Assembly (NCBI GenBank): GCA_965113315.1
Contig: OZ220364.1
DNA from: Podarcis vaucheri
Lineage: Eukaryota
Direction: 5' to 3' (one strand)
Length of the DNA: 64,000 nucleotides
Position 1 is the stretch's first letter; each line of letters starts with the position of its first letter. Positions 1 through 64,000 of this stretch are shown here, one piece after another. Below the pieces are notes generated by a model. The model saw only the letters and a program-made list of their open reading frames with translations. It was not told where the DNA came from and did not search any database. A program made the translations under genes and the position numbers.

Positions 1-309
1 CCCCCAGGTGGATCGCTGCCATGCCAATCGCCCCTGGGTGCACGGCATGGGTCCGGGTCCCCAAGCGACTAGCTCTGACGCTGACTGCAGCCTGCTTTCA
101 CTTGACATGCTGAAAATTTCCAGAACCACTTTTTCAGAGTTCATTTCAAGACATTGAAAGGTATATGCATTTTCTATACAGCAAAGGCACTTCCAAACCA
201 CCTTCACTATACTTAAAATGATTCCTCTGTCTTAACCTTTAAGAAATGTATTCCCTCTTACTGGATGTTAATATGTGGTTTGTATATAAGGCATGAATAT
301 ATATATACA

Positions 310-775
310 AAGTCCAGGCTATCTGAAAAACTGTATTCCCTCACACGAACCTGCCCAGGTTCTGAGATCTTTAGGTGAGGCCCTTCTCTTGGTCCGGCCA
401 CCCTCACAGTTATGCTTGGTGGGGATACGAGAGAGGGCCTTGGGTAATCCCTCCCTGGAGAAGTTATTACGCCTCCCTCCATGTTGTCCTTCCACTGGCA
501 AGTGAATACCTTCTTATTCCAACAGGCTTTTGGGAACTGTCAGCTTTTAATGAAAGGGCAGGTGCTGTTTTTATTATAATTAGCTGTATGTTTTAAATAG
601 ATCTCTGATAGATAGATGGATGGGTAGATAGATATTTAATTTCATTAATGTTTAATTGGTTTTTAATTATTGTATTTTTTTTCTATGCTTTTGGCTATTC
701 TTATTTTGTCCGTAAGCCGCCTTGAGTCCCTGTCAGGGAAACAGGCAGGGTATGAATACATTTATTATTATTATA
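310..775 (+). mobile_element. L2 LINE 3' end remnant
   Basis: PGYLKNCI...PAQVLRSLGEALLLV ORF2 C-terminal remnant, gtaagccgccttgag...(TAT)n tail. Confidence 0.7.
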
Positions 776-1271
776 CCCCACAGCGTGAAAGAATCCACTG
801 CTACTCCTTATGTTCCCAGTATGATATCAGATACTAGAACATCTTCAGGCAATCTACAGATATCTTAAAGAGGGGAACCATCACATCTCACTCATACAAC
901 ATTGCAGATTGACATCCTGGTCTTCAGGAGCAAAGTCTAGTTTTGAATTGCACAGCATCCTTACTGAATTTGTGCAAGAAATACATAATGAACTCCATTC
1001 CTAACATATTTTGTATATAAAGTCTTGTGCTTTTATTATACCTCTCAGCTTTTCCTACCTACCAACTGCAGCAATTCTTCTCATGTAGGATTGCATTATG
1101 TCTGCCCACTTACAGCAATCTCTTTTGCTTCGTTTTTAATATATGTTTGATACTCTGTGGTGTGGTTCAGTATCAGCAAGATACTGAACACACCCAAGTC
1201 CAAAATAGCAAGTGCTCCCTTTTCTACATCCTAAAAACCCATGCAGGCAGAGAAGCTGTGTGTTCTCTCCT

Positions 1272-1286
1272 GTGCCATCTAGTGGC
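1272..1286 (-). promoter_or_regulatory. Candidate CTCF site
   Basis: - strand GCCACTAGATGGCAC fits the CTCF core consensus. Confidence 0.5.
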
Positions 1287-1639
1287 AATAAAGAAAAATA
1301 GCCTTTTGTGCTTTGGGAAAAACATGTTGTTAGCTGCTAAGGAACTCCTACGTGGCATCTCAGAGGAACTTTCCCTTCATTAGTACATATGAAAACAAGA
1401 CATCGATGTGGGAATTGTCATGAGATCTTTCGCTTTAGTACCTGCCAGGACAGCTGTGCAAGGGAAAATCGTATCACATTCCCTAAAATGTCCATCAACT
1501 CACCTTCGTCAGTCATATCCTTTTCTATACAGACATAAGAAATCTATATTTTGGAAAGCAGATAAATTGCAATGGAAAGGTGCTTCCAGACATTGGGGGG
1601 GAGAGGTTAATCTAGGAAGCATTCTAATTTTCTGGCTCT

Positions 1640-2490
1640 AGCAGGCTGTACATCTGTATTCTTGCTCTGTCAAGCTATTGTGGTAGGCAACGCAGGTTTT
1701 CCAGATAGTCTTAGCATTACAGTTTGCAGCTGTAAGAAACCAGTACAAGTGCTAACAAATGTTTTCTATTGCAAAGTGGTCCCAGTCAATAAACCTGCTG
1801 TTATGTTTTGAACTAATTGCAGTTTTTAAACGACCTTCAAGTGCAGTCCCCAGTACAGCACATTGCAGTAGTTTAAAAAAAGACTGTGCCAAAACAAGAA
1901 CAGCATATCAAGAACAACTATCTCTGGCTTAGCTTTGTGTCACTGAGATTATATGGGCCACTATGGATAAGACTAAATCTAATAGCATCCCCAGACTACA
2001 GGCCTGATTCTTAAGGGGGAGTGCAACCCCATCCAGAACAGGCAGCATAGCATCTCCCATGGCAGACAGACTAGAATACTGTACATAGCACACCCCAAAT
2101 TTATGGGTGACTTCGCTCAGATGTTAACAGCACGGGGACAGAATGGAACCTGGCAGAACACCAGAGACAGAGCTGCAGTCCCCAGCACCACCTTCTGAAA
2201 TAGTATGGAAAAAAGTCCCCCCAATCTTGACTTCAGACAGCCTTTCCAGAAACATACCATGATTGATTATATTGATAGCTGCTGAGAGGCCCAGGGAAAT
2301 TGACAGGGTTTTGCAGTATCCCAACCCTACACCCAGCAGATTTCATTCCTCAGGACAAGCAATGCTATTTCAATGACAAAACCAGGTCAGAAAAAGGATT
2401 TGGGTGGGTCCAAAGAATTTGTGTCATCCAAGAATGTCTGCAGTTGCACTTAAGCTTTCCCCTAATGGAAATGTTTGTGACCAGCTAACA
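1640..2490 (-). mobile_element. Degraded L2 LINE fragment
   Basis: - strand LNYCNVLY-type motif near 1850-1875; boundaries approximate. Confidence 0.55.
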
Positions 2491-4422
2491 GAGGCGGGGA
2501 AAGTCTTGTGGAGACAAAGGAGCCTTCTTAGGGAATGACCATATAACCATTGTCTTCAAGGTAATCAGGATTGCACACACACCCCTCTTTTCATGGACCA
2601 TTTATCACTTCCTGGAGCCAACTGGTCAAACCCTCTCCTGCTTGATATAGTAAGCAAGATGGTCGTACCTAACAGGTAATTGGCTCTGGTCCTTGTCTCA
2701 GAAATTGAAAGTCATTTCATAAAAAAGGAATAGATGGCACTCTGGATGTATTCATTGCAGATCCACAAGAATGCAGAGTGCAGGTTGCCACAGATGCAAG
2801 CAGTTTTATCCTCAGAGTACTTAGTAGATGAGTGATAACAGACATCCAAGGACTTATCCCATCAACTTATGTCCCAGTACCTCCGTTTTCTCCCTCTCCT
2901 GCATGCTTTAGACTCACACGGTGTCATTTTGAAACACCAGCTGTATTTACTTGGCTTTTTGTGTCTGTAAGTTTGAGTGTTGCATATATCTGAGCAGCCA
3001 CTGAACAGGGCAAAGAGATATCAGTTGGGGACTTTTGGCCTGTGAATCTAATTAGGCCTGCCAGACCATTTTGGCCAAGCCATGCCCACCTGCCCAGCAC
3101 CTGATGTCATATATATCGCATCAGGTGTGGGGCAGGTAAAAGCGCAATGGGGGTTTGCAAGGCACATTGAAGCCCCAGCTGTTAGGTGGTTGTTGGGGCT
3201 TCAAAACACCACCTAGGGATCTCTACAAGCATCGACAATCAACTGGTTGTGGGTGCCTGAAGTGCACAGCCAACAATCAGCTGATTGTTGGGAATCCAAA
3301 GCACATCTCTTACAAGCTGCAGGGATTGGCTGCCCTAGGGAAGTCCCCATTGGGAAATCCATAGTGCACCTGAGGAGGCTAGAGGAAACAGCTTGGATTC
3401 AAAATGCTGGAGGAAGCACTAAAAAATGAGGATTTATCCCTCTGCAAAGAAAGTGGTTTGGATTCAGAGTCCTTCATCCAGCTCTTTGAATCCAATTTAT
3501 TTCTTCTGGAGAGAGAGAAATGTTCAGCTTTCAATCTTCTCTTTCTCTCTCCAGAGGAAACAGCTTGATAAACTTAGGGCTTACATGCTAATTCCTACAT
3601 GCTTCCCATGTAGGAATTTTGTAGTGTTTGAAGTGCCCTGCAATAGTCATGAAAAGCATTTGACAGTTACACTTCTGGAATGACAACTCTCCAGAATAGG
3701 CTTGCATATATGTCAGCCATGAGTTGTATTTGGATTTTTAAGGTGTTTTCTTGCCTGACTTGAAGATACTGCCTCAGTGTGTGAACTGATCACGATGCTC
3801 TTAGGCAAATTCTACTGATGAAACAAGTGCTGTTTACATTTTTGATGCAGCATAACATCTTAACATATTCCTCCCTTGTCAGTCTTTGGGAGGTGTCCCT
3901 CAGTGCAACTGGAGGATTGCCTAAAGCAATGATATTTAAGTTTTGCCATTATTTCTCCATGTCTACTCTGCACACCTCTCTGCATATCCAGTATTCCATG
4001 CTGTAGAATAACCTTTTCTGCAGGAGAATTTCCCCAGCAGATAGACTTGGACATTTCCATTTGATTAACGTTCCAACAATGAATATTTTAACACGCTGGA
4101 CTTGAATTACATCCTTGGTGTGTGCACATACACAGTCATTTACAGATGCACTCTCAGTGCATCTCCCTGTACACAGTGCTAATATCTTCAGTTTCTTGAT
4201 TAACAGGCTGGGGCCCAGGTTGACAAAAAGCCCTCATTCCCTGAACACCCTCTCTCCAACCCACTTAGCAAAAGATGGAGTCCTCCTGGGTGACAAAAAA
4301 TACCTGAAGGCTGTATTCTGTATTGCATAATGGTTGCTTTGATTTTGGCATTTTCCTAGAACACTAGCACTAATTGCAGCATCAGTAAGAGCACAATAGT
4401 TGGTTAGACGAAGGGTCCCTCT

Positions 4423-4668
4423 AGAAGAGTTTTTGGATTTGATATCCCGCTTTATCACTACCCTTCAGGAGTCTCAAAGCGGCTAACAATCTCCTTTACC
4501 TTCCTCCCCCACAACAAACACTCTGTGAGGTGAGTGGGGCTGAGAGACTTCAGAGAAGTGTGACTAGCCCAAGGTCACCCAGCAGCTGCGTGTGGAGGAG
4601 CGGAGACGCGAACCTGGTTCACCAGATTACGAGTCTACCGTTTTTAACCACTACACCACCCTGGCTCT
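4423..4668 (-). mobile_element. Young tRNA-derived SINE (Squam3-like, lacertid type)
   Basis: - strand A box TGGTGTAGTGG and B-box-like GGTTCGCGTC, CTT tail; near-identical to copies at 56426 and 58768. Confidence 0.85.
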
Positions 4669-4699
4669 CTCTGTTAGATGCTTCTAGGAGACCCGCCTG

Positions 4700-6660
4700 C
4701 AGCCTCCCCCATTGCTTCCTCCCTCTGCCCCCAGGAACTGGTATTTAGAGGTTCCATTTATTTACCATGACTGATAGCTGTTGATAGCCTTATCCTCCGT
4801 AAACCTGTCTAATCCTCTTTTAAAGTCATCACAACATCTTGCGGCAACAAATTCCATAAGCTCATTACGTGCTGTTTGAAAAAGTACTTTCTTTTGTCTG
4901 TCCTGAATCTTATCATCAATTAATGTAAATAGTGACCCTGAATTCTAGTTGGAAAGGAGGGGGGAATCCCTTTTTTAGTTATTCTCTCTAGACCATTCAA
5001 AATGTTTTTCTCCAGTACAACTTCTACAATATCCCTCTTGTTCACCTGTAAAAGCCTCAGCTGCTTTAACCTTTCATGGTAGGGAAGGTGCTATGCACTC
5101 ATCATTGTGTGCCCTCTTTCAGCATTTGCTCCAGCTCTACAATATTCTTTACATATTCAAATACGGTTGTATTACAGCTTTGTACCAAGCCATTACAATA
5201 CTAACCACTTTATTATTTAGAATCTTGTAAACAACCCTTTATATGAAATTTGTTTTTATCACTGATGCCTCACAATGAAGTGATGTTTTCCACCCGGCAT
5301 ATATGTGGGTGGAATTTTTTCTCTCAGTGTTTATCACTTTTCCATTTTCAGTTAACCTAACTTGCCATTTTGTTTTGCCCATTCACTCAGTTTGCAGACA
5401 CCCTTCAGGACAGGAGTAGGGACTCTGTCAAGAGTTCAACTGTGAGGGAGAGGTCAGCTTGGCCAGCACACTCCCGGCAGGAAGTGCACTAGGGAAGCAC
5501 CACCCAGCAGGACTGAACTCTCTGCTCATCAGCTGATGAGAGGGGTGTTAAATCCTGCTATTTTGACTGTATACCAGTTCCCTGTGGGGACCTGGTGGGG
5601 ACAGCCAATGCAGCATTCAACCTTGCCTATCAGTTGATTGGCATGTGGAAGTGCTTTGGGAGAAATTGGAGGTCAAATTGGACCCCCTGGTAGGCCAAGA
5701 TTGGCCTGTGGGCTGTAGGATCCCTTTCCCTGCTTAAAGAGCTCTTCTCATTCTACATCAAGCCCCATTCTGATTGATATCATCCAAAAACTTGGCCACC
5801 TTACGACTTACTCCTTGGCCTGATGTAAATAATTTAAATCGCATATCCTTGAGGGACTCCACTGCTTACTTCTGTCTATTGTGAATACTGTCAATTTGTT
5901 TATTCCTGTCTTATGGTGCCTCTTCTTTAACCAATTATCATGAGAGGACCCTGAACAATGGTTAGACTAATAGATTTGTAATTTCCTGATTTTCTGTCAG
6001 CTTTAAAAAGTTGATACAGTATTATTTTAAGGAAATCAGTTTTAATGACAAGGGTCATATTTTAATTGGATGATCAACAATTTCATATTGGGTGTGTGGC
6101 ATCTGGTGACTTTTTTTGTGGTCAATTAGCCATAGACCTTCATCTCTTGCCATCTCTAATGAATACTAGTTCCTGTATCTTCCACAGTGAATTCATCCTG
6201 CTTCTCAGTAATCTTCCTATTCTCATTCAGCAATTCTTTCACACCACTTTTGTCTTAACAGTCTGACAGCTCCCCAGGCTAGTTTCCTCATTCTAAAGGA
6301 TCAAAATAAAGCTGTATAGTTTTGAACAATATCTCCCTCAAATTTTATTCACTTGGTTTATTGTCATTTTACATTTGTTTTACCAGAGTTTAAGCTCTTT
6401 TTGTTTTCCCAATTTGGACAAGGCAACCATTTTCTAAAAGAAAGCTTCTTCCTTTTACTGTTTCCTTGAAGTCTGCTCATTAACTAGGTGGGCATCTTCC
6501 TGGCTTTGTTTATTCCTTTCTAATCTGCTGTATAGATTTTATCTGAGCTTCTAGTACAGTATGTTTCATTAGCTTCCAAGTGTTCTGAAGACATCTGATT
6601 CTCCCTTTCAACTTCCTTTTAACTAATCCCCTCATTTATTAGGTTTCTTCCGTCAATAAC
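4700..6660 (-). mobile_element. Degraded CR1 LINE fragments with inserted MITE-like DNA
   Basis: CR1-type 3' sequence (tctaatcctcttttaaag...aaaaagtactttcttttgtctgtcctgaatct); boundaries approximate. Confidence 0.55.
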
Positions 6661-9600
6661 ATTATGATTGGCATTCTGGTATTCTCACACTATTCTCATC
6701 TTGCTTTTGCCTTCAGGCTTTACACTTGGGACTTCAAGTACTGCAGGATAGTTATTTATTGTTTGATGAACAGCTTGTGTTTGTTAGCTGACAGAATAAA
6801 AGATTAGTACCTCTCTGTGTATCAGCTACTAGCTGAGGATGCATAGTGGTAGTGATGTGTAAAATGTTCATGATCTTCAATATTTTCATGCAAAAATCGT
6901 CATTTCAAAGGGTGCACAACTTCCCCTTTATTTCCATTTCAAGATTATTTTCATGCTTCTTCCACAGCTCTCCCCCACCACCTCCACTTCAGCTCAGCAC
7001 TACATGATGTACTTTAATAGGTTAGACACACATGAGAGATGACACATTTTACAAATGATGCAGACTCAAACTCTTGGCAGATCCATTTGATTCCTCCACG
7101 CTGTCATTTATCCCCGGTCACTACTGAAATTCTGTTGATTTCACCAGCACTAGACCTACCTCTACAGTATAAACACGTCTGATTGACATATGCACTGAGA
7201 ATGTGTGGAACTCACCTAGGTATAGTCTGCTACTGTTTAGGCCACTACAAATTGTATGCAGTAAAAAAGGGATAAATTTTCCCATTCTTCAGCATGTGGC
7301 TTCAAAGCTGCGGCCTGTTTTATGTGCTGTTCAGTTCTTCTTGGAGCTGCTACTGCAGGATCTGCCGCAATTGTCTCTCCTTCTCTATTGACATCCTGCA
7401 GCTGAGGAGTGAGAGAAATCCCTGAAAATCAGCTGCTTTGACAGGCCAAGATAGTAATGACACTAGGGTCCAGGAGTGTTCTTTGTCAGCTGTAGAATCT
7501 GGAAGAACTGCTGATACCCACTGATACTTGCTGCCCAAATTTCAGCAGCAGAAATCTCCCTTCTGCAATTGCTGCTGGAGCTGTTGCATGGCTTTTAAAT
7601 GACAATTACCTAAGATGATGTAGGAATCCAAATGCTGCTTGTTGTGTTGCTGCAAAATGGACTGTTGAGACATGTCCTCCCGATGCAGGAGTGCAAGGGA
7701 GAAGGCTAAATATGGCTGCATTATAAGTGCACTGTAAGTATCACAAGCTACCAATGCATTGAATAGGTGTGAGGCAGAGAGCAGTGGACCTATGTAAGCC
7801 TCTCTTCCTTTCCCATACTTTTTTCTTTCCTTCTCATTCTCTGTATCCCTTGTTTCCTCTCTGCTCCCTTTCTCTAAGGGAGTCAAAATACTGGCTAAAA
7901 GTGCAGTACTTCTAGATGGTTCAGGATATAAAGGAATCACGGGTTAATACCTGCCTTGAAAATCTCAAAACATAGCAAGGCCACGTTAGCCTGATATATA
8001 CTGAAACTTTATGAAGATCAAGTTATGTCTGGTGCCTGTACAAAGATTTTTGGAAGATCAACAGGTTGGTGAGATCCCAGAAAAATGAAAGTGAGGATCT
8101 ATCTACACTTTTGTTGTTTAAAGTTAATCCTGCTACATCAAAAGGCTGGCATCCCATATCTTATCATTTATCTTTCTGTTTTTCTCCTGCAATGAAGGGT
8201 GACTGCTGAAAGCAATAGAGAAGCAAGAAAGTGTGCTTTTGTGAAACTGCACCATTCCTCCAGGGCACAAGTCACCAACCTTTTTGGACTAGTGGGCACA
8301 TTATGAAATTTCAGAGAGTTCCAGGTCTCACAATGACTGCCATGAAGGCAGGGGTGGCATAACACAAAATTAGATGCCCACCACTGGCAACCTTATTCTT
8401 GCCATGGAAAGTCAGCTACGTTCTGCTGGTCCTGATTATGGAGATCCAACACTGACAGATGCTGTTGCTCTCTAATAACAGGGAGCATTCCCCAGGAAAA
8501 AGCAAAAAATATACTAGATAGCCACACCACTCTCGTTTTACAGAAATCGCTTAGAAGGTACCTGCAAATCTTACCCCATAACTTTCTTTCTAAGAAGGCT
8601 AGAGACACTTGCCCAGGGACACCACTGGTGACCTAGGGCTAGCAGGCCCTGTGTGGGAAAGCATCTCTCATTTTTCAGCAATGAGAAACGAAAACTGGCT
8701 GCTATGAAAATACTCATGAAATGATCTCTGACTGCCCAAAAGCTAATTGTTAATATTTCTGCTCATCAGAATGTCTTCATGTCAGACAGATGACATTTTG
8801 CCTGCAAGGCATCCTTGCCCTCTCTGCTTGGCCCAATGGAAACCTGCAGGCTGCATGGCCCTTAGAGACCAATCAGAGATACTGATGGAATAGCTGTTAT
8901 CCCCTCCTCCAAGATCTACATGATAGCTGTCTCTTTCTAGGGCCCTACTGATCCTGTATAGTCATTTCAAAATATGTTACTTGCATGACCTCAGATACTC
9001 TAGCACTGCAAAACGTTGTTCTCTAACATTGTTAGGGTCTCATATTTCCACTGGTTATGTAAGATCTGCCAAGGTGGCAAGACCTTTGGGGAGATTTCCT
9101 TCCACCTGGATTTTACATACTGTTTGGCTTGGGCTTCCACAAAAGCAAGACCAAAAAAAAAAATATAATCTCAGGATCATCTGAACTTCAAAGACAGTGG
9201 ATTTACACCTTCAGACTAAATAAGAGTGCCTTTCCCAGACAGACAAATTTTGCATTATTAGAAACTTGCTTTGCCTACAAAAGCAGAAATCTTCCCAAGA
9301 TAATCTAAGCAGAGATTTTTATTTTGACTTTTTTATTTTTTTAAAAAAATCAGTGAACCAGACTGAGTTGATTTTTGTTCTGGCTCATTAGAGAAAAATA
9401 TTCAAGCTGATTCCTGCTTCTTTCAGAACTCATTTCCTCGATGTCAGTAGCTGTGGTGATTCATATAGTATAATATTGCCATTAACATCATTATTCAATT
9501 TAGCCTTTCCAATATTAAGAAGCAGTCCCCCACACACCTGCCCCAAATCATGAGAATTTGTATACAGTATATTTTAGTTGTACATTTTAGTTTTGAAGAT

Positions 9601-10330
9601 AACCACCCAAAGGCTTCCTGAATTGGATATTCTCAGTGGGTGTTTTTTGGGGGGGAGGCGGTAAAAGAATGAGGCGCCTCTACTCATATAATGATAAAAG
9701 TGTTGTGGGTGCCAGCACAAAATGGCTGCCATGTGCTGCAAATGAATAAAATAAAAAGAAGGGCTGGTACTCTATATCCAGTGAGTACTTTAGCAGAAAG
9801 AGCCATGGACATGCTAATCTAGGGCGTTGCCAAATTTCAAAACCTCCATAGAAATACAATTTCGTTAACCTAATTTAATTTAATATAATGGAGAGGGTGA
9901 AGCATCATTAAGCAGAATCATTACCATATTGGCCCGAATATAAGCTGCACCCAAAGAGTGGTGTCGCAAGCTGGGGGCAGGGGGGGCGGTGCGCCCTGTG
10001 TTCCATGTCTGGGGGGATGACAAAACATCCCCAGGTGTCTTGGCACCCCGTGGGGTGCTTGCCCTGCTGCCCCGGCCTGGGCCTGTCAGCACGAGCAGCC
10101 ATCGCACCGCCGCAGGCAAATGTGGAGGATCCTCTGCTCATGGCTGCAGCTGCGAGCAGAGGATCCCACCACCGTCCATACGGCTCTCTGGTGGCAGCGG
10201 CGGCAAACCGCTACATACAACGCATGCACTGTCACACGCATGCGCTGTGCATACCGATGCCACACATGCGCTGTACATAGCGGTTTGCCACTGGTGCCGC
10301 TGGAGCACCGTACAGACACGGTGAGATCCC

Positions 10331-10572
10331 TGCTGGTACCTCGGGTTACATACGCTTCAGGTTATATACGCTTCAAGTTACAGACTCCGCTAACCCAGAA
10401 ATAGTACCTCAGGTTAAGAACTTTGCTTCAGGATGAGAACAGAAATTGTGCGGCGACGGCATGGCAGCAGCAGAAGGCCCCATCAGCTAAAGTGGTGCTT
10501 CAGGTTAAGAACAGTTTCAGGTTAAGAACGGACCTCCGGAACAAATTAAGTATGTAACCAGAGGTACCACTG
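10331..10572. mobile_element. Tigger/mariner-type MITE
   Basis: tggtacctcgggttacata / tatgtaaccagaggtaccactg-TA inverted ends. Confidence 0.8.
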
Positions 10573-10577
10573 TATTT

Positions 10578-10765
10578 AAAAGTGTGGGATTAGGACCTGG
10601 GAGACCAGCGTTCAATTCTCCACTAGGCAAAGCTCACTTGGGCCAGTCACTCTCTCTCAGCCTCACCTACCTCAAAGAGGATTGTTGGGGGGGGGGTTAA
10701 ATGAGGGGGGGAATCATCTATGCCACTTTGAGTTGAAAAGGGTGAGGTAAAATATGAGATATATA
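10578..10765 (+). mobile_element. Older, diverged tRNA-derived SINE
   Basis: gttcaattc B box, ttgggccagtcactctctctcagcctcacctacctc core resembling the young SINE. Confidence 0.6.
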
Positions 10766-10912
10766 TATAATGGGCCTGCCTTAGAAGATAGGAACCCCAG
10801 AAGTGTGGGCCACTGTTGAGTAATATACCCACCTGGTAACTAAAAATGGAAATGTGTTCTTTCACACACATGGTTACCTGCTATCTAAATTAAGCTTCCC
10901 ATTACCTTCTAG

Positions 10913-13064
10913 ATTTCAACCCTGCAGTCAAACACCCTCATTCGGAAAGTGAAACGGACACTGCCTAGCCCCCCACCAGAAGAAGCTCATCTCCCTCTGG
11001 CCAGCCAAGCTCACTCACAGATGTACATGCCGGGCCTCATGCAGAAGGGAGTGGCAGGGCCAGCCATTCAGGTGACGAAGGCCAGCCTCCTCAAAGACAT
11101 TGACCGCGACTTGAAGCTAGTGGAGCACGAGTCCACAAAGCTGCGGAAGAAACAGGCTGAGCTTGATGAAGAAGAAAAGGAGATTGATGCCAAACTCAAG
11201 TACTTGGAACTGGGGATTACGCAGAGAAAAGAGTCTTTGCTGAAGGACCGAAACGTCCGCGACTATCCCTACCTGAGATGCTTGGGGGAAAACAGGGATT
11301 ATATGTCTGACAGTGAGCTCAACAACCTACGACTCTCTGGCTATGAGAGTCTGACCAGGCCTAGTACTGCCCCTTCCAATCAATACGCTGACTTTTCCAG
11401 TGCACAGTACACATCAGCCTCCTCTTATACCCCATATCAGTACTCCTCAGGACAAGCTGCCCCACCAGCCCCAGCCGCATTCCAGCAAGCAAGGTTTCAG
11501 CCTCCACACTACCCCTCAGCAAGCAATGTCCCTGCACAGAACGGATTCCAAGCAAGCCAGATGCCGGCCTACCCTTCCCAAACGACATACCAGAGTCACA
11601 GCTTTACTCCAAGCACTGGGTATCAGTCTGAACAGGTTCTGCAAAGTCACCAAGGCTTCCGGCCACCTTACCAAGCACAGACCACGTATCCCAGTCAGAC
11701 ACCTCAGCCAGCACAGAGCGCTCTTTTCCAGACCCACGCGGACACACACACCACCTCCCAGAAACCGCGGCAGACATCGCTAGCTGACCTCGAGCAGAAG
11801 ATGCCCACCAATTATGAAGTAATAGGCAACCCCACTGTGGTCATCTCAGCCGCAACTCCAGAAGTGACGTACAGCACCACAACTGTGACCAGCAGCTACG
11901 ACCAGTACAAGCCGCCAGAAGGAAGGCACCAGGACAGGAGCAGTGTAGCTCAAAGTCCCTCGACCAGCTATTCCTCTGACTCCCTCTACACAAACCTGGA
12001 GCAGAACATTCCTCGGAACTATGTAATGATTGATGACATCAGTGAACTAACCAAAGAAAGCACCTCAGCAGAGGGCCAAAAGGGAGATTCGCAGTTGCAG
12101 AGCAGCAATGGGCGATATATGAAAGAAAAGAGTGACTTCACAGACACAGATGTCTCCAGCAGGCCTTGTTGCTACCCAAAGGGAGAAGAGTCAGAGGAGG
12201 ACATGTATGATCACCATGGCCCTGACCATCGAGGGAGAGGCTATCATAGGGGCCCAGAGAGCAATGGGAGGATGTCGGGTAGCTCCGGCTCCTACTACTA
12301 CGGGGACAGTGATTACAGGCACTCCACTCGCCCAGACAAGCCTGGGTCCACCATGGGAGTGCAGAAGCACTCTTCCAAAAACTTGGCCCCAGCTGTCATC
12401 TCTTCCAAACGCAGCAAGCACCGGAAACAAGGTATGGAACAGAAGATCTCAAAATTCTCCCCTATAGAAGAAGCGAGAGATGTGGAATCAGACCTGGCCT
12501 CTTACCCAGCAACCACGTCTGTCAGCAGCAGCAGTGTGGCATCCAGAGCAAAGAAGATGCAAGACGACATCACATACGGCCTCAAAAAGAATGTCTATGA
12601 ACAGCAGAAGTACTACGGTGGGTCTGCCAGGGATACGATGGAAGAAGATGACAGGGCATACAGTGGCGGGCGATCCAGATCGTCTGGTTATGTGTCGGAG
12701 AGAATGTCAAGCCGCGAGATCAGGAGCAGGTCCTACGAGAGAGAGAGCATGGAGAGGCCTCAGAGAGGCAGTTCCAAACCTTCTTCCCTTAGCATGAGTC
12801 AAAGTCGCGGGCGACCTCCAATTCGCACACAAACCTCAGAAGAAGAGAGCCCCATCAGTCCGTTGGGGAAGTCCATGGGCGTGTCACGGTCCTCGGGTGG
12901 GCCTCTCCCTCAGTCTGCTGGGGACAGCTGCTCTCAGTTCTGCTCCAGTCACTCATTGCCTGATGTACAAGAACATATCAAAGATGTGCCAAGAACCCAC
13001 TCTTACAAGCATGAGGAAGGTTACATCATGGATGATTCACACTGTGTTGTTTCAGACAGTGAAG
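10913..13064 (+). CDS. BSN: Bassoon, large internal exon (coiled-coil and C-terminal region); upstream exons are outside the window
   Basis: ttctag| acceptor, GAAG|gtaatg donor; translates ISTLQSNTLIRKVKRTLPSPPPEE...KDIDRDLKLVEHESTKLRKKQAELDEEEKEIDAKLKYLELGITQRKE...VVSDSE, recognisable Bassoon sequence. Confidence 0.97.
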
Positions 13065-13439
13065 GTAATGGCTACCTGTGGTAACTTAACCCCAGAGCAT
13101 GCCCAAGCGGGTCATATTTGCAAGGACAATACCACAGCCTCCGTTTCCTTGCCAGGTGCCTTTCTCCCGCATTTTGCTTTCTGTTTTGGTGGTTCTGTGT
13201 TAGCATGCTGCACTCTGCATGTCCTACTGGTGCTCTGCTCACTGCTTGTTCAGTGTGATACTGTGCTATGATTCCTGTTTATTTATAGATATCTATTTCC
13301 CGAGCGGCTACTGTGGCATATCCTGTGTGCATGCGATCGGTTCCTTGCTTTCTTTTAATCCATTGCATGGCTTCATCCTGGGGTACATTCCCAACTGTGG
13401 ATGAGGGGATTGACTGTGATTTGTTTTTGGTTTCTGAAG

Positions 13440-14275
13440 CCTATCACTTGGGTCAGGAGGAGACAGACTGGTTTGATAAGCCGAGGGAACCTCGTTCGGA
13501 GAGGATGAGGCATTATGGTGGCCACTCCTCATCCTCCCAAAGGAGGGGTCCAGTTAAGCACACCTATCACGACTATGACGAGCCCCCGGATGAAGACATG
13601 TGGCATCACGATGACTACTCTCACCCGCGACACTCCTCTTCCAAAGAACACAGGCACCATGGAGACTACGGGAGGCATTCGTCCTCCTCCCGGCACTCCA
13701 CCGATGACCTGCCAAAGAGGTCATCCAGGCAACATCCAAGAGATGCTGGCCGCCACGAGTCACGCGGACATGGGCAGCCCTCTTCCCAGAAGAAGGCTCA
13801 GCAGGCCGATATAAGAGCGCAGCCAGGTTATCCTTCCAGCTCCTCAGAGTACTCCCAGCAGTCTCGGCAGCCGTCGGGCTACCATCATACCTCAGAGTCC
13901 CAAAAATCGCAGAGGCAGGTGCAACATGGGCCGCCATCTCAGCAGCCAAAATCGGAGCCTCTTTCGCACCAACAGCAGCAGCAAGCGAGGCAGCAGCAAG
14001 TTGTGCAGCAGCAGCAGCAGCAGCCGTCATCCAGGCAGCAGCAGCCGTCGAGCAGACAGCAGCAGCAGCAGCAGCAAGCAGCTCCCTCGCAACAATCTTC
14101 TCAGCAACAGCAACAGCAAGCTAGGGTGCAGCAGCAGCAGCAGCAGCCACCGCCAGCAGGAACCCAAGCCCAGCCCTCCTCACGGCCAGCCCAACAACAG
14201 CCTGGCCAAGCCCAGCCAGCAGGCAAACCCCAATCTGCCCTCCAAGCACAACCTGGCACTCACCCAGCGGGACCA
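13440..14275 (+). CDS. BSN: Bassoon exon (His-rich and poly-Gln region)
   Basis: Phase-1 join gives SE-A-YHLGQEETDWFDKPRE; donor CCA|gtaagt, phase 0. Confidence 0.95.
13971..14146 (+). repeat. Interrupted CAG/CAA tracts encoding poly-Gln blocks
   Basis: Q5, Q6, Q7, Q6, Q6 blocks separated by AR, PSSR and similar spacers. Confidence 0.9.
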
Positions 14276-14874
14276 GTAAGTACCTATGTGCCTTTGCTCA
14301 GGGTCAGTTATGCAGTAGGTCCCTCAGAGCTGATGACAGCTTGTTTTGCCCCATGTCAGGTGAGAGGGCTGGGCTAAGCAATGGCCTGTTCTACAGTACA
14401 GGAGTCGCGCTGGGATTGCCTCACCTTAGAATGTCAAAGCAAGGTGGACTGTGCATTGTACAGTCTAGGTCGCTGTGGAGAATGGAGTCTTCCCAGCAGA
14501 GAGGAGGTTCATGGAACTAACAATAGGCTGCAGTAAGTTATAGAGGGGGCAATTCGGACACAGACAAAGAAGAAGGGAGGGAAGAGGAAAGGAAAGGAAT
14601 GCACTTAAGGGAATTGCCTTTGTATAAGAGCTTTATATGTAGCTTTCTTGATGGAGATCACAGGCAGTACCTCAGGAATCCTAGAGGATGGGGAGTATCT
14701 GGTGGAGAATAGGGTGGGTGGATAAGAATTGCTGTGAGACAGCCAGGATGACCTGGCAGTTAAATTCTAGGAAGAAGGCTAAGAGAAAGACCCCAGGAGA
14801 TGGGCTTCATTTTACCATTATTCGTTCTCATTTGCAATAAATAAATACATAAATCACTGTTTGCTATATTACAG

Positions 14875-14971
14875 TCTAAAGCAGAGCAGATGGATGCATC
14901 CAAACCTACCACAAAAGTGCCACAGGTGGGGAAAGCACCCCAAACACAGCCACTGGGAGCAGCAGCAGGAG
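14875..14971 (+). CDS. BSN: Bassoon exon
   Basis: ttacag|TCTAAAGCAGAG (SKAEQMDASKP...), donor G|gtcagt; 97 nt fits phases 0 to 1. Confidence 0.85.
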
Positions 14972-15704
14972 GTCAGTATCTCCTTTCCAGCACCTGCAAT
15001 TGTATGTGTTTTCCTTAAAAAGGGAGGCAGCACCAGTAGTTCAGTAGGCTCAGATCTCTCTGAGGGACGATTAGATTGAAGTCAAAGGGAGTTCCAAGAC
15101 CAATTACTGTGGGTGGGGGGGGATGTCCTACCTGAGATTAAGAAGGCAAATGCTTTAGGTCATTTAGCCATGGCTGGCCCCAGAGTCTAGGCCAGTCAGT
15201 GTAGAATTAATTCACTTGAAACTAGTATTCTGTATGTCATAGAAAAGATAAACATAAGTAGAATGCCCAAAAGCAGCCTCCAGCTTCATTCCACATAGGG
15301 TACAATAGGTTCGCTTTGCATAGCTGTCAAAAATAAAAGGCTTCCCACTCCTGTCTCATTAACCAATTGGGGAAATGACTGTAAGTTGAGTTCTCTCATC
15401 ATTCAGCTCCAATTTAAAATACTTTTTTCACCAAGAAGTTTTAGTCGTTTCTTGTGCCTGTCATACTGATATCTCACCAACACATTGTGCATCTTGGTTA
15501 ACACTGTTAGAAATAGTGTGGCCATCATTTTCTGGTGAAGGTGGTTAGACAGAGATTGGTTATGGCCTATGAATATGGGGCGGGGGGTATATGCAAATTG
15601 CCAGTTGGACCTACCCTTGGTGATACGGGAGGATATATATTTAAATAAATGCATATGTGCAGCTAAATAAATCCATACAAATCAATTTTATTTCTCTCCA
15701 ACAG

Positions 15705-15845
15705 GCATTAAGATAGGTTCCAAACCAGCAGGTGCTCCCACTTCTGCAGGGGCAGCGACTGGACTGCCAGGAGCTGAGGGAGAGAGCGTCTTCTCCAAAA
15801 TCCTGCCAGGAGGGGCAGCAGAACAAGCAGGCAAATTGACAGAAG
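15705..15845 (+). CDS. BSN: Bassoon exon
   Basis: caacag| acceptor; GAEGESVFSKILPGGAAEQAGKLTE; donor G|gtgag. Confidence 0.93.
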
Positions 15846-16713
15846 GTGAGAGGTTTCAAGAGGCATCTTTCTTGGATGCCCCGTGTCAAAGCATGCGGGA
15901 TTTGCTCCTGGAGACAGCTCACCTGTCTTCATGCTTGCACAGGTGGATTTGTTCAACACTTCCTGCAGGACAAATGGCAGAACTACAGGGCAACTGCTAA
16001 TTCAGACCACTGGTCCGTCTAGCTCAGTGTTATCTACACTGGCTGGTAGTGTCTCTCTGGGATTTCAGGCAGGAGTCTCCCTCAGGCCTCTCCAGAGCAG
16101 GCAGAAATCTGAACCTGGGACCTTCTGCACTCACAGCTGATGCTCCGCTGCTGAGCCACAGCCCTTGTTCTAGTTTACACCTATGTGAGAATACAAGAAA
16201 TAAGAAGCCAGCAAGAAAAGTAAAAGCTGTGAAGACGAAATCAAAATAAAGAAAATGGGGATTGGGTGGTAGAACACTGAAGGAAAAAGCCACGTTAGCA
16301 TAGCAGGCCATCAACACGGCAGGCCATAAGTGCTCACTTATGAGGATCACTAAGGGCTAAAATAGAATTGCCTTATCCCAGTGGCCAGCAGCAGCTTTCC
16401 ATCAGCTCAGGCCAACCCTTCTGTTGGGAGATCCTTTTTTACTTGAAATGCCAGGAAGTGACTTTCCTTCTACATGCAAAGCACGTAGCCATAGTCCCTT
16501 CCTGTGTCACAAACAGAGATGTGGGGACAGAGGGTGATAACAGGACTGGCAATGTGAAGGCTGATAATATGGAGGAGGGGCTCTTGTGAAATAGAAGAAG
16601 GGCCCTAAAAACTGAAGATTCAGTGGGAAAGAGGTGAGTGGGGGAAAGATGCAGTCAGTCTTTGGTACCACAAATCCTGATGGCATTTATTTCTCTTACC
16701 TTTACTCCCATAG

Positions 16714-16754
16714 CTGTGTCAGCTTTTGGCAAGAAATTCACATCATTTTGGTGA
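16714..16754 (+). CDS. BSN: Bassoon last coding segment (exon continues to 16768)
   Basis: ccatag| acceptor; AVSAFGKKFTSFW-TGA matches the known Bassoon C-terminus; donor gg|gtgagt after 16768. Confidence 0.93.
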
Positions 16755-17131
16755 GAGAACATCGCTGGGTGAGTCACTTTTTGTTGTGGTAATAATAATT
16801 TATTTCTTGTACCCCACACATCTGACTGGGCTGTCCCAGCCATTCTGGGTGGCTTCCAACAAAACTCCTGATACATTTCATCTTCTCTGGCCATTGCCAT
16901 CGAAAGAGGTCCTGGCGTAATTTCCTGTTTAATAGCTTGGTTCAACTTCTGTCCCTCAACAGGCGCCTTTCATTGCTGCAGCACCCTAACATCAGAGCTA
17001 ACCTATTGCTCTGTTAATCCAAGCGCCCCCTTCAGTTACTCTGACATTTTTCTTTTTTTCTGCACATGTATATGATTCTTTCCTAATAGCCATATCTTTT
17101 TCTTATGTGTGTCTCTCCATCACCCCGGCAG

Positions 17132-17230
17132 GAGTTTGGGAGAATAAATGGAGATCTCATCATTGCACAGGAAAAACCTATGAAGAATCCATTGGAATTC
17201 AGTCTGCCGCACCAGACTCTGAGTATAACA
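17132..17230 (+). other. BSN: Probable post-stop BSN exon (99 nt)
   Basis: Pyrimidine tract plus ggcag| acceptor and aca|gtgagt donor. Confidence 0.6.
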
Positions 17231-17750
17231 GTGAGTGTCACCTCATTGCCTCCATTCCTACATTCTTCTGAGGATGTGGATGAGATCGGATACTTGGCTT
17301 TCATCAAGGCTCAGTGATGGCCCCCAAGATACAAAGCCCAGAGGAGATATTTCTTTTACCTAGTCATATGATATCCTGCTTAGCTTATGGCAATTTGCCT
17401 GATAGTTTAGGTAAGCCATGCCACTTCCAGTCAAGAGTATATCCTGTTGCTGCTAAATGTTTGTTTAATGTCCACAGCATGCTACACACTGTACAGACTT
17501 AGAGAAAAGAGACAGTCCCCATTCAGACTTATTACAGTCTGTATTAGGTGGATATAGCTAGTGGGGGCAGGGGAAGGCAGGGACTGACACGGAGGAGGAA
17601 ATGAAGGTGCTGGTCGCTGTGGCTAGGATGGTTTCAAAGAATCATAGAGTTGGAGGGGATCCTGAGGATCATCTAGTCTAACACCCTGCAATGCAGGAAT
17701 GTGCAGCTGGCCCTTACCAGCATTGGCGTTACCAGCACCACACTCTTAAC

Positions 17751-17888
17751 CAGGCTTCCTCAACCTCGGCCCTCCAGATGTTTTTTTGGCCTACAACTCC
17801 CATGATCCCTAGCTAGCAAGACCAGTGGTCAGGGATGATGGGAATTGTAGTCTCAAAACATCTGGAGGTCCGAGGTTGAGGAAGCCTG
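17751..17888. mobile_element. hAT-type MITE, 138 bp
   Basis: TIR caggcttcctcaacctcgg / ccgaggttgaggaagcctg; 8-bp TSD ctcttaac. Older relatives near 26761, 27265, 31610, 47130, 62440. Confidence 0.9.
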
Positions 17889-19823
17889 CTCTTAACCATC
17901 TGAGTTTGGGAAAGGCCTTTTTAAAGGAATCTCCTTCCTTAGAGGTTTTTAAGCAGAGGTTGGATGGCCATCGGTCATGATGCTTTAGCTGACATTCCTG
18001 CATTGGACTAGATGACGCTCAGGGCCCCTTCCAACTCTACACTACGATTCTAAAGAAGAAGGGCTTAAAGGAGGCTGAGGCACTAAATACTCTTACATAC
18101 AGCGGGAAGATGTTCTAGACACAAAGGACAGCATGTCTGGGGACAGCTGTGGCGGGGGGAAAGAGATGCTAAAGCATGATGGAGCAAAACAGCAGGTCGC
18201 CTGCTACAGCAGAGTTGCAGCGCTAACTTCCTTGCAGCAGTGCCTCTGCTGCTTAACCAGGAGCAAGAGGGACTAGGCAAGAGGGAGGCTAGGATGGTGT
18301 GGGCTCAACAGTGGGGCTATTCCTTTGCTCCTGCCATGGTAACCATGCCACACCAGCCTCCCCGCCATCTCCTCCTTCCCCTTCTTCCTCCTCACATTAA
18401 GCAGCAGTGACACACCTGCCAGGATGTTGCAGCTGCACCCAACTGGGTGAACTCTGCTACTGTGATAGAGGAAGCAAGAAAATTAAGGTGTGGGATAACA
18501 CGTAGTTGGCACAATGTCATAAAGCCTCCCTGCAAACAAATCAGTATGGATGCTCCATAAATAACTGGTGTTGTCCCCGCAAACGCTTTGCAAACAAATC
18601 AGGATGAATGGCCAGTAAATAGATTGTCTGGAACCAACTGTAGAAATGTGTCCCATTTGTTTGGTGCTTAACTCTGTTGTCTGTAATGGTAAGGCATCAA
18701 AATGGCTTTGCTGTGGCATAAAATTTATTCTATCAGCCACAGCCTTAAAGAATTAAGCCCCCAGACCAGCAATCCAGATGTAAAATGGATAACGGGGAGC
18801 ATAAGAAGAAGGCATGAGTGAGGATATTTGCTCTTTGCTGCTTATTTTGACTAAGAAATACCGCTTCGCTCAGCACAATATTGCAGTGACTGTTTTGGGG
18901 AAAGCAGCTGTTATTAGCAGTCCTCTCACTGCAGGCAGCAGACAACAATCCTTTCTCTTTGCTCTATCAATAGAACACAGCAGCTCATCTGGAAGCGGGA
19001 GGGGAAAGAGCCTGTTTTGTGCATTGCTGTGCTAAGTTCCACCAGGAAAGCCAGTGTGCCATATGCAGAACACTCTTACCTTGGGAAGAGTTGAAATGAG
19101 GGGAAGAGGCAGAGAGACCCATGGCAGCTCCAGAATGTGGCCTGCATAGGTCCCAGGGCCACAGCCCTAAGCCACAAGCAGAGAGAGAACATTTTTGTCC
19201 AGCTGATTCCATCCCCTGGGTGTGCTCAGAGCTTTGCCACTTACAGCACTATCTCCTTTCATGGCCCTGTCTGTGTTTTTGTCCATTTTAGAGAGCTCAC
19301 TGAAAGGACTGCATGCTTTTTGATTTGAGGGGGAAATTGAACTTATCCCAGCTGAGGTAAGTGGGTAGCTTCTTACACTTGCTGCCTCAGTCTGTACATT
19401 GCAGTGTGAGCCAGGTCTGCCCCCGGGTTTGAGTGGAGAGGTGAAAGCAAACAACAAATCTCTTTGGGGAAAGTTCTGGCTCTTTCAATCCTCAGTTTTA
19501 GACAACCCCAGTATGAAACGGTTGCATCTCAGTAAGCGTGGGCAGCTGATGTCATTATGTAAACTGTTCATGCTCTTTGATTGGTGGTCTTTTCTGGCGA
19601 GTTCTTTGGGTTGCTTTTGTGCTTTGGTTTTGAGAAATGAGAGAGGCACACTGCAGCCATAAACAGTACAGTAAGGCAGAGCTTTCTCGGGTGGTGCTGT
19701 GAGTGAATATCAAGAGAGGATCAGGAAAATTTGTGCCAAACCATGGCATGGCAAGAAATTGTGTTTCTGTGAATGACCTCTTGTAAATAGAATATTTCCG
19801 ATTCTCTCTTTTGTCTCATCAAG

Positions 19824-22800
19824 CTTTTGAAACCATGGAAAACCACTAGGCTGCGAGATGGAAGGCGGAAAAGATCTTTACGGAGACATTTGCCAGTGGA
19901 TCCCATAAGAAGCTCCTTGAGGACATCTGAGCCAACTGTCGCAAAAGGCTTTCAGAAGCCGCCTGCTGTCAACTCCACGGTGTTCATCGCATGAGCCCCA
20001 AGGGGTGGAGGCAGATGCTTAGTTTGAGAAGATGTACATAAAAGACGTTTACAGAACATGGCCCGGTCCCAGCTTGTCACACAGACTGGCCACTTCCCTG
20101 ATCTTGGAGGGGATGTCTGGGGCTCCAGAGACTACTCACTGCGGTGGTTCCATTTGTGCCTAAGGTCTAATGTTGGGAGCCATGGCCCTTTCTTGAGATT
20201 ATACGCAGAGTTTTCTCTCTTACTGAATTTTAACTCTAGAATCTTCATAGGTTTTTCCAACTCTCCAAGATGTGCTTGAGTCGAGGGCTGGGAGCTGGAG
20301 GCTCTGCTCTTCACATTCCAGTTTGCCCTGTCGGTCGCTCCGCCTGCACAGTGTTTGTTCCCTCTCATCCTCCCTGCAATGGAAAGCATGGGATGAAGAG
20401 AATTTCGACTAGGACCTAACACTGTTTCACCACTGAGATAAGAGGCCATAGGACTCTGAAAGGCAGTGCAAACTGGCTGACTATTGACTGAAGCAAATGC
20501 TGGCCAGGCATGTCTATCAGCCACCCCAAAGCCATCCTGAAGCCATTCTAAAGCATTCAAATGGCAGTGCTTTCCGTTGTTAGTGTTGTGCATTGTTTTA
20601 TGTATGCCTGGGGATTATTTTTATTTCATAAACAGCCTTAATCATTCCACTTTTATTTATGCGTATACCTCATCAGCACCCAGCAACTGGGGGTTTGGAT
20701 TTATTTTAAATTTTCTTTTTTTTCTTTTTTTGTGAGGTTCTTTTTTGTTCTCAGTTTTTGTTTTTTACTTTGTATCGAACATACTGTTTTTCCTCTTTGC
20801 TTTGTCCTGCGTTAGCACATGGACTGTTGTCGGTAGAAGCAATAGAGTGCAGAAGGCTACAAAAAAGAGCACAATCCAGTGTGATGAGATCAGGAGAGCT
20901 TGCCTCTGCCATCCTCCTTCCTACTACTACTGTGCAATTCAAGTCCTTCTTAAGCCATTACCAGTGGGCATGCTCAGAACGACGGAGGAGCTCCCTGGGG
21001 GCAGGATGTTGCCGAACCTGCTGGCGAGGAGCTCCTGGCACTGTTACCCGCGAGAGCCGAAAGAAAACCCTGTGAAACGGCTCCTCTTTTCCTTTGCTGT
21101 AAAGAATCCAGCAAGTGTATGGATGCTCTGGCTCCCATTTGTCTGCGCTGTCTGTTTCCTGCCCGTCTCTCGTCCACACTGAGCATGCTCAAGAGCAACA
21201 ATTCATTGGTGTGACCCATAGGAGCTTCCATTCACCGTGGGTAACAGCAAAATGATTCTCATGTCTAATGTTCTATGCAATGAAATAACAAAACAAAAAA
21301 AGTTTAAAAAAACAACTGTTAATATTTAATAAGTTCAATGTTATGTATAAGGATTTAATTGCAAATGTGCTATTGAGAAACTGGATAGGTATCTTTATAT
21401 TGAACACCTGTGCGTATGAAGTTTTCAATTAGTGGCATGCTTGACCCATCCGAGGGACACTTTTGCCAAAGGGTAGCCATAGAGCCGGTGACTGTCTCTG
21501 TCTGTTGTAGAGCATGGCTTGCTACTTCTCTGCACGGTTTCATCTATTTAGAATGCTTGCCGTTCTTTGCTTGAGGTTTTTTTTTCTCTCTCTCTCCAGT
21601 TGGTTCATCATCACTTCTGAATGCCATTAGCAGATTTATGCACTTGTTATTGAAGGCCTGTCAGTGACACCATGAAGCATCATTATCCTGCAGAATGTAA
21701 CACCAGATGTGTCCTGTGGAACTCCATTAACTATTGGTCCTTTGCCACATCCTTCCCTGGAGTAGCCATTAGTGTCCAGTTCAAGGGGCTTCCTGGGCTT
21801 TCTTGAGACCTAAAGCACATTCCTCCTGGCCAAAACAATATTAAGCCCAAATTCTATCTTGGTTCGAGAGCACCACAAGCTGGGGGAGGTGTTCCAAGAC
21901 TCAGTTACCCCAATAAATTCTGCATGGACAATTTGAGCAGTGTGGCATCGGTTAGTGTAAAGAAAGCACCTTATTCCCCTCCCCTAAGTTCAGAACCTGG
22001 GAAACAGCAGTGATGTCTCCTGTTCCCACAAGCACAATGTCACTGAATAAAGACCTACTAAACGGCAGCTCCTGACAATGGGAGGCTGGCAGCCACTGAG
22101 CGGTGCAGTTTAAGCTGAAGTAGGCTCCAGAATAGAGACCGTTCCAACTCACTCCCGCCATACCAAGCACCCTTGGTACAATGGTGGTGCAGGGCCTTTT
22201 CCTCCATGGTTAGACTCCAAGGCAGAGCTCTGCAAAAATTGGAACAAAACTGTATGGGCTTTTCCTGACAGAGGAGAAGGGGAAAGGTTCAGAGGCAACT
22301 ACCTCTGTTACATGAGAGGTTCTTGCAAACACAGAAGTTTGTGACATTTTTAAGAGAACCTGACAGATCAGTGAGTCTAAGGGCCACGTCACCCCTTTTG
22401 CAGAGGCAAACCTGGGTACCAACTGGACACTCAGGGAGCAGCAGCTCACCAGGACTCCCTGACTCGTATTCCTGGTCTATTTGATACTTAAAACACACTT
22501 GCAAATGTGTTTCATGCTTTCATGCTTTTCTATTTTATGTGAGCGCTTAAAAAAGGAGCGTGCTGAAAAGGGAATGTATGCTGTGGCCCTTAGGCAGCTG
22601 GGGGTTGGAATCACATGAGCTCTCTACAGTAATTAATCCAGGTCTGCGTTATTTTGATATAAGCCTTAATGTTACAAGAGACTCATGTGAACAGCTAGCA
22701 TATTGTGTGGTTCATTTTCTAACTAAAAAGAAAAGAGGACTGTGACACTATAAGCAAAACTGTAAAGGCAGACATGTTTGCATGGTTCCCATGGAGTGCA

Positions 22801-24790
22801 CTTAGGGAAGACTCACACTTTGCAACATCTTTGGCCAGCAGTGGCCTCTCCTTGTCATCTTAGAGAGCACATTCACACAGCAATTGCCTGTGCTCCTAGT
22901 TTGTCACTATGGTGCCCAACTAGAGATCTGGCCAAAAGCCTTAGAAAAGGCAGGTCCCTTTTTGCCTCGGACACCTATGCAATGAGAACCCGTGTCTGCC
23001 TGAGGGAGACACAGTCATCCCCACCAGCTGTGTGGATGGATAAAGGGGACCAGGGTCAAAGTCTACAGGGTAGAAGCTACACGGGCAATGCAACTGCACC
23101 TGATACCTGAATGGGTCTGGTGCAGACATGATGTTGAGTTGCAAGTCTAAAAATATTAGGAGGAAGGTCTCTTGATGGTAGTTCAGTTGTTTGCTAAGAA
23201 TCCAGCTTCTCAGTCAAGATGCAAATATACTGCCTACACAACCTTTGGCACCATCTTCCCCTCCTGCTCTGGTACCATTGAGTGACCTCTAAGCCTTAAG
23301 TTATTCCTTCCCATGGATTACAATGTGAGGAAAGTTATCATATGTATGTAGACTAGAGGCTGTCTTCTAAAGTAGCCAAGCCAGAGTATTTTACCAGCGT
23401 AGAATGCTTTGTAGAACAAAGGCCAATCATTTGATACAGCAGTTGGCTTAGGACGTGGAAATTCATGTAGGAGATAAAGGCAGAGGCCATGCTTTCAAGC
23501 TGGCTGCCTCTTGAATTCCTTGCACTGTTGAATTGGTTACTCTAGTAATAAAAGCATACGCGGGTACTTGGGCCCTACCTCACTGTGCTGTCTCATTGGA
23601 GGAGACCAGAAAATATCACCTTAGCTTCAGAGAATGCTAGTTGAGTTTTCCATGGGCAAGGAAACTGCACACTCGCCTTGTTGGCAATCACCCATTGTAA
23701 AGACCCAGTTTTGGCAGCAGTCTGCATACCTGTTTGGTTCATCTTGGAGTTGTGGCCACCATAGCATTTATGGAGTTCATGAATCTTTCTGATGATAGAC
23801 AGACTGGAAACAATTCCAAGTAGAAGGGGTGGCAGCTACTCATAATGGACCTACATACAGGATGGAAGGCTTGGTTGGTAAGCATATGTTCTTGGCAGCT
23901 GCTTCAGCTAGGATGGCAAGCTGGGGTAGAGACTCCCAAAATGGAGATTTGCTTCCAACTTGAGTCAAACAAGGCATTTGGTAGCAACAACTGCAAGTTT
24001 CTCCACCCAGCTCCTTCCCCACCACTCAGGCCTCCCCTGTCCCCCTGCCCCCCAAAATATACAAAGGATTACCCACAATGACAAGTGCAAAATCTGAGGA
24101 TGCTTCTTCAGGGCTCTAGGTTGAATTTGTGTCCCCTACAGGTTTTCTCAACAGTGGCTGCTACAACCTCCCTCCCTCCCTTCCATTGTAAATATTTGTA
24201 CAGTGTGTAAAATAATAAAACTAAATTAAAAAACTCATGTGGTATGAAGAAAAAAAAGAAAAACAACAACTCACAGGCCCCTTTTCGGGGGCTCCATCTC
24301 ACCAACCAGCACACCTGCCAACTCTTGCTTTTGTGTACAAAAGATCAACAAACAAAGCCTGGTGTTTGTGACTGGCTCCTTTGGACTGTTCCTCTTCTTG
24401 CAAAGCATAGCAGAGTCTTGTAGAGTTGTTGTGGCTGTCACATGACATGTACCTTTCATGCCCTCGTCCTGCCTCCCATGTATCTTGAGTTGTTCCCTTA
24501 TCTCTTTTTTATTTTTATTATCTTGGAGGCAGGAGGGGTTCTGTATAAAAATTATTTTAAAAAATACCAACCACCACCCATCAAACAAAAGAAGAAGTTT
24601 ACAGTTGTAAGTGCAATGACCTAAATCCTTTATCTGAACATTGTAAATGATGTGTGTGTCCTGCTGTGCTCTGTGAGAACTTGTAGTATTTCAGTGTACC
24701 ACCTCATGTATTGTGATTCCGTATGGGAAGTTGCCCTACAAGGTATTTCTGTGGAAAACAGAATAAAAGGACTTAATATGATTCACAAGG
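19824..24790 (+). other. BSN: Probable terminal BSN exon / long 3' UTR
   Basis: ctctcttttgtctcatcaag| acceptor; repeat-poor stretch with AU-rich blocks; AATAAA at 24762-24767. End approximate. Confidence 0.55.
24762..24767 (+). terminator. Polyadenylation signal, probably BSN distal
   Basis: AATAAA at the end of the UTR-like tract, before repeat-rich intergenic DNA; a second AATAAA at 24214-24219. Confidence 0.55.
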
Positions 24791-26239
24791 CTGAGTCCCT
24801 GCCTGCTGGGGGCACATAAAGTTAGGGTGGTTCCCCCCCCCAGGGGGCTTACCTAGATTTGAAAGCTGTGTAAACTTTCCTTGCTTCTCCATACACTTCC
24901 TTCTAGAGCCTAGTTTTCAGATTGGTGGTACAGCCAGTGCTATTTTTTCTAGAAAAGGAGGTGCTGGAACTCTCTTACAGTGGCAATGGTGCCCACCTCA
25001 GAGGTGCCGGAAGAGAGTTCCGCTTAGTTCCGGTTGTGGGAGGGGAAAAGCCCTGGGTACAGCCATATCTGGACAGCACTCCTTCAGACTATGGAAGACA
25101 ATTCCCGTAGCTGAATGTAACTGAAAAAGGCCTGGACACACAGAAAACCACCACTCTGATAAGGCAGTCACTGCCTGATAGATTGCAGCTGTCACAGACC
25201 TAGTCAGCACATGAGGCTGCCATGGTCAAATTAGTCTGGGTCTTTCCCAATTCTAAAAGGGGAGCTGTACCAGCTGGAAAGGGCCATCTATGCACCGGCC
25301 ATCCAGACCACAGTGTACCAGAATGGAGGTGGTTTTACGTGCCACAGAAAGGTGCACGCACCCCCATGGCTCCAGATGTCTCAAGAGTCCTTTCAAACAC
25401 ACTCATCTGGCAAGAGATCCAAATACGCGCAGTAGAGGATTTGCTCCCCACCCTGACTGTATTCAAAGGAACATGTGACACAAGTATTACAATCAGCCAT
25501 CTAGCTGTATGTCCACAGGGTCAATTTGTGTGATCAGTCCCCCTCGGGAGAAAAAAAGGGGGGGAGGGAAGAGCACCCAGAATGGTCCTTTGTGTGTACA
25601 GTGTGCTTCTCCCTTTGCACTAAAAAACATTCCTGCATTACTGAAAAATCCCAGAGAGAAGGGGGCTGCGGCTGGTGTCTCTTTCTTTTACTGCATCCAT
25701 AAGCATAATGTTGCAGTGCCAGGCCAACCCAACAAGCAGTATAGATGGATGCCTCAGGCATCAGCAGTCAGCTCTAGGGGAGGGGAGGAGTTACACGTAG
25801 AGAGAGATATCCAGTGGAGTCCTGACTGATGAAAGCAGACAGCTTGTACCTGCTGTAGCTGCAGCTGTCACAGATCTAGTCACACCATGAGTGCCCAAAG
25901 CCTGCTCCCATAATTCACAGATTCCCTGCTACATCACATATTCCCAGGGCCTTGATAAGCATCAATGACTTTCTGAGGATCCTGACTGGACTAACTTGCA
26001 TCTTCATGACAGGTGAGCTCATGAACATTGTCAGACACTGACCCCTGGTCCCACTAGTCCAATACTGTTTACTCTGGCGGACAACAGTACCTCCACCTGA
26101 GTCTCAGGCAAAGGTTTTTGCCAGCTCTGCTAGCAGAGTTCTCTTAACTGGTGATGCCAGGGATTGAAACTGGGATTTCTGCACTTGCATGGAGTGACAG
26201 CCCTTCCCGTAAATCCAGACTTGCTGTGCCTAGATTTGC

Positions 26240-26740
26240 TACTAATCCATTAATCACATCATCCTGCCGCATTCAATAGACAGAGTTCCAGGACTTTCAG
26301 ACAAATCCTTTAGGACAGGTAGCTGAGATCTGTGCTCCACCAGAAAGGTACCTGGTCTAGCCCCTGCAGATGTCATCTGGGTAGTCAATAGCAGACCCAG
26401 ATAGAACGTGTTACAGTAGTCTAGCTGTGAGGTCACAAAAGCATATTTGCTAGGTTTGGGTAGCATTAAAAAAGGTATCCCAAAATGTAGCCAGATGCAT
26501 CATAAGGCTATGAACCAGAAAAGCTAGAGGAGTCGCAGTCTCCCTTCCCCAATATCTGCTTCCTTCATTGCAGTCTTGCCAAGAGCAATCTTCAGTAGCC
26601 TCACATGGATGCAGCCCTTCATAGAAGAATCAAAGTAAGATGTAAAGGGCTGTATCCTAGCAGACTGATGACACACTGAACACTTCACAATCTCATTTAG
26701 TAACTTCATGTTTATTTTCAAAAGGTGATATACTTGGTTG
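26240..26740 (-). mobile_element. Degraded L2 LINE fragment
   Basis: YAFVTSQLDYCNTFYLGL motif typical of L2 ORF2. Confidence 0.65.
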
Positions 26741-29700
26741 GAACCTAATAAGATTCTAGAGCAGGACTCGCCAACACAGTGCCTGCAAAATGTTGGACTA
26801 TTACTCCCATCAGCCTCAGCGAGCTTGGCCAGTGATCAGGGATGAAGGGAATCGTGATTCAACAACACTGCTATCCTAGAGGGGAAATGCCATGAACAGA
26901 TAGATCTATACCCTACAAACTAGCAGTGAGTGAGACCACTCTAAAGGATACAAATGGCGGCAAGGGGCATCATCAAGTCACTCAAACAATATGAACTATT
27001 TGATGAACAATGTGGAAGCCTGCAGAAAGGTTTCATGAGCTCAACAGGTGGAAATGATTTGTTTCCACCTCAAGGTCAAGTTCACTAACAAGGACCACAA
27101 ATGATACGGTCAAGTTTCAGGGAGGAAAAGGGAAACATTTTTAAAGAGTCTAGAAAAAGAAATGGCATTGGGTAACACAGAAGAAACAGAATCAATGAGC
27201 CTTCCTTGGGGAAGGTTTAAAACTAATTCATCACTGGTTAGTAGCTAACATGCTACCTACCTACAGATGATGTTGGGCTATACAGTTCCCAACATCTCTA
27301 ACCACTGGCCATGCTGGCTGGCAGTGTTGGGAGCTCAAAGTTCAACAATTTTCAGAAGGCACCACTTTGGGAGCCTGGACCCAAGATTGATTTTCTCTCT
27401 CTCTCTCTCTCTTTTAACTAGGGACGGAATTACTGTGGGTTTAAGGCTGTCCAGCACTTTCCCAAAATAATCCATTAAAAAAACCACAAAACCACAGCCA
27501 AAGGACCCAATTTCTCCCCGTTTCTATGTCTTTATATGATTTTAGGCGGGGTTGTGTTATCAAAAAGAACGGCGTCTTTTACTTCTCAGAATTGCTTCTG
27601 CTGCTTTTTCAGTGCGCACACACAGAGAGAGCTCAAATCGAGTTCAGGTACAGACATAGTTCATACCACATCCAAGGTTTTAAACAAGCACATTACATGT
27701 CAGGAATAGCATGGAAGAGGATGCCCACCTGCTGCTGTCTCCATCCCTGAGGCTGCAAGGGCTTAAAGCATCAAGGCCTGTCAAAGACATTGCTTCTCTC
27801 AGAAAGCCAATTACCCTGCCCCCTCTTCTTCTTTTAACTGTTTATCCCTCTCCCTTCATGTTACCATACCTGGGTCTCTCTCAGCCCACCCACCGCATAT
27901 GGATGCAGCTCCCACTCAGTGCCTGCAGAGCCATCTGCCGCCGAGTGCTTCCTGTTGCAGTTCAGCTGATTAGCAGCACACAGGAAGCGCCAATCTGGAA
28001 GGTGTGATTTGTCATTCCACTCCAGCCACCCTGCCGTGGGGGCAGCTTCCCACTCGGCTTTGCAGGGCGAGGTTTTCTCCTGACCCTGAGATATTGGCTG
28101 GCTGGATTAGCAGGGAAGCTGCTCCCATAGACCTTAAGCCATTATTAACAAGCTGGAAAGGGTTGTTGCCTGCCTCCAACAGACACTGCCTCCTTCTAGG
28201 AGCCCCATCCATTCACATTTTCAAGCGGCTGCCTGCAGACCCAGGAGCTGCACAGCTTTCCTGTGGGAGTCACATGGCATGTGCTATTCCCCGTTCAAGT
28301 ACTGGCGCAGGAACATTTAGTCCCACGCAGCCACAGTTGGCAAGAGCTTGTGCGAGGCACCCCTTGTTTGCCAAGAGAGGTGTCTGCATTGATTCCATGG
28401 AGTCATGAAAGCGACGTGTGTGCCCTTCTGAGATGAAAGTACAGTGCATGAAGTGACAGCCAAAACCAAGCAAATGACTCCTCCTTTCCAAAGCTGCAGG
28501 TGCCGGGTACCCAAGCGGGTTAGATGGATAACTAGATCTGTTGCAAAGGCAAGACGAGAGGAACTGCTCATGAACAATCTTCCACAGTTGAATTATAAAT
28601 ACTTAACCGGGGGGGGGGGGCTGTGAGGAATTATGGGATGCAGGCGTATCCATAGTTCAAGTGCCATACACACAAAAACCAATGGTCTCACTCTACAAAC
28701 TTTTGGACCTATTCTATTTTCTGTAACCCCTCCTTCCCTCCGCTGACTGCCAGCAGCCTGCTTTATTCTCAAAGGACACCCCTTCTGTCACCTTCCACTT
28801 CATGTGGTAAAATCAGCTTATCATAGCACCACAAATAACACAGTGGACCACAGAGCAGCTAGGGCCTTCCCTCTCCCCCTTGACTGCTGTCTAGCAGCAT
28901 CACTAAGAACAGGATCCAGATGCTCAGTCCTTGGTAGGGCAGTAGAGAACCCAGTGACCTTGCCCTCTTCCCAGTGGCCATGTTCCTTTATGAAAACAGC
29001 AGAGCTAAGCAATGCTTCACCATCTGCTGAGCATCACAAGAACAGATACAGCTGAAACAGGCACAACTTTCATTGAGCAACATCAGTGATGGTAAAGGAG
29101 CATCCAAGCTGTGCTGTTGTTGTTTTTAAAAACTCTCTCACAGAAACAACTGGAAATGCTGAAGCAGCCCAGGGATTCTTACCAGCACACAGTGCAGAAA
29201 ACAATGGTAACAAGACAAACTGCAGCTCCGTAATTGCTAAAACACAACCTAAGGGTGAAGGAATTACAAGTGACTTTCACATGCAATGGACACAAATTGG
29301 AAGAGGCTTTGATAATTGGCTTGCCACCCTGCCTGTGGAGCTGATAAAATTGTAAATAAGATCCAAGAACAGTTATACTGGCATGAGATTTGGTGTCCAA
29401 TTATATTATTCCTGAATGCCTAGTGTGAGCCCCACACTGAACGGCATGTGGGTCTTTACTCGGCTGGACTTTACTCAAACATGCCTGAATGTCACTGTAA
29501 CTGACCTGGAGGTATCAACCACACCAACCTATGTCACTACTTTTAGAAACAAACCTGTTTTCATTTCCATTAGGGCTGGTGTTTTTTTTAAAAAAAGTAC
29601 ATTCACAATTCAAGCTAGTAGCAGCAGAATCGCTGAACTTCATTTGACTTTTGCAAAGATAAAATTCAGATTGGAAGTAGTAGGTGGTTGAACAACCCTC

Positions 29701-29939
29701 ATAAAAATGTAGGCTTTTCGTTCCAAGTTCCTGGCAGCCAGATGATTGCAGAAACGGTTTTAAATTTGCTGCCTCTCCCCGCCGCCGCCGCCTACACAGA
29801 AAATATGAGTCAAATTCATAATAAACACAAGCACGACATTTATTTAGGAAAGTAAAGAAACAATTTAGGATGAGAGGAGAATAAGGAGAAGTGTGGGGCT
29901 AACGTTGTGGGGTGGCCTATTTTAAGCCACTGTCCTTCA

Positions 29940-30660
29940 AGCCCCGCCACGAGGATCTTCGCCTGCAACACATTTTTAAGTGATTTCAAATTCACATTAG
30001 AGTGGGGAAAAGGGTCGGTTTAGAAAGACAAGAGCACGAACAGGCCGGGTGGTCAGAGACGTCCACGCCAAGCCGAGGCTTTGCCTTGCAACACAGGAAG
30101 TCGTGTCTCCAGATAAAAGCGATGACCAGGCTTCCCACTGAGCAGCGCGCGCTGATTTTGACGGGCAGGTCCACAGCCAATGGAAGTAGGCGGGACCGAA
30201 AAGGAACAGCCCCACCCACCCTGGAGGTACCGAGCGGAAGGTGACCGAACTTCCTCCGGGACTGGGCGCAGCGGCATAGGAGATGGAACCACCGGTGAGA
30301 AACGCGGGGGGGGGGAGGGGGGTTCCCCGGGTCCTCCCTCCCCCAAGAGGATGCGGGGTGGGTGGGCTGCGCCCGCCTGAAGCAGCTCCTGGCGCTCGTT
30401 GAGCAGACCTTCCCACAATGCTCCGCGCTGTTTCGGGCGGGCGTGTTTGTGTGTTGGGGTTCCCAGCAGCCCCTTCGGAGGGGCACGAACGTGTGAATGG
30501 ACTCCTTTCTAGCTGTCCGCCTAGGATTGTTCCTGGGGGCGGCATACGGGCCGCGCTCCAAGGCTGCTGGCTCCCTTCCTCTCCCCCAACCTCCGCTTTT
30601 AAGAGCCGCAAGATGAGCACAACTGCAACGTGTGAAACAACTCTTCTCCACAGGCACACC
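29940..30660 (+). promoter_or_regulatory. CpG-island promoter of APEH
   Basis: Dense CpG; CCAAT near 30177, GC box, ETS-type GGAAG motifs upstream of the ATG at 30283. Confidence 0.8.
30283..30294 (+). CDS. APEH: APEH exon 1 (MEPP)
   Basis: gagATGG Kozak context, CCG|gtgaga; 4-codon first exon. Confidence 0.8.
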
Positions 30661-32803
30661 CGGCCAATATGGAGATGTAATTGGGGGTGGGTGGGGAGAA
30701 TGTGGCAACTCTTCTTTATATCTCCAGTCAAAAGAAAAAGTTTCTTCCTTTCGCAGTACTCCCTCCCTCAAAAAATAAAATAAAATCACGTGCACACAAG
30801 GTGGGAACCGTCACAGCTCTAAAACATTTTGTTTTTTAGCGTGTTGACCTGGCATGGTTTAAGAACCCTGAGCGCATGGGTGACTGGATGTGGCATGAAT
30901 TTAGGTTGCTACAGGGGGAAAGTCTTAAGGTGGTGGCGGAGAGAGGGGTGGATATCTTTATTCTTTGTCACCACACTGTTGTTCCCATATATCAAGTGGG
31001 TTATTAGGGTAAGGTTCCTCACTTGCTTCGGAGGACTGAGTGTATGAAGTAGCTGTTGTAGCAGAGAGAACTGGACTTTGAACTCTTGCACTAAAGGAGA
31101 CCTGTTGCTTTAGGGCAGGAGTGGCTGACCTGTGGCTCTTGGACACAGTGTGGCAGGTAGATTGGGTGGAGGTGTCCCTCTGCTCAGCTCTGCTGGCCTC
31201 CACCTGCACAGTGGCATCAGTCTGCCAGTATGGACCCCCCTGTTCTGCCTGCTGAGCCTACAAGTGTATGGAAGTGTCACTGGCAGGATCCCTGTCAGCA
31301 GCTGCCCACACAAAGCCCCAAAATCGGGTGATGTGAAGGCAGGGAAGGGCTGAACCAGCCTGAGATCCATTGCATTGCAAGTCAGCCTCACTGTTGATGG
31401 TACTGGACCCAGTCTCCATCCAACTGCTGCACCAGCTCCAGGCATCCCCACACCTTCCACCCTGGCCAGCCGAAACAGCATGGGTGTAGCTAATCTATAA
31501 AAACCAGCAAAAATACATAGCTAACTGAGGTTCTGCCCTCCCTAACAAAAATCCTGACTGCGCCCATGGCAGCCATGGCAATCTGATAAACAGCGCTTCT
31601 GTCTGCTCAGGGTTTGGACTTTGCAGCCTAAATGATGTTGGACTCTCAACTCCTATCATCTCTGACCATTGGTCATGTTAGCTGAGGTGGAGTCCAACAT
31701 CTGGAGGGCCACAGGTTCCCTATCCTTGGTTTAGAAAAAACACAAAGGGGAGGGGGGGGAGCAGGAAGGATATAGGAAGAGTTCTTCCTGGACACCTTTC
31801 CAAACTAAATTTTGTAGTTGTCAGTGGCCCAGGGTTATTCCCTGATGGCACAAATGAAATGTTAATGAGCAAGGGAGGCAGGGAATGTTTTTAGCCTCCT
31901 CCTATTTAGCTTCAATGACAATTGATGTCCCTCTTTTGCATGGAAGTTGCTGGTTCGGGATCCTCACATGCTTGTGAACTTTTCAGATAGAAGGAGTGAT
32001 AACTGGCCTTTAATTACCATGTGATTGCCTGCCCTGCCTTTCCAAAGTAAATAGTGTGCCAAATGTAGCTATTGAAACTTTGTCCTTCCACAAACCATGT
32101 TTCACTTGCTGCATTAACTTGGGCTGCTGGGCTGATGAATGTATTGGTAGTTGAAAGAGCACTTTTGCTGCAGCACCTGCAACTTGATATAGAACAGACT
32201 TCCTGGTTTTGTCTGTTTCAAAAACAAGTAGACAAGAAACGTCCAGCTCTTGTCTGTTTTGGATTTCAAACTTGGGACAAAACAAGTCTTGTGTGTCACT
32301 TTAAAGATTAACTAAGGACCCAAAAGTTCCAGAAGAAAGGACTTATAAGTAATATAGATTGTGTATTGGTTGTGGTGGGGAATGAAAAAGGAAAACTGAG
32401 CAGGAGACAGGGAGAAACATACATCCTATATCAGTGTGGCAGCTTAATTTGCTCAGAAGCAGGTGATGAGCTTCTCTCTCCTATCTACAGCAGTGATGTG
32501 ATTTTTCCTGTATGCACATCAGTACATCTGCTTAGGTAGGAAAAGAAGTTAGGAGCAGCTGCTACAGCCAACCTTCCTCTAACCTGCAGAAGGTGCAAAG
32601 CCAGGACTGTTATGTCTCCAGCTAGCTGTGTGCTCTCTCTCCTTCAACTCACCAAAGTGGCCCCACCGTACATGCTTCCTGCCCTCTGTTCCAGCTTCTC
32701 ACCTGGAAGCAGTTGGTACTTGCCATGAGCAAAGGTACTTGTGTTGCTTTTACCTGGAGTTTGTCCCAACTAATTACGCTGCTGCTTTCTTTTTATTGTG
32801 CAG

Positions 32804-32933
32804 TTGTTGAATGACGCAGAGGAGATAGCTGCTTTGTATCGTGAGCTTAGCCAGTTCCCATCTCTTTCCAGTGCCTCTATTGGGCCAGAGGTAACAACTC
32901 AGTATGGTGGGAAATACTGCAACGTTTACACAG
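32804..32933 (+). CDS. APEH: APEH exon 2
   Basis: LLNDAEEIAALYRELSQFPSLSSASIGPEVTTQYGGKYCNVYT. Confidence 0.95.
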
Positions 32934-33388
32934 GTAAACCCTCTCCCTCCTAGTTGCCAACATTAGTTGGGACCTGTGTTTATATTGTGATTCACTTTGG
33001 GATGCCTCATTAAAAGCAATGAGTACATTTTTCTTTGCCTTGAACCATCACTCCTGGCAAGATAAACCAGGAGACTAGCTGTCAGCACCAGGGTTTCTGT
33101 GCTTCAGTATCAAACCAACTTTCATCTTCCTCTGATGATCATAAGAAATAAAGCCCAAAGATAGAGCTGTTGGCATTCTTGACCCTGAACCAGGAATGGG
33201 CATGATGGGCCTTTTTACAATGTATAGGCGACCCTATAACTGGGCAGCTTAATGGGATTTAAAACACACAGAGAGAGACTGAAATTAACAGTAAAACAAA
33301 CTACAATCCGCATCATTACATAGTCACAAATCACATTAAAACAGGTCCCTGGGTATGGTCTGAATTCACATGAGGTCACCGCTTTACT

Positions 33389-33500
33389 GAAGCTAAGCAG
33401 GCCTGAGTATGGTCAGTGTCTGGATGGGAGACCACCTGCCAACCACGTTGCAAGCCATGACAGAAGAAGGGTGGGATATAAATGTAAGAAAGTAAATAAA
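33389..33500 (+). mobile_element. 5S rRNA-derived SINE fragment with L2-like tail (not a functional 5S gene)
   Basis: gaagctaagcagg...tggatgggagacc matches 5S internal control A and C boxes, followed by gggtgggatataaat AT-rich tail. Confidence 0.7.
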
Positions 33501-33818
33501 ATATTTTTTTGCAGCAACAAATCAATGTAAAATGGGGGGCAATGGAATAAAATCTGCGGAAGTCAAACTAGGATGAAATCATAACTTTAGACATGGGAAA
33601 ATAAAGTTATTTGACTGGTGTTGGAAATATATTAAGGTAGGTTAACAGGCAAGTCTCTTGTGTGGGGAGGCTTCTCTTGTCTGCTTCTGGTCTCGCCTGA
33701 AATAGTTGGGGGAAGAGAAGGATGGAACAGTGATGTTCGGATTTTTTTGTGGTAGAGGAAGATTGGTTCTTTCTGTGGTAGGCTGGACAGAAACTGAGTT
33801 CTCTCCCTCCCTTTACAG

Positions 33819-33945
33819 AGTGGGCTCAGCGAGACTTGGAAAGAGCTGAAAATATAAAATTCTGCCATCAGTACCTCATCTTCCATGACAGCCACTCCAT
33901 CGTGTACTCAAGCCCCTCTGGCAATTGCACGGAAATCAAGGGAGA
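33819..33945 (+). CDS. APEH: APEH exon 3
   Basis: EWAQRDLERAENIKFCHQYLIFHD. Confidence 0.95.
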
Positions 33946-34872
33946 GTAAGTCTCTTGTTTGTTGTGTTTCACCACGCTTTCTGCAGAAACAGCAGATCAC
34001 TACCCAAAGCCTTGTGCTGAAGGGGGTCTCCCAAGGATCAGCATAGCCTTGAACTTCCAGTCCTGGGATACATGTTCTGCACCAAAACAATCCAAATCCT
34101 TTAATGAGATCAGACTGCTTTATTTTCAAAATTATTTGAGAGTCCTTAATTTTGGACCGAAGGGGCCTCTAAGGCAGCTGACTGAAAATCAGAACACTAA
34201 AACAATGGTTAAGTGCCCTAATCTGCAATATCTAGCACTGTCAGAAGCCACAGGGAAAGACAAAACTGCAAACCTGCCCAGCAGCATATACTTACTGAGC
34301 AGGAACTTCTGGAAATTCCCAGTTTTTACTGCTTACTAAAGATAAGCAGACCTTGGTTGGAAGGGATGTTTCACAGCTGTGGCACCACACTTAAAAAGGC
34401 TCTCTCTTGTATCATCCTGCCCTGGGGAAACATGTAAGGCGAGGTAGTTCTTCTAATACATTATATGTATTGCCATATGTTTACTTTATTATCAAATGGC
34501 AATGGAGATGATCCACACGACCCATCCATCCCTTTCAATATCCTAGCTTGGTGTGCTTCCAAAGCCTCTTGTGTGTGGTGTTTGTTTGTTTGTTGCCCTT
34601 TGCAGCGGCAGGACCCCTTCCTTGGTGTCAGCACTGGCTGTTTCTCTCAGGACAGAGGGGCTGCTCCCTTCAGGCATAGCCAGCATGGCCTGTGATCTGA
34701 ACTGATGGGGAGTTTGCGAGTCCAACAACACCTGGAGGGCCACATGTCCCCTGCTTGTCCTGGAAGGATGGGCACAGTCTGAGCTGCCTTCCTTTCTGGT
34801 ACCTTTTTTGTCCTGGCCTGTGCCTGACCAAAGCCATCTTTCCTAGGCTAACCTTGCTGTTTTCCTTCTTAG

Positions 34873-34963
34873 GCTGCTCAGTCGGGACTCTCCCAGTGGA
34901 GCACAGAAAGCCGTTCTACGAAAGACTAGCAACACCAAAGGCGAAGAGAAACAGTTCCTAGAG
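34873..34963 (+). CDS. APEH: APEH exon 4
   Basis: LLSRDSPSGAQKAVLRK...EEKQFLE. Confidence 0.95.
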
Positions 34964-35272
34964 GTATATATGGCTGGCTTGAAGAAAGCTGAGAGAAGAG
35001 ACATACCCTGGCTCTCTAATAGGTTTCTCCTGTGTAAGGTAGACCTTCCAGAGATGCTCAGTGATTCTCAAACTATCCGTCACGCTTCCAACCCGGGAGG
35101 CAGTTGTATGGCACTCTGACTTGCGTGGCTTTTGCTTCTTTTTGTTTGAAAGGAAAGGGGTCAGTTTGTGGCTCTTTCATGTGGCTCAGAATAGGTCCGG
35201 TCTCTGGGAAGACACTGGGTACATAAGCAAAGGGGTTCAGAGACTAAATGTGCCATGTGTCTGCTCCCACAG

Positions 35273-35348
35273 GTGTGGGAAAAGAACCGCAAGGTGAAGA
35301 GCATCGAATTGACAGCCCTGGAGAAGCATGGCCAAGTGTATGAGGACG
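35273..35348 (+). CDS. APEH: APEH exon 5
   Basis: VWEKNRKVKSIELTALEKHGQVYED. Confidence 0.95.
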
Positions 35349-35526
35349 GTGAGCTTTCCCTGCAGCTCTGTTTCCATTTGTAAGAGACAAGTGAAGAGGA
35401 TAGCTAGGCCCCAACATTCATCCTTTCCTTACAGCTCGGGAGTGCTGGTGGTGGTAGGGCGTTCTCCGATATCCCTGATATGCACTGATAAGGGGAAGTT
35501 ATTTTTGAAAAGGGGACTTGGGAAAC

Positions 35527-35930
35527 TGTCAGGGATCGGTTTGCAGAGAAGGGGGGAGACACCAGAATGTACAGAGAGCATCCTCTGATGAGCAGCTGTA
35601 CTTCGTCAGAGTCAGGGGAAGAGAGACTGTCAGGAGACACGGAAGATGAGAGAGAGAGAAGCCCAATGGCTGCTGTAAAAGAGAGAAAAGAGCAGCTTCC
35701 GGTGCTTAGTTTTTCACGTAAGGAAAGGAAAAGAAGAGGGGGGTTTCCAAGGCTTTTCTGCTGGAGGGGGAACAGGCGAGAACCACTTCCGGAATCTGCC
35801 AGCGATTGAGGCAGACATGCTTTCAAGACCTCTGCACGATACATAAGCTTTTGCACTCAATAAATCCTGTAAAAGACACGCTGGAGTCCTGAGCTGTTAT
35901 CTTCGCAAGCACCCACATATCACCCTGACA
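35527..35930 (+). mobile_element. Solo LTR, 404 bp (Gypsy-like or other 5-bp-TSD class) in APEH intron 5
   Basis: TGTCAGGG...CCCTGACA termini, 5-bp TSD gaaac (35522-35526, 35931-35935), AATAAA 35859-35864. Confidence 0.85.
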
Positions 35931-36004
35931 GAAACCTAGGAATGCTTCTGGTCATTGCATTTTTGATTGAGTGAAATCTGTTGTCATCTTGTTCCCTGCC
36001 CCAG

Positions 36005-36165
36005 ACCAATTTGGCTGCTTGGCCTGGTCACACTCCGAGACGCACCTTCTCTACGTGGCGGAGAAGAAGCGCCCCAAGGCTGAGTCGTTCTTTAAGCCAA
36101 AAGCCCCTGAGCTGAGCAGCGAAGAGGAGCTGGCCAAGACAGAGCGACGAGATAAAGCCATTAAG
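36005..36165 (+). CDS. APEH: APEH exon 6
   Basis: QFGCLAWSHSETHLLYVAEKKRPKAESFF...KAIK. Confidence 0.95.
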
Positions 36166-36572
36166 GTAAAATGAACTTCTGCTTTGCCTTGTGTCCTGCG
36201 AGCCAGTATTTCAGTTTCTCTTCATCATCACCATATGCCATTTTTTTCCATACTCAAAGCATCTCTGTTCATAAGGCAGTGCACTACCAATTACACTTAT
36301 ACCTGAAATGCAGTAAAGCTAATGCTTGCATCTTGAACAGTTGCCTCTGAGGGAGCAGTTGCCTCCAAGGGTGATGTCCCTGCAGTGGAACTGCGGCGTT
36401 TGTAAGCAAATGTGTGTGTGGGCTTCCTCACTCTTCAGGAAGTGGGAAGTACTTGACTGACGCCAAGTTGAAAACCAGTGATGCGGGCCCTGGCAATCTC
36501 CCAGGCAGGTGAGACTCCCTTTGCTGTCACTCGAGCTGCCTCTGCATCAGGCTCTCTCTTTGCTTTTCCTAG

Positions 36573-36710
36573 GGAGAGCAGTTTGTGTTCTACGAAGACT
36601 GGGGGGAGACCCTGGTGGCTAAAAGCACCCCTGTGCTGTGTGTATTGGACATTGAGAGCAACAACGTTTCGGTCCTGGAGAGTGTTCCAGAGCACATCTC
36701 CCCTGGGCAG
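36573..36710 (+). CDS. APEH: APEH exon 7
   Basis: GEQFVFYEDWGETLV...HISPGQ. Confidence 0.95.
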
Positions 36711-37103
36711 GTCAGTACAGGATAAACTGAGGGAGAAGGTTGGCACCCAGGTAAGCCCAGTTGGATAAGGGTATTTTTATTTATTTTAAATACTTGCATT
36801 CTGCCTTCTAGCCCCAAGGAGGGGCTCTAAAAGCAACTTACAGAAGATTCCCACAAGTTTGGTATCTGGAACAGAAACACTGTGGAGTCATCCTCGGTGT
36901 TGCCTGTTACCCCCACCCCCAAAAGTGTTATTTGCCAACTCCGATACTATAATAGCTGTTCCAAAATGGCTAGGATATAGCGGGAAGGACTCTGTGCTTG
37001 CCAGCCAAGATGCTGCTTTCCTGGAAAGATAATTTCAAAATTATCTTCCAAGACAAGAGCCAGGGGGTGTTCCCCATCCATTTAATTCCAGGTTTCCATG
37101 GTA

Positions 37104-37316
37104 CAGTCATACCTCATGTTACGTTTGCTTCACGTTACGTTTTTTCAGGTTGCGTCCCGCGGTGACCCGGAAGTGCCAGAAAGGGTTACTTCCGGGTTTC
37201 GCCACTTTCGCGTGCGCACAATCGCCAAATCGCGCCACACACCTGCGCAGATACAGCGCTTCAGGTTGCGAACGGGCCTCCAGAATGGATCCCGTTTGCA
37301 ACCAGAAGTACCACTG
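37104..37316. mobile_element. Tigger/mariner-type MITE
   Basis: TA-cagt...actg-TA ends with imperfect TIRs, CpG-rich interior. Confidence 0.75.
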
Positions 37317-37444
37317 TATATATTAGCTGGGTCATTATGCATCTGCTGTTGTCTTCCAACCTATCTTAACCCCGCACGCTGGAGATGTGCTAGAGTCACC
37401 CGCCTGCCTCTCCACACCTGACATGGCCTTCCCTTCTCCCCCAG

Positions 37445-37536
37445 GCCTTCTGGGCTCCAGGCGACACTGGGGTGGTGTTCACAGGCTGGTGGCACGAGCC
37501 CTTCCGCCTAGGGTTGAGGTACTGCACCAATCGCAG
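37445..37536 (+). CDS. APEH: APEH exon 8
   Basis: AFWAPGDTGVVFTGWWHEPFRLGLRYCTNR. Confidence 0.95.
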
Positions 37537-38114
37537 GTAAGTTTCCTACCAGGACAAGTAAGAATCCAAATGGGATTGACTATATTAGATAGATGAGGGA
37601 CCAAATGGGGGAGTGGGCCTACGAACATTCTGGAGTCTTTGGGGTTGGAGGTGCTTTGTATGCCTGCAAAACACACCTGTAGCCAGGGAGGATGTGGTCT
37701 TGTGACTATGGAAGAGCTTGTGTGGCTTCATGCAGATGAAGTAGGCACCCAGATTGGACTTGGGCCCTTTTCGATTCTAGAACTTGCCCATTTCCTGTTT
37801 GGGAACCACCCTGCTGCCTCATCAGGAAGAAGTCACCTCTTGACCCTGTCCTTTTAAACAGGGGGGGGGGATTGTTTTTGTTTGTTACTATGTTATGTAT
37901 TTTTGTGATTTTATATTGTAAACCACCCTGTGATCCTCAGATGAAGGTCGGTATAAAAATGTAATTAATAATAGTATTCCTGTTATGTTCCTGTCTGGGT
38001 GATGAATGAGACACTAGCTTGCAGAGAGAAGATAGATGTCCCCACCCCCTTAGCCAGTCTCACGTGGTGCTCTTCCATGTAAGCTCCACTTCTGTTTTGT
38101 GGTTTTCCTTCCAG

Positions 38115-38155
38115 ATCAGCTATCTTCTATGTGGACCTGACAGGTGGTCGTTGTG
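38115..38155 (+). CDS. APEH: APEH exon 9
   Basis: SAIFYVDLTGGRC. Confidence 0.93.
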
Positions 38156-38251
38156 GTGAGACATGTTTTCCTGTTGGTTTATCATCATCATCAGCCATGC
38201 AGTGACTTCTCAGTCCTCTCTCTTAATTCACTGTCTCCCTTCCCATTGCAG

Positions 38252-38373
38252 AGCTGTTATCAGACGACAACAAAGCCATTTGGTCTCCACGCCTGAGCCC
38301 AGACCAATGTCGCATTGTGTACCTGGAGAACCCGGCTTCTGGGCCCCACCAACAGTGCAGTCGTCTCTGCATG
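38252..38373 (+). CDS. APEH: APEH exon 10
   Basis: ELLSDDNKAIWSPRLSPDQCRIVYLE. Confidence 0.95.
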
Positions 38374-39416
38374 GTGAGTATTGCTTTTGAGCCTTGAGTC
38401 TTTGCATGAGAGACGAATAAGCTCCTGCCCTCTATATAGACTTCGGAGGTGAAGGCACCAGGAATGCTTCTGAACTGGGCCCAGAGATAGCAGGGGACCA
38501 AGATTGAGTTTTCATTTTGAAAAATGTAAATATCCAGCCCTTTCCAGAAAGAAGGTTGTTACAAAGCAAAATGCGGAGTAACCCACTGCTTTGTAAGAAA
38601 TGAGTCGGCTCCTGTCTTTCTGTGCTGAAGCTGAAGGAGTACAGTCACAGTTGTGCATGACTGATGAGCACCGTAGAGAAATATTAGTCACATACACACC
38701 AGGGAAAAACAAATTACAGCTTCACAATGTGTTACAGTTCGTGAAAATTGAGGTTTTTGCCTGGTTTGGAGTTGGCACTGGGGGAGAGCAGTGTCAGGTA
38801 GAAATTCAACAGGTCACATATTTTCTAGGACAGAAACACAATTATGGGGAAAGTTCCAGCTTTTGGCCTCCCAGACATCTTATTACTTGTGTGTGGCCCC
38901 TGATTTATTGTTGGGTGCTCCTCCCTGCCCGCGGAAGAGAATGTCAATTTGTATGTATTTGCATATGGCCCAATTTTTTTGCAAATCGGAGGCCTCTTCT
39001 GCAGATAGGGAAGTGGGCCCAATCCCCATGCAGAAAGTCCTGTTGGCAGCTTTGTGAACAAGTCATTGAGCTCTTTGGCCTTTGCCAAACTGTTGTGTGA
39101 GAGATCAGACAAAGCTCTGCATGAGCCTGAGTAAATTCTGCCTTGTTGACAACTATAGTGGGGAATCCGTATTTGCTGGCAGGGGTTATGAGGGTTCCTT
39201 CTTGGAGAGCTTGGTCAGAGGAATTGAGGCAGAGCTCCTCGGTGAGAGCATAAGGAGAGCCAAGGCCTGTCATTGTCCACCCAGAACTATCACATCAGGC
39301 CACCTCAGCACCTCCGTGAAGCATGTCTTGATGCTGTAAAATATTTGTGGGGCAGGAAGCTGTCCACTGCCACATCCTTTTTTGATGCCTTTTGATCTCT
39401 CCCCCCCCCCCCACAG

Positions 39417-39477
39417 TACGACTGGTACACAAAGCTCACTTCTGTCGTGGTGGAGATTGTGCCTCGGCAGAGCCAAG
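39417..39477 (+). CDS. APEH: APEH exon 11
   Basis: YDWYTKLTSVVVEIVPRQSQ. Confidence 0.93.
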
Positions 39478-40506
39478 GTGTGTATTACAACCGTGCTGGA
39501 GCTCCCAGGGGTGTTTGATGGAATCCGATGGAACCCTGTGGGTGCGCCAAGCGTTCCATGTGCAACAACAAGCGAAGCCAAATGTTAGGACTGCTGCATA
39601 TCACGCACAGTCATGTATCTTCTTCAGAATGGCCAACATTTATCACTGCGTAAACTACAGAAGTGTGGAATGTGAAATCCGCCTACAGGGCTGTGGATGG
39701 TTTGGGAGAAACAAGGTGATGTTAAGGAGGAACGAAAGGAGGAGATTCTGGGGCAATAGGGAAAAGACTTGAGCATTGGGAAAACATGAAAACCAGCCAC
39801 AGGCGGCTCATGGCACCTTCTCTATTAGGGTGTCTCTGGAAGCACCCCTTGGAATCTTTCTATACGTGTTGGAAGCCGCCTAGGGTGGCTGGAGCAACCC
39901 AGCCAGTGGAGCATAAATAATAAAATAATAATAATTATTATTATTATTAGAAGCAGCAGCAGCTTCTTTGCCTGCCTCAAGTTTGGAATCAGCAATGGCA
40001 ATTAGGTTCTGTGTCTTCAGCAAGTATTTTTCAGCAGAATCTTTTGCCAGTTTTTTTCAGGAATTCAGAATCCACATCTACTTTGCCATTAGAAAAGCAG
40101 GCTCAGTCGGCAGATCCTGGCTGTGGAATATCACGGGGACTGGCTGCAAAGAGGGATTGGGGGGGCCTTGGAATATATATGAAGAGAGACAGCATCACAG
40201 CTGACCTTCTCATTAGGCAGGGTGAAGTCACTTGTTATAGGTGGCAGATTATTATCATTTTTGTTACCCTGAAAGGGCAGGAAATTGACAAGAATTGAAT
40301 TTATTTTTTATCATTTTTACCACTCTGGGGAATGCCAGTTGGGGTTTTTTGTTGTTTTTTTGCCGTGGTGTCAGAATTTCATGGGCTATTTCTGACTGGC
40401 ATCCATGAAAGGGGCTTATCATGTGGCTTCCTGGCCCAGGGGCATCCCTGTGTTTTCCACCGGAAGGGCAGCTGTTGTTTCAGTGAAGGCGCTTTGTCTC
40501 TTACAG

Positions 40507-40604
40507 GTGACTTCACTGGGATCTATAGCACAGCACTGTCAGAGCACTGCTGGGCAGCAGACAGCCAGAGGATTGTGCTGGACACAATTCAACGTAGCAG
40601 GCAG
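40507..40604 (+). CDS. APEH: APEH exon 12
   Basis: DFTGIYSTALSEHCWAADSQRIVLDTIQRSRQ. Confidence 0.95.
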
Positions 40605-40869
40605 GTAAGAACGAAGCGTAGATCACCTTGAGCTTCAGACTGAAGCCACGGGTAGTTCGGGCAAACTAAGCACAAAGGGTACCTCCAATCGAAGGCTTTA
40701 TTTGGCAACAGGCAAATTGAATCAGCACATCTAATACCTTTAAACTTCATGGGGATCTCACATTGATCCATATAACAAAGCAAAGGATTATAGCACTATC
40801 TGAACATTTGGCTCTTTCCAAATAGTGTGGTGGAGAAGGGATTGTTGTGCAAATCTTGCAGAACCTTGC

Positions 40870-40870
<1 letters not shown>

Positions 40871-40902
<32 letters not shown>
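40871..40902. repeat. (TG)n microsatellite
   Basis: About 16 TG units; shorter ones at 53713-53732 and 61919-61936. Confidence 0.95.
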
Positions 40903-40904
<2 letters not shown>

Positions 40905-41000
40905 TCCCCATTGATAAATTGCAGGACAGCTTGTTGTGTGAGAAGGTGCTTTCTGGATGCAACTGAGAGTAGATCTCTCTCATGCTGTCTTTTCCTCTAG

Positions 41001-41052
41001 GAGCTGATTGTAGTTGATACAGTGTCAGGCAGTGTGTGCTCTCTGACCAAGG
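41001..41052 (+). CDS. APEH: APEH exon 13
   Basis: ELIVVDTVSGSVCSLTK. Confidence 0.92.
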
Positions 41053-41974
41053 GTAAGTAGCAAACTTGATAACTTGGCCCTCCATACTTAGTTCCTTCCA
41101 GTAACTGCAGTCTATGCTGTGTCCTGCCACTGCAATCCTCTGATCTTCTGGCAGAAGTGAGTCCTAATTTGTTTAATCCGTTTGGGGCAAAGCTATTCAA
41201 AGAGAACAGACAAGCCATCTTGCAGTCTGTTGTTCAGGGAGTTCTTCAGACCTTTGTCATCAGCTAGCACAGTTGGAGATAATTGTATCTGGTGTCCTCA
41301 CTTGCTTATCTTTTGCTTTTCTCCACCCTTTTTAGTATCACACTATACTGCCTTTGTAAGCATTTGGGTGAAAGATGCACCCCAAGCCAATATCTTTATC
41401 CTAGTTTCTTAATGCCCACTGATCATCCAATGTGAACACCCCCATTGTTCTACTGACCTTTGCTTCACATGCACTGCCCTCTTCTCCAACCCCCTCCAAA
41501 TTTTGCCAATGCTGCGTTCTTAATTTTAGTTCAGGTTCCAGCCGTCAGCAGTTGGAAATTGGGATGCATCCAACAAAGCCAGAACACTTGCAGAATGACT
41601 TATGTTTGCACAACAGACCTTTCCCTATCTCCTTACCCCACGACAACCCCCTCCCAGATCTATTCTGGGAGTTTCCCCAAGCCCTGGAGCCAATGGGGGG
41701 AGGAGAGTGAGGCGAACCTCCATTGCACAAGCAGGAGGACTTCTCTGGATGCAACCCATTTTGTTGCATATTCCGTCCATTTTTATAAATTTTTCCGCAT
41801 GTCAATTCAGTTTTTCTCTGCCCCAAAGCTTTGCTCATGACAGGCCAGCTTGCCCAGGCCTTCAGTGCTCAAATGCAAACATACCAGATCAGAAACAAAG
41901 CGGCGAGGGTTGCACACTCCACCTGAGCACAGAATACGGGGGAAGAGAAAAACTTTGTTCTTTTACTAACCTAG

Positions 41975-42063
41975 GTTCCCATCTTGGAAGCTGGGCCCTG
42001 CTCACTGTCGACCGAGATCTGCTGGTGGCCAGATTCTCCACTCCAAACTGCCCTCCCATGCTT
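41975..42063 (+). CDS. APEH: APEH exon 14
   Basis: SHLGSWALLTVDRDLLVARFSTPNCPPML. Confidence 0.94.
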
Positions 42064-42703
42064 GTAAGTGTCCAGTGGCCAAAGGTTGGGCAGAGGGACC
42101 TGGGCTCAGAATTGCTTGTTGCAGTAATTCTAAAATAATACTTCCTGTGCTTTCTGTCACTTTACATTTTGCTTAGGATTACTCAAATATTAAATAGACC
42201 AAGCCTGTAGACTTTGACTTAGGAACTGGCCTGTATCAAATTAATCAGTCGGGGCCCCAAGTGTCAAAAACTTGTTTGGCTGTGATTGCACAAACTTTGT
42301 GGCCGGGATGCAACATCCTATTAGTTATGTGCTTAACCGATTCTTTTTTGGGGGGAGGGAGGGAATTCTGATGAGGGCAAAATATGAGGCACTGGGGATC
42401 ATGTTTTGTTGCCCATAGTACAGTTTTTTACAGCCAAAGCTGAAACAGCACAGAGGCTGTAGGGTCAAGGATTTTCGGCAGTGCAGTGTGTAATGATTAA
42501 GAGCCCAGGGACAGAACACAACGTCGACCCCCTGTCCCCAGTATTTCCATTGGGCTTGCCTCTATTTTTCTTTTCAAATATCAGATGTGTGCTGCTATTT
42601 AGCGGACATGCTCTGCTCCTTATGTTCTGGGTGACCTTGTGTGGTCCGAGTAAGAGAGATCTGCTCCAGTGGTGCTGGATTCCTCTATGTCCTCTTGCTG
42701 CAG

Positions 42704-42842
42704 ATGGTGGCCTTCCTGCCTCCTGCTGGCAAGGAAGCTAAAGTTAACTGGGTGTGCCTGGAAGAAGCCAGCCCAATTCAAGAAATCTCTTGGGATGTTC
42801 GTACCCTGCAGCCTCCTCCAGAACAGGACAACCCCCAGTATG
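42704..42842 (+). CDS. APEH: APEH exon 15
   Basis: MVAFLPPAGKE...LQPPPEQDNPQY. Confidence 0.95.
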
Positions 42843-43215
42843 GTGAGGACCCAGAGAAAAAGAATTGGACAGACATCGCCAGAGATCAAGGAATTTAATT
42901 CCCTGCTTTGAGCCAGGGAAGAAATTAGGGCATTAAGGTTGTGATATGCAGATTGTGGGAGGAAATTGACACCACTCACTCACGCTAGATCTGCCATTGC
43001 AGGGAGATGGAATTATCCTCCTCTCCTTCCCCTGTGTATTGTTCTGGGAAGTTCTCCTGACCCTCCACAGCAGATTGGAGGGAAGCACAGGGGGGGAGGC
43101 CTGTTGCTTTAGTGGGAGCCCTTGCGTTGACTTCTGTGAGTGTACTGGGTTAGTTGAATCTAGGCCTTTGTGCCTGACTTTCACCAGATCTGCAAACTGT
43201 GGTCTTTCCTCACAG

Positions 43216-43299
43216 CGGGCCTCAGTTTTGAAGCCATCCTACTGCGGCCCACTCAGGCGCCAAAGAAGGCCAAGTTTCCATTAGTGGTGTCACCTCATG
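43216..43299 (+). CDS. APEH: APEH exon 16
   Basis: GLSFEAILLRP...PLVVSPH. Confidence 0.95.
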
Positions 43300-43398
43300 G
43301 TAAGTACTTTGTCTTCATCACTCCCTTCCCCTCATTCAAGGCACAGGGTGATTCCTTCGCCCTTCATCTCACTGGCACTCCCGCCTTCTCCTTTGCAG

Positions 43399-43479
43399 GA
43401 GGCCCACACTCAGTGTTCACCACCAGCTGGATGCTGTACCCAGCACTCCTCTGTCGGATGGGGTTTGCTGTGCTGCTGG
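43399..43479 (+). CDS. APEH: APEH exon 17
   Basis: GGPHSVFTTSWMLYPALLCRMGFAVLL. Confidence 0.96.
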
Positions 43480-44012
43480 GTAAGTGGTGGCCCAGAGCAT
43501 TCTCAGTCACCCAGTGGGCTGGTGGGGTCTCAGTTTATCTTTGAATAGGGCATCACAATTAGGAGACTGGACTGTCAATGGATCCTCTCCCATGACAGTG
43601 GTAAATGACTGCAGCGTGGTCCAAAACATTTGGCCTTTTCCTGCCTAGTCCAGTCTGTCTCAGTTGCTCAACAGGTGTGCTAGGGGAGTGACACTGGAGG
43701 AGGAATGACAGTAGTCAAGTTCAGGTAGCAGGTAGGGAGAGCTGGAGATTCCTGCCATGGTATCATCCTTCCTTCTATGACGATAGACTGCTCTGCCTCC
43801 TTTCTTTTAGCAATGCTTTGTGCCACTGGGGAAGTGGTAATTCTGCGTTGATTTGTTTTGGATGTTTGTATGTGATGCCAATAAAAGGTTTGAGGATGAT
43901 GATTAGAGGAAGCATCCTCCTGCCCAGTGATTCTGCAGCCTGGTTGAGCAGAGTGACAGGTATAGCAAAGAACTGGAGATCTCAATGAGCCTGTTTTTCT
44001 CCCTTCCCTAAG

Positions 44013-44101
44013 TGAATTACCGAGGATCACTAGGCTTTGGCCAGGACAGCGTGGACTCCCTTCCAGGGAAAGTGGGCAGTCAGGATGTCAAGGATGTGCA
44101 G
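44013..44101 (+). CDS. APEH: APEH exon 18
   Basis: [30 protein letters not shown]. Confidence 0.96.
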
Positions 44102-44226
44102 GTAAGAGGGTTGCAATCCCCCTTTCCAGGGCAAGCAGGGAGGGGTGGGGAGCTGTAGATTTTTTCACTGGTGGGAAGATGCTGCAGTGCTGTTTCCCCC
44201 CCTTGCACCCACCACCTTCTTTGCAG

Positions 44227-44417
44227 TTCTGTGTGGAACAGGTGCTACAGGAGGAACTGACGGATCCACAGAGAGTGGCCGTGTTTGGTGGCTCCCATGG
44301 AGGCTTCCTATCCTGCCATCTCATCGGCCAATACCCTGGCACCTACAAGGCTTGTGTGGCCAGGAATCCCGTGGTCAACGTGGCCTCCATGGTCGGAAGC
44401 ACTGACATCCCTGACTG
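44227..44417 (+). CDS. APEH: APEH exon 19 (catalytic Ser)
   Basis: [22 protein letters not shown]...STDIPDW. Confidence 0.97.
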
Positions 44418-44920
44418 GTGCGTACCAAAGGCAGCCTGAGCAGCTGCAGTTTCTCCTTCATGCCTGTGGCTGCTGTAATGAGGACACAAGAAGGACCATA
44501 CACTCCTGCATCCTATTCTCCCAGTGACCAGTCAGCTGCTGATGGGAAGCCTGCAAACATGACCCAAGGGCAAGAGCACTCTCCCAAGGTGGTTCCCAAC
44601 AATTGGTATTCGGAGACGTACCACCTCACGGTGAACACACCCATCGTGGCTAGTAGCTATTGATAGTCTTAACACACACATACCATGAATTAATTGAATT
44701 GTCCTTTAAAACCATCCAAGTTGGTGACCATCACTATATTCCATAGTTTTAATTTATTTATTTACTCATTTATAATCTGCACTTTCATAAAATGCACTGG
44801 TCCCAATGTACAGGGTTTACCCCACTTGCTGCACCTGTCAGCTGGAAAAACTTTCCGTTTATCCCGGCTCTCTGCTTCCCGTTCCCTCTGTTTTGATACC
44901 TGCTGTGCTGCTACTCCTAG

Positions 44921-45023
44921 GTGCCTGACGGAGGCTGGCTTACCGTATGACCAGACTGCCCTCCCAGATCCCAAGCAAGGGGCAGAAATGCTGCTTTGTT
45001 CACCTATGCAATACGTTGACAAG
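44921..45023 (+). CDS. APEH: APEH exon 20
   Basis: CLTEAGLPY...SPMQYVDK. Confidence 0.94.
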
Positions 45024-45148
45024 GTACAATACACACAGACCTTCCCTCTCTACATCCATTGGTCCAAGAACTCCATGATTTCGCTACTTCGTTTTCAGAG
45101 CTTTGGTTTCTCCAGCTGCCTTGATATCTTTGCCCTTTTCCTCCTTAG

Positions 45149-45255
45149 GTTCAGACACCTGTTCTTTTAATGATAGGAGAGGAAGATAGACGTGTACCCC
45201 CCAAGCAAGGCTTGGAGTATTACCGTGCTCTCAAGGCCAAGGGTGTCCCAACCCG
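45149..45255 (+). CDS. APEH: APEH exon 21 (catalytic Asp)
   Basis: VQTPVLLMIGEEDRRVPPKQGLEYYRALK. Confidence 0.96.
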
Positions 45256-45464
45256 GTAAGCATAATAGGCAAATTTGGCAAATAATGCAAAGGAGCTAGC
45301 TGAAAGGAGGCTCTATAGAGACAAAGGGGTGGTGGTCAAGAGGCTAGAAATATATGTGACTGGGTCAGGAGGGGAGAATTGTGTGGGGGCAGAAGGTCTG
45401 GCAAGAGAGAGTGGTGTGAAAAATAAACACATTACACCTAATATTTGTGTCTCTCTCTTTCTAG

Positions 45465-45567
45465 GATGCTGCTTTATCCGGGCAATAACCATTCGCTCTC
45501 TGGTGTGGAGGCCGAGGCAGACGGTTTCATGAATATTGCACTCTGGCTGATCCAGCACCTGAAATGA
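45465..45567 (+). CDS. APEH: APEH exon 22 (catalytic His, stop)
   Basis: MLLYPGNNHSLSGVEAEADGFMNIALWLIQHLK-TGA. Confidence 0.96.
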
Positions 45568-45887
45568 TGACTACAGAAGCTGGCCTACTCCTTTTGTAAC
45601 CCGCTTCCATACTAATAAGCAGCGTGGTCAGCCGACATAATGCAAGGCACTTCAATTCCAAACAGCCACCATAGGGACTGGTTGTCATCCAGAACTTGAA
45701 TAAGTACATGGCAGAGGTCACCTTCATCACACACTTTGTCAGATCTTGCCCTCTGATAAGTAGTTCCACCATAGCAGGTGGCTTATTTGAAGGTGTCAGG
45801 TGCTGGGTACTGATTTTTGAATCTCTGTCTTTAGCCTTAGTCTTTGGGGACAACAGGTGAACTACAAAGACTCCTGCTGCAAAAGTA

Positions 45888-45893
45888 AATAAA
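45888..45893 (+). terminator. APEH polyadenylation signal
   Basis: AATAAA about 320 nt after the stop. Confidence 0.65.
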
Positions 45894-47976
45894 ACACACC
45901 TGATTGTCTAAGACTGCTCACTCCTGACTTTTGAGAGGCTGACTTGCAAAGTGTAATTCTTTATAGAGATTGGGAACAACTGGGGCTTGTCAACTACTGA
46001 GATGCAAACTTTATTGAAGAGTACTGGATATTTTTTTGAAGAAGAGATAACAGGTCTAGCAATTTTTTGACTCAAAGGGAAAAGAGGTAATTCACAAAGA
46101 GGATTTGTGGAATGTAATGCTCAACTATTGCTTTTGCTCTTCAGAACTCCTCCCATCCAGCTTATAGCTACAGATGTCACCAGGAACTAAATCCCAAACT
46201 TATCATAGTGCATATGAACCTCTCATGCTGTGTTGTCTCAGGACAGATTCCTGCTATATCATTTTTCTCTTGTATATACAGGCACTGTTTTCTCTGGTGC
46301 TTCCTGATACATTATCATGGAAGCAGACTCTACAGTTGGTCTTTCTCTTGAGTAGAGGGGGAGTTCAGGGACCCATTACCCCATCTGCTGCTGGTTTCTG
46401 TTGGGAACTGAGAGGTGGACTATCAATAGCCACCTTAACATTCTTGTTATTTTCATTGGCTTTGTCTCATCCCTTGTCAATTTCCCCCTATTATTATTGT
46501 TGTTGTTATTATTATTATTATTAAAATGTTTATACCACCCGTCATCCAAGGATCACAGGGCAGTTTACAGTATAAAAACAAACAAAACAACACACACCAG
46601 TTTAAAAGGCCATAGAATGTCTAATTAGCCTTGAATTCTTGAAAATACAAGTATTTTTTCTTTATTTATCTATCCATTTAAGAAACCTTAAATGGAACAG
46701 GAGGACATCTGATATTAGGGTACTTGAGTGTATCACTAATTACCACCATTCTTTTTAAATACATCCCGTTAAAGTTCCTGTTCACCTGTTCCTTCAGTTC
46801 TGCTTTACATAATCCCCAAAGTAGCCAAAAACCTTCAGGACAGATTAGTTGGGTATTGTTAATACTTCCTGGGCTTTGAAGATGCTCAAACTCAGGACAA
46901 AAGGGAGAAACTTACTAAGAGGAAGGCACATTTGACAAACCCTCACCATGATCAACTCCCGCCCGGAAACCTATGTCCCTGCTGTGGAAGGATGTGTGGA
47001 TTGGCCTCCACAGTCACTTACAGACTCGCTGTTAAAACCATGTTTATGGAAGACCATCCTACTTGGCTACGAGTGATTGCCAAAGAAGAAGAATACCTCC
47101 ATTTGTAAAGCAACCACTTTTTGTCATGGGTTGGGAGCCTGTGGCTCTCCCATTGTTGTTGAACTCTTGCTCTCCTCACCCCCATCTATCGTGGCCAATA
47201 GGTAGGGTGTCCCTGTAGGGGCCAAAGGTTCCTCATTCCTTTAAGATAGCTGCTTTGCATTTGTGCTGGGAGCCAGGTAACCAGATTTTGAATGCCTACT
47301 AAATAGAAGATAGTGTAGGATTAATCACGCCACAATTTCCCAGTATTTTTGCTATTTTCATTCTGAGGGCTTGGGTCAGATTAAAATGTATTTTGATTCT
47401 CATGCTGTGTTCTGTTGGTTAAATTGTCCACTTAGGCCAGTGAACAGAGCTACAATTTAACTTGAATCTCCTATATTCACAGTCTGCCTCCTGTATCCCA
47501 CTGCTTTTTCAGCAGTGCTGCATAAGAGTAATTGGTTGCATCCTTTGCGTTCTCCATAGGCTGTAAATGAAAGCGTTGTAACAAATGAAATGTTGCCAAG
47601 AGACCGCTGCTGAAAGCACCACCCTGATCCCATCACCTTCCTTTAGTTCTGCTGCTGCTTCCAGGGGATTGACCTTCCGTTGAGAAAATGTCTTGAGGGA
47701 GATGCACACACCAGTATGACTTGTTAAATTGTGCGCAGTTGTGGGTGAGACAGCATGAGCTTATCTGATATATCTAACACCAGGTTCCCTCACAGCGGGG
47801 GACTATAGAATGGAGATTGGGGTCTGGGGCTAGGAGCGAGTTTTATTCACAGTAGCTGGTGTTTCGAGCGTCTGTGTAATTGCGTTCTCGCCACCTGTGC
47901 GGTTTCCCTTCCTCCTTAACATTGTTTTACTCTCGCCCTTCCAAGCAGCTTGCGACAGGGCAGCGTGCAAGCGTGG

Positions 47977-49343
47977 TTGCGTGTCAAAACCCCTCCCCCA
48001 GAAAGAAAGACACAGGACACAATGTTTAAGTTTAATGGGCATGAAATGGCCACAACTTTATTGATTAGAGAATTGAAGGTATTGGCCCTAGGCATTGGCT
48101 CCTATCCGCTACCCGGCATGATGTCCGGGAAGGGTTAACACTAACCGTGGGAGGCCCCCGTTGGAGTACGCCAACTAGGATCCCACGGGTGTCACCGCTT
48201 GGGGCGTGCCGGGGGCCCTTACCTAGGTAGGTTTCGGACAAGACAACGCCCCTCGGAGTCCTGTACCGGACTACCCCATTTCCTGGGGGAAGGTGATGGC
48301 GTTCCTTCCCCCCCCCATCCATTTGCATAACAATTGAACCCCAGCCAATGCCTAACCGCCAATACAGGGAAAGTTGTGACGGTTTGCTACGAGGTAGGCG
48401 AAAAAACCAAATGGCGGAAGATCGCCAACTTGGAAAAATTCCTACCAGGCCCCTTGCGGCGACCAACCGAAGTCCATAGCAAGGTCATGACTACCTACGG
48501 CTACCTAAACGTCTAAGGGTGGGTGGGATGGGAAAACCTCTCAGCTGGTCGGGAGTGAAGAGGGCGGACCCTGGGCGTGCCCGGCTTAAAATACCTTAAG
48601 CCACGCCCCCCTGGCCCGCCGATAGGCGGGCGGGGTCGCGAGCACGCCCAGGGATTCCCCCAACTCTCGCGGGGGCCAAGGTTAGCCCCCGCGCTTGGGG
48701 AGGAGGGGCTAGACCGCAACCCCCTCTCCTCCCCATAGTCGGAAATGGCTTTGCGTGTCAAAACCCCTCCCCCAGAAAGAAAGACACAGGACACAATGTT
48801 TAAGTTTAATGGGCATGAAATGGCCACAACTTTATTGATTAGAGAATTGAAGGTATTGGCCCTAGGCATTGGCTCCTATCTGCTACCCGGCATGATGTCC
48901 GGGAAGGGTTAACACTAACCGTGGGAGGCCCCCGTTGGAGTACGCCAACTAGGATCCCACGGGTGTCACCGCTTGGGGCGTGCCGGGGGCCCTTACCTAG
49001 GTAGGTTTCGGACAAGACAACGCCCCTCGGAGTCCTGTACCGGACTACCCCATTTCCTGGGGGAAGGTGATGGCGTTCCTTCCCCCCCCCCATCCATTTG
49101 CATAACAATTGAACCCCAGCCAATGCCTAACCGCCACTCGAGCAAAGCTCGCCGCCAATACCTTCAAACCTGTAACCAACTCCTACGCCCTGCTATGGAA
49201 ACAAGAGTAATTTAATTCGGGCGGGGTCGCGAGCACGCCCAGGGATTCCCCCAACTCTCGTGGGGGCCAAGGTTAGCCCCCGCGCTTGGGGAGGAGGGGC
49301 TAGACCGCAACCCCCTCTCCTCCCCATAGTCGGAAATGGCTTT
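47977..49343 (-). mobile_element. Non-autonomous split-direct-repeat element, probably Ngaro/DIRS-like (tyrosine-recombinase retrotransposon derivative)
   Basis: 385/386-bp repeat at 47977-48361 and 48751-49136; 126-bp repeat at 48627-48752 and 49218-49343; AATAAA on the - strand (48057-48062, 48831-48836); no TSD, only TT microhomology. Repeats are certain, family is inferred. Confidence 0.7.
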
Positions 49344-49821
49344 CTCACGTACCCAGCAACCCTGCAGGTCAGCTGAAGTGAGTGAATGGTTATGAGAAAA
49401 AGGAAGAAGCAAAACTTTGTTGTTGTGGTTGCTTTTATTATGGGCAGGGAGGGAGACCCCGATACAGTCAGTTCTCAGTGGGATCCTGCGCGTCTCACAG
49501 GGATCAGAAACAGCGCCGTCGGTCCCTCAGCTGTGACGAACACAAGCCTCCCCTTCGCGTGTATCTTTAAGTTGAGTTGCCTGCCTGGAAAAAAAGGAGC
49601 GGCAGGATCGGGGGCAAGAAAGGCCGCCACCCCTTCGGCTGGGCCTTCCCAGCAGGAATTTCCAGGGGGAACCGCGAGCAGAGGCCTGGCTCTATCCCCG
49701 CCTCCTCTCCCCGCCCGGCCAATTGCTGTCGGCACCGCCCGCTTCCCGCCCGTGCGCTGTGCCCGCCCTGCTGCCCCGGGACAAGCGCCTCTCGGGCTGC
49801 TTCGGGGAAACTTCCAGGGCG

Positions 49822-49854
49822 ATGGCTTCTAGAGCGGAGCGGGCGGAAGAGGCG
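49822..49854 (+). CDS. APEH-like exon 1 (MASRAERAEEA)
   Basis: gcgATGG Kozak context; GCG|gtgagg donor, phase 0. Confidence 0.7.
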
Positions 49855-49962
49855 GTGAGGCTGCGGAGCAGGGGAGGAGGGCGCTGGTGGGGGGGGAAGC
49901 AGGTGCCGCCGGGCAAGCGCCTCCATTTGCCCTGAATAACGCCGCCTCTTCTCTCCTTCTAG

Positions 49963-50095
49963 CCTCCAGCGGGGTCGGGTCCTCTGGGCGCCCTGTACCG
50001 GGAGCTGAGCCGGTTTCCCCGCGTGACTTATGCCAGTGTAGGAGTCGGGTTTGCTGCCTGCGGCGACGCCGCTGAGTGCCTGCCCCTCTACACGG
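49963..50095 (+). CDS. APEH-like exon 2
   Basis: GALYRELSRFPRV...LYT, homologous to AALYRELSQFPSL. Confidence 0.85.
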
Positions 50096-51308
50096 GTGAG
50101 CCAGTTGCGCGGGTTAGGCGCTCTCCTTTCCCGGACCCCGCTTCAGAAAAGCCGAGGTTGTGTGGACAAGCCCAGTGGGAGGTCGGGCTGAGCTGTGGAT
50201 GGGCGGGCAGTTTCCCTCCCCGTTCTCTTTTCGACGGGCATCAGCACTGCTCCATTAAAAACACTGTCACATGGAATTAAAGTAGTGAACAGCATGTTGC
50301 AAGTGACTCAAGCCCACGCTGGGGAATAGACTATGTTTATAAACCCAGAGAGTCTTCTGCTGGTTTCCTCACTTCCAGAAGTGAAGTTACAAAGAGACTT
50401 TTTCTGTAGTGGCTCCGTCCCAGTGGGAACACCTTCCCTTCAGGTGTCAAGACAACTATCTGACTTTTGGTGCTTTTTGAGTTTGGTTATATATATACCT
50501 GGTCCTTTGCTGTTAATCAATTGTTTTAAAAGCAAATATTAATATGCAGTGCCGCCCGCTTTGGGCATCTCAGACCCCGAGCCAGTTAAACATGGAGTTG
50601 CAGTGGCCTTCCATTTGAACTATGTCATAGAGAGAGGTTGACATAAGACAGCCAGGACACCTCTTACTTGGTAGCAGGTGAGAAAAATATTGGATTGCCC
50701 CCCCCCCATCTCTTGCCTGTTACACCTCTGGGATTAGAAGTATCATGGCATGGAGGTCAGAAAACTAAGTTGCCTTTTCAACAACCTGCCTCCATTGGGG
50801 CCTTGTCTTAGGTCCGGAGGAGAGGAGTTGGCCCAGTCTTTTAGAAACTCTCAGCTGTGTTGTAATCATATGCACTGCAAAAAGCTGACTTCACTGTGTA
50901 AGAACAACACCATCCCAGCCCATACATCTCAAGTTTGCAGTTACTTCCAAGTTAAAAGATGATGTGTAATTTATAAAAAGAAAAAAACATTTATCACATA
51001 TGCTGAATGCAAGGGGGGAAGTGGCTGCCCCCTTTTTATATGGTAAAGTAAGAGACTTTATGATGTCAAATTAGGAGCCAAATATTATAAGTAACCTGAT
51101 TTGAGACTGTGGTTAAAAAAACAATGTGCTATCAGGCCTTGCAGCATCTCATGGCAACTGACAGTTTTCCTGCAGTGAAAGAGATGTTTGGGATGGGTTG
51201 TCACTGCCCACTTGCTCTACTGGCAGGAAGTAGAATCCTCCAGGAGGAGCTACCTGAGTGGGCTGGGCAACCTCTCTCAGTATGCTAATATTCAAACCTG
51301 AGAACTAT

Positions 51309-51442
51309 GTTACAGGTAGGTAGCCGTGTTGGTCTGCCGTAGTCAAAACTAAATAAAAAAAATCCTTCCAGTAGCACCTTAAAGACCAACTAAGTTAGTT
51401 CTTGGTATGAGCTTTCGTGTGCATGCACACTGCTTCAGATAT
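51309..51442 (-). mobile_element. Penelope-like element pLTR fragment
   Basis: 11-bp TSD ctgagaactat (51298-51308, 51443-51453); gtagccgtgttggtc...gaccaact...agctttcg...cttcag pattern typical of vertebrate Penelope ends. Confidence 0.75.
51404..51442 (-). ncRNA. Minimal type I hammerhead ribozyme motif, likely impaired
   Basis: - strand reads UAU-CUGAAGC-A-GUGUGCAUGCACAC-GAAA-GCUC^AUA; core position 9 is C rather than A. Confidence 0.6.
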
Positions 51443-52693
51443 CTGAGAACTATAATCAGTAATGTGGCAACCAAGAGCTGTAAGGGAGGAAAGCTTAATG
51501 GGCTGGAAATGAATATAAGAGAGATGGTCATATAGACAGGGAAATAAGAGAGGGAAACCCCTCTCCAGACTGCAGGATAAGGACCCCTGTTTTAAGTATG
51601 CTGACAGTACACATCTTTATACACCTGGCTATGGCTGATCCTAGTACCTACAGTAGCAGAATATTACCACTGGGCAGGCCAACACCCCTTCTCACTGCAG
51701 AAAAAGAGCTTAACACAAAGTCCAACATTCTCTTTTCCTTCAGTGGAGGAGGGGAGTCTAGGATGAGTTTGGGTGCAAACTATGTCCCTGTGACCTGATA
51801 TAACACCTGAAGGAAGCCTTTGCTGACATATATCTGTCGAGAGGCAGCTCTGGTAGAGGTGGCAGCTCCTAAAATCTCCCCTAGGAGAGCCCTGGTCCCA
51901 AATGTGGCAGAAGTGTGCTATGATGCTCTGGGTGGCTTTTCTTGGTGTCCTTGCCTTGAACAGAGTCCCCCAAACCCTCCAAAAAAAGTTGCTATCTCAA
52001 TAGTTCCCACACAGAAAAATAAGTATATTTCCACTTTTGCTGCTCTGCCTGGTGTTGGTGAGAGTGGAAAGTGGGTCTTGAGCATATGTAGGTCCCATGT
52101 TAAGATGAAGCTGCAAAGTTGGCCAAGAATCTCACAGCCTAATTTGTATTGAATGCTAATGATTTCCAGCTATCTGTAGAATGTCAAGTGCCTGTTCTCA
52201 GTTAGAAAAATGTCACTTATGCTGAATTTGCAGCATGAAAGAGGATAACTGCATTATGTGTGACCTCTAAACAATGATAAGCAAAAATGTCTCTTGAAAT
52301 TACCAATTCCAGAAGTCTTTAGTGAGACCCGTTACTCATGCTGTTTACTTGCAATTTCAGTTTTGATGAGCTGCACTTTCCCTAAATGTCTCTAAACACA
52401 GTTAACTGTCATCTCTCACAAGATTAATTCTGGTATAACACATTCTCAACTCCTTTATTGCTGGATGAGGTGCTGTTTCTCCCCGTAGCTCTACAGTCAG
52501 TTCTCCATTTCTGAACTCTGGTTGTCTTAATCATGGTGTCTTGGAGCAGAATCATTGTCTCTGTCTTGCTGGCTTTCTGGATTTTGTGCTTCCCACAGAT
52601 TTCCACATAAAATTCAGAAACAGCAGTACTACACACTGGGATGGGAGATTCCAAGGCTCAGATACCCGGTCTTACCTTCCTCCTTTCCTGCAG

Positions 52694-52820
52694 AGTGGTG
52701 CCAGCCTGACCTGGGGCGCCGTCAGAAGCTGCATTTCAGCCGTCAGTATATCCTACACCACAATAGCAGAGCAATTGTCTCCGTTACTCCTGTTGGCGTT
52801 CCAGCTGAGATCCGGGACCA
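52694..52820 (+). CDS. APEH-like exon 3
   Basis: EWCQPDLGRRQKLHFSRQYILHHN; 127 nt as in APEH. Confidence 0.92.
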
Positions 52821-53615
52821 GTACGTAGAGCATCCAGTTGCCCTTAGCATACCTAACCATGCTTTAGAAATTCAATCCAGACTTGGATTGGGATAACCTG
52901 ACACAAGATAAAATATAAACCAGAGTAAGGATAATCAACTTTTCCCAAGGAACCAAGATAGGTCAGAATGGGTTGTTTTCAAGGGGATGCTTTAAGAGAA
53001 CATAACTTTTTTTGCCTTGGTGACAAATTGTGCTACCCTATTACTGTCAGCTGTAACTGGCATCAGTTTCCGCAAGTCATAGGCCAAGATCCTTCTTTGT
53101 GCAACCTGAAAGTCTTCTACTGGGAGTGATGGGAATCATAGGACTGCATATAAACTATTTAGCTCCTTTCCAGGTTTGAGGGTTTTCCTTAAAGAAGAAG
53201 GAAATAAATGGGCTTTAACCAAATGACCTATCTATTGGTTTACTTGCACAGATTTTAAGCTTTGTTTTAGGGGCAGTTATGCAACAATGAGTGCTCATCC
53301 TGACTTGACTTTGGGTTGTTTATATATCATCCTGTCAATTTGCTCGTCCCATACTTTGTGATGTTAGGAAAGTGACAGGGAAATGAATTTGAAAGTCCTT
53401 TAGAAAAAAGTGGATTTGTTGCGTTAAGGTAACAGAGTGCTTTAACCTACTTGAATTGTGCACACCTAAAGTTTTGGTGTGTGCTTGAATCCCTCCTGAA
53501 AAACACTGATGGCCTTTGGTGGGGTGGGGGGGATGGGAGTAGGGTGTCCTTTGGTTTAAAATGCCTCTCAGAGCTGGCTCTGCTGCTCATGTTGTCCCTC
53601 TCTCCTTTGCCACAG

Positions 53616-53703
53616 ACTGCTGATCAGAATGTCACCCACTGGGATGCATAAGGCTGTTTTCACCCATCACTTGGAAATGGGGCAGAAGCAGGAAGTGATA
53701 GAG
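53616..53703 (+). CDS. APEH-like exon 4
   Basis: LLIRMSPTGMHKAVF...QEVIE. Confidence 0.88.
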
Positions 53704-54568
53704 GTAAAATGGTGTGTGTGTGTGTGTGTGTGACAGTAAAGTGCATGCTAGCTAGCAAATACCCGTCACACCTATAGAGCAAGGATGGTGCTGCAAAGAC
53801 TTATTAAATGCTTTGTGTAGAAAGAGTAGGAATAGTGTTGCTGCACCCAGGCATGTGTATTTGGAATTTTGTAGGAATATAATTTTACAATGCTGTATAC
53901 AGCCATCCGCTTGTGGGCTGTTATTATGTGCATTATAAAATATTGTGGTTTTAAAATAAAAAAAGAGTAATTTTGGTTTGGAGAATTTGGTGGGCTGAGT
54001 GGGTTTTTTATTATTGCTGGTTCACTGGGGGTGTTTTGTAGAAATAACCTTGTATTTTACATTTTAAAATTGATGCTGTTGTATTATTTATTTATATTTT
54101 ATAATGTAAACTGCTTTGAAAGAGTTATTCTCAGGAAGGCAATCTATAAATATTTTAAATAGAAATAAAGAGTCAAAGCTGGTTACTACAAGCCTCTGGA
54201 TAAAACAGAATAACTTGATAATTGCCTTTTTGTTAACATGAAATCTGAGTTTCAGACACGGATGAGAAGGAAGGAAGTCTGCCGTATTATGTGTGAAACA
54301 TCTAGGGAATCTGCCTTTATGGGGATACATAGACAGACCAAAGGTGGGGGATTACATGCACAGTCCCTTTGGACTGGTATCACTGGGCACATGTCTCTTA
54401 AAATCTGGCACTGCCCTCCCTCACCTCTTCAGCTCCCCCATCTTCTTCAGTCCTAGCAGTGGAGTCAGGGAAGAAAGTGGTTATGGTGCTTGAGGAAATG
54501 TAGCAGGCCTGTTGATATTGCATGGTAGTGGTGGGCATTGGCCTGTGATGATTTCTGCTTCTCGGCAG

Positions 54569-54644
54569 GTCTGGAACAAGAGTGGAAGGGTGAGAAGCAT
54601 TAATCTCACATCACTGGATAAACACGGCAGAGTATACACAGATG
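54569..54644 (+). CDS. APEH-like exon 5
   Basis: VWNKSGRVRSINLTSLDKHGRVYTD; 76 nt. Confidence 0.93.
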
Positions 54645-55427
54645 GTAAGGGCAAAAGAAGTGGGCTTGGCTGTATCCTGCTACTCTGCAGACAAAGCAAG
54701 TGATGTTCCCTCAGTCCTGTGTGCCCTGCTCTCTCCCAGCACAACACTTGCTCATGCTTCTTCCTATTAACATCCTCTCTCTAACGCCAAAGGAGAATTT
54801 GGTTATCCTACACTATATTCTTTCCTCTTTTACTGCCCTTTCAGGCATCTCTGGGTGGCGTTCTTAAAAGGTCCTCCCTAACTCTCACTGGAACCAGGTT
54901 TTCAGATCTTAGTGACAAGGCTAGGCTGAACTGCTTTGGTGAATGTCACACTAGCCATGCATCTAGGTCACAAAGCACACACGCCTTTACATGTTTCTGT
55001 CTGTGAAAACGGTCTGAGGTAGAATTCTGGTGAGGCCACATTCATATTTAAATATGCAGCACAATGCTACTTGAGATTTCACTGTCTGCCCTACTTGCTT
55101 AGCTTGGCCTTTAGATAGCAAACCCTGAGCTCTTTGCATCTTAAGCATCAAACTTCCACAAAAGGGGGAGCTTGCTTTTTAGGCACACATTCTCTTTTTT
55201 ATATAACAACAGGAGCTGCTGCCTCATACTAGGAGTGCTAATTCCCCTGCAATGGCTTTGGGGAAATATCAGATCAGTCAGCCAACCTGTTACCCATAGT
55301 TGTGTGCTCAGCATTATGAACTGCTTCTCTTCCCACTTGCATTCTGCTTTAGTGAGAGGGGTCAGCCTTTACCCTTGCCTTTAAGGAAGATCATTGCCTA
55401 TTTTCCTTTCTGACCTTATGCCACCAG

Positions 55428-55564
55428 AGCAGTTTGGGTGTGTTGCCTGGTCCAGTTCAGAAACACAGATCCTTTATGTCGCTGAGAGAAGACGCCCCAA
55501 AAGGCAACCACTTTTCCCTCAAAGCAGGTCCCCCCAAGGAGAGGAGCCAGGTGAAACAAGAAAG
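55428..55564 (+). CDS. APEH-like exon 6
   Basis: QFGCVAWSSSETQILYVAERRRPK. Confidence 0.9.
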
Positions 55565-55635
55565 GTATCTACTTTTTATTATTCGGCATTGAGATGTTTA
55601 TACTGTGCCACATGCTTTACCGTCTTTATTCTGTC

Positions 55636-56424
55636 ATAGAATCAGAATTGTAGAGCTGGAAGGGGCCCCAAGGGCCATCTTGTCCACCCCGTACAATGAA
55701 GTAATATCAACTACAGCATCCATAACAGATGCCATCCAACCTCTGCTTAAAAACCTCCAAGGAAGGAGAGTCCACCACCTCTCAAGGGAGTCTGTTCAAC
55801 TGCTGAAGAGCTCTTACTGTCAGAAAGCTCTTTCTGATGTTTAGTTGGAATCTCCTTTCTTGTGACTTGAGTCCATTGGTTTGGCTGCTACCCTTTGGAG
55901 CAGGAGAACAGAAGCTTGCTCCATGTTCATGTGACAGCCCTTTAGACACTTGAAGTTGGCTATCATATCTCCTATCAGTCTCCTCTTATTCAGGCTAAGC
56001 ACACCCAACTCCCTTAACTGTTCCTCATAAGGCTTGGTTTCCTGATGCTTGATCATCTTGGTCGTCTCCTCTGCACACATTCCAACTATTAAATATCCTT
56101 CTTAAATTGTGGTGCTCCAAACTGGACACAATATTCCAAGTGTGGTATGACTAAGGCAGAATAGAGTGGTACTATTACTTCCCTTGATCTGGACACTATA
56201 CTTCTGTTGATGCAGCCTAGAAGAGCATTAGCTTTTTTTTTTGCTGGTGCATCACACTGTTTGGCTTGTGGTCTACTAAGAACCCTAGATCCTTTTCACA
56301 TGTACTGCTGGCAAGCCTGATGTCCCTCATTTTATATTTGTGCAGCTGGTGTTCCTGCCTAATTGCAGAACCTTATATTTGTCCCTATTGAAATGAGTTT
56401 TGTTCATTTTCTTAGTTTGAACCC
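55636..56424 (-). mobile_element. CR1 LINE 3' fragment
   Basis: KPYEEQLRELGVLSLNKRRLIGDMIANFKCLKG ORF2 C-terminus; ATTCTATG terminal repeat. Confidence 0.85.
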
Positions 56425-56425
56425 A

Positions 56426-56603
56426 GCAGCTGCTGGGTGACCTTGGGCCAGTCACACTTCTCTGAAGTCTCTCAGCCCCACTCACCTCACAGAGTGTTTG
56501 TTGTGGGGGAGGAAGGGAAAGGAGAATGTTAGCCACTTTGAGACTCCTTAAAGGGAGTGAAAGGCGGGATATCAAATCCAAACTCTTCTTCTTCTTCTTC
56601 TTC
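56426..56603 (+). mobile_element. 5'-truncated copy of the same SINE with (CTT)n tail
   Basis: Reverse complement of 4423-4590. Confidence 0.85.
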
Positions 56604-56883
56604 TCCAGTCTGTTAAATTGGAAAATAGGGACACTTGGATGGTCTGAAATAGTCACATTTGACTTCAAAAGAGGACCAGTGGTCAGGGATGATGGGAGTT
56701 GTAGTCCAACAACACTGAGGACTCAAGTTTAAGAAACACTGGCTTAGAGAATAGTTTGTGGATTAAAATTGCAGATAAAGTCGTGCTTATGGAGGCATAA
56801 CTGCAGAGGTTGTCTGCAGAAAATTCTGGTGAGTGAAAAAAGCCTTTGCATGACATTGAGGCCTATATGTCTTTCTCATGGGA

Positions 56884-57250
56884 AACTCTATACCTGTATT
56901 CCTGAAGGAGCGTTTCCACCCCCAGTGTTCAGCCCACACACAGAGATCAGCACCGAGGGCCTTCTGGCTGTTCCCTCACTGCAAGAAGTGAGGTTACAGG
57001 GAACCAGGCAGAGGGCCTTCTCAGTAGTGGCGTCCACCCTGTGGAACACCCTCCCGTCAGATGTCAAGGAAATAAACAACTATCTGACTTTTAGAGGACA
57101 TATGAAAGCAGCCCTGTTTAGGGAAGCTTTTAATATTTGATGTTTTTTCATATTATTATTATTATTCTGTTGGGAGCCGTACAGAGTGGCTGGGGAAACC
57201 CAGCCAGATGGGCGGGGTGTAAATAATAAATTACTGTTGTTGTTGATTAT
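56884..57250 (+). mobile_element. L2 LINE 3' end
   Basis: RAFSVVASTLWNTLPSDVK...ALFREAF ORF2 end plus AT-rich tail. Confidence 0.8.
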
Positions 57251-57300
57251 TATTTGGATCAGGAATCTTCACAAGACCTTCCCCTCTGCTTTTTTTCTAG

Positions 57301-57438
57301 GAGGAGCACTTTGTATACCATGACAATTGGGGAGAGGCACTGAGTGATAAAAGCTTCCCTGTCTTGTGCGTGGTGAATGTTGAAACCAGTGAAGTTTCAG
57401 TGCTAGAGGGCATCCCAGGGCATATCTCACCTGGACAG
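57301..57438 (+). CDS. APEH-like exon 7
   Basis: EEHFVYHDNWGEAL...HISPGQ; 138 nt. Confidence 0.93.
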
Positions 57439-58379
57439 GTTAGTGCAATGCAGCATGGGAATTTAATGGGACACTCCTCAAGCCACCATGGATTGCAAGC
57501 ATTTCAGAATAATGAAGCAAGATTTAAATTAATACAATGGGGGGAGGAAGTCTCTGACCCATTTGCTTTATTTGGCTTGCAGAAGAATGCATGAAGCGGA
57601 CATACTAGGTGTCCTGGGTCCTAGAGGTGGTTCTGAGCTCACAAATTGTATTTCTCTTGATGATTCTTGCACTTTTTGCACCCTTAGCTTTTGAATAGTG
57701 TTGAACTGACCAAGGGAATCTGACAGTGGCTTTCCATATCCTCCTAGAAGGCGTTTTTTCAGAGCCAACTTTCCCTCAGCCCAGAAAGAGGCTTCCATGT
57801 ACAGGCAAAAACAGGCAAACCATCTCCCAACCCATCATGTTGTATGTTGCAGTTGATGATCTGTTTGGTACAGAATGTTGTCACATTCGCTCCCCACTTA
57901 AACATAGAAGTTCACATCCTCTCTGTTTCATGCAAAAAGCATCTTTGCAATGGGTGGAACCATGCATACTGCTAAAATTTTAAAGGTAGAAAGTTGCTGT
58001 TTAAATAAATTGGTGCTGGAGTACAGAGGTTTATTCATTTGTGCAACATCAGTTCAAGCGCTAGAGGCTGGAGCTCAGCAGAAGCCTGCTGGAGAAAATG
58101 CTGCTTTCTCAGATCCATCACCTGACCCTTCATCATATGCAGAGGCAGATACATACCTCCCATGCTTTCTGCTTCCAAACACTTGTAACAGTAAAGTAGT
58201 CTGCTGCCTGCAGAGCCCTGAAGATTGGAGCATCTCCCAGTAAACAGCCTTGTTGAATTTCAGCCGCTGCAGCAGCATTCTGCAAATCTTGCGGGGAGAC
58301 AATGGAGACGTAGCTTGGCCCATGGTGCAGCACACCCAGATGTGAATGGGTAATATTTTGCTTTTGCTTCCCTGGCCAG

Positions 58380-58471
58380 GCCCTGTGGTCCCCAGACGAC
58401 AAAGGTATACTGTTCGTTGGCTGGTGGCACGAGCCCTTCAGACTGGGGTTGAATGCTTGCTCCAACAGAAG
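58380..58471 (+). CDS. APEH-like exon 8
   Basis: ALWSPDDKGILFVGWWHEPFRLGLNACSNR; 92 nt. Confidence 0.94.
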
Positions 58472-58767
58472 GTAGGCAAGGTCTCAGTCACTCTTAAGTG
58501 TGAAACCATGGATTCAGCTCTCCAGTTGGCTGTGCCAGGACCAGCCACTGCTTCAGGGGAAATTATGAGGGCAACATTTTGCTCAGTTTAGAGGAAAAAA
58601 TAAAACAAAAGGGGGGGGGAATACATGTCCTGAACAATAATGAGATCTTAGTCGGTGATCTCGGTGATCATTTCTAAAAAGTAGAAACAACAGAAGTGAT
58701 ATTCTTGGGTTTGGAAGGAGCCAAATGGGTTATTTGTTAGTCCAGCTCCACCCCTGTCCTTCCTAAA

Positions 58768-59016
58768 AGAAGAAAAAGAAGAGTTTGGATTTGATATCCC
58801 GCCTTTCACTCCCCTTCAGAAGTCTCAAAGCGGCTAACAGTCTCGTTTCCCTTCCTTCCCCACAACAAACACTCTGTGAGGTGAGTGGGGCTGAGAGACT
58901 TCAGAGAAGTATGACTAGCCCAAGGTCACCCAGCAGCTGCATGTGGAGGAGCGGAGACGCGAACCCAGTTCCCCAGATTACGAGACTACCGCTCTTAACC
59001 ACTACACCACACTGGC
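58768..59016 (-). mobile_element. Young tRNA-derived SINE, same family as 4423-4668
   Basis: High identity to 4423-4668 over ~245 bp. Confidence 0.85.
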
Positions 59017-59348
59017 AAGGTGTAGTATAGACTATATCTATATGATTCCTGATGGGTGACAGCCCATATTTTCCTTGGTGAAAACTTCCAAGGAAATGCA
59101 TTCTGCTTCTCTAAAGTAGCCTGTTCCACAATATATATATATATACAAATAACCATGAAGGTTTTCCTAAATCAATGGAAGGTTGAAGGGAAAGCCTCAA
59201 GATCCTCAGCTTCACTATATTTTAAGTGCAGAGTGTGAAAATTTAATCCTATAGTTACTAGTATTTAATTCATCATGGGTTGGGTGGGTGGGTGAAAAAC
59301 CTTGCCCCTGTTAGAGACGTCTCACCCATTCCCCTCTCCCTGCCATAG

Positions 59349-59389
59349 GTCAGCCCTTTTTCTCTTCGATCTCTCTGAAAGTAGCTGTG
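59349..59389 (+). CDS. APEH-like exon 9
   Basis: SALFLFDLSESSC; 41 nt. Confidence 0.9.
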
Positions 59390-60408
59390 GTAAGTCATCT
59401 TGGAGGCAGCTTATCTCTTGTCCCTCCCTGCAGCATCTTTCCTTCCCATGTTTCTCCAACAATGGTGGTGGTGGGGTGTACCTGTAGCTTCTCAGTCATT
59501 TGGAGCCCTGGGTGGATTTCCTGACAGTGACAAATGTTTGCACAGTTGGTCAGGGCTATCACATTCAAATATGTCAAGCATTCTTTGTTGTAACTTCACA
59601 AATGGACGCATTTCAGCAGAAACAACTTTTCCTGCCTTAGTACTGCAAAGAAAGAGCAACCGTGACTGCCAAATTTACAATCTGTGTGTATGTGCAAGCC
59701 AGAAGAGCCCAGTCTTCCATAAAATTCTGCAGCCCAGGAGAATCTCGGTTTTGCAGCTTAATTTGCCTTTTGTAAAGGAGCTTAAAAATGCCCAGAGATA
59801 TGGCCTTCTAATGTTTCAGCAATCAGACATGTGGTTTGCATGGCCGGATTTCGGTTTGATGAGGCCCTAAGCTACTGAAGGTAATGGTGCCCTTTATATG
59901 TCCAGCTGCCCTTTGTCAACAACAAATTGTCACTGTTTTTTGTGTTGAATATATGCTATATGGTACTTTATGGACCTAATAGGTCCAAACACAGCACAAA
60001 ATGCTGTTGCTGTATGTAGGTTTTATTTTATTTGTTTTTTTATCTTATATATTGGAAATGTACATCCAGATTTTTTTTCTTTAAATTTTTTTTTTGGGGG
60101 GGTCAAGAGAGTGGGGCCCTAAGCTATAGCTTGTTTAGCTTATACATAAATCTGGCACTGCCTTTAGAGGTTACTAGTTTCAAACTTACTTTGCTTTCCA
60201 AAGATGTCTATAGTTTCTTCAGTCACTATTGCTCCTTTCTTATATCTTTTTTTTTTTTCAAAATGTGAGTAAAGAAACGTCAGAAGAAGCCTCAGAGGTA
60301 AATTTGCAGAGACTTTTCAGAAAAGGAATTCAGATCGCTCACTGTTAATGTTTTTCTAATTTCATCACCTGGGGACTTCTGGCCAATTGCCTTTATTAGG
60401 TTAAAGTA

Positions 60409-60728
60409 CAGTGGTGCCCCGCAAGACGAATGCCTCGCAAGACGGAAAACCCGCTAGACGAAAGGGTTTTCCGTTTTGGAGGTGCTTCGCAAAACGAATT
60501 TCCTATGGGCTTGCTTCGCAAGACGAAAATGTCTTGCGAGTTCCTGCGGGGTTTTTTTCCCCTCCCCCCCCCTTTTCCCCAAGCCGCTAAGCCGGTTATC
60601 AGCTGATCCGCTAAACCGCTTATCAGCTGATCCGCTAAGCCGCTAATGGGCTTGCTTTGCAAGACGAAAAAACCGCAAGGCGAAGAGACTCGCGGAACGG
60701 ATTCTTTTCGTCTTGCGAGGCACCACTG
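60409..60728. mobile_element. Tigger/mariner-type MITE
   Basis: 22-bp TIR cagtggtgccccgcaagacgaa with one mismatch, TA TSD, internal 24-bp tandem unit. Confidence 0.9.
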
Positions 60729-60800
60729 TATTCTTTGCATATGTAACTCCACTTCAATGGATCTGAATGCTCTGCTGCTGCATTGTGTCTGTGGTTGCAG

Positions 60801-60922
60801 AGTTGCTGTCCTCAGATTCCAAGGCTGTTTCCTCTCCCCGGCTCAGCCCTGACGGAACTCGCCTGCTATACCTTGAGTGCCCTGTATTTGGGCCTCATCG
60901 CCAGTGTCTGAAGCTACAGATG
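60801..60922 (+). CDS. APEH-like exon 10
   Basis: ELLSSDSKAVSSPRLSPDGTRLLYLE; 122 nt. Confidence 0.94.
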
Positions 60923-61302
60923 GTAAGTGTGGCACTTCTGATAGGTAGTTGCTTGGAAGAGAAGGGACTGTGGGTGCAGGCAGGTCATAATAGCAAAGGA
61001 ACTGTGGAATTTGAAATGAGTATGCAACAACAACAAAAAACATTTAGAGAGTAGAAAAGCTGAGTTCAACATGGCCTTATTATAAAAAGTTAAAATGATA
61101 CAGTTCTTAAACACAACTAATTCTGATTGCAGAATTAAAACATTGTAGAATTTAGCATTTATTGAAAGATGCTTGAAGGGGAATTAGCTTGGAATCGACT
61201 ATTGAAAAGATGCAGAGCAATTGGTCTGTGGGATGCAGTGGAGGAGGAGTGTGAAGTTTGCTGCTTTGTATTCATTACCTGATTTTTTCCCCTCCTGCTT
61301 AG

Positions 61303-61363
61303 CTCAATTGGCAAACTAAGCTCACATCTACAGTGGTGGACGTAGTCAGGACTGCCACATCTG
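61303..61363 (+). CDS. APEH-like exon 11
   Basis: LNWQTKLTSTVVDVVR; 61 nt. Confidence 0.9.
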
Positions 61364-61659
61364 GTAAGTCTCAATTTCAGAGACTGGGCATGCAAAATTA
61401 GAGTTGCTTTTTTATCGTCTTGCCTCTTTAGTTCATACATGTCCTACCACCCAGCTCCTGCTACCACATACAAAAAGAATGCTAAGGCTTGCTTTTGTTA
61501 CCCAAAAATGGAGAGTCCTGCAGTCAGCCATATGCCTCCATATACACTGTATTCCATCCAGTGTGTTTTTATAATATCTGTTTGATGTTGTTCTCCAACA
61601 TTTCTCCAAAGCTCCAGACTTCAGCCATGTTTTACTTTAACCATTTTCTCCCTTTTCAG

Positions 61660-61754
61660 GGTTTTTGGGGATTTACTCAGGGGCACTGCCTCTGCTTTGT
61701 TGGGCTGCTGACAACCACAGAGTCCTGCTTAGCACTCCTCAAAGGAGTAGAAAG
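61660..61754 (+). CDS. APEH-like exon 12
   Basis: FLGIYSGALPLLCWAADNHRVLLSTPQRSRK. Confidence 0.92.
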
Positions 61755-62486
61755 GTATGCTGAGCCCAGAAGGGAAGACTTTGGGGTGTGAAGATGGTGT
61801 GCCAACAAAAGTTTGCAAATCAGTTAATGCTTTCCACCATTCCTGAGAATTTGCAAGATGAATAGGAAGATGTTCAGGTTTATGTAGCATGAATGCAAAA
61901 CCATTGGCTTTATAGAAAGTGTGTGTGTGTGTGTGTTTTCATACATTTGTCTTCCACCAATAACCTCAGAACAGAGCTTTAAGACTCACAACAATCTCTA
62001 TGATGTAGGTTAGGTTTAAATATTGTCGTGACCTGCTCAGTGAGCTTTGTATTTAAACAGGGATTTGATCTTGGCTTCTCCATGTCCTAATAAAGCACTT
62101 TTGCCACTCAGATACACATTTCAGAAATGTAAGAGCCAAGCTTTAATTACAGCTGGGGAACGTGAACCATGTGTACTGAACCTGAAAAGGCTCATAAGGG
62201 TGTAAAAAGTATCTGTTGGAAATCAGAGATGAAGAAACTGTGATTGAGAAGCTGGCATACAGGAGGCCTCAAGGCAGCAGTGGCTTTACTTCCCTCACTG
62301 CCTTAGACAGACAGTAGCATGGGATCAAACTTGGAACTAATTTACCAGTTCCTGAGCATCCTCCCCAGTTCCTTCCCTGCCTTACCTAGGAACTGAGCCC
62401 CTAGTCTTTCTCTAGTCTTGGATTACTTCAGAGGCAGCAAAAGTTGTGTCCTCCAGATGCTGCTGGACTCACATCATCCCTGAATA

Positions 62487-62728
62487 CAGTCATACCTTGG
62501 TTCTCGAACAGCTTAGTTAACAAACAAATTGGCTCCCAGACGCCGAAAACCCGGAAGTAAGTGTTCCGGTTTTTGAACGTTTTTCAGAAGCTGAACGTCC
62601 GACGCTAATTCCACTTGAGCGCAGGAAGCTCCTGCAGCCAATCGGAAGCTGTGCCTTGGTTTTCAAACAGTTTCAGGAGTCGGATGGATTTCCAGAACGG
62701 ATTAAGTTCGAGAACCAAGTTTCCACTG
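62487..62728. mobile_element. Tigger/mariner-type MITE nested in an hAT MITE
   Basis: TA-cagt...cttggttctcgaac / gttcgagaaccaag...actg-TA. Confidence 0.8.
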
Positions 62729-63233
62729 TATGCTGGCTGGGGCTGATGGAAGTTGGAGTTAACACTATTTGGAGTGTTACATTTCTTCAAGTGGCTACAG
62801 CACATTTCCCCCCAGGGTTACACAATAGATTTTGGACATACTGTGGTTCCAATCTGCGTCGTTCCTGCCTCAGAAGGATGTTCTCTGCCTTTCTTGTTCT
62901 CTGTGCTTTGACTCTCCATCAGGATACAGAACTGGGGATGCAGAACTGGCCTTAGGACCTTGCTAGTTAGTGCAAAGTTTGATCATGTATCCCTGCCTTT
63001 GGTGACTGGGTTAACACATTGTTATTTGGAGGGTTCTTGCACACCCACTGACAGGAGCCTTCGTGGTAGGTGGCCAGTGTTCCAAAAATGGGGAACACTG
63101 TATCTTCTCTGAGATGATGTATGAGGAGGAAAGTGAGAAAAAGCTTTTTTCCATTATTAAGTTTCCATGGGCTCTTGTAATAGAGCAGCCGCTTTCCCAG
63201 CCCTCACTTTCCTTCCTTTATCATCTCTTGCAG

Positions 63234-63285
63234 GAGCTGCTGGTTGTGGATACCGAGCTGGGGAGTGTGAAGGCTCTTACAGAAG
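63234..63285 (+). CDS. APEH-like exon 13
   Basis: ELLVVDTELGSVKALTE; 52 nt. Confidence 0.9.
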
Positions 63286-64000
63286 GTACAATCAAATCTT
63301 AGCTTGCAAAGTCCAGGGGCCGTATTGTGTTTGCTGAGATCTGTCCCAAAGACCAGGCACGTTAAGTGAGAAGTCTCCCATATCCTGTATTTCTGCCCAT
63401 TTCCGAGATCTCAGGGAAAAGGAAGGGGCTAGAAGGCTAAAGCCAAGCTCTTCCACTTCCTGTATGCTGGCTTACATTCTCAGCAAGAGGCAGCCACTAC
63501 TAATCCATGCCAGATCTAGTTCCCTTGCTTTATAAGGGGTCTTTTTTTGAGGCAAATGAAGCTAGAATATTGGTGCTAGGCTACTACTTCTGTTCATTGT
63601 GTACATATTTTCTATATGTGTATAGAACTGGCCTGAGCTACATTTTGCATCATTCCTCGCTGGGGCCAAAAAGCCTCCTGAGTGTTGCTTGCTTGCTTGT
63701 TCTCCTATGAGGCAACCAGCACTGTGTCACATCTGTAGTTGTAACCCATTAATTGTGTGGCACCTAGATGTTTTCCATTGAGGTTATGATCCCAATGTGG
63801 GGTCCCACTGAGATTGGATACGAATGTACCCCTGAGATACATCAGTAAAAAGCTCTGGCAGATCCTTCGATGCTGTTCAGAATGAGAAGGAATTCTGTGA
63901 TCCTATGAGTAGGCTTCTTTGCTTATGCTTCAGCTCCCAGGAGACTCTTTCAGAGAGTTGGGCCTTTCATCACTTGCTCCATTCAGAACATGGTTCCTGT

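Follow-up and report, generated by a model that had tools for sequence, protein, structure and literature searches.

The question raised by positions 47977-49343 of the 64,000-nucleotide stretch of Podarcis vaucheri DNA analysed here (contig OZ220364.1; the whole stretch is called the window) is what kind of element consists of two pairs of near-identical direct repeats with two unlike spacers between them. We read it, with a probability of roughly 0.8, as a young insertion without coding capacity that derives from a split-direct-repeat (SDR) tyrosine-recombinase retrotransposon (Ngaro/PAT/VIPER-type) and whose proteins would be provided in trans.

Layout, junctions and age of the insertion

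The element is 1367 bp long and has the plus-strand order R1-X-R2/R1-Y-R2; both the repeat order and all the coordinates given in a preliminary description of this DNA hold. In the list below, A1, B1, A2 and B2 are the names that the repeats take when the minus strand is read as sense.

47977-48361 (385 nt), minus strand: R1a, long repeat, terminal copy (B2), 99.5% identical to R1b
48362-48626 (265 nt), minus strand: spacer X, separating A2 from B2 if minus is sense
48627-48752 (126 nt), minus strand: R2a, short repeat, internal copy (A2), with hairpins at 48668-48693 and 48696-48735
48751-49136 (386 nt), minus strand: R1b, long repeat, internal copy (B1), with AATAAA at 48836-48831
49137-49217 (81 nt), minus strand: spacer Y, at the ORF position of the minus reading
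49218-49343 (126 nt), minus strand: R2b, short repeat, terminal copy (A1), possibly truncated at 49218
47976-47978, plus strand: left junction trinucleotide GTT, putatively a target-derived 3-nt crossover core (model of PMC7192593)
48750-48752, plus strand: internal junction TTT, right end joined to left end, probable template of the circle junction
49341-49343, plus strand: right junction trinucleotide TTT, the element-derived core

BLASTN within the window was used to compare the repeats, and it gave identities of 99.5% for R1a/R1b and 99.2% for R2a/R2b (E = 0 and 6e-60, beyond chance) and no further copy of the element in the 64 kb. As had been described, the copies differ by one CpG transition each (C48107/T48881 in R1 and, as the only difference, C48670/T49261 in R2) and by one C in a C-run, which is C9 in R1a (48308-48316) and C10 in R1b (49082-49091). 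The longest word common to X and Y is 8 nt, which 20 of 100 shuffles also reach, so the two spacers are unrelated. TRF reported no tandem repeat over the element region, and the earlier statement that this is not a plain tandem duplication is thus upheld. The three junctions GTT, TTT and TTT have identical element-side neighbours, and the internal one is indeed a fusion of right end and left end through the TTT at 48750-48752. A scan of 15 x 16 possible boundaries turned up flank duplications of at most 3 nt, this length being reached at displaced boundaries alone; therefore we agree that there is no target-site duplication (TSD). From these junctions follows the empty site of the preliminary description; the left trinucleotide may also be read as coming from the target and the right one as the element's own. 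The promoter of the first APEH gene (see below), taken as an empty site within the window, gave no alignment across the junction.

Among 455 paired non-CpG sites there is no substitution (95% upper bound 0.33% per copy), and at an assumed rate of 3e-9 to 1e-9 per site per year the insertion would be younger than ~1.1-3.3 My. The designation "very young" is therefore retained, conditional on that rate. Also, CpG is undepleted in the element, the observed/expected ratio being 0.67 as against 0.28 for the window.

As regards the setting, bassoon is encoded by the long ORF at 10913-13084; its four best matches are all in squamates (91, 90, 88 and 87%), turtles following at 77-79%, in agreement with a squamate host. 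The element lies between two APEH genes. The first ends near 45.6 kb, to the left of the element, and a second, APEH-like gene lies to the right with APEH_N matches at 57.3 and 58.3 kb (in a scan of 150 frames out of the 200 with 42 aa or more listed on that side); the nucleotide identity of the two genes is 70-78%. The insertion is at the upstream edge of a CpG island with a core at ~49.6-50.2 kb, which is probably the promoter of the second APEH-like gene. Both flanks are CpG-rich (observed/expected 0.74 and 0.61), and this is consistent with insertion into the edge of one continuous island.

Coding content, relatives and class

No gag, RT/RNaseH or YR ORF, nor the SGNH ORF of amphibian Ngaro, is present between A1 and B1, and all three minus-strand frames through Y contain stops. 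None of 11 stop-to-stop element frames had a Pfam match at the cut-off (one sub-threshold match, E 0.042), the longest frame (139 aa, minus strand) had no protein relative among 469 candidates, and an Atlas search with one 98-aa frame gave leads below 0.9 only. Exact look-up of 10 ATG-started spurious element ORFs in a 15-billion collection returned none of them, a result that is uninformative on copy number. In Rfam none of 10 weak matches reached the gathering score and no ribozyme was among them, and the hammerhead core motif is absent from the element; with no self-cleaving ribozyme in the repeat, a retrozyme or a Penelope pseudo-LTR was rejected. BLASTN against plasmid and phage collections found no match, and hence no sign of vector or phage contamination from these. 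A bacterial promoter/terminator scan, which is unsuited to a vertebrate, gave nothing useful.

The frame at 48331-48513 was the only element frame queried against a library of 1.84 billion proteins, where it had a single match, P0121 (73 aa, from a 509-nt record), with E 4.5e-5.

48340-48487, plus strand: region matched by P0121 (R1 end and first 126 nt of X), in two successive frames

Residues 7-46 correspond to 48340-48456 in one frame and residues 50-59 to 48458-48487 in the next, the two being collinear, and the similarity ends beyond 48487. The minimum base changes over the segments are 6/51, 6/36, 1/30 and 9/30, where the minima of 5000 null draws are 18, 11, 8 and 9; three segments are thus far below random, and the one crossing the R1/X border equals the null minimum. 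Such a match with a frame switch marks P0121 as a spurious ORF over homologous non-coding DNA and, on the evidence of this alignment, diverged relatives of the R1-end/X region exist elsewhere. A profile follow-up search returned only P0121 itself among 9 candidates. It may be noted that some smaller candidates were dropped: a tRNA primer site at the start of R1 (ARAGORN found no tRNA gene, and by eye no 3′ end resembles that of a tRNA), a stretch of Y resembling a splice acceptor, since the element has no donor consensus, and a UUCG tetraloop in X, whose frequency is at chance level and whose matching P0121 residue differs.

Layout, junction scan and Pfam together support the earlier view that the SDR element is non-coding, has junctions of recombinase type and lacks a TSD. 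That A1-[ORFs]-B1A2B2 is a known layout is likewise confirmed by published descriptions (PMC8547959, PMC9210276 and PMC6681497), and here the order A1, B1, A2, B2 with B1 abutting A2 is found in either orientation. The specific name Ngaro is not borne out. SDRs are homoplastic and common to Ngaro, PAT and VIPER; they are described as defining Ngaro, PAT-like and VIPER-like elements and as having arisen more than once (PMC4157794). The superfamily is therefore not assignable, there being no RT or YR, and since the ORFs of Ngaro are absent we file the element only as working like one. Its A2-B2 spacer is 265 nt in the minus reading or 81 nt in the plus reading and may partly be repeat lost from A1/B1. 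With PAT-like, TOC and VIPER-like elements it shares the SDRs and the lack of a TSD, the RT and YR ORFs (and MT for PAT) being absent; VIPER is described as restricted to kinetoplastids (PMC9210276). The GTT, TTT and TTT on the plus strand have the NTT form of DIRS1-like junctions, but a DIRS1-like element was rejected as terminal inverted repeats are absent and the partner of Y lies inside R1 and not at the termini.

On the published model for DIRS-order elements, an RNA that starts within A1 and stops within B2, most likely of minus-strand sequence, would be reverse-transcribed. The internal B1/A2 junction would template the two missing ends and so yield a circle closed by TTT, and crossover between this TTT and a GTT target by a tyrosine recombinase would leave GTT as the left and TTT as the right junction. 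The trinucleotide junctions, with one copy from the target, follow the model in section 26 of PMC7192593, and several DIRS1-like elements also have two ends that differ by one base (published Table 3). An autonomous SDR element would provide the proteins in trans; repeats of the order DIRS are tabulated as non-zero in 66 of 66 squamates, in a table that does not separate Ngaro (PMC6050309, supplementary file 11).

Known systems share parts of this picture. Ngaro-like elements (Xenopus DIRS-53_XT, Cafeteria Ngaro 1-4) are described with the same A1...B1A2...B2 SDRs, near-identical copies and vertebrate occurrence, and the repeats of DIRS-53_XT (236/152 bp, PMC9210276) are similar in size to those found here. 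The likeness is one of layout and repeat size, and our element differs in having no gag, RT/RH, YR or SGNH ORFs, in measuring 1.37 kb as opposed to ~6 kb and in its A2-B2 spacer. The non-autonomous SDR elements reported from Ectocarpus (Ngaro-N1_Ec32, 7756 bp; PAT-N1_Ec32, 9475 bp, 118 copies; unknown2-N1a_Ec32, 4243 bp) also have no functional ORFs and a TSD of 0, and unknown2-N1a with its A-gap-BA-gap-B has exactly the present layout; however, they carry internal tandem repeats or a pol fragment, whereas the element here is 3-7 times shorter and vertebrate (PMC12477816). TOC1 of Chlamydomonas differs from it in belonging with the PAT-like elements and in coming from a green alga. Its length is several kb. 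TOC elements have SDRs (PMC4157794), and TOC1 has been called an active non-autonomous DIRS retrotransposon (bioRxiv 10.1101/2022.06.16.496473). SIRE of Trypanosoma cruzi is described as a short non-coding SDR derivative of VIPER, again without TSD, but it comprises only A2 to B2 and its mobility is questioned, whereas the present element keeps four repeats and the internal junction (PMC6681497). ORF1-deleted Ngaro and solo AB repeats are on record (PMC8547959). DIRS1-like elements, including Anolis AcDIRS1/2, share the NTT-type 3-nt junction, the lack of a TSD and an internal sequence complementary to the repeat; in their descriptions the terminal repeats are inverted and the ICR is complementary to the termini, while here the repeats are direct and Y pairs inside B. 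A zebrafish "DIRS-N1" is known to us by name only (PMC5400779). In the literature searched (full texts, outside Repbase, Dfam and subscription journals) there was no miniature four-repeat SDR element from a squamate. The architecture is thus already known and it is the unusually small size that is new, the recorded non-autonomous SDR elements with a listed length being larger; also new are the spacer-repeat pairing next to a poly(A) signal present twice and the evidence that relatives exist elsewhere.

Sense strand, spacer-repeat pairing and the poly(A) signals

The minus strand is probably the sense strand. The only canonical hexamer type in the element, AATAAA, is on the minus strand; each R1 copy has one, at a distance of ~80 nt from the end of the repeat and with a GT/T-rich tract after it, and neither AATAAA nor ATTAAA is found on the plus strand. 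Over all stems the G-U strand bias is modest, with 4 minus/1 plus for interior and 12/7 for terminal pairs (background 32:38 and 462:499). The promoter is the weak point of a mobile miniature. No clear promoter lies within the 126-nt A1; R2/A1 has motifs that we take to be kB-like and GC-box, while two presumably GC-box-like motifs and the sole TATA-like motif, again by a consensus that we assume, are in X. The A/X border also cuts a hairpin and, together with the TATA-like motif present only in X, this suggests that A1 may be truncated; the earlier claim that all cis ends were kept is not borne out. Upstream-antisense transcription from the adjacent host island would enter A1 in the minus sense.

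Both spacers can pair with neighbouring repeats. The segments concerned, together with the second poly(A) signal, are as follows.

49154-49179, minus strand: Y segment pairing with B1, candidate read-through switch, overlapping the start of the internal AATAAA
48057-48062, minus strand: AATAAA in R1a (B2), the poly(A) signal putatively used
48089-48100 with 48343-48354, minus strand: 12-bp stem in R1a, closing a multibranched domain of ~245 nt
48863-48874 with 49118-49129, minus strand: 12-bp stem in R1b, closing a multibranched domain of ~245 nt
48358-48365 with 48079-48086, minus strand: stem extension (8 bp) at the R1/X border, terminal repeat
48370-48378 with 48051-48059, minus strand: stem extension (9 bp) at the R1/X border, terminal repeat
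48569-48653, minus strand: A2:X three-way junction, with a 15-bp stem of 48569-48583 and 48639-48653
48583-48602 and 48614-48631, minus strand: hairpins of the A2:X junction, the latter crossing the A/X border

Y is complementary over 49154-49179 to B1 at 48835-48860, which the preliminary description had missed. As minus-strand RNA 24 of 26 positions pair (22 Watson-Crick and 2 G-U) around a perfect core of 14 nt. An exact complement of 14 nt was reached by 1 of 300 shuffles and by none of 771 81-mers of the window, and the Y:R1 duplex has z -3.8 on the minus strand (0 of 200 shuffles) but 0.04 on the plus. The Y:B1 pairing is real beyond chance, and the earlier account of Y as a plain deletion remnant overlooks it. 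In B1 the helix covers the 23 nt before AATAAA and the first three bases of the hexamer, and it stacks outside the 12-bp stem that closes most of R1. Where Y borders on B1 it also has a 13-nt hairpin with a duplication of 6 nt. X pairs with both neighbouring repeats. In B2 the 9-bp partner 48051-48059 comprises the last three AATAAA bases and six downstream, and between the 8-bp and 9-bp stems is an unpaired loop of 19 nt with AAU; the 9-mer of X:B2 is matched by 7 of 2083 window 30-mers when position is restricted and by 135 of 300 shuffles when it is not, so that it is significant only in a position-aware test. On the A2 side, an exact complement of 12 nt is reached by 2 of 300 shuffles, and the three-way junction cannot form at R2b/A1.

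Folding of larger pieces gave z -5.5 (minus) and -4.7 (plus) for X+R2, and -5.6 (minus RNA), -4.8 (plus RNA) and -5.0 (plus DNA) for the Y+B1 domain. The R1-adjacent part of X has z -3.3, and R1 alone folds weakly (z -1.5 to -1.65). In 120-nt windows strong folding is seen over X/A2 only (z to -6.2; lower in 2 of the 266 background windows sampled out of 519) and is unremarkable within R1. The number of stems of at least 7 bp, 30, is not in excess, the maximum over 72 background tiles being 31. Neither spacer looks like debris, and the Y:B1 pairing may alternatively have a role in priming, packaging or cDNA folding.

The position of the Y helix next to the first of two identical poly(A) signals suggests a further role. 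We computed opening costs for six nascent-RNA lengths with ends 0-80 nt past the hexamer. Opening -20..+5 around AAUAAA is predicted to cost 13.7-15.2 kcal/mol in A1-Y-B1 as opposed to 3.7-5.0 in A2-X-B2, and the cost with the real Y exceeds that with each of 12 shuffled Y at both lengths tested. In the predicted nascent folds, the hexamer on its emergence is open in B2 and half-paired in B1. For the hexamer alone the values are 1.1-3.1 kcal/mol in B1 and 0-2.4 in B2 (difference 0.3-3.1); it is cheaper to open in B1 at 1 of the 6 lengths, and at 4 of 6 in shorter constructs. The accessibility of the downstream tract differs little between B1 and B2. In the equilibrium fold of the entire RNA, which is confounded by the repeats, Y pairs with B2 rather than B1, and a switch would therefore need co-transcriptional folding. 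Since the poly(A) signal is the same in B1 and B2, the spacer upstream of each copy would set its fold: Y would zip up the stretch of B1 before AAUAAA and X would leave that stretch open in B2, so that the transcript would read through B1 and end in B2. We put forward only tentatively, from these modelled folds, that Y masks the first poly(A) site in a spacer-set switch between B1 and B2. In retroviral 5′ LTRs, structure-based occlusion of the poly(A) site is proposed to silence the first of two signal copies. The element differs in that the masking strand is a unique spacer ~300 nt upstream which closes a large domain, and the effect is a predicted one. In the full texts searched, outside subscription journals, no suggestion was found that spacers mask poly(A) sites in SDR elements.

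Alternative readings and significance

Whether this 1.37-kb form is a multi-copy family is a separate matter, and we lean slightly towards it being so. A considerable minority of the probability goes to a dead single copy, in which a full-length SDR element lost its A1 end and ORFs at once, by a template switch in the course of reverse transcription or by deletion once inserted, leaving a private 49217/49218 junction and taking the promoter too. The A/X border does cut through a hairpin and through a stem of 15 bp that is possible at A2 only, the TATA-like and two GC-box-like motifs in X suggest that the real extent of A may be greater, there is a single copy in the 64 kb, and internally deleted Ngaro copies have been described (PMC8547959). 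Against it are repeats that are near-identical although the coding region is wholly gone, a Y:B1 helix that is intact, and the fact that non-autonomous SDR families amplify, as with the 118 copies of PAT-N1_Ec32 and the activity described for TOC1. The opposite polarity, with the plus strand as sense, A = R1, X the deleted ORF region, B = R2 and Y the A2-B2 spacer, would mean that AATAAA ends antisense transcripts and that the minus-strand folds act on single-stranded cDNA, which DIRS-1 is described as making (PMC7192593). It would agree with NTT on the plus strand, NTT being on the sense strand in 23 of 28 DIRS1-like elements (published Table 3), with A being longer than B in Xenopus DIRS-53_XT as the plus reading would give here (PMC9210276), with the drawing of A2 and B2 as adjacent in Ngaro, to which 81 nt is nearer (PMC8547959), and with plus-strand folds that are also significant. 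Yet the plus strand has no AATAAA or ATTAAA, the Y:R1 duplex is significant on minus RNA only, and the NTT rule comes from elements with ITRs and not SDRs; we consider this polarity unlikely. The minus-strand A1-Y-B1-A2-B2 order of the preliminary description is favoured by the poly(A) signal and the Y:R1 duplex and left unsettled by the plus-strand NTT, the repeat lengths of DIRS-53_XT and the plus folds.

The remaining explanations have little probability. Two monomers (R1-spacer-R2, like the SIRE of T. cruzi or solo units) placed head to tail, the second having entered the recombinase end site of the first, would formally give the same sequence order; SIRE is A2 to B2 of VIPER (PMC6681497), solo AB repeats exist (PMC8547959), and both CpG changes are in the right-hand unit. 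We hold this improbable because it takes two events and two subfamilies with unrelated spacers yet 99.5% identical repeats, and a monomer lacks the internal junction from which its ends could be restored, whereas one SDR insertion yields all the junctions at once. LTR/ERV/TRIM elements have a TSD of 4-6 bp, a primer-binding site and a polypurine tract. R1 at 47978-48361 does run TG...CA with a poly(A) signal, but the element itself ends in R2, there is no TSD, no TGG primer site follows either end of either R1 and no purine tract precedes. A satellite or plain tandem duplication was rejected, X and Y being unrelated and TRF silent, and an assembly artefact fits poorly with differences that are CpG transitions (chance ~0.001 if uniform) and would not create the complement of Y to B. 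An LTR/ERV/TRIM derivative, duplication, satellite or artefact is, taken together, very improbable. The reading as a non-coding SDR derivative is thus retained. In its fullest form, which we regard as rather unlikely, it would be one copy of an active miniature family, a tyrosine-recombinase counterpart of TRIMs reduced to the smallest cis kit for SDR retrotransposition, whose spacers act as RNA switches, Y silencing the poly(A) site of B1 and X freeing B2 and locking A2.

Tyrosine-recombinase retrotransposons are among the least understood retroelements: the primer of DIRS-1 reverse transcription is given as unknown (PMC7192593, section 26) and what is cited for SDR replication is a proposed scheme (PMC6681497). 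A cis-only element of 1.37 kb maps what must be kept, and it suggests a testable role of spacer-repeat pairing in the choice between two identical poly(A) signals. If true, this would explain how SDR elements transcribe through the first B repeat and would allow a first mechanistic assay of the class in a vertebrate, on a substrate of 1.4 kb. For the host, the element is ~250 bp from the core of a CpG-island promoter and carries kB-like and GC-box motifs, and it may thus be a recent regulatory polymorphism. With no ORFs, no usual terminal repeats and no TSD, such elements are probably filed by annotation pipelines as unknown or LTR, and a miniature SDR family would be easily overlooked in squamate genomes.

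Borders and ends of the element

At the border with the long repeat R1, both spacers of the split-direct-repeat element, X (265 nt) and Y (81 nt), were found to be terminated by an identical 10 nt (regions compared: 49137-49157 at the Y border, 48356-48365 at the X border). Compared with X, Y alone carries an additional 21 nt, made up of a 13-nt hairpin enclosed by a 6-nt duplication, and this extra piece forms a bulge on the long helix in which Y pairs with the second R1 copy. A small insertion may have shifted the repeat border. Around the two element ends (47958-47983 and 49344-49349), the left flank holds two more occurrences of the pentamer that starts the element, spaced by 8 nt, and the inferred empty site has a 5-nt core inside a 4-bp inverted repeat. 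These flank pentamers and the inverted repeat are possibly a case of recombinase target mimicry.

Genes and other repeats in the window

10913-14377: 3′ exons of Bassoon (BSN)
13975-14150: CAG-rich poly-Q stretch within these exons
17751-17888: MITE-like element (inverted arms of 34 nt, 97% complementary; fold z -12.4)
51297-51450: short insertion with a 10-bp direct repeat on both sides, presumably similar to lizard Penelope-type short repeats
4455-4665, 56426-56599, 58767-59016: three copies of a young dispersed repeat (93-95% identity)
10174-10317, 37201-37322, 60424-60670, 62479-62736: more short repeats, inverted or structured, probably DNA-transposon relics

A second APEH-like gene lies within 49344-64000, in tandem after the first, with its own CpG island at ~49.6-50.2 kb. 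It gave APEH_N matches at 57301-57591 and 58314-58472, and its aligned exons are 70-78% identical to those of the first gene. Inside it, the young dispersed repeat forms an inverted pair separated by 2.2 kb.

A spurious ORF as a search handle

The source record of P0121, the spurious 73-aa database ORF matching the R1-end/X region, is a 509-nt contig. Since several of its differences from the element are located at CpG sites, P0121 suggests an older methylated copy. For repeats of eukaryotes that do not code for protein, spurious-ORF searching can take the place of a search at the DNA level.
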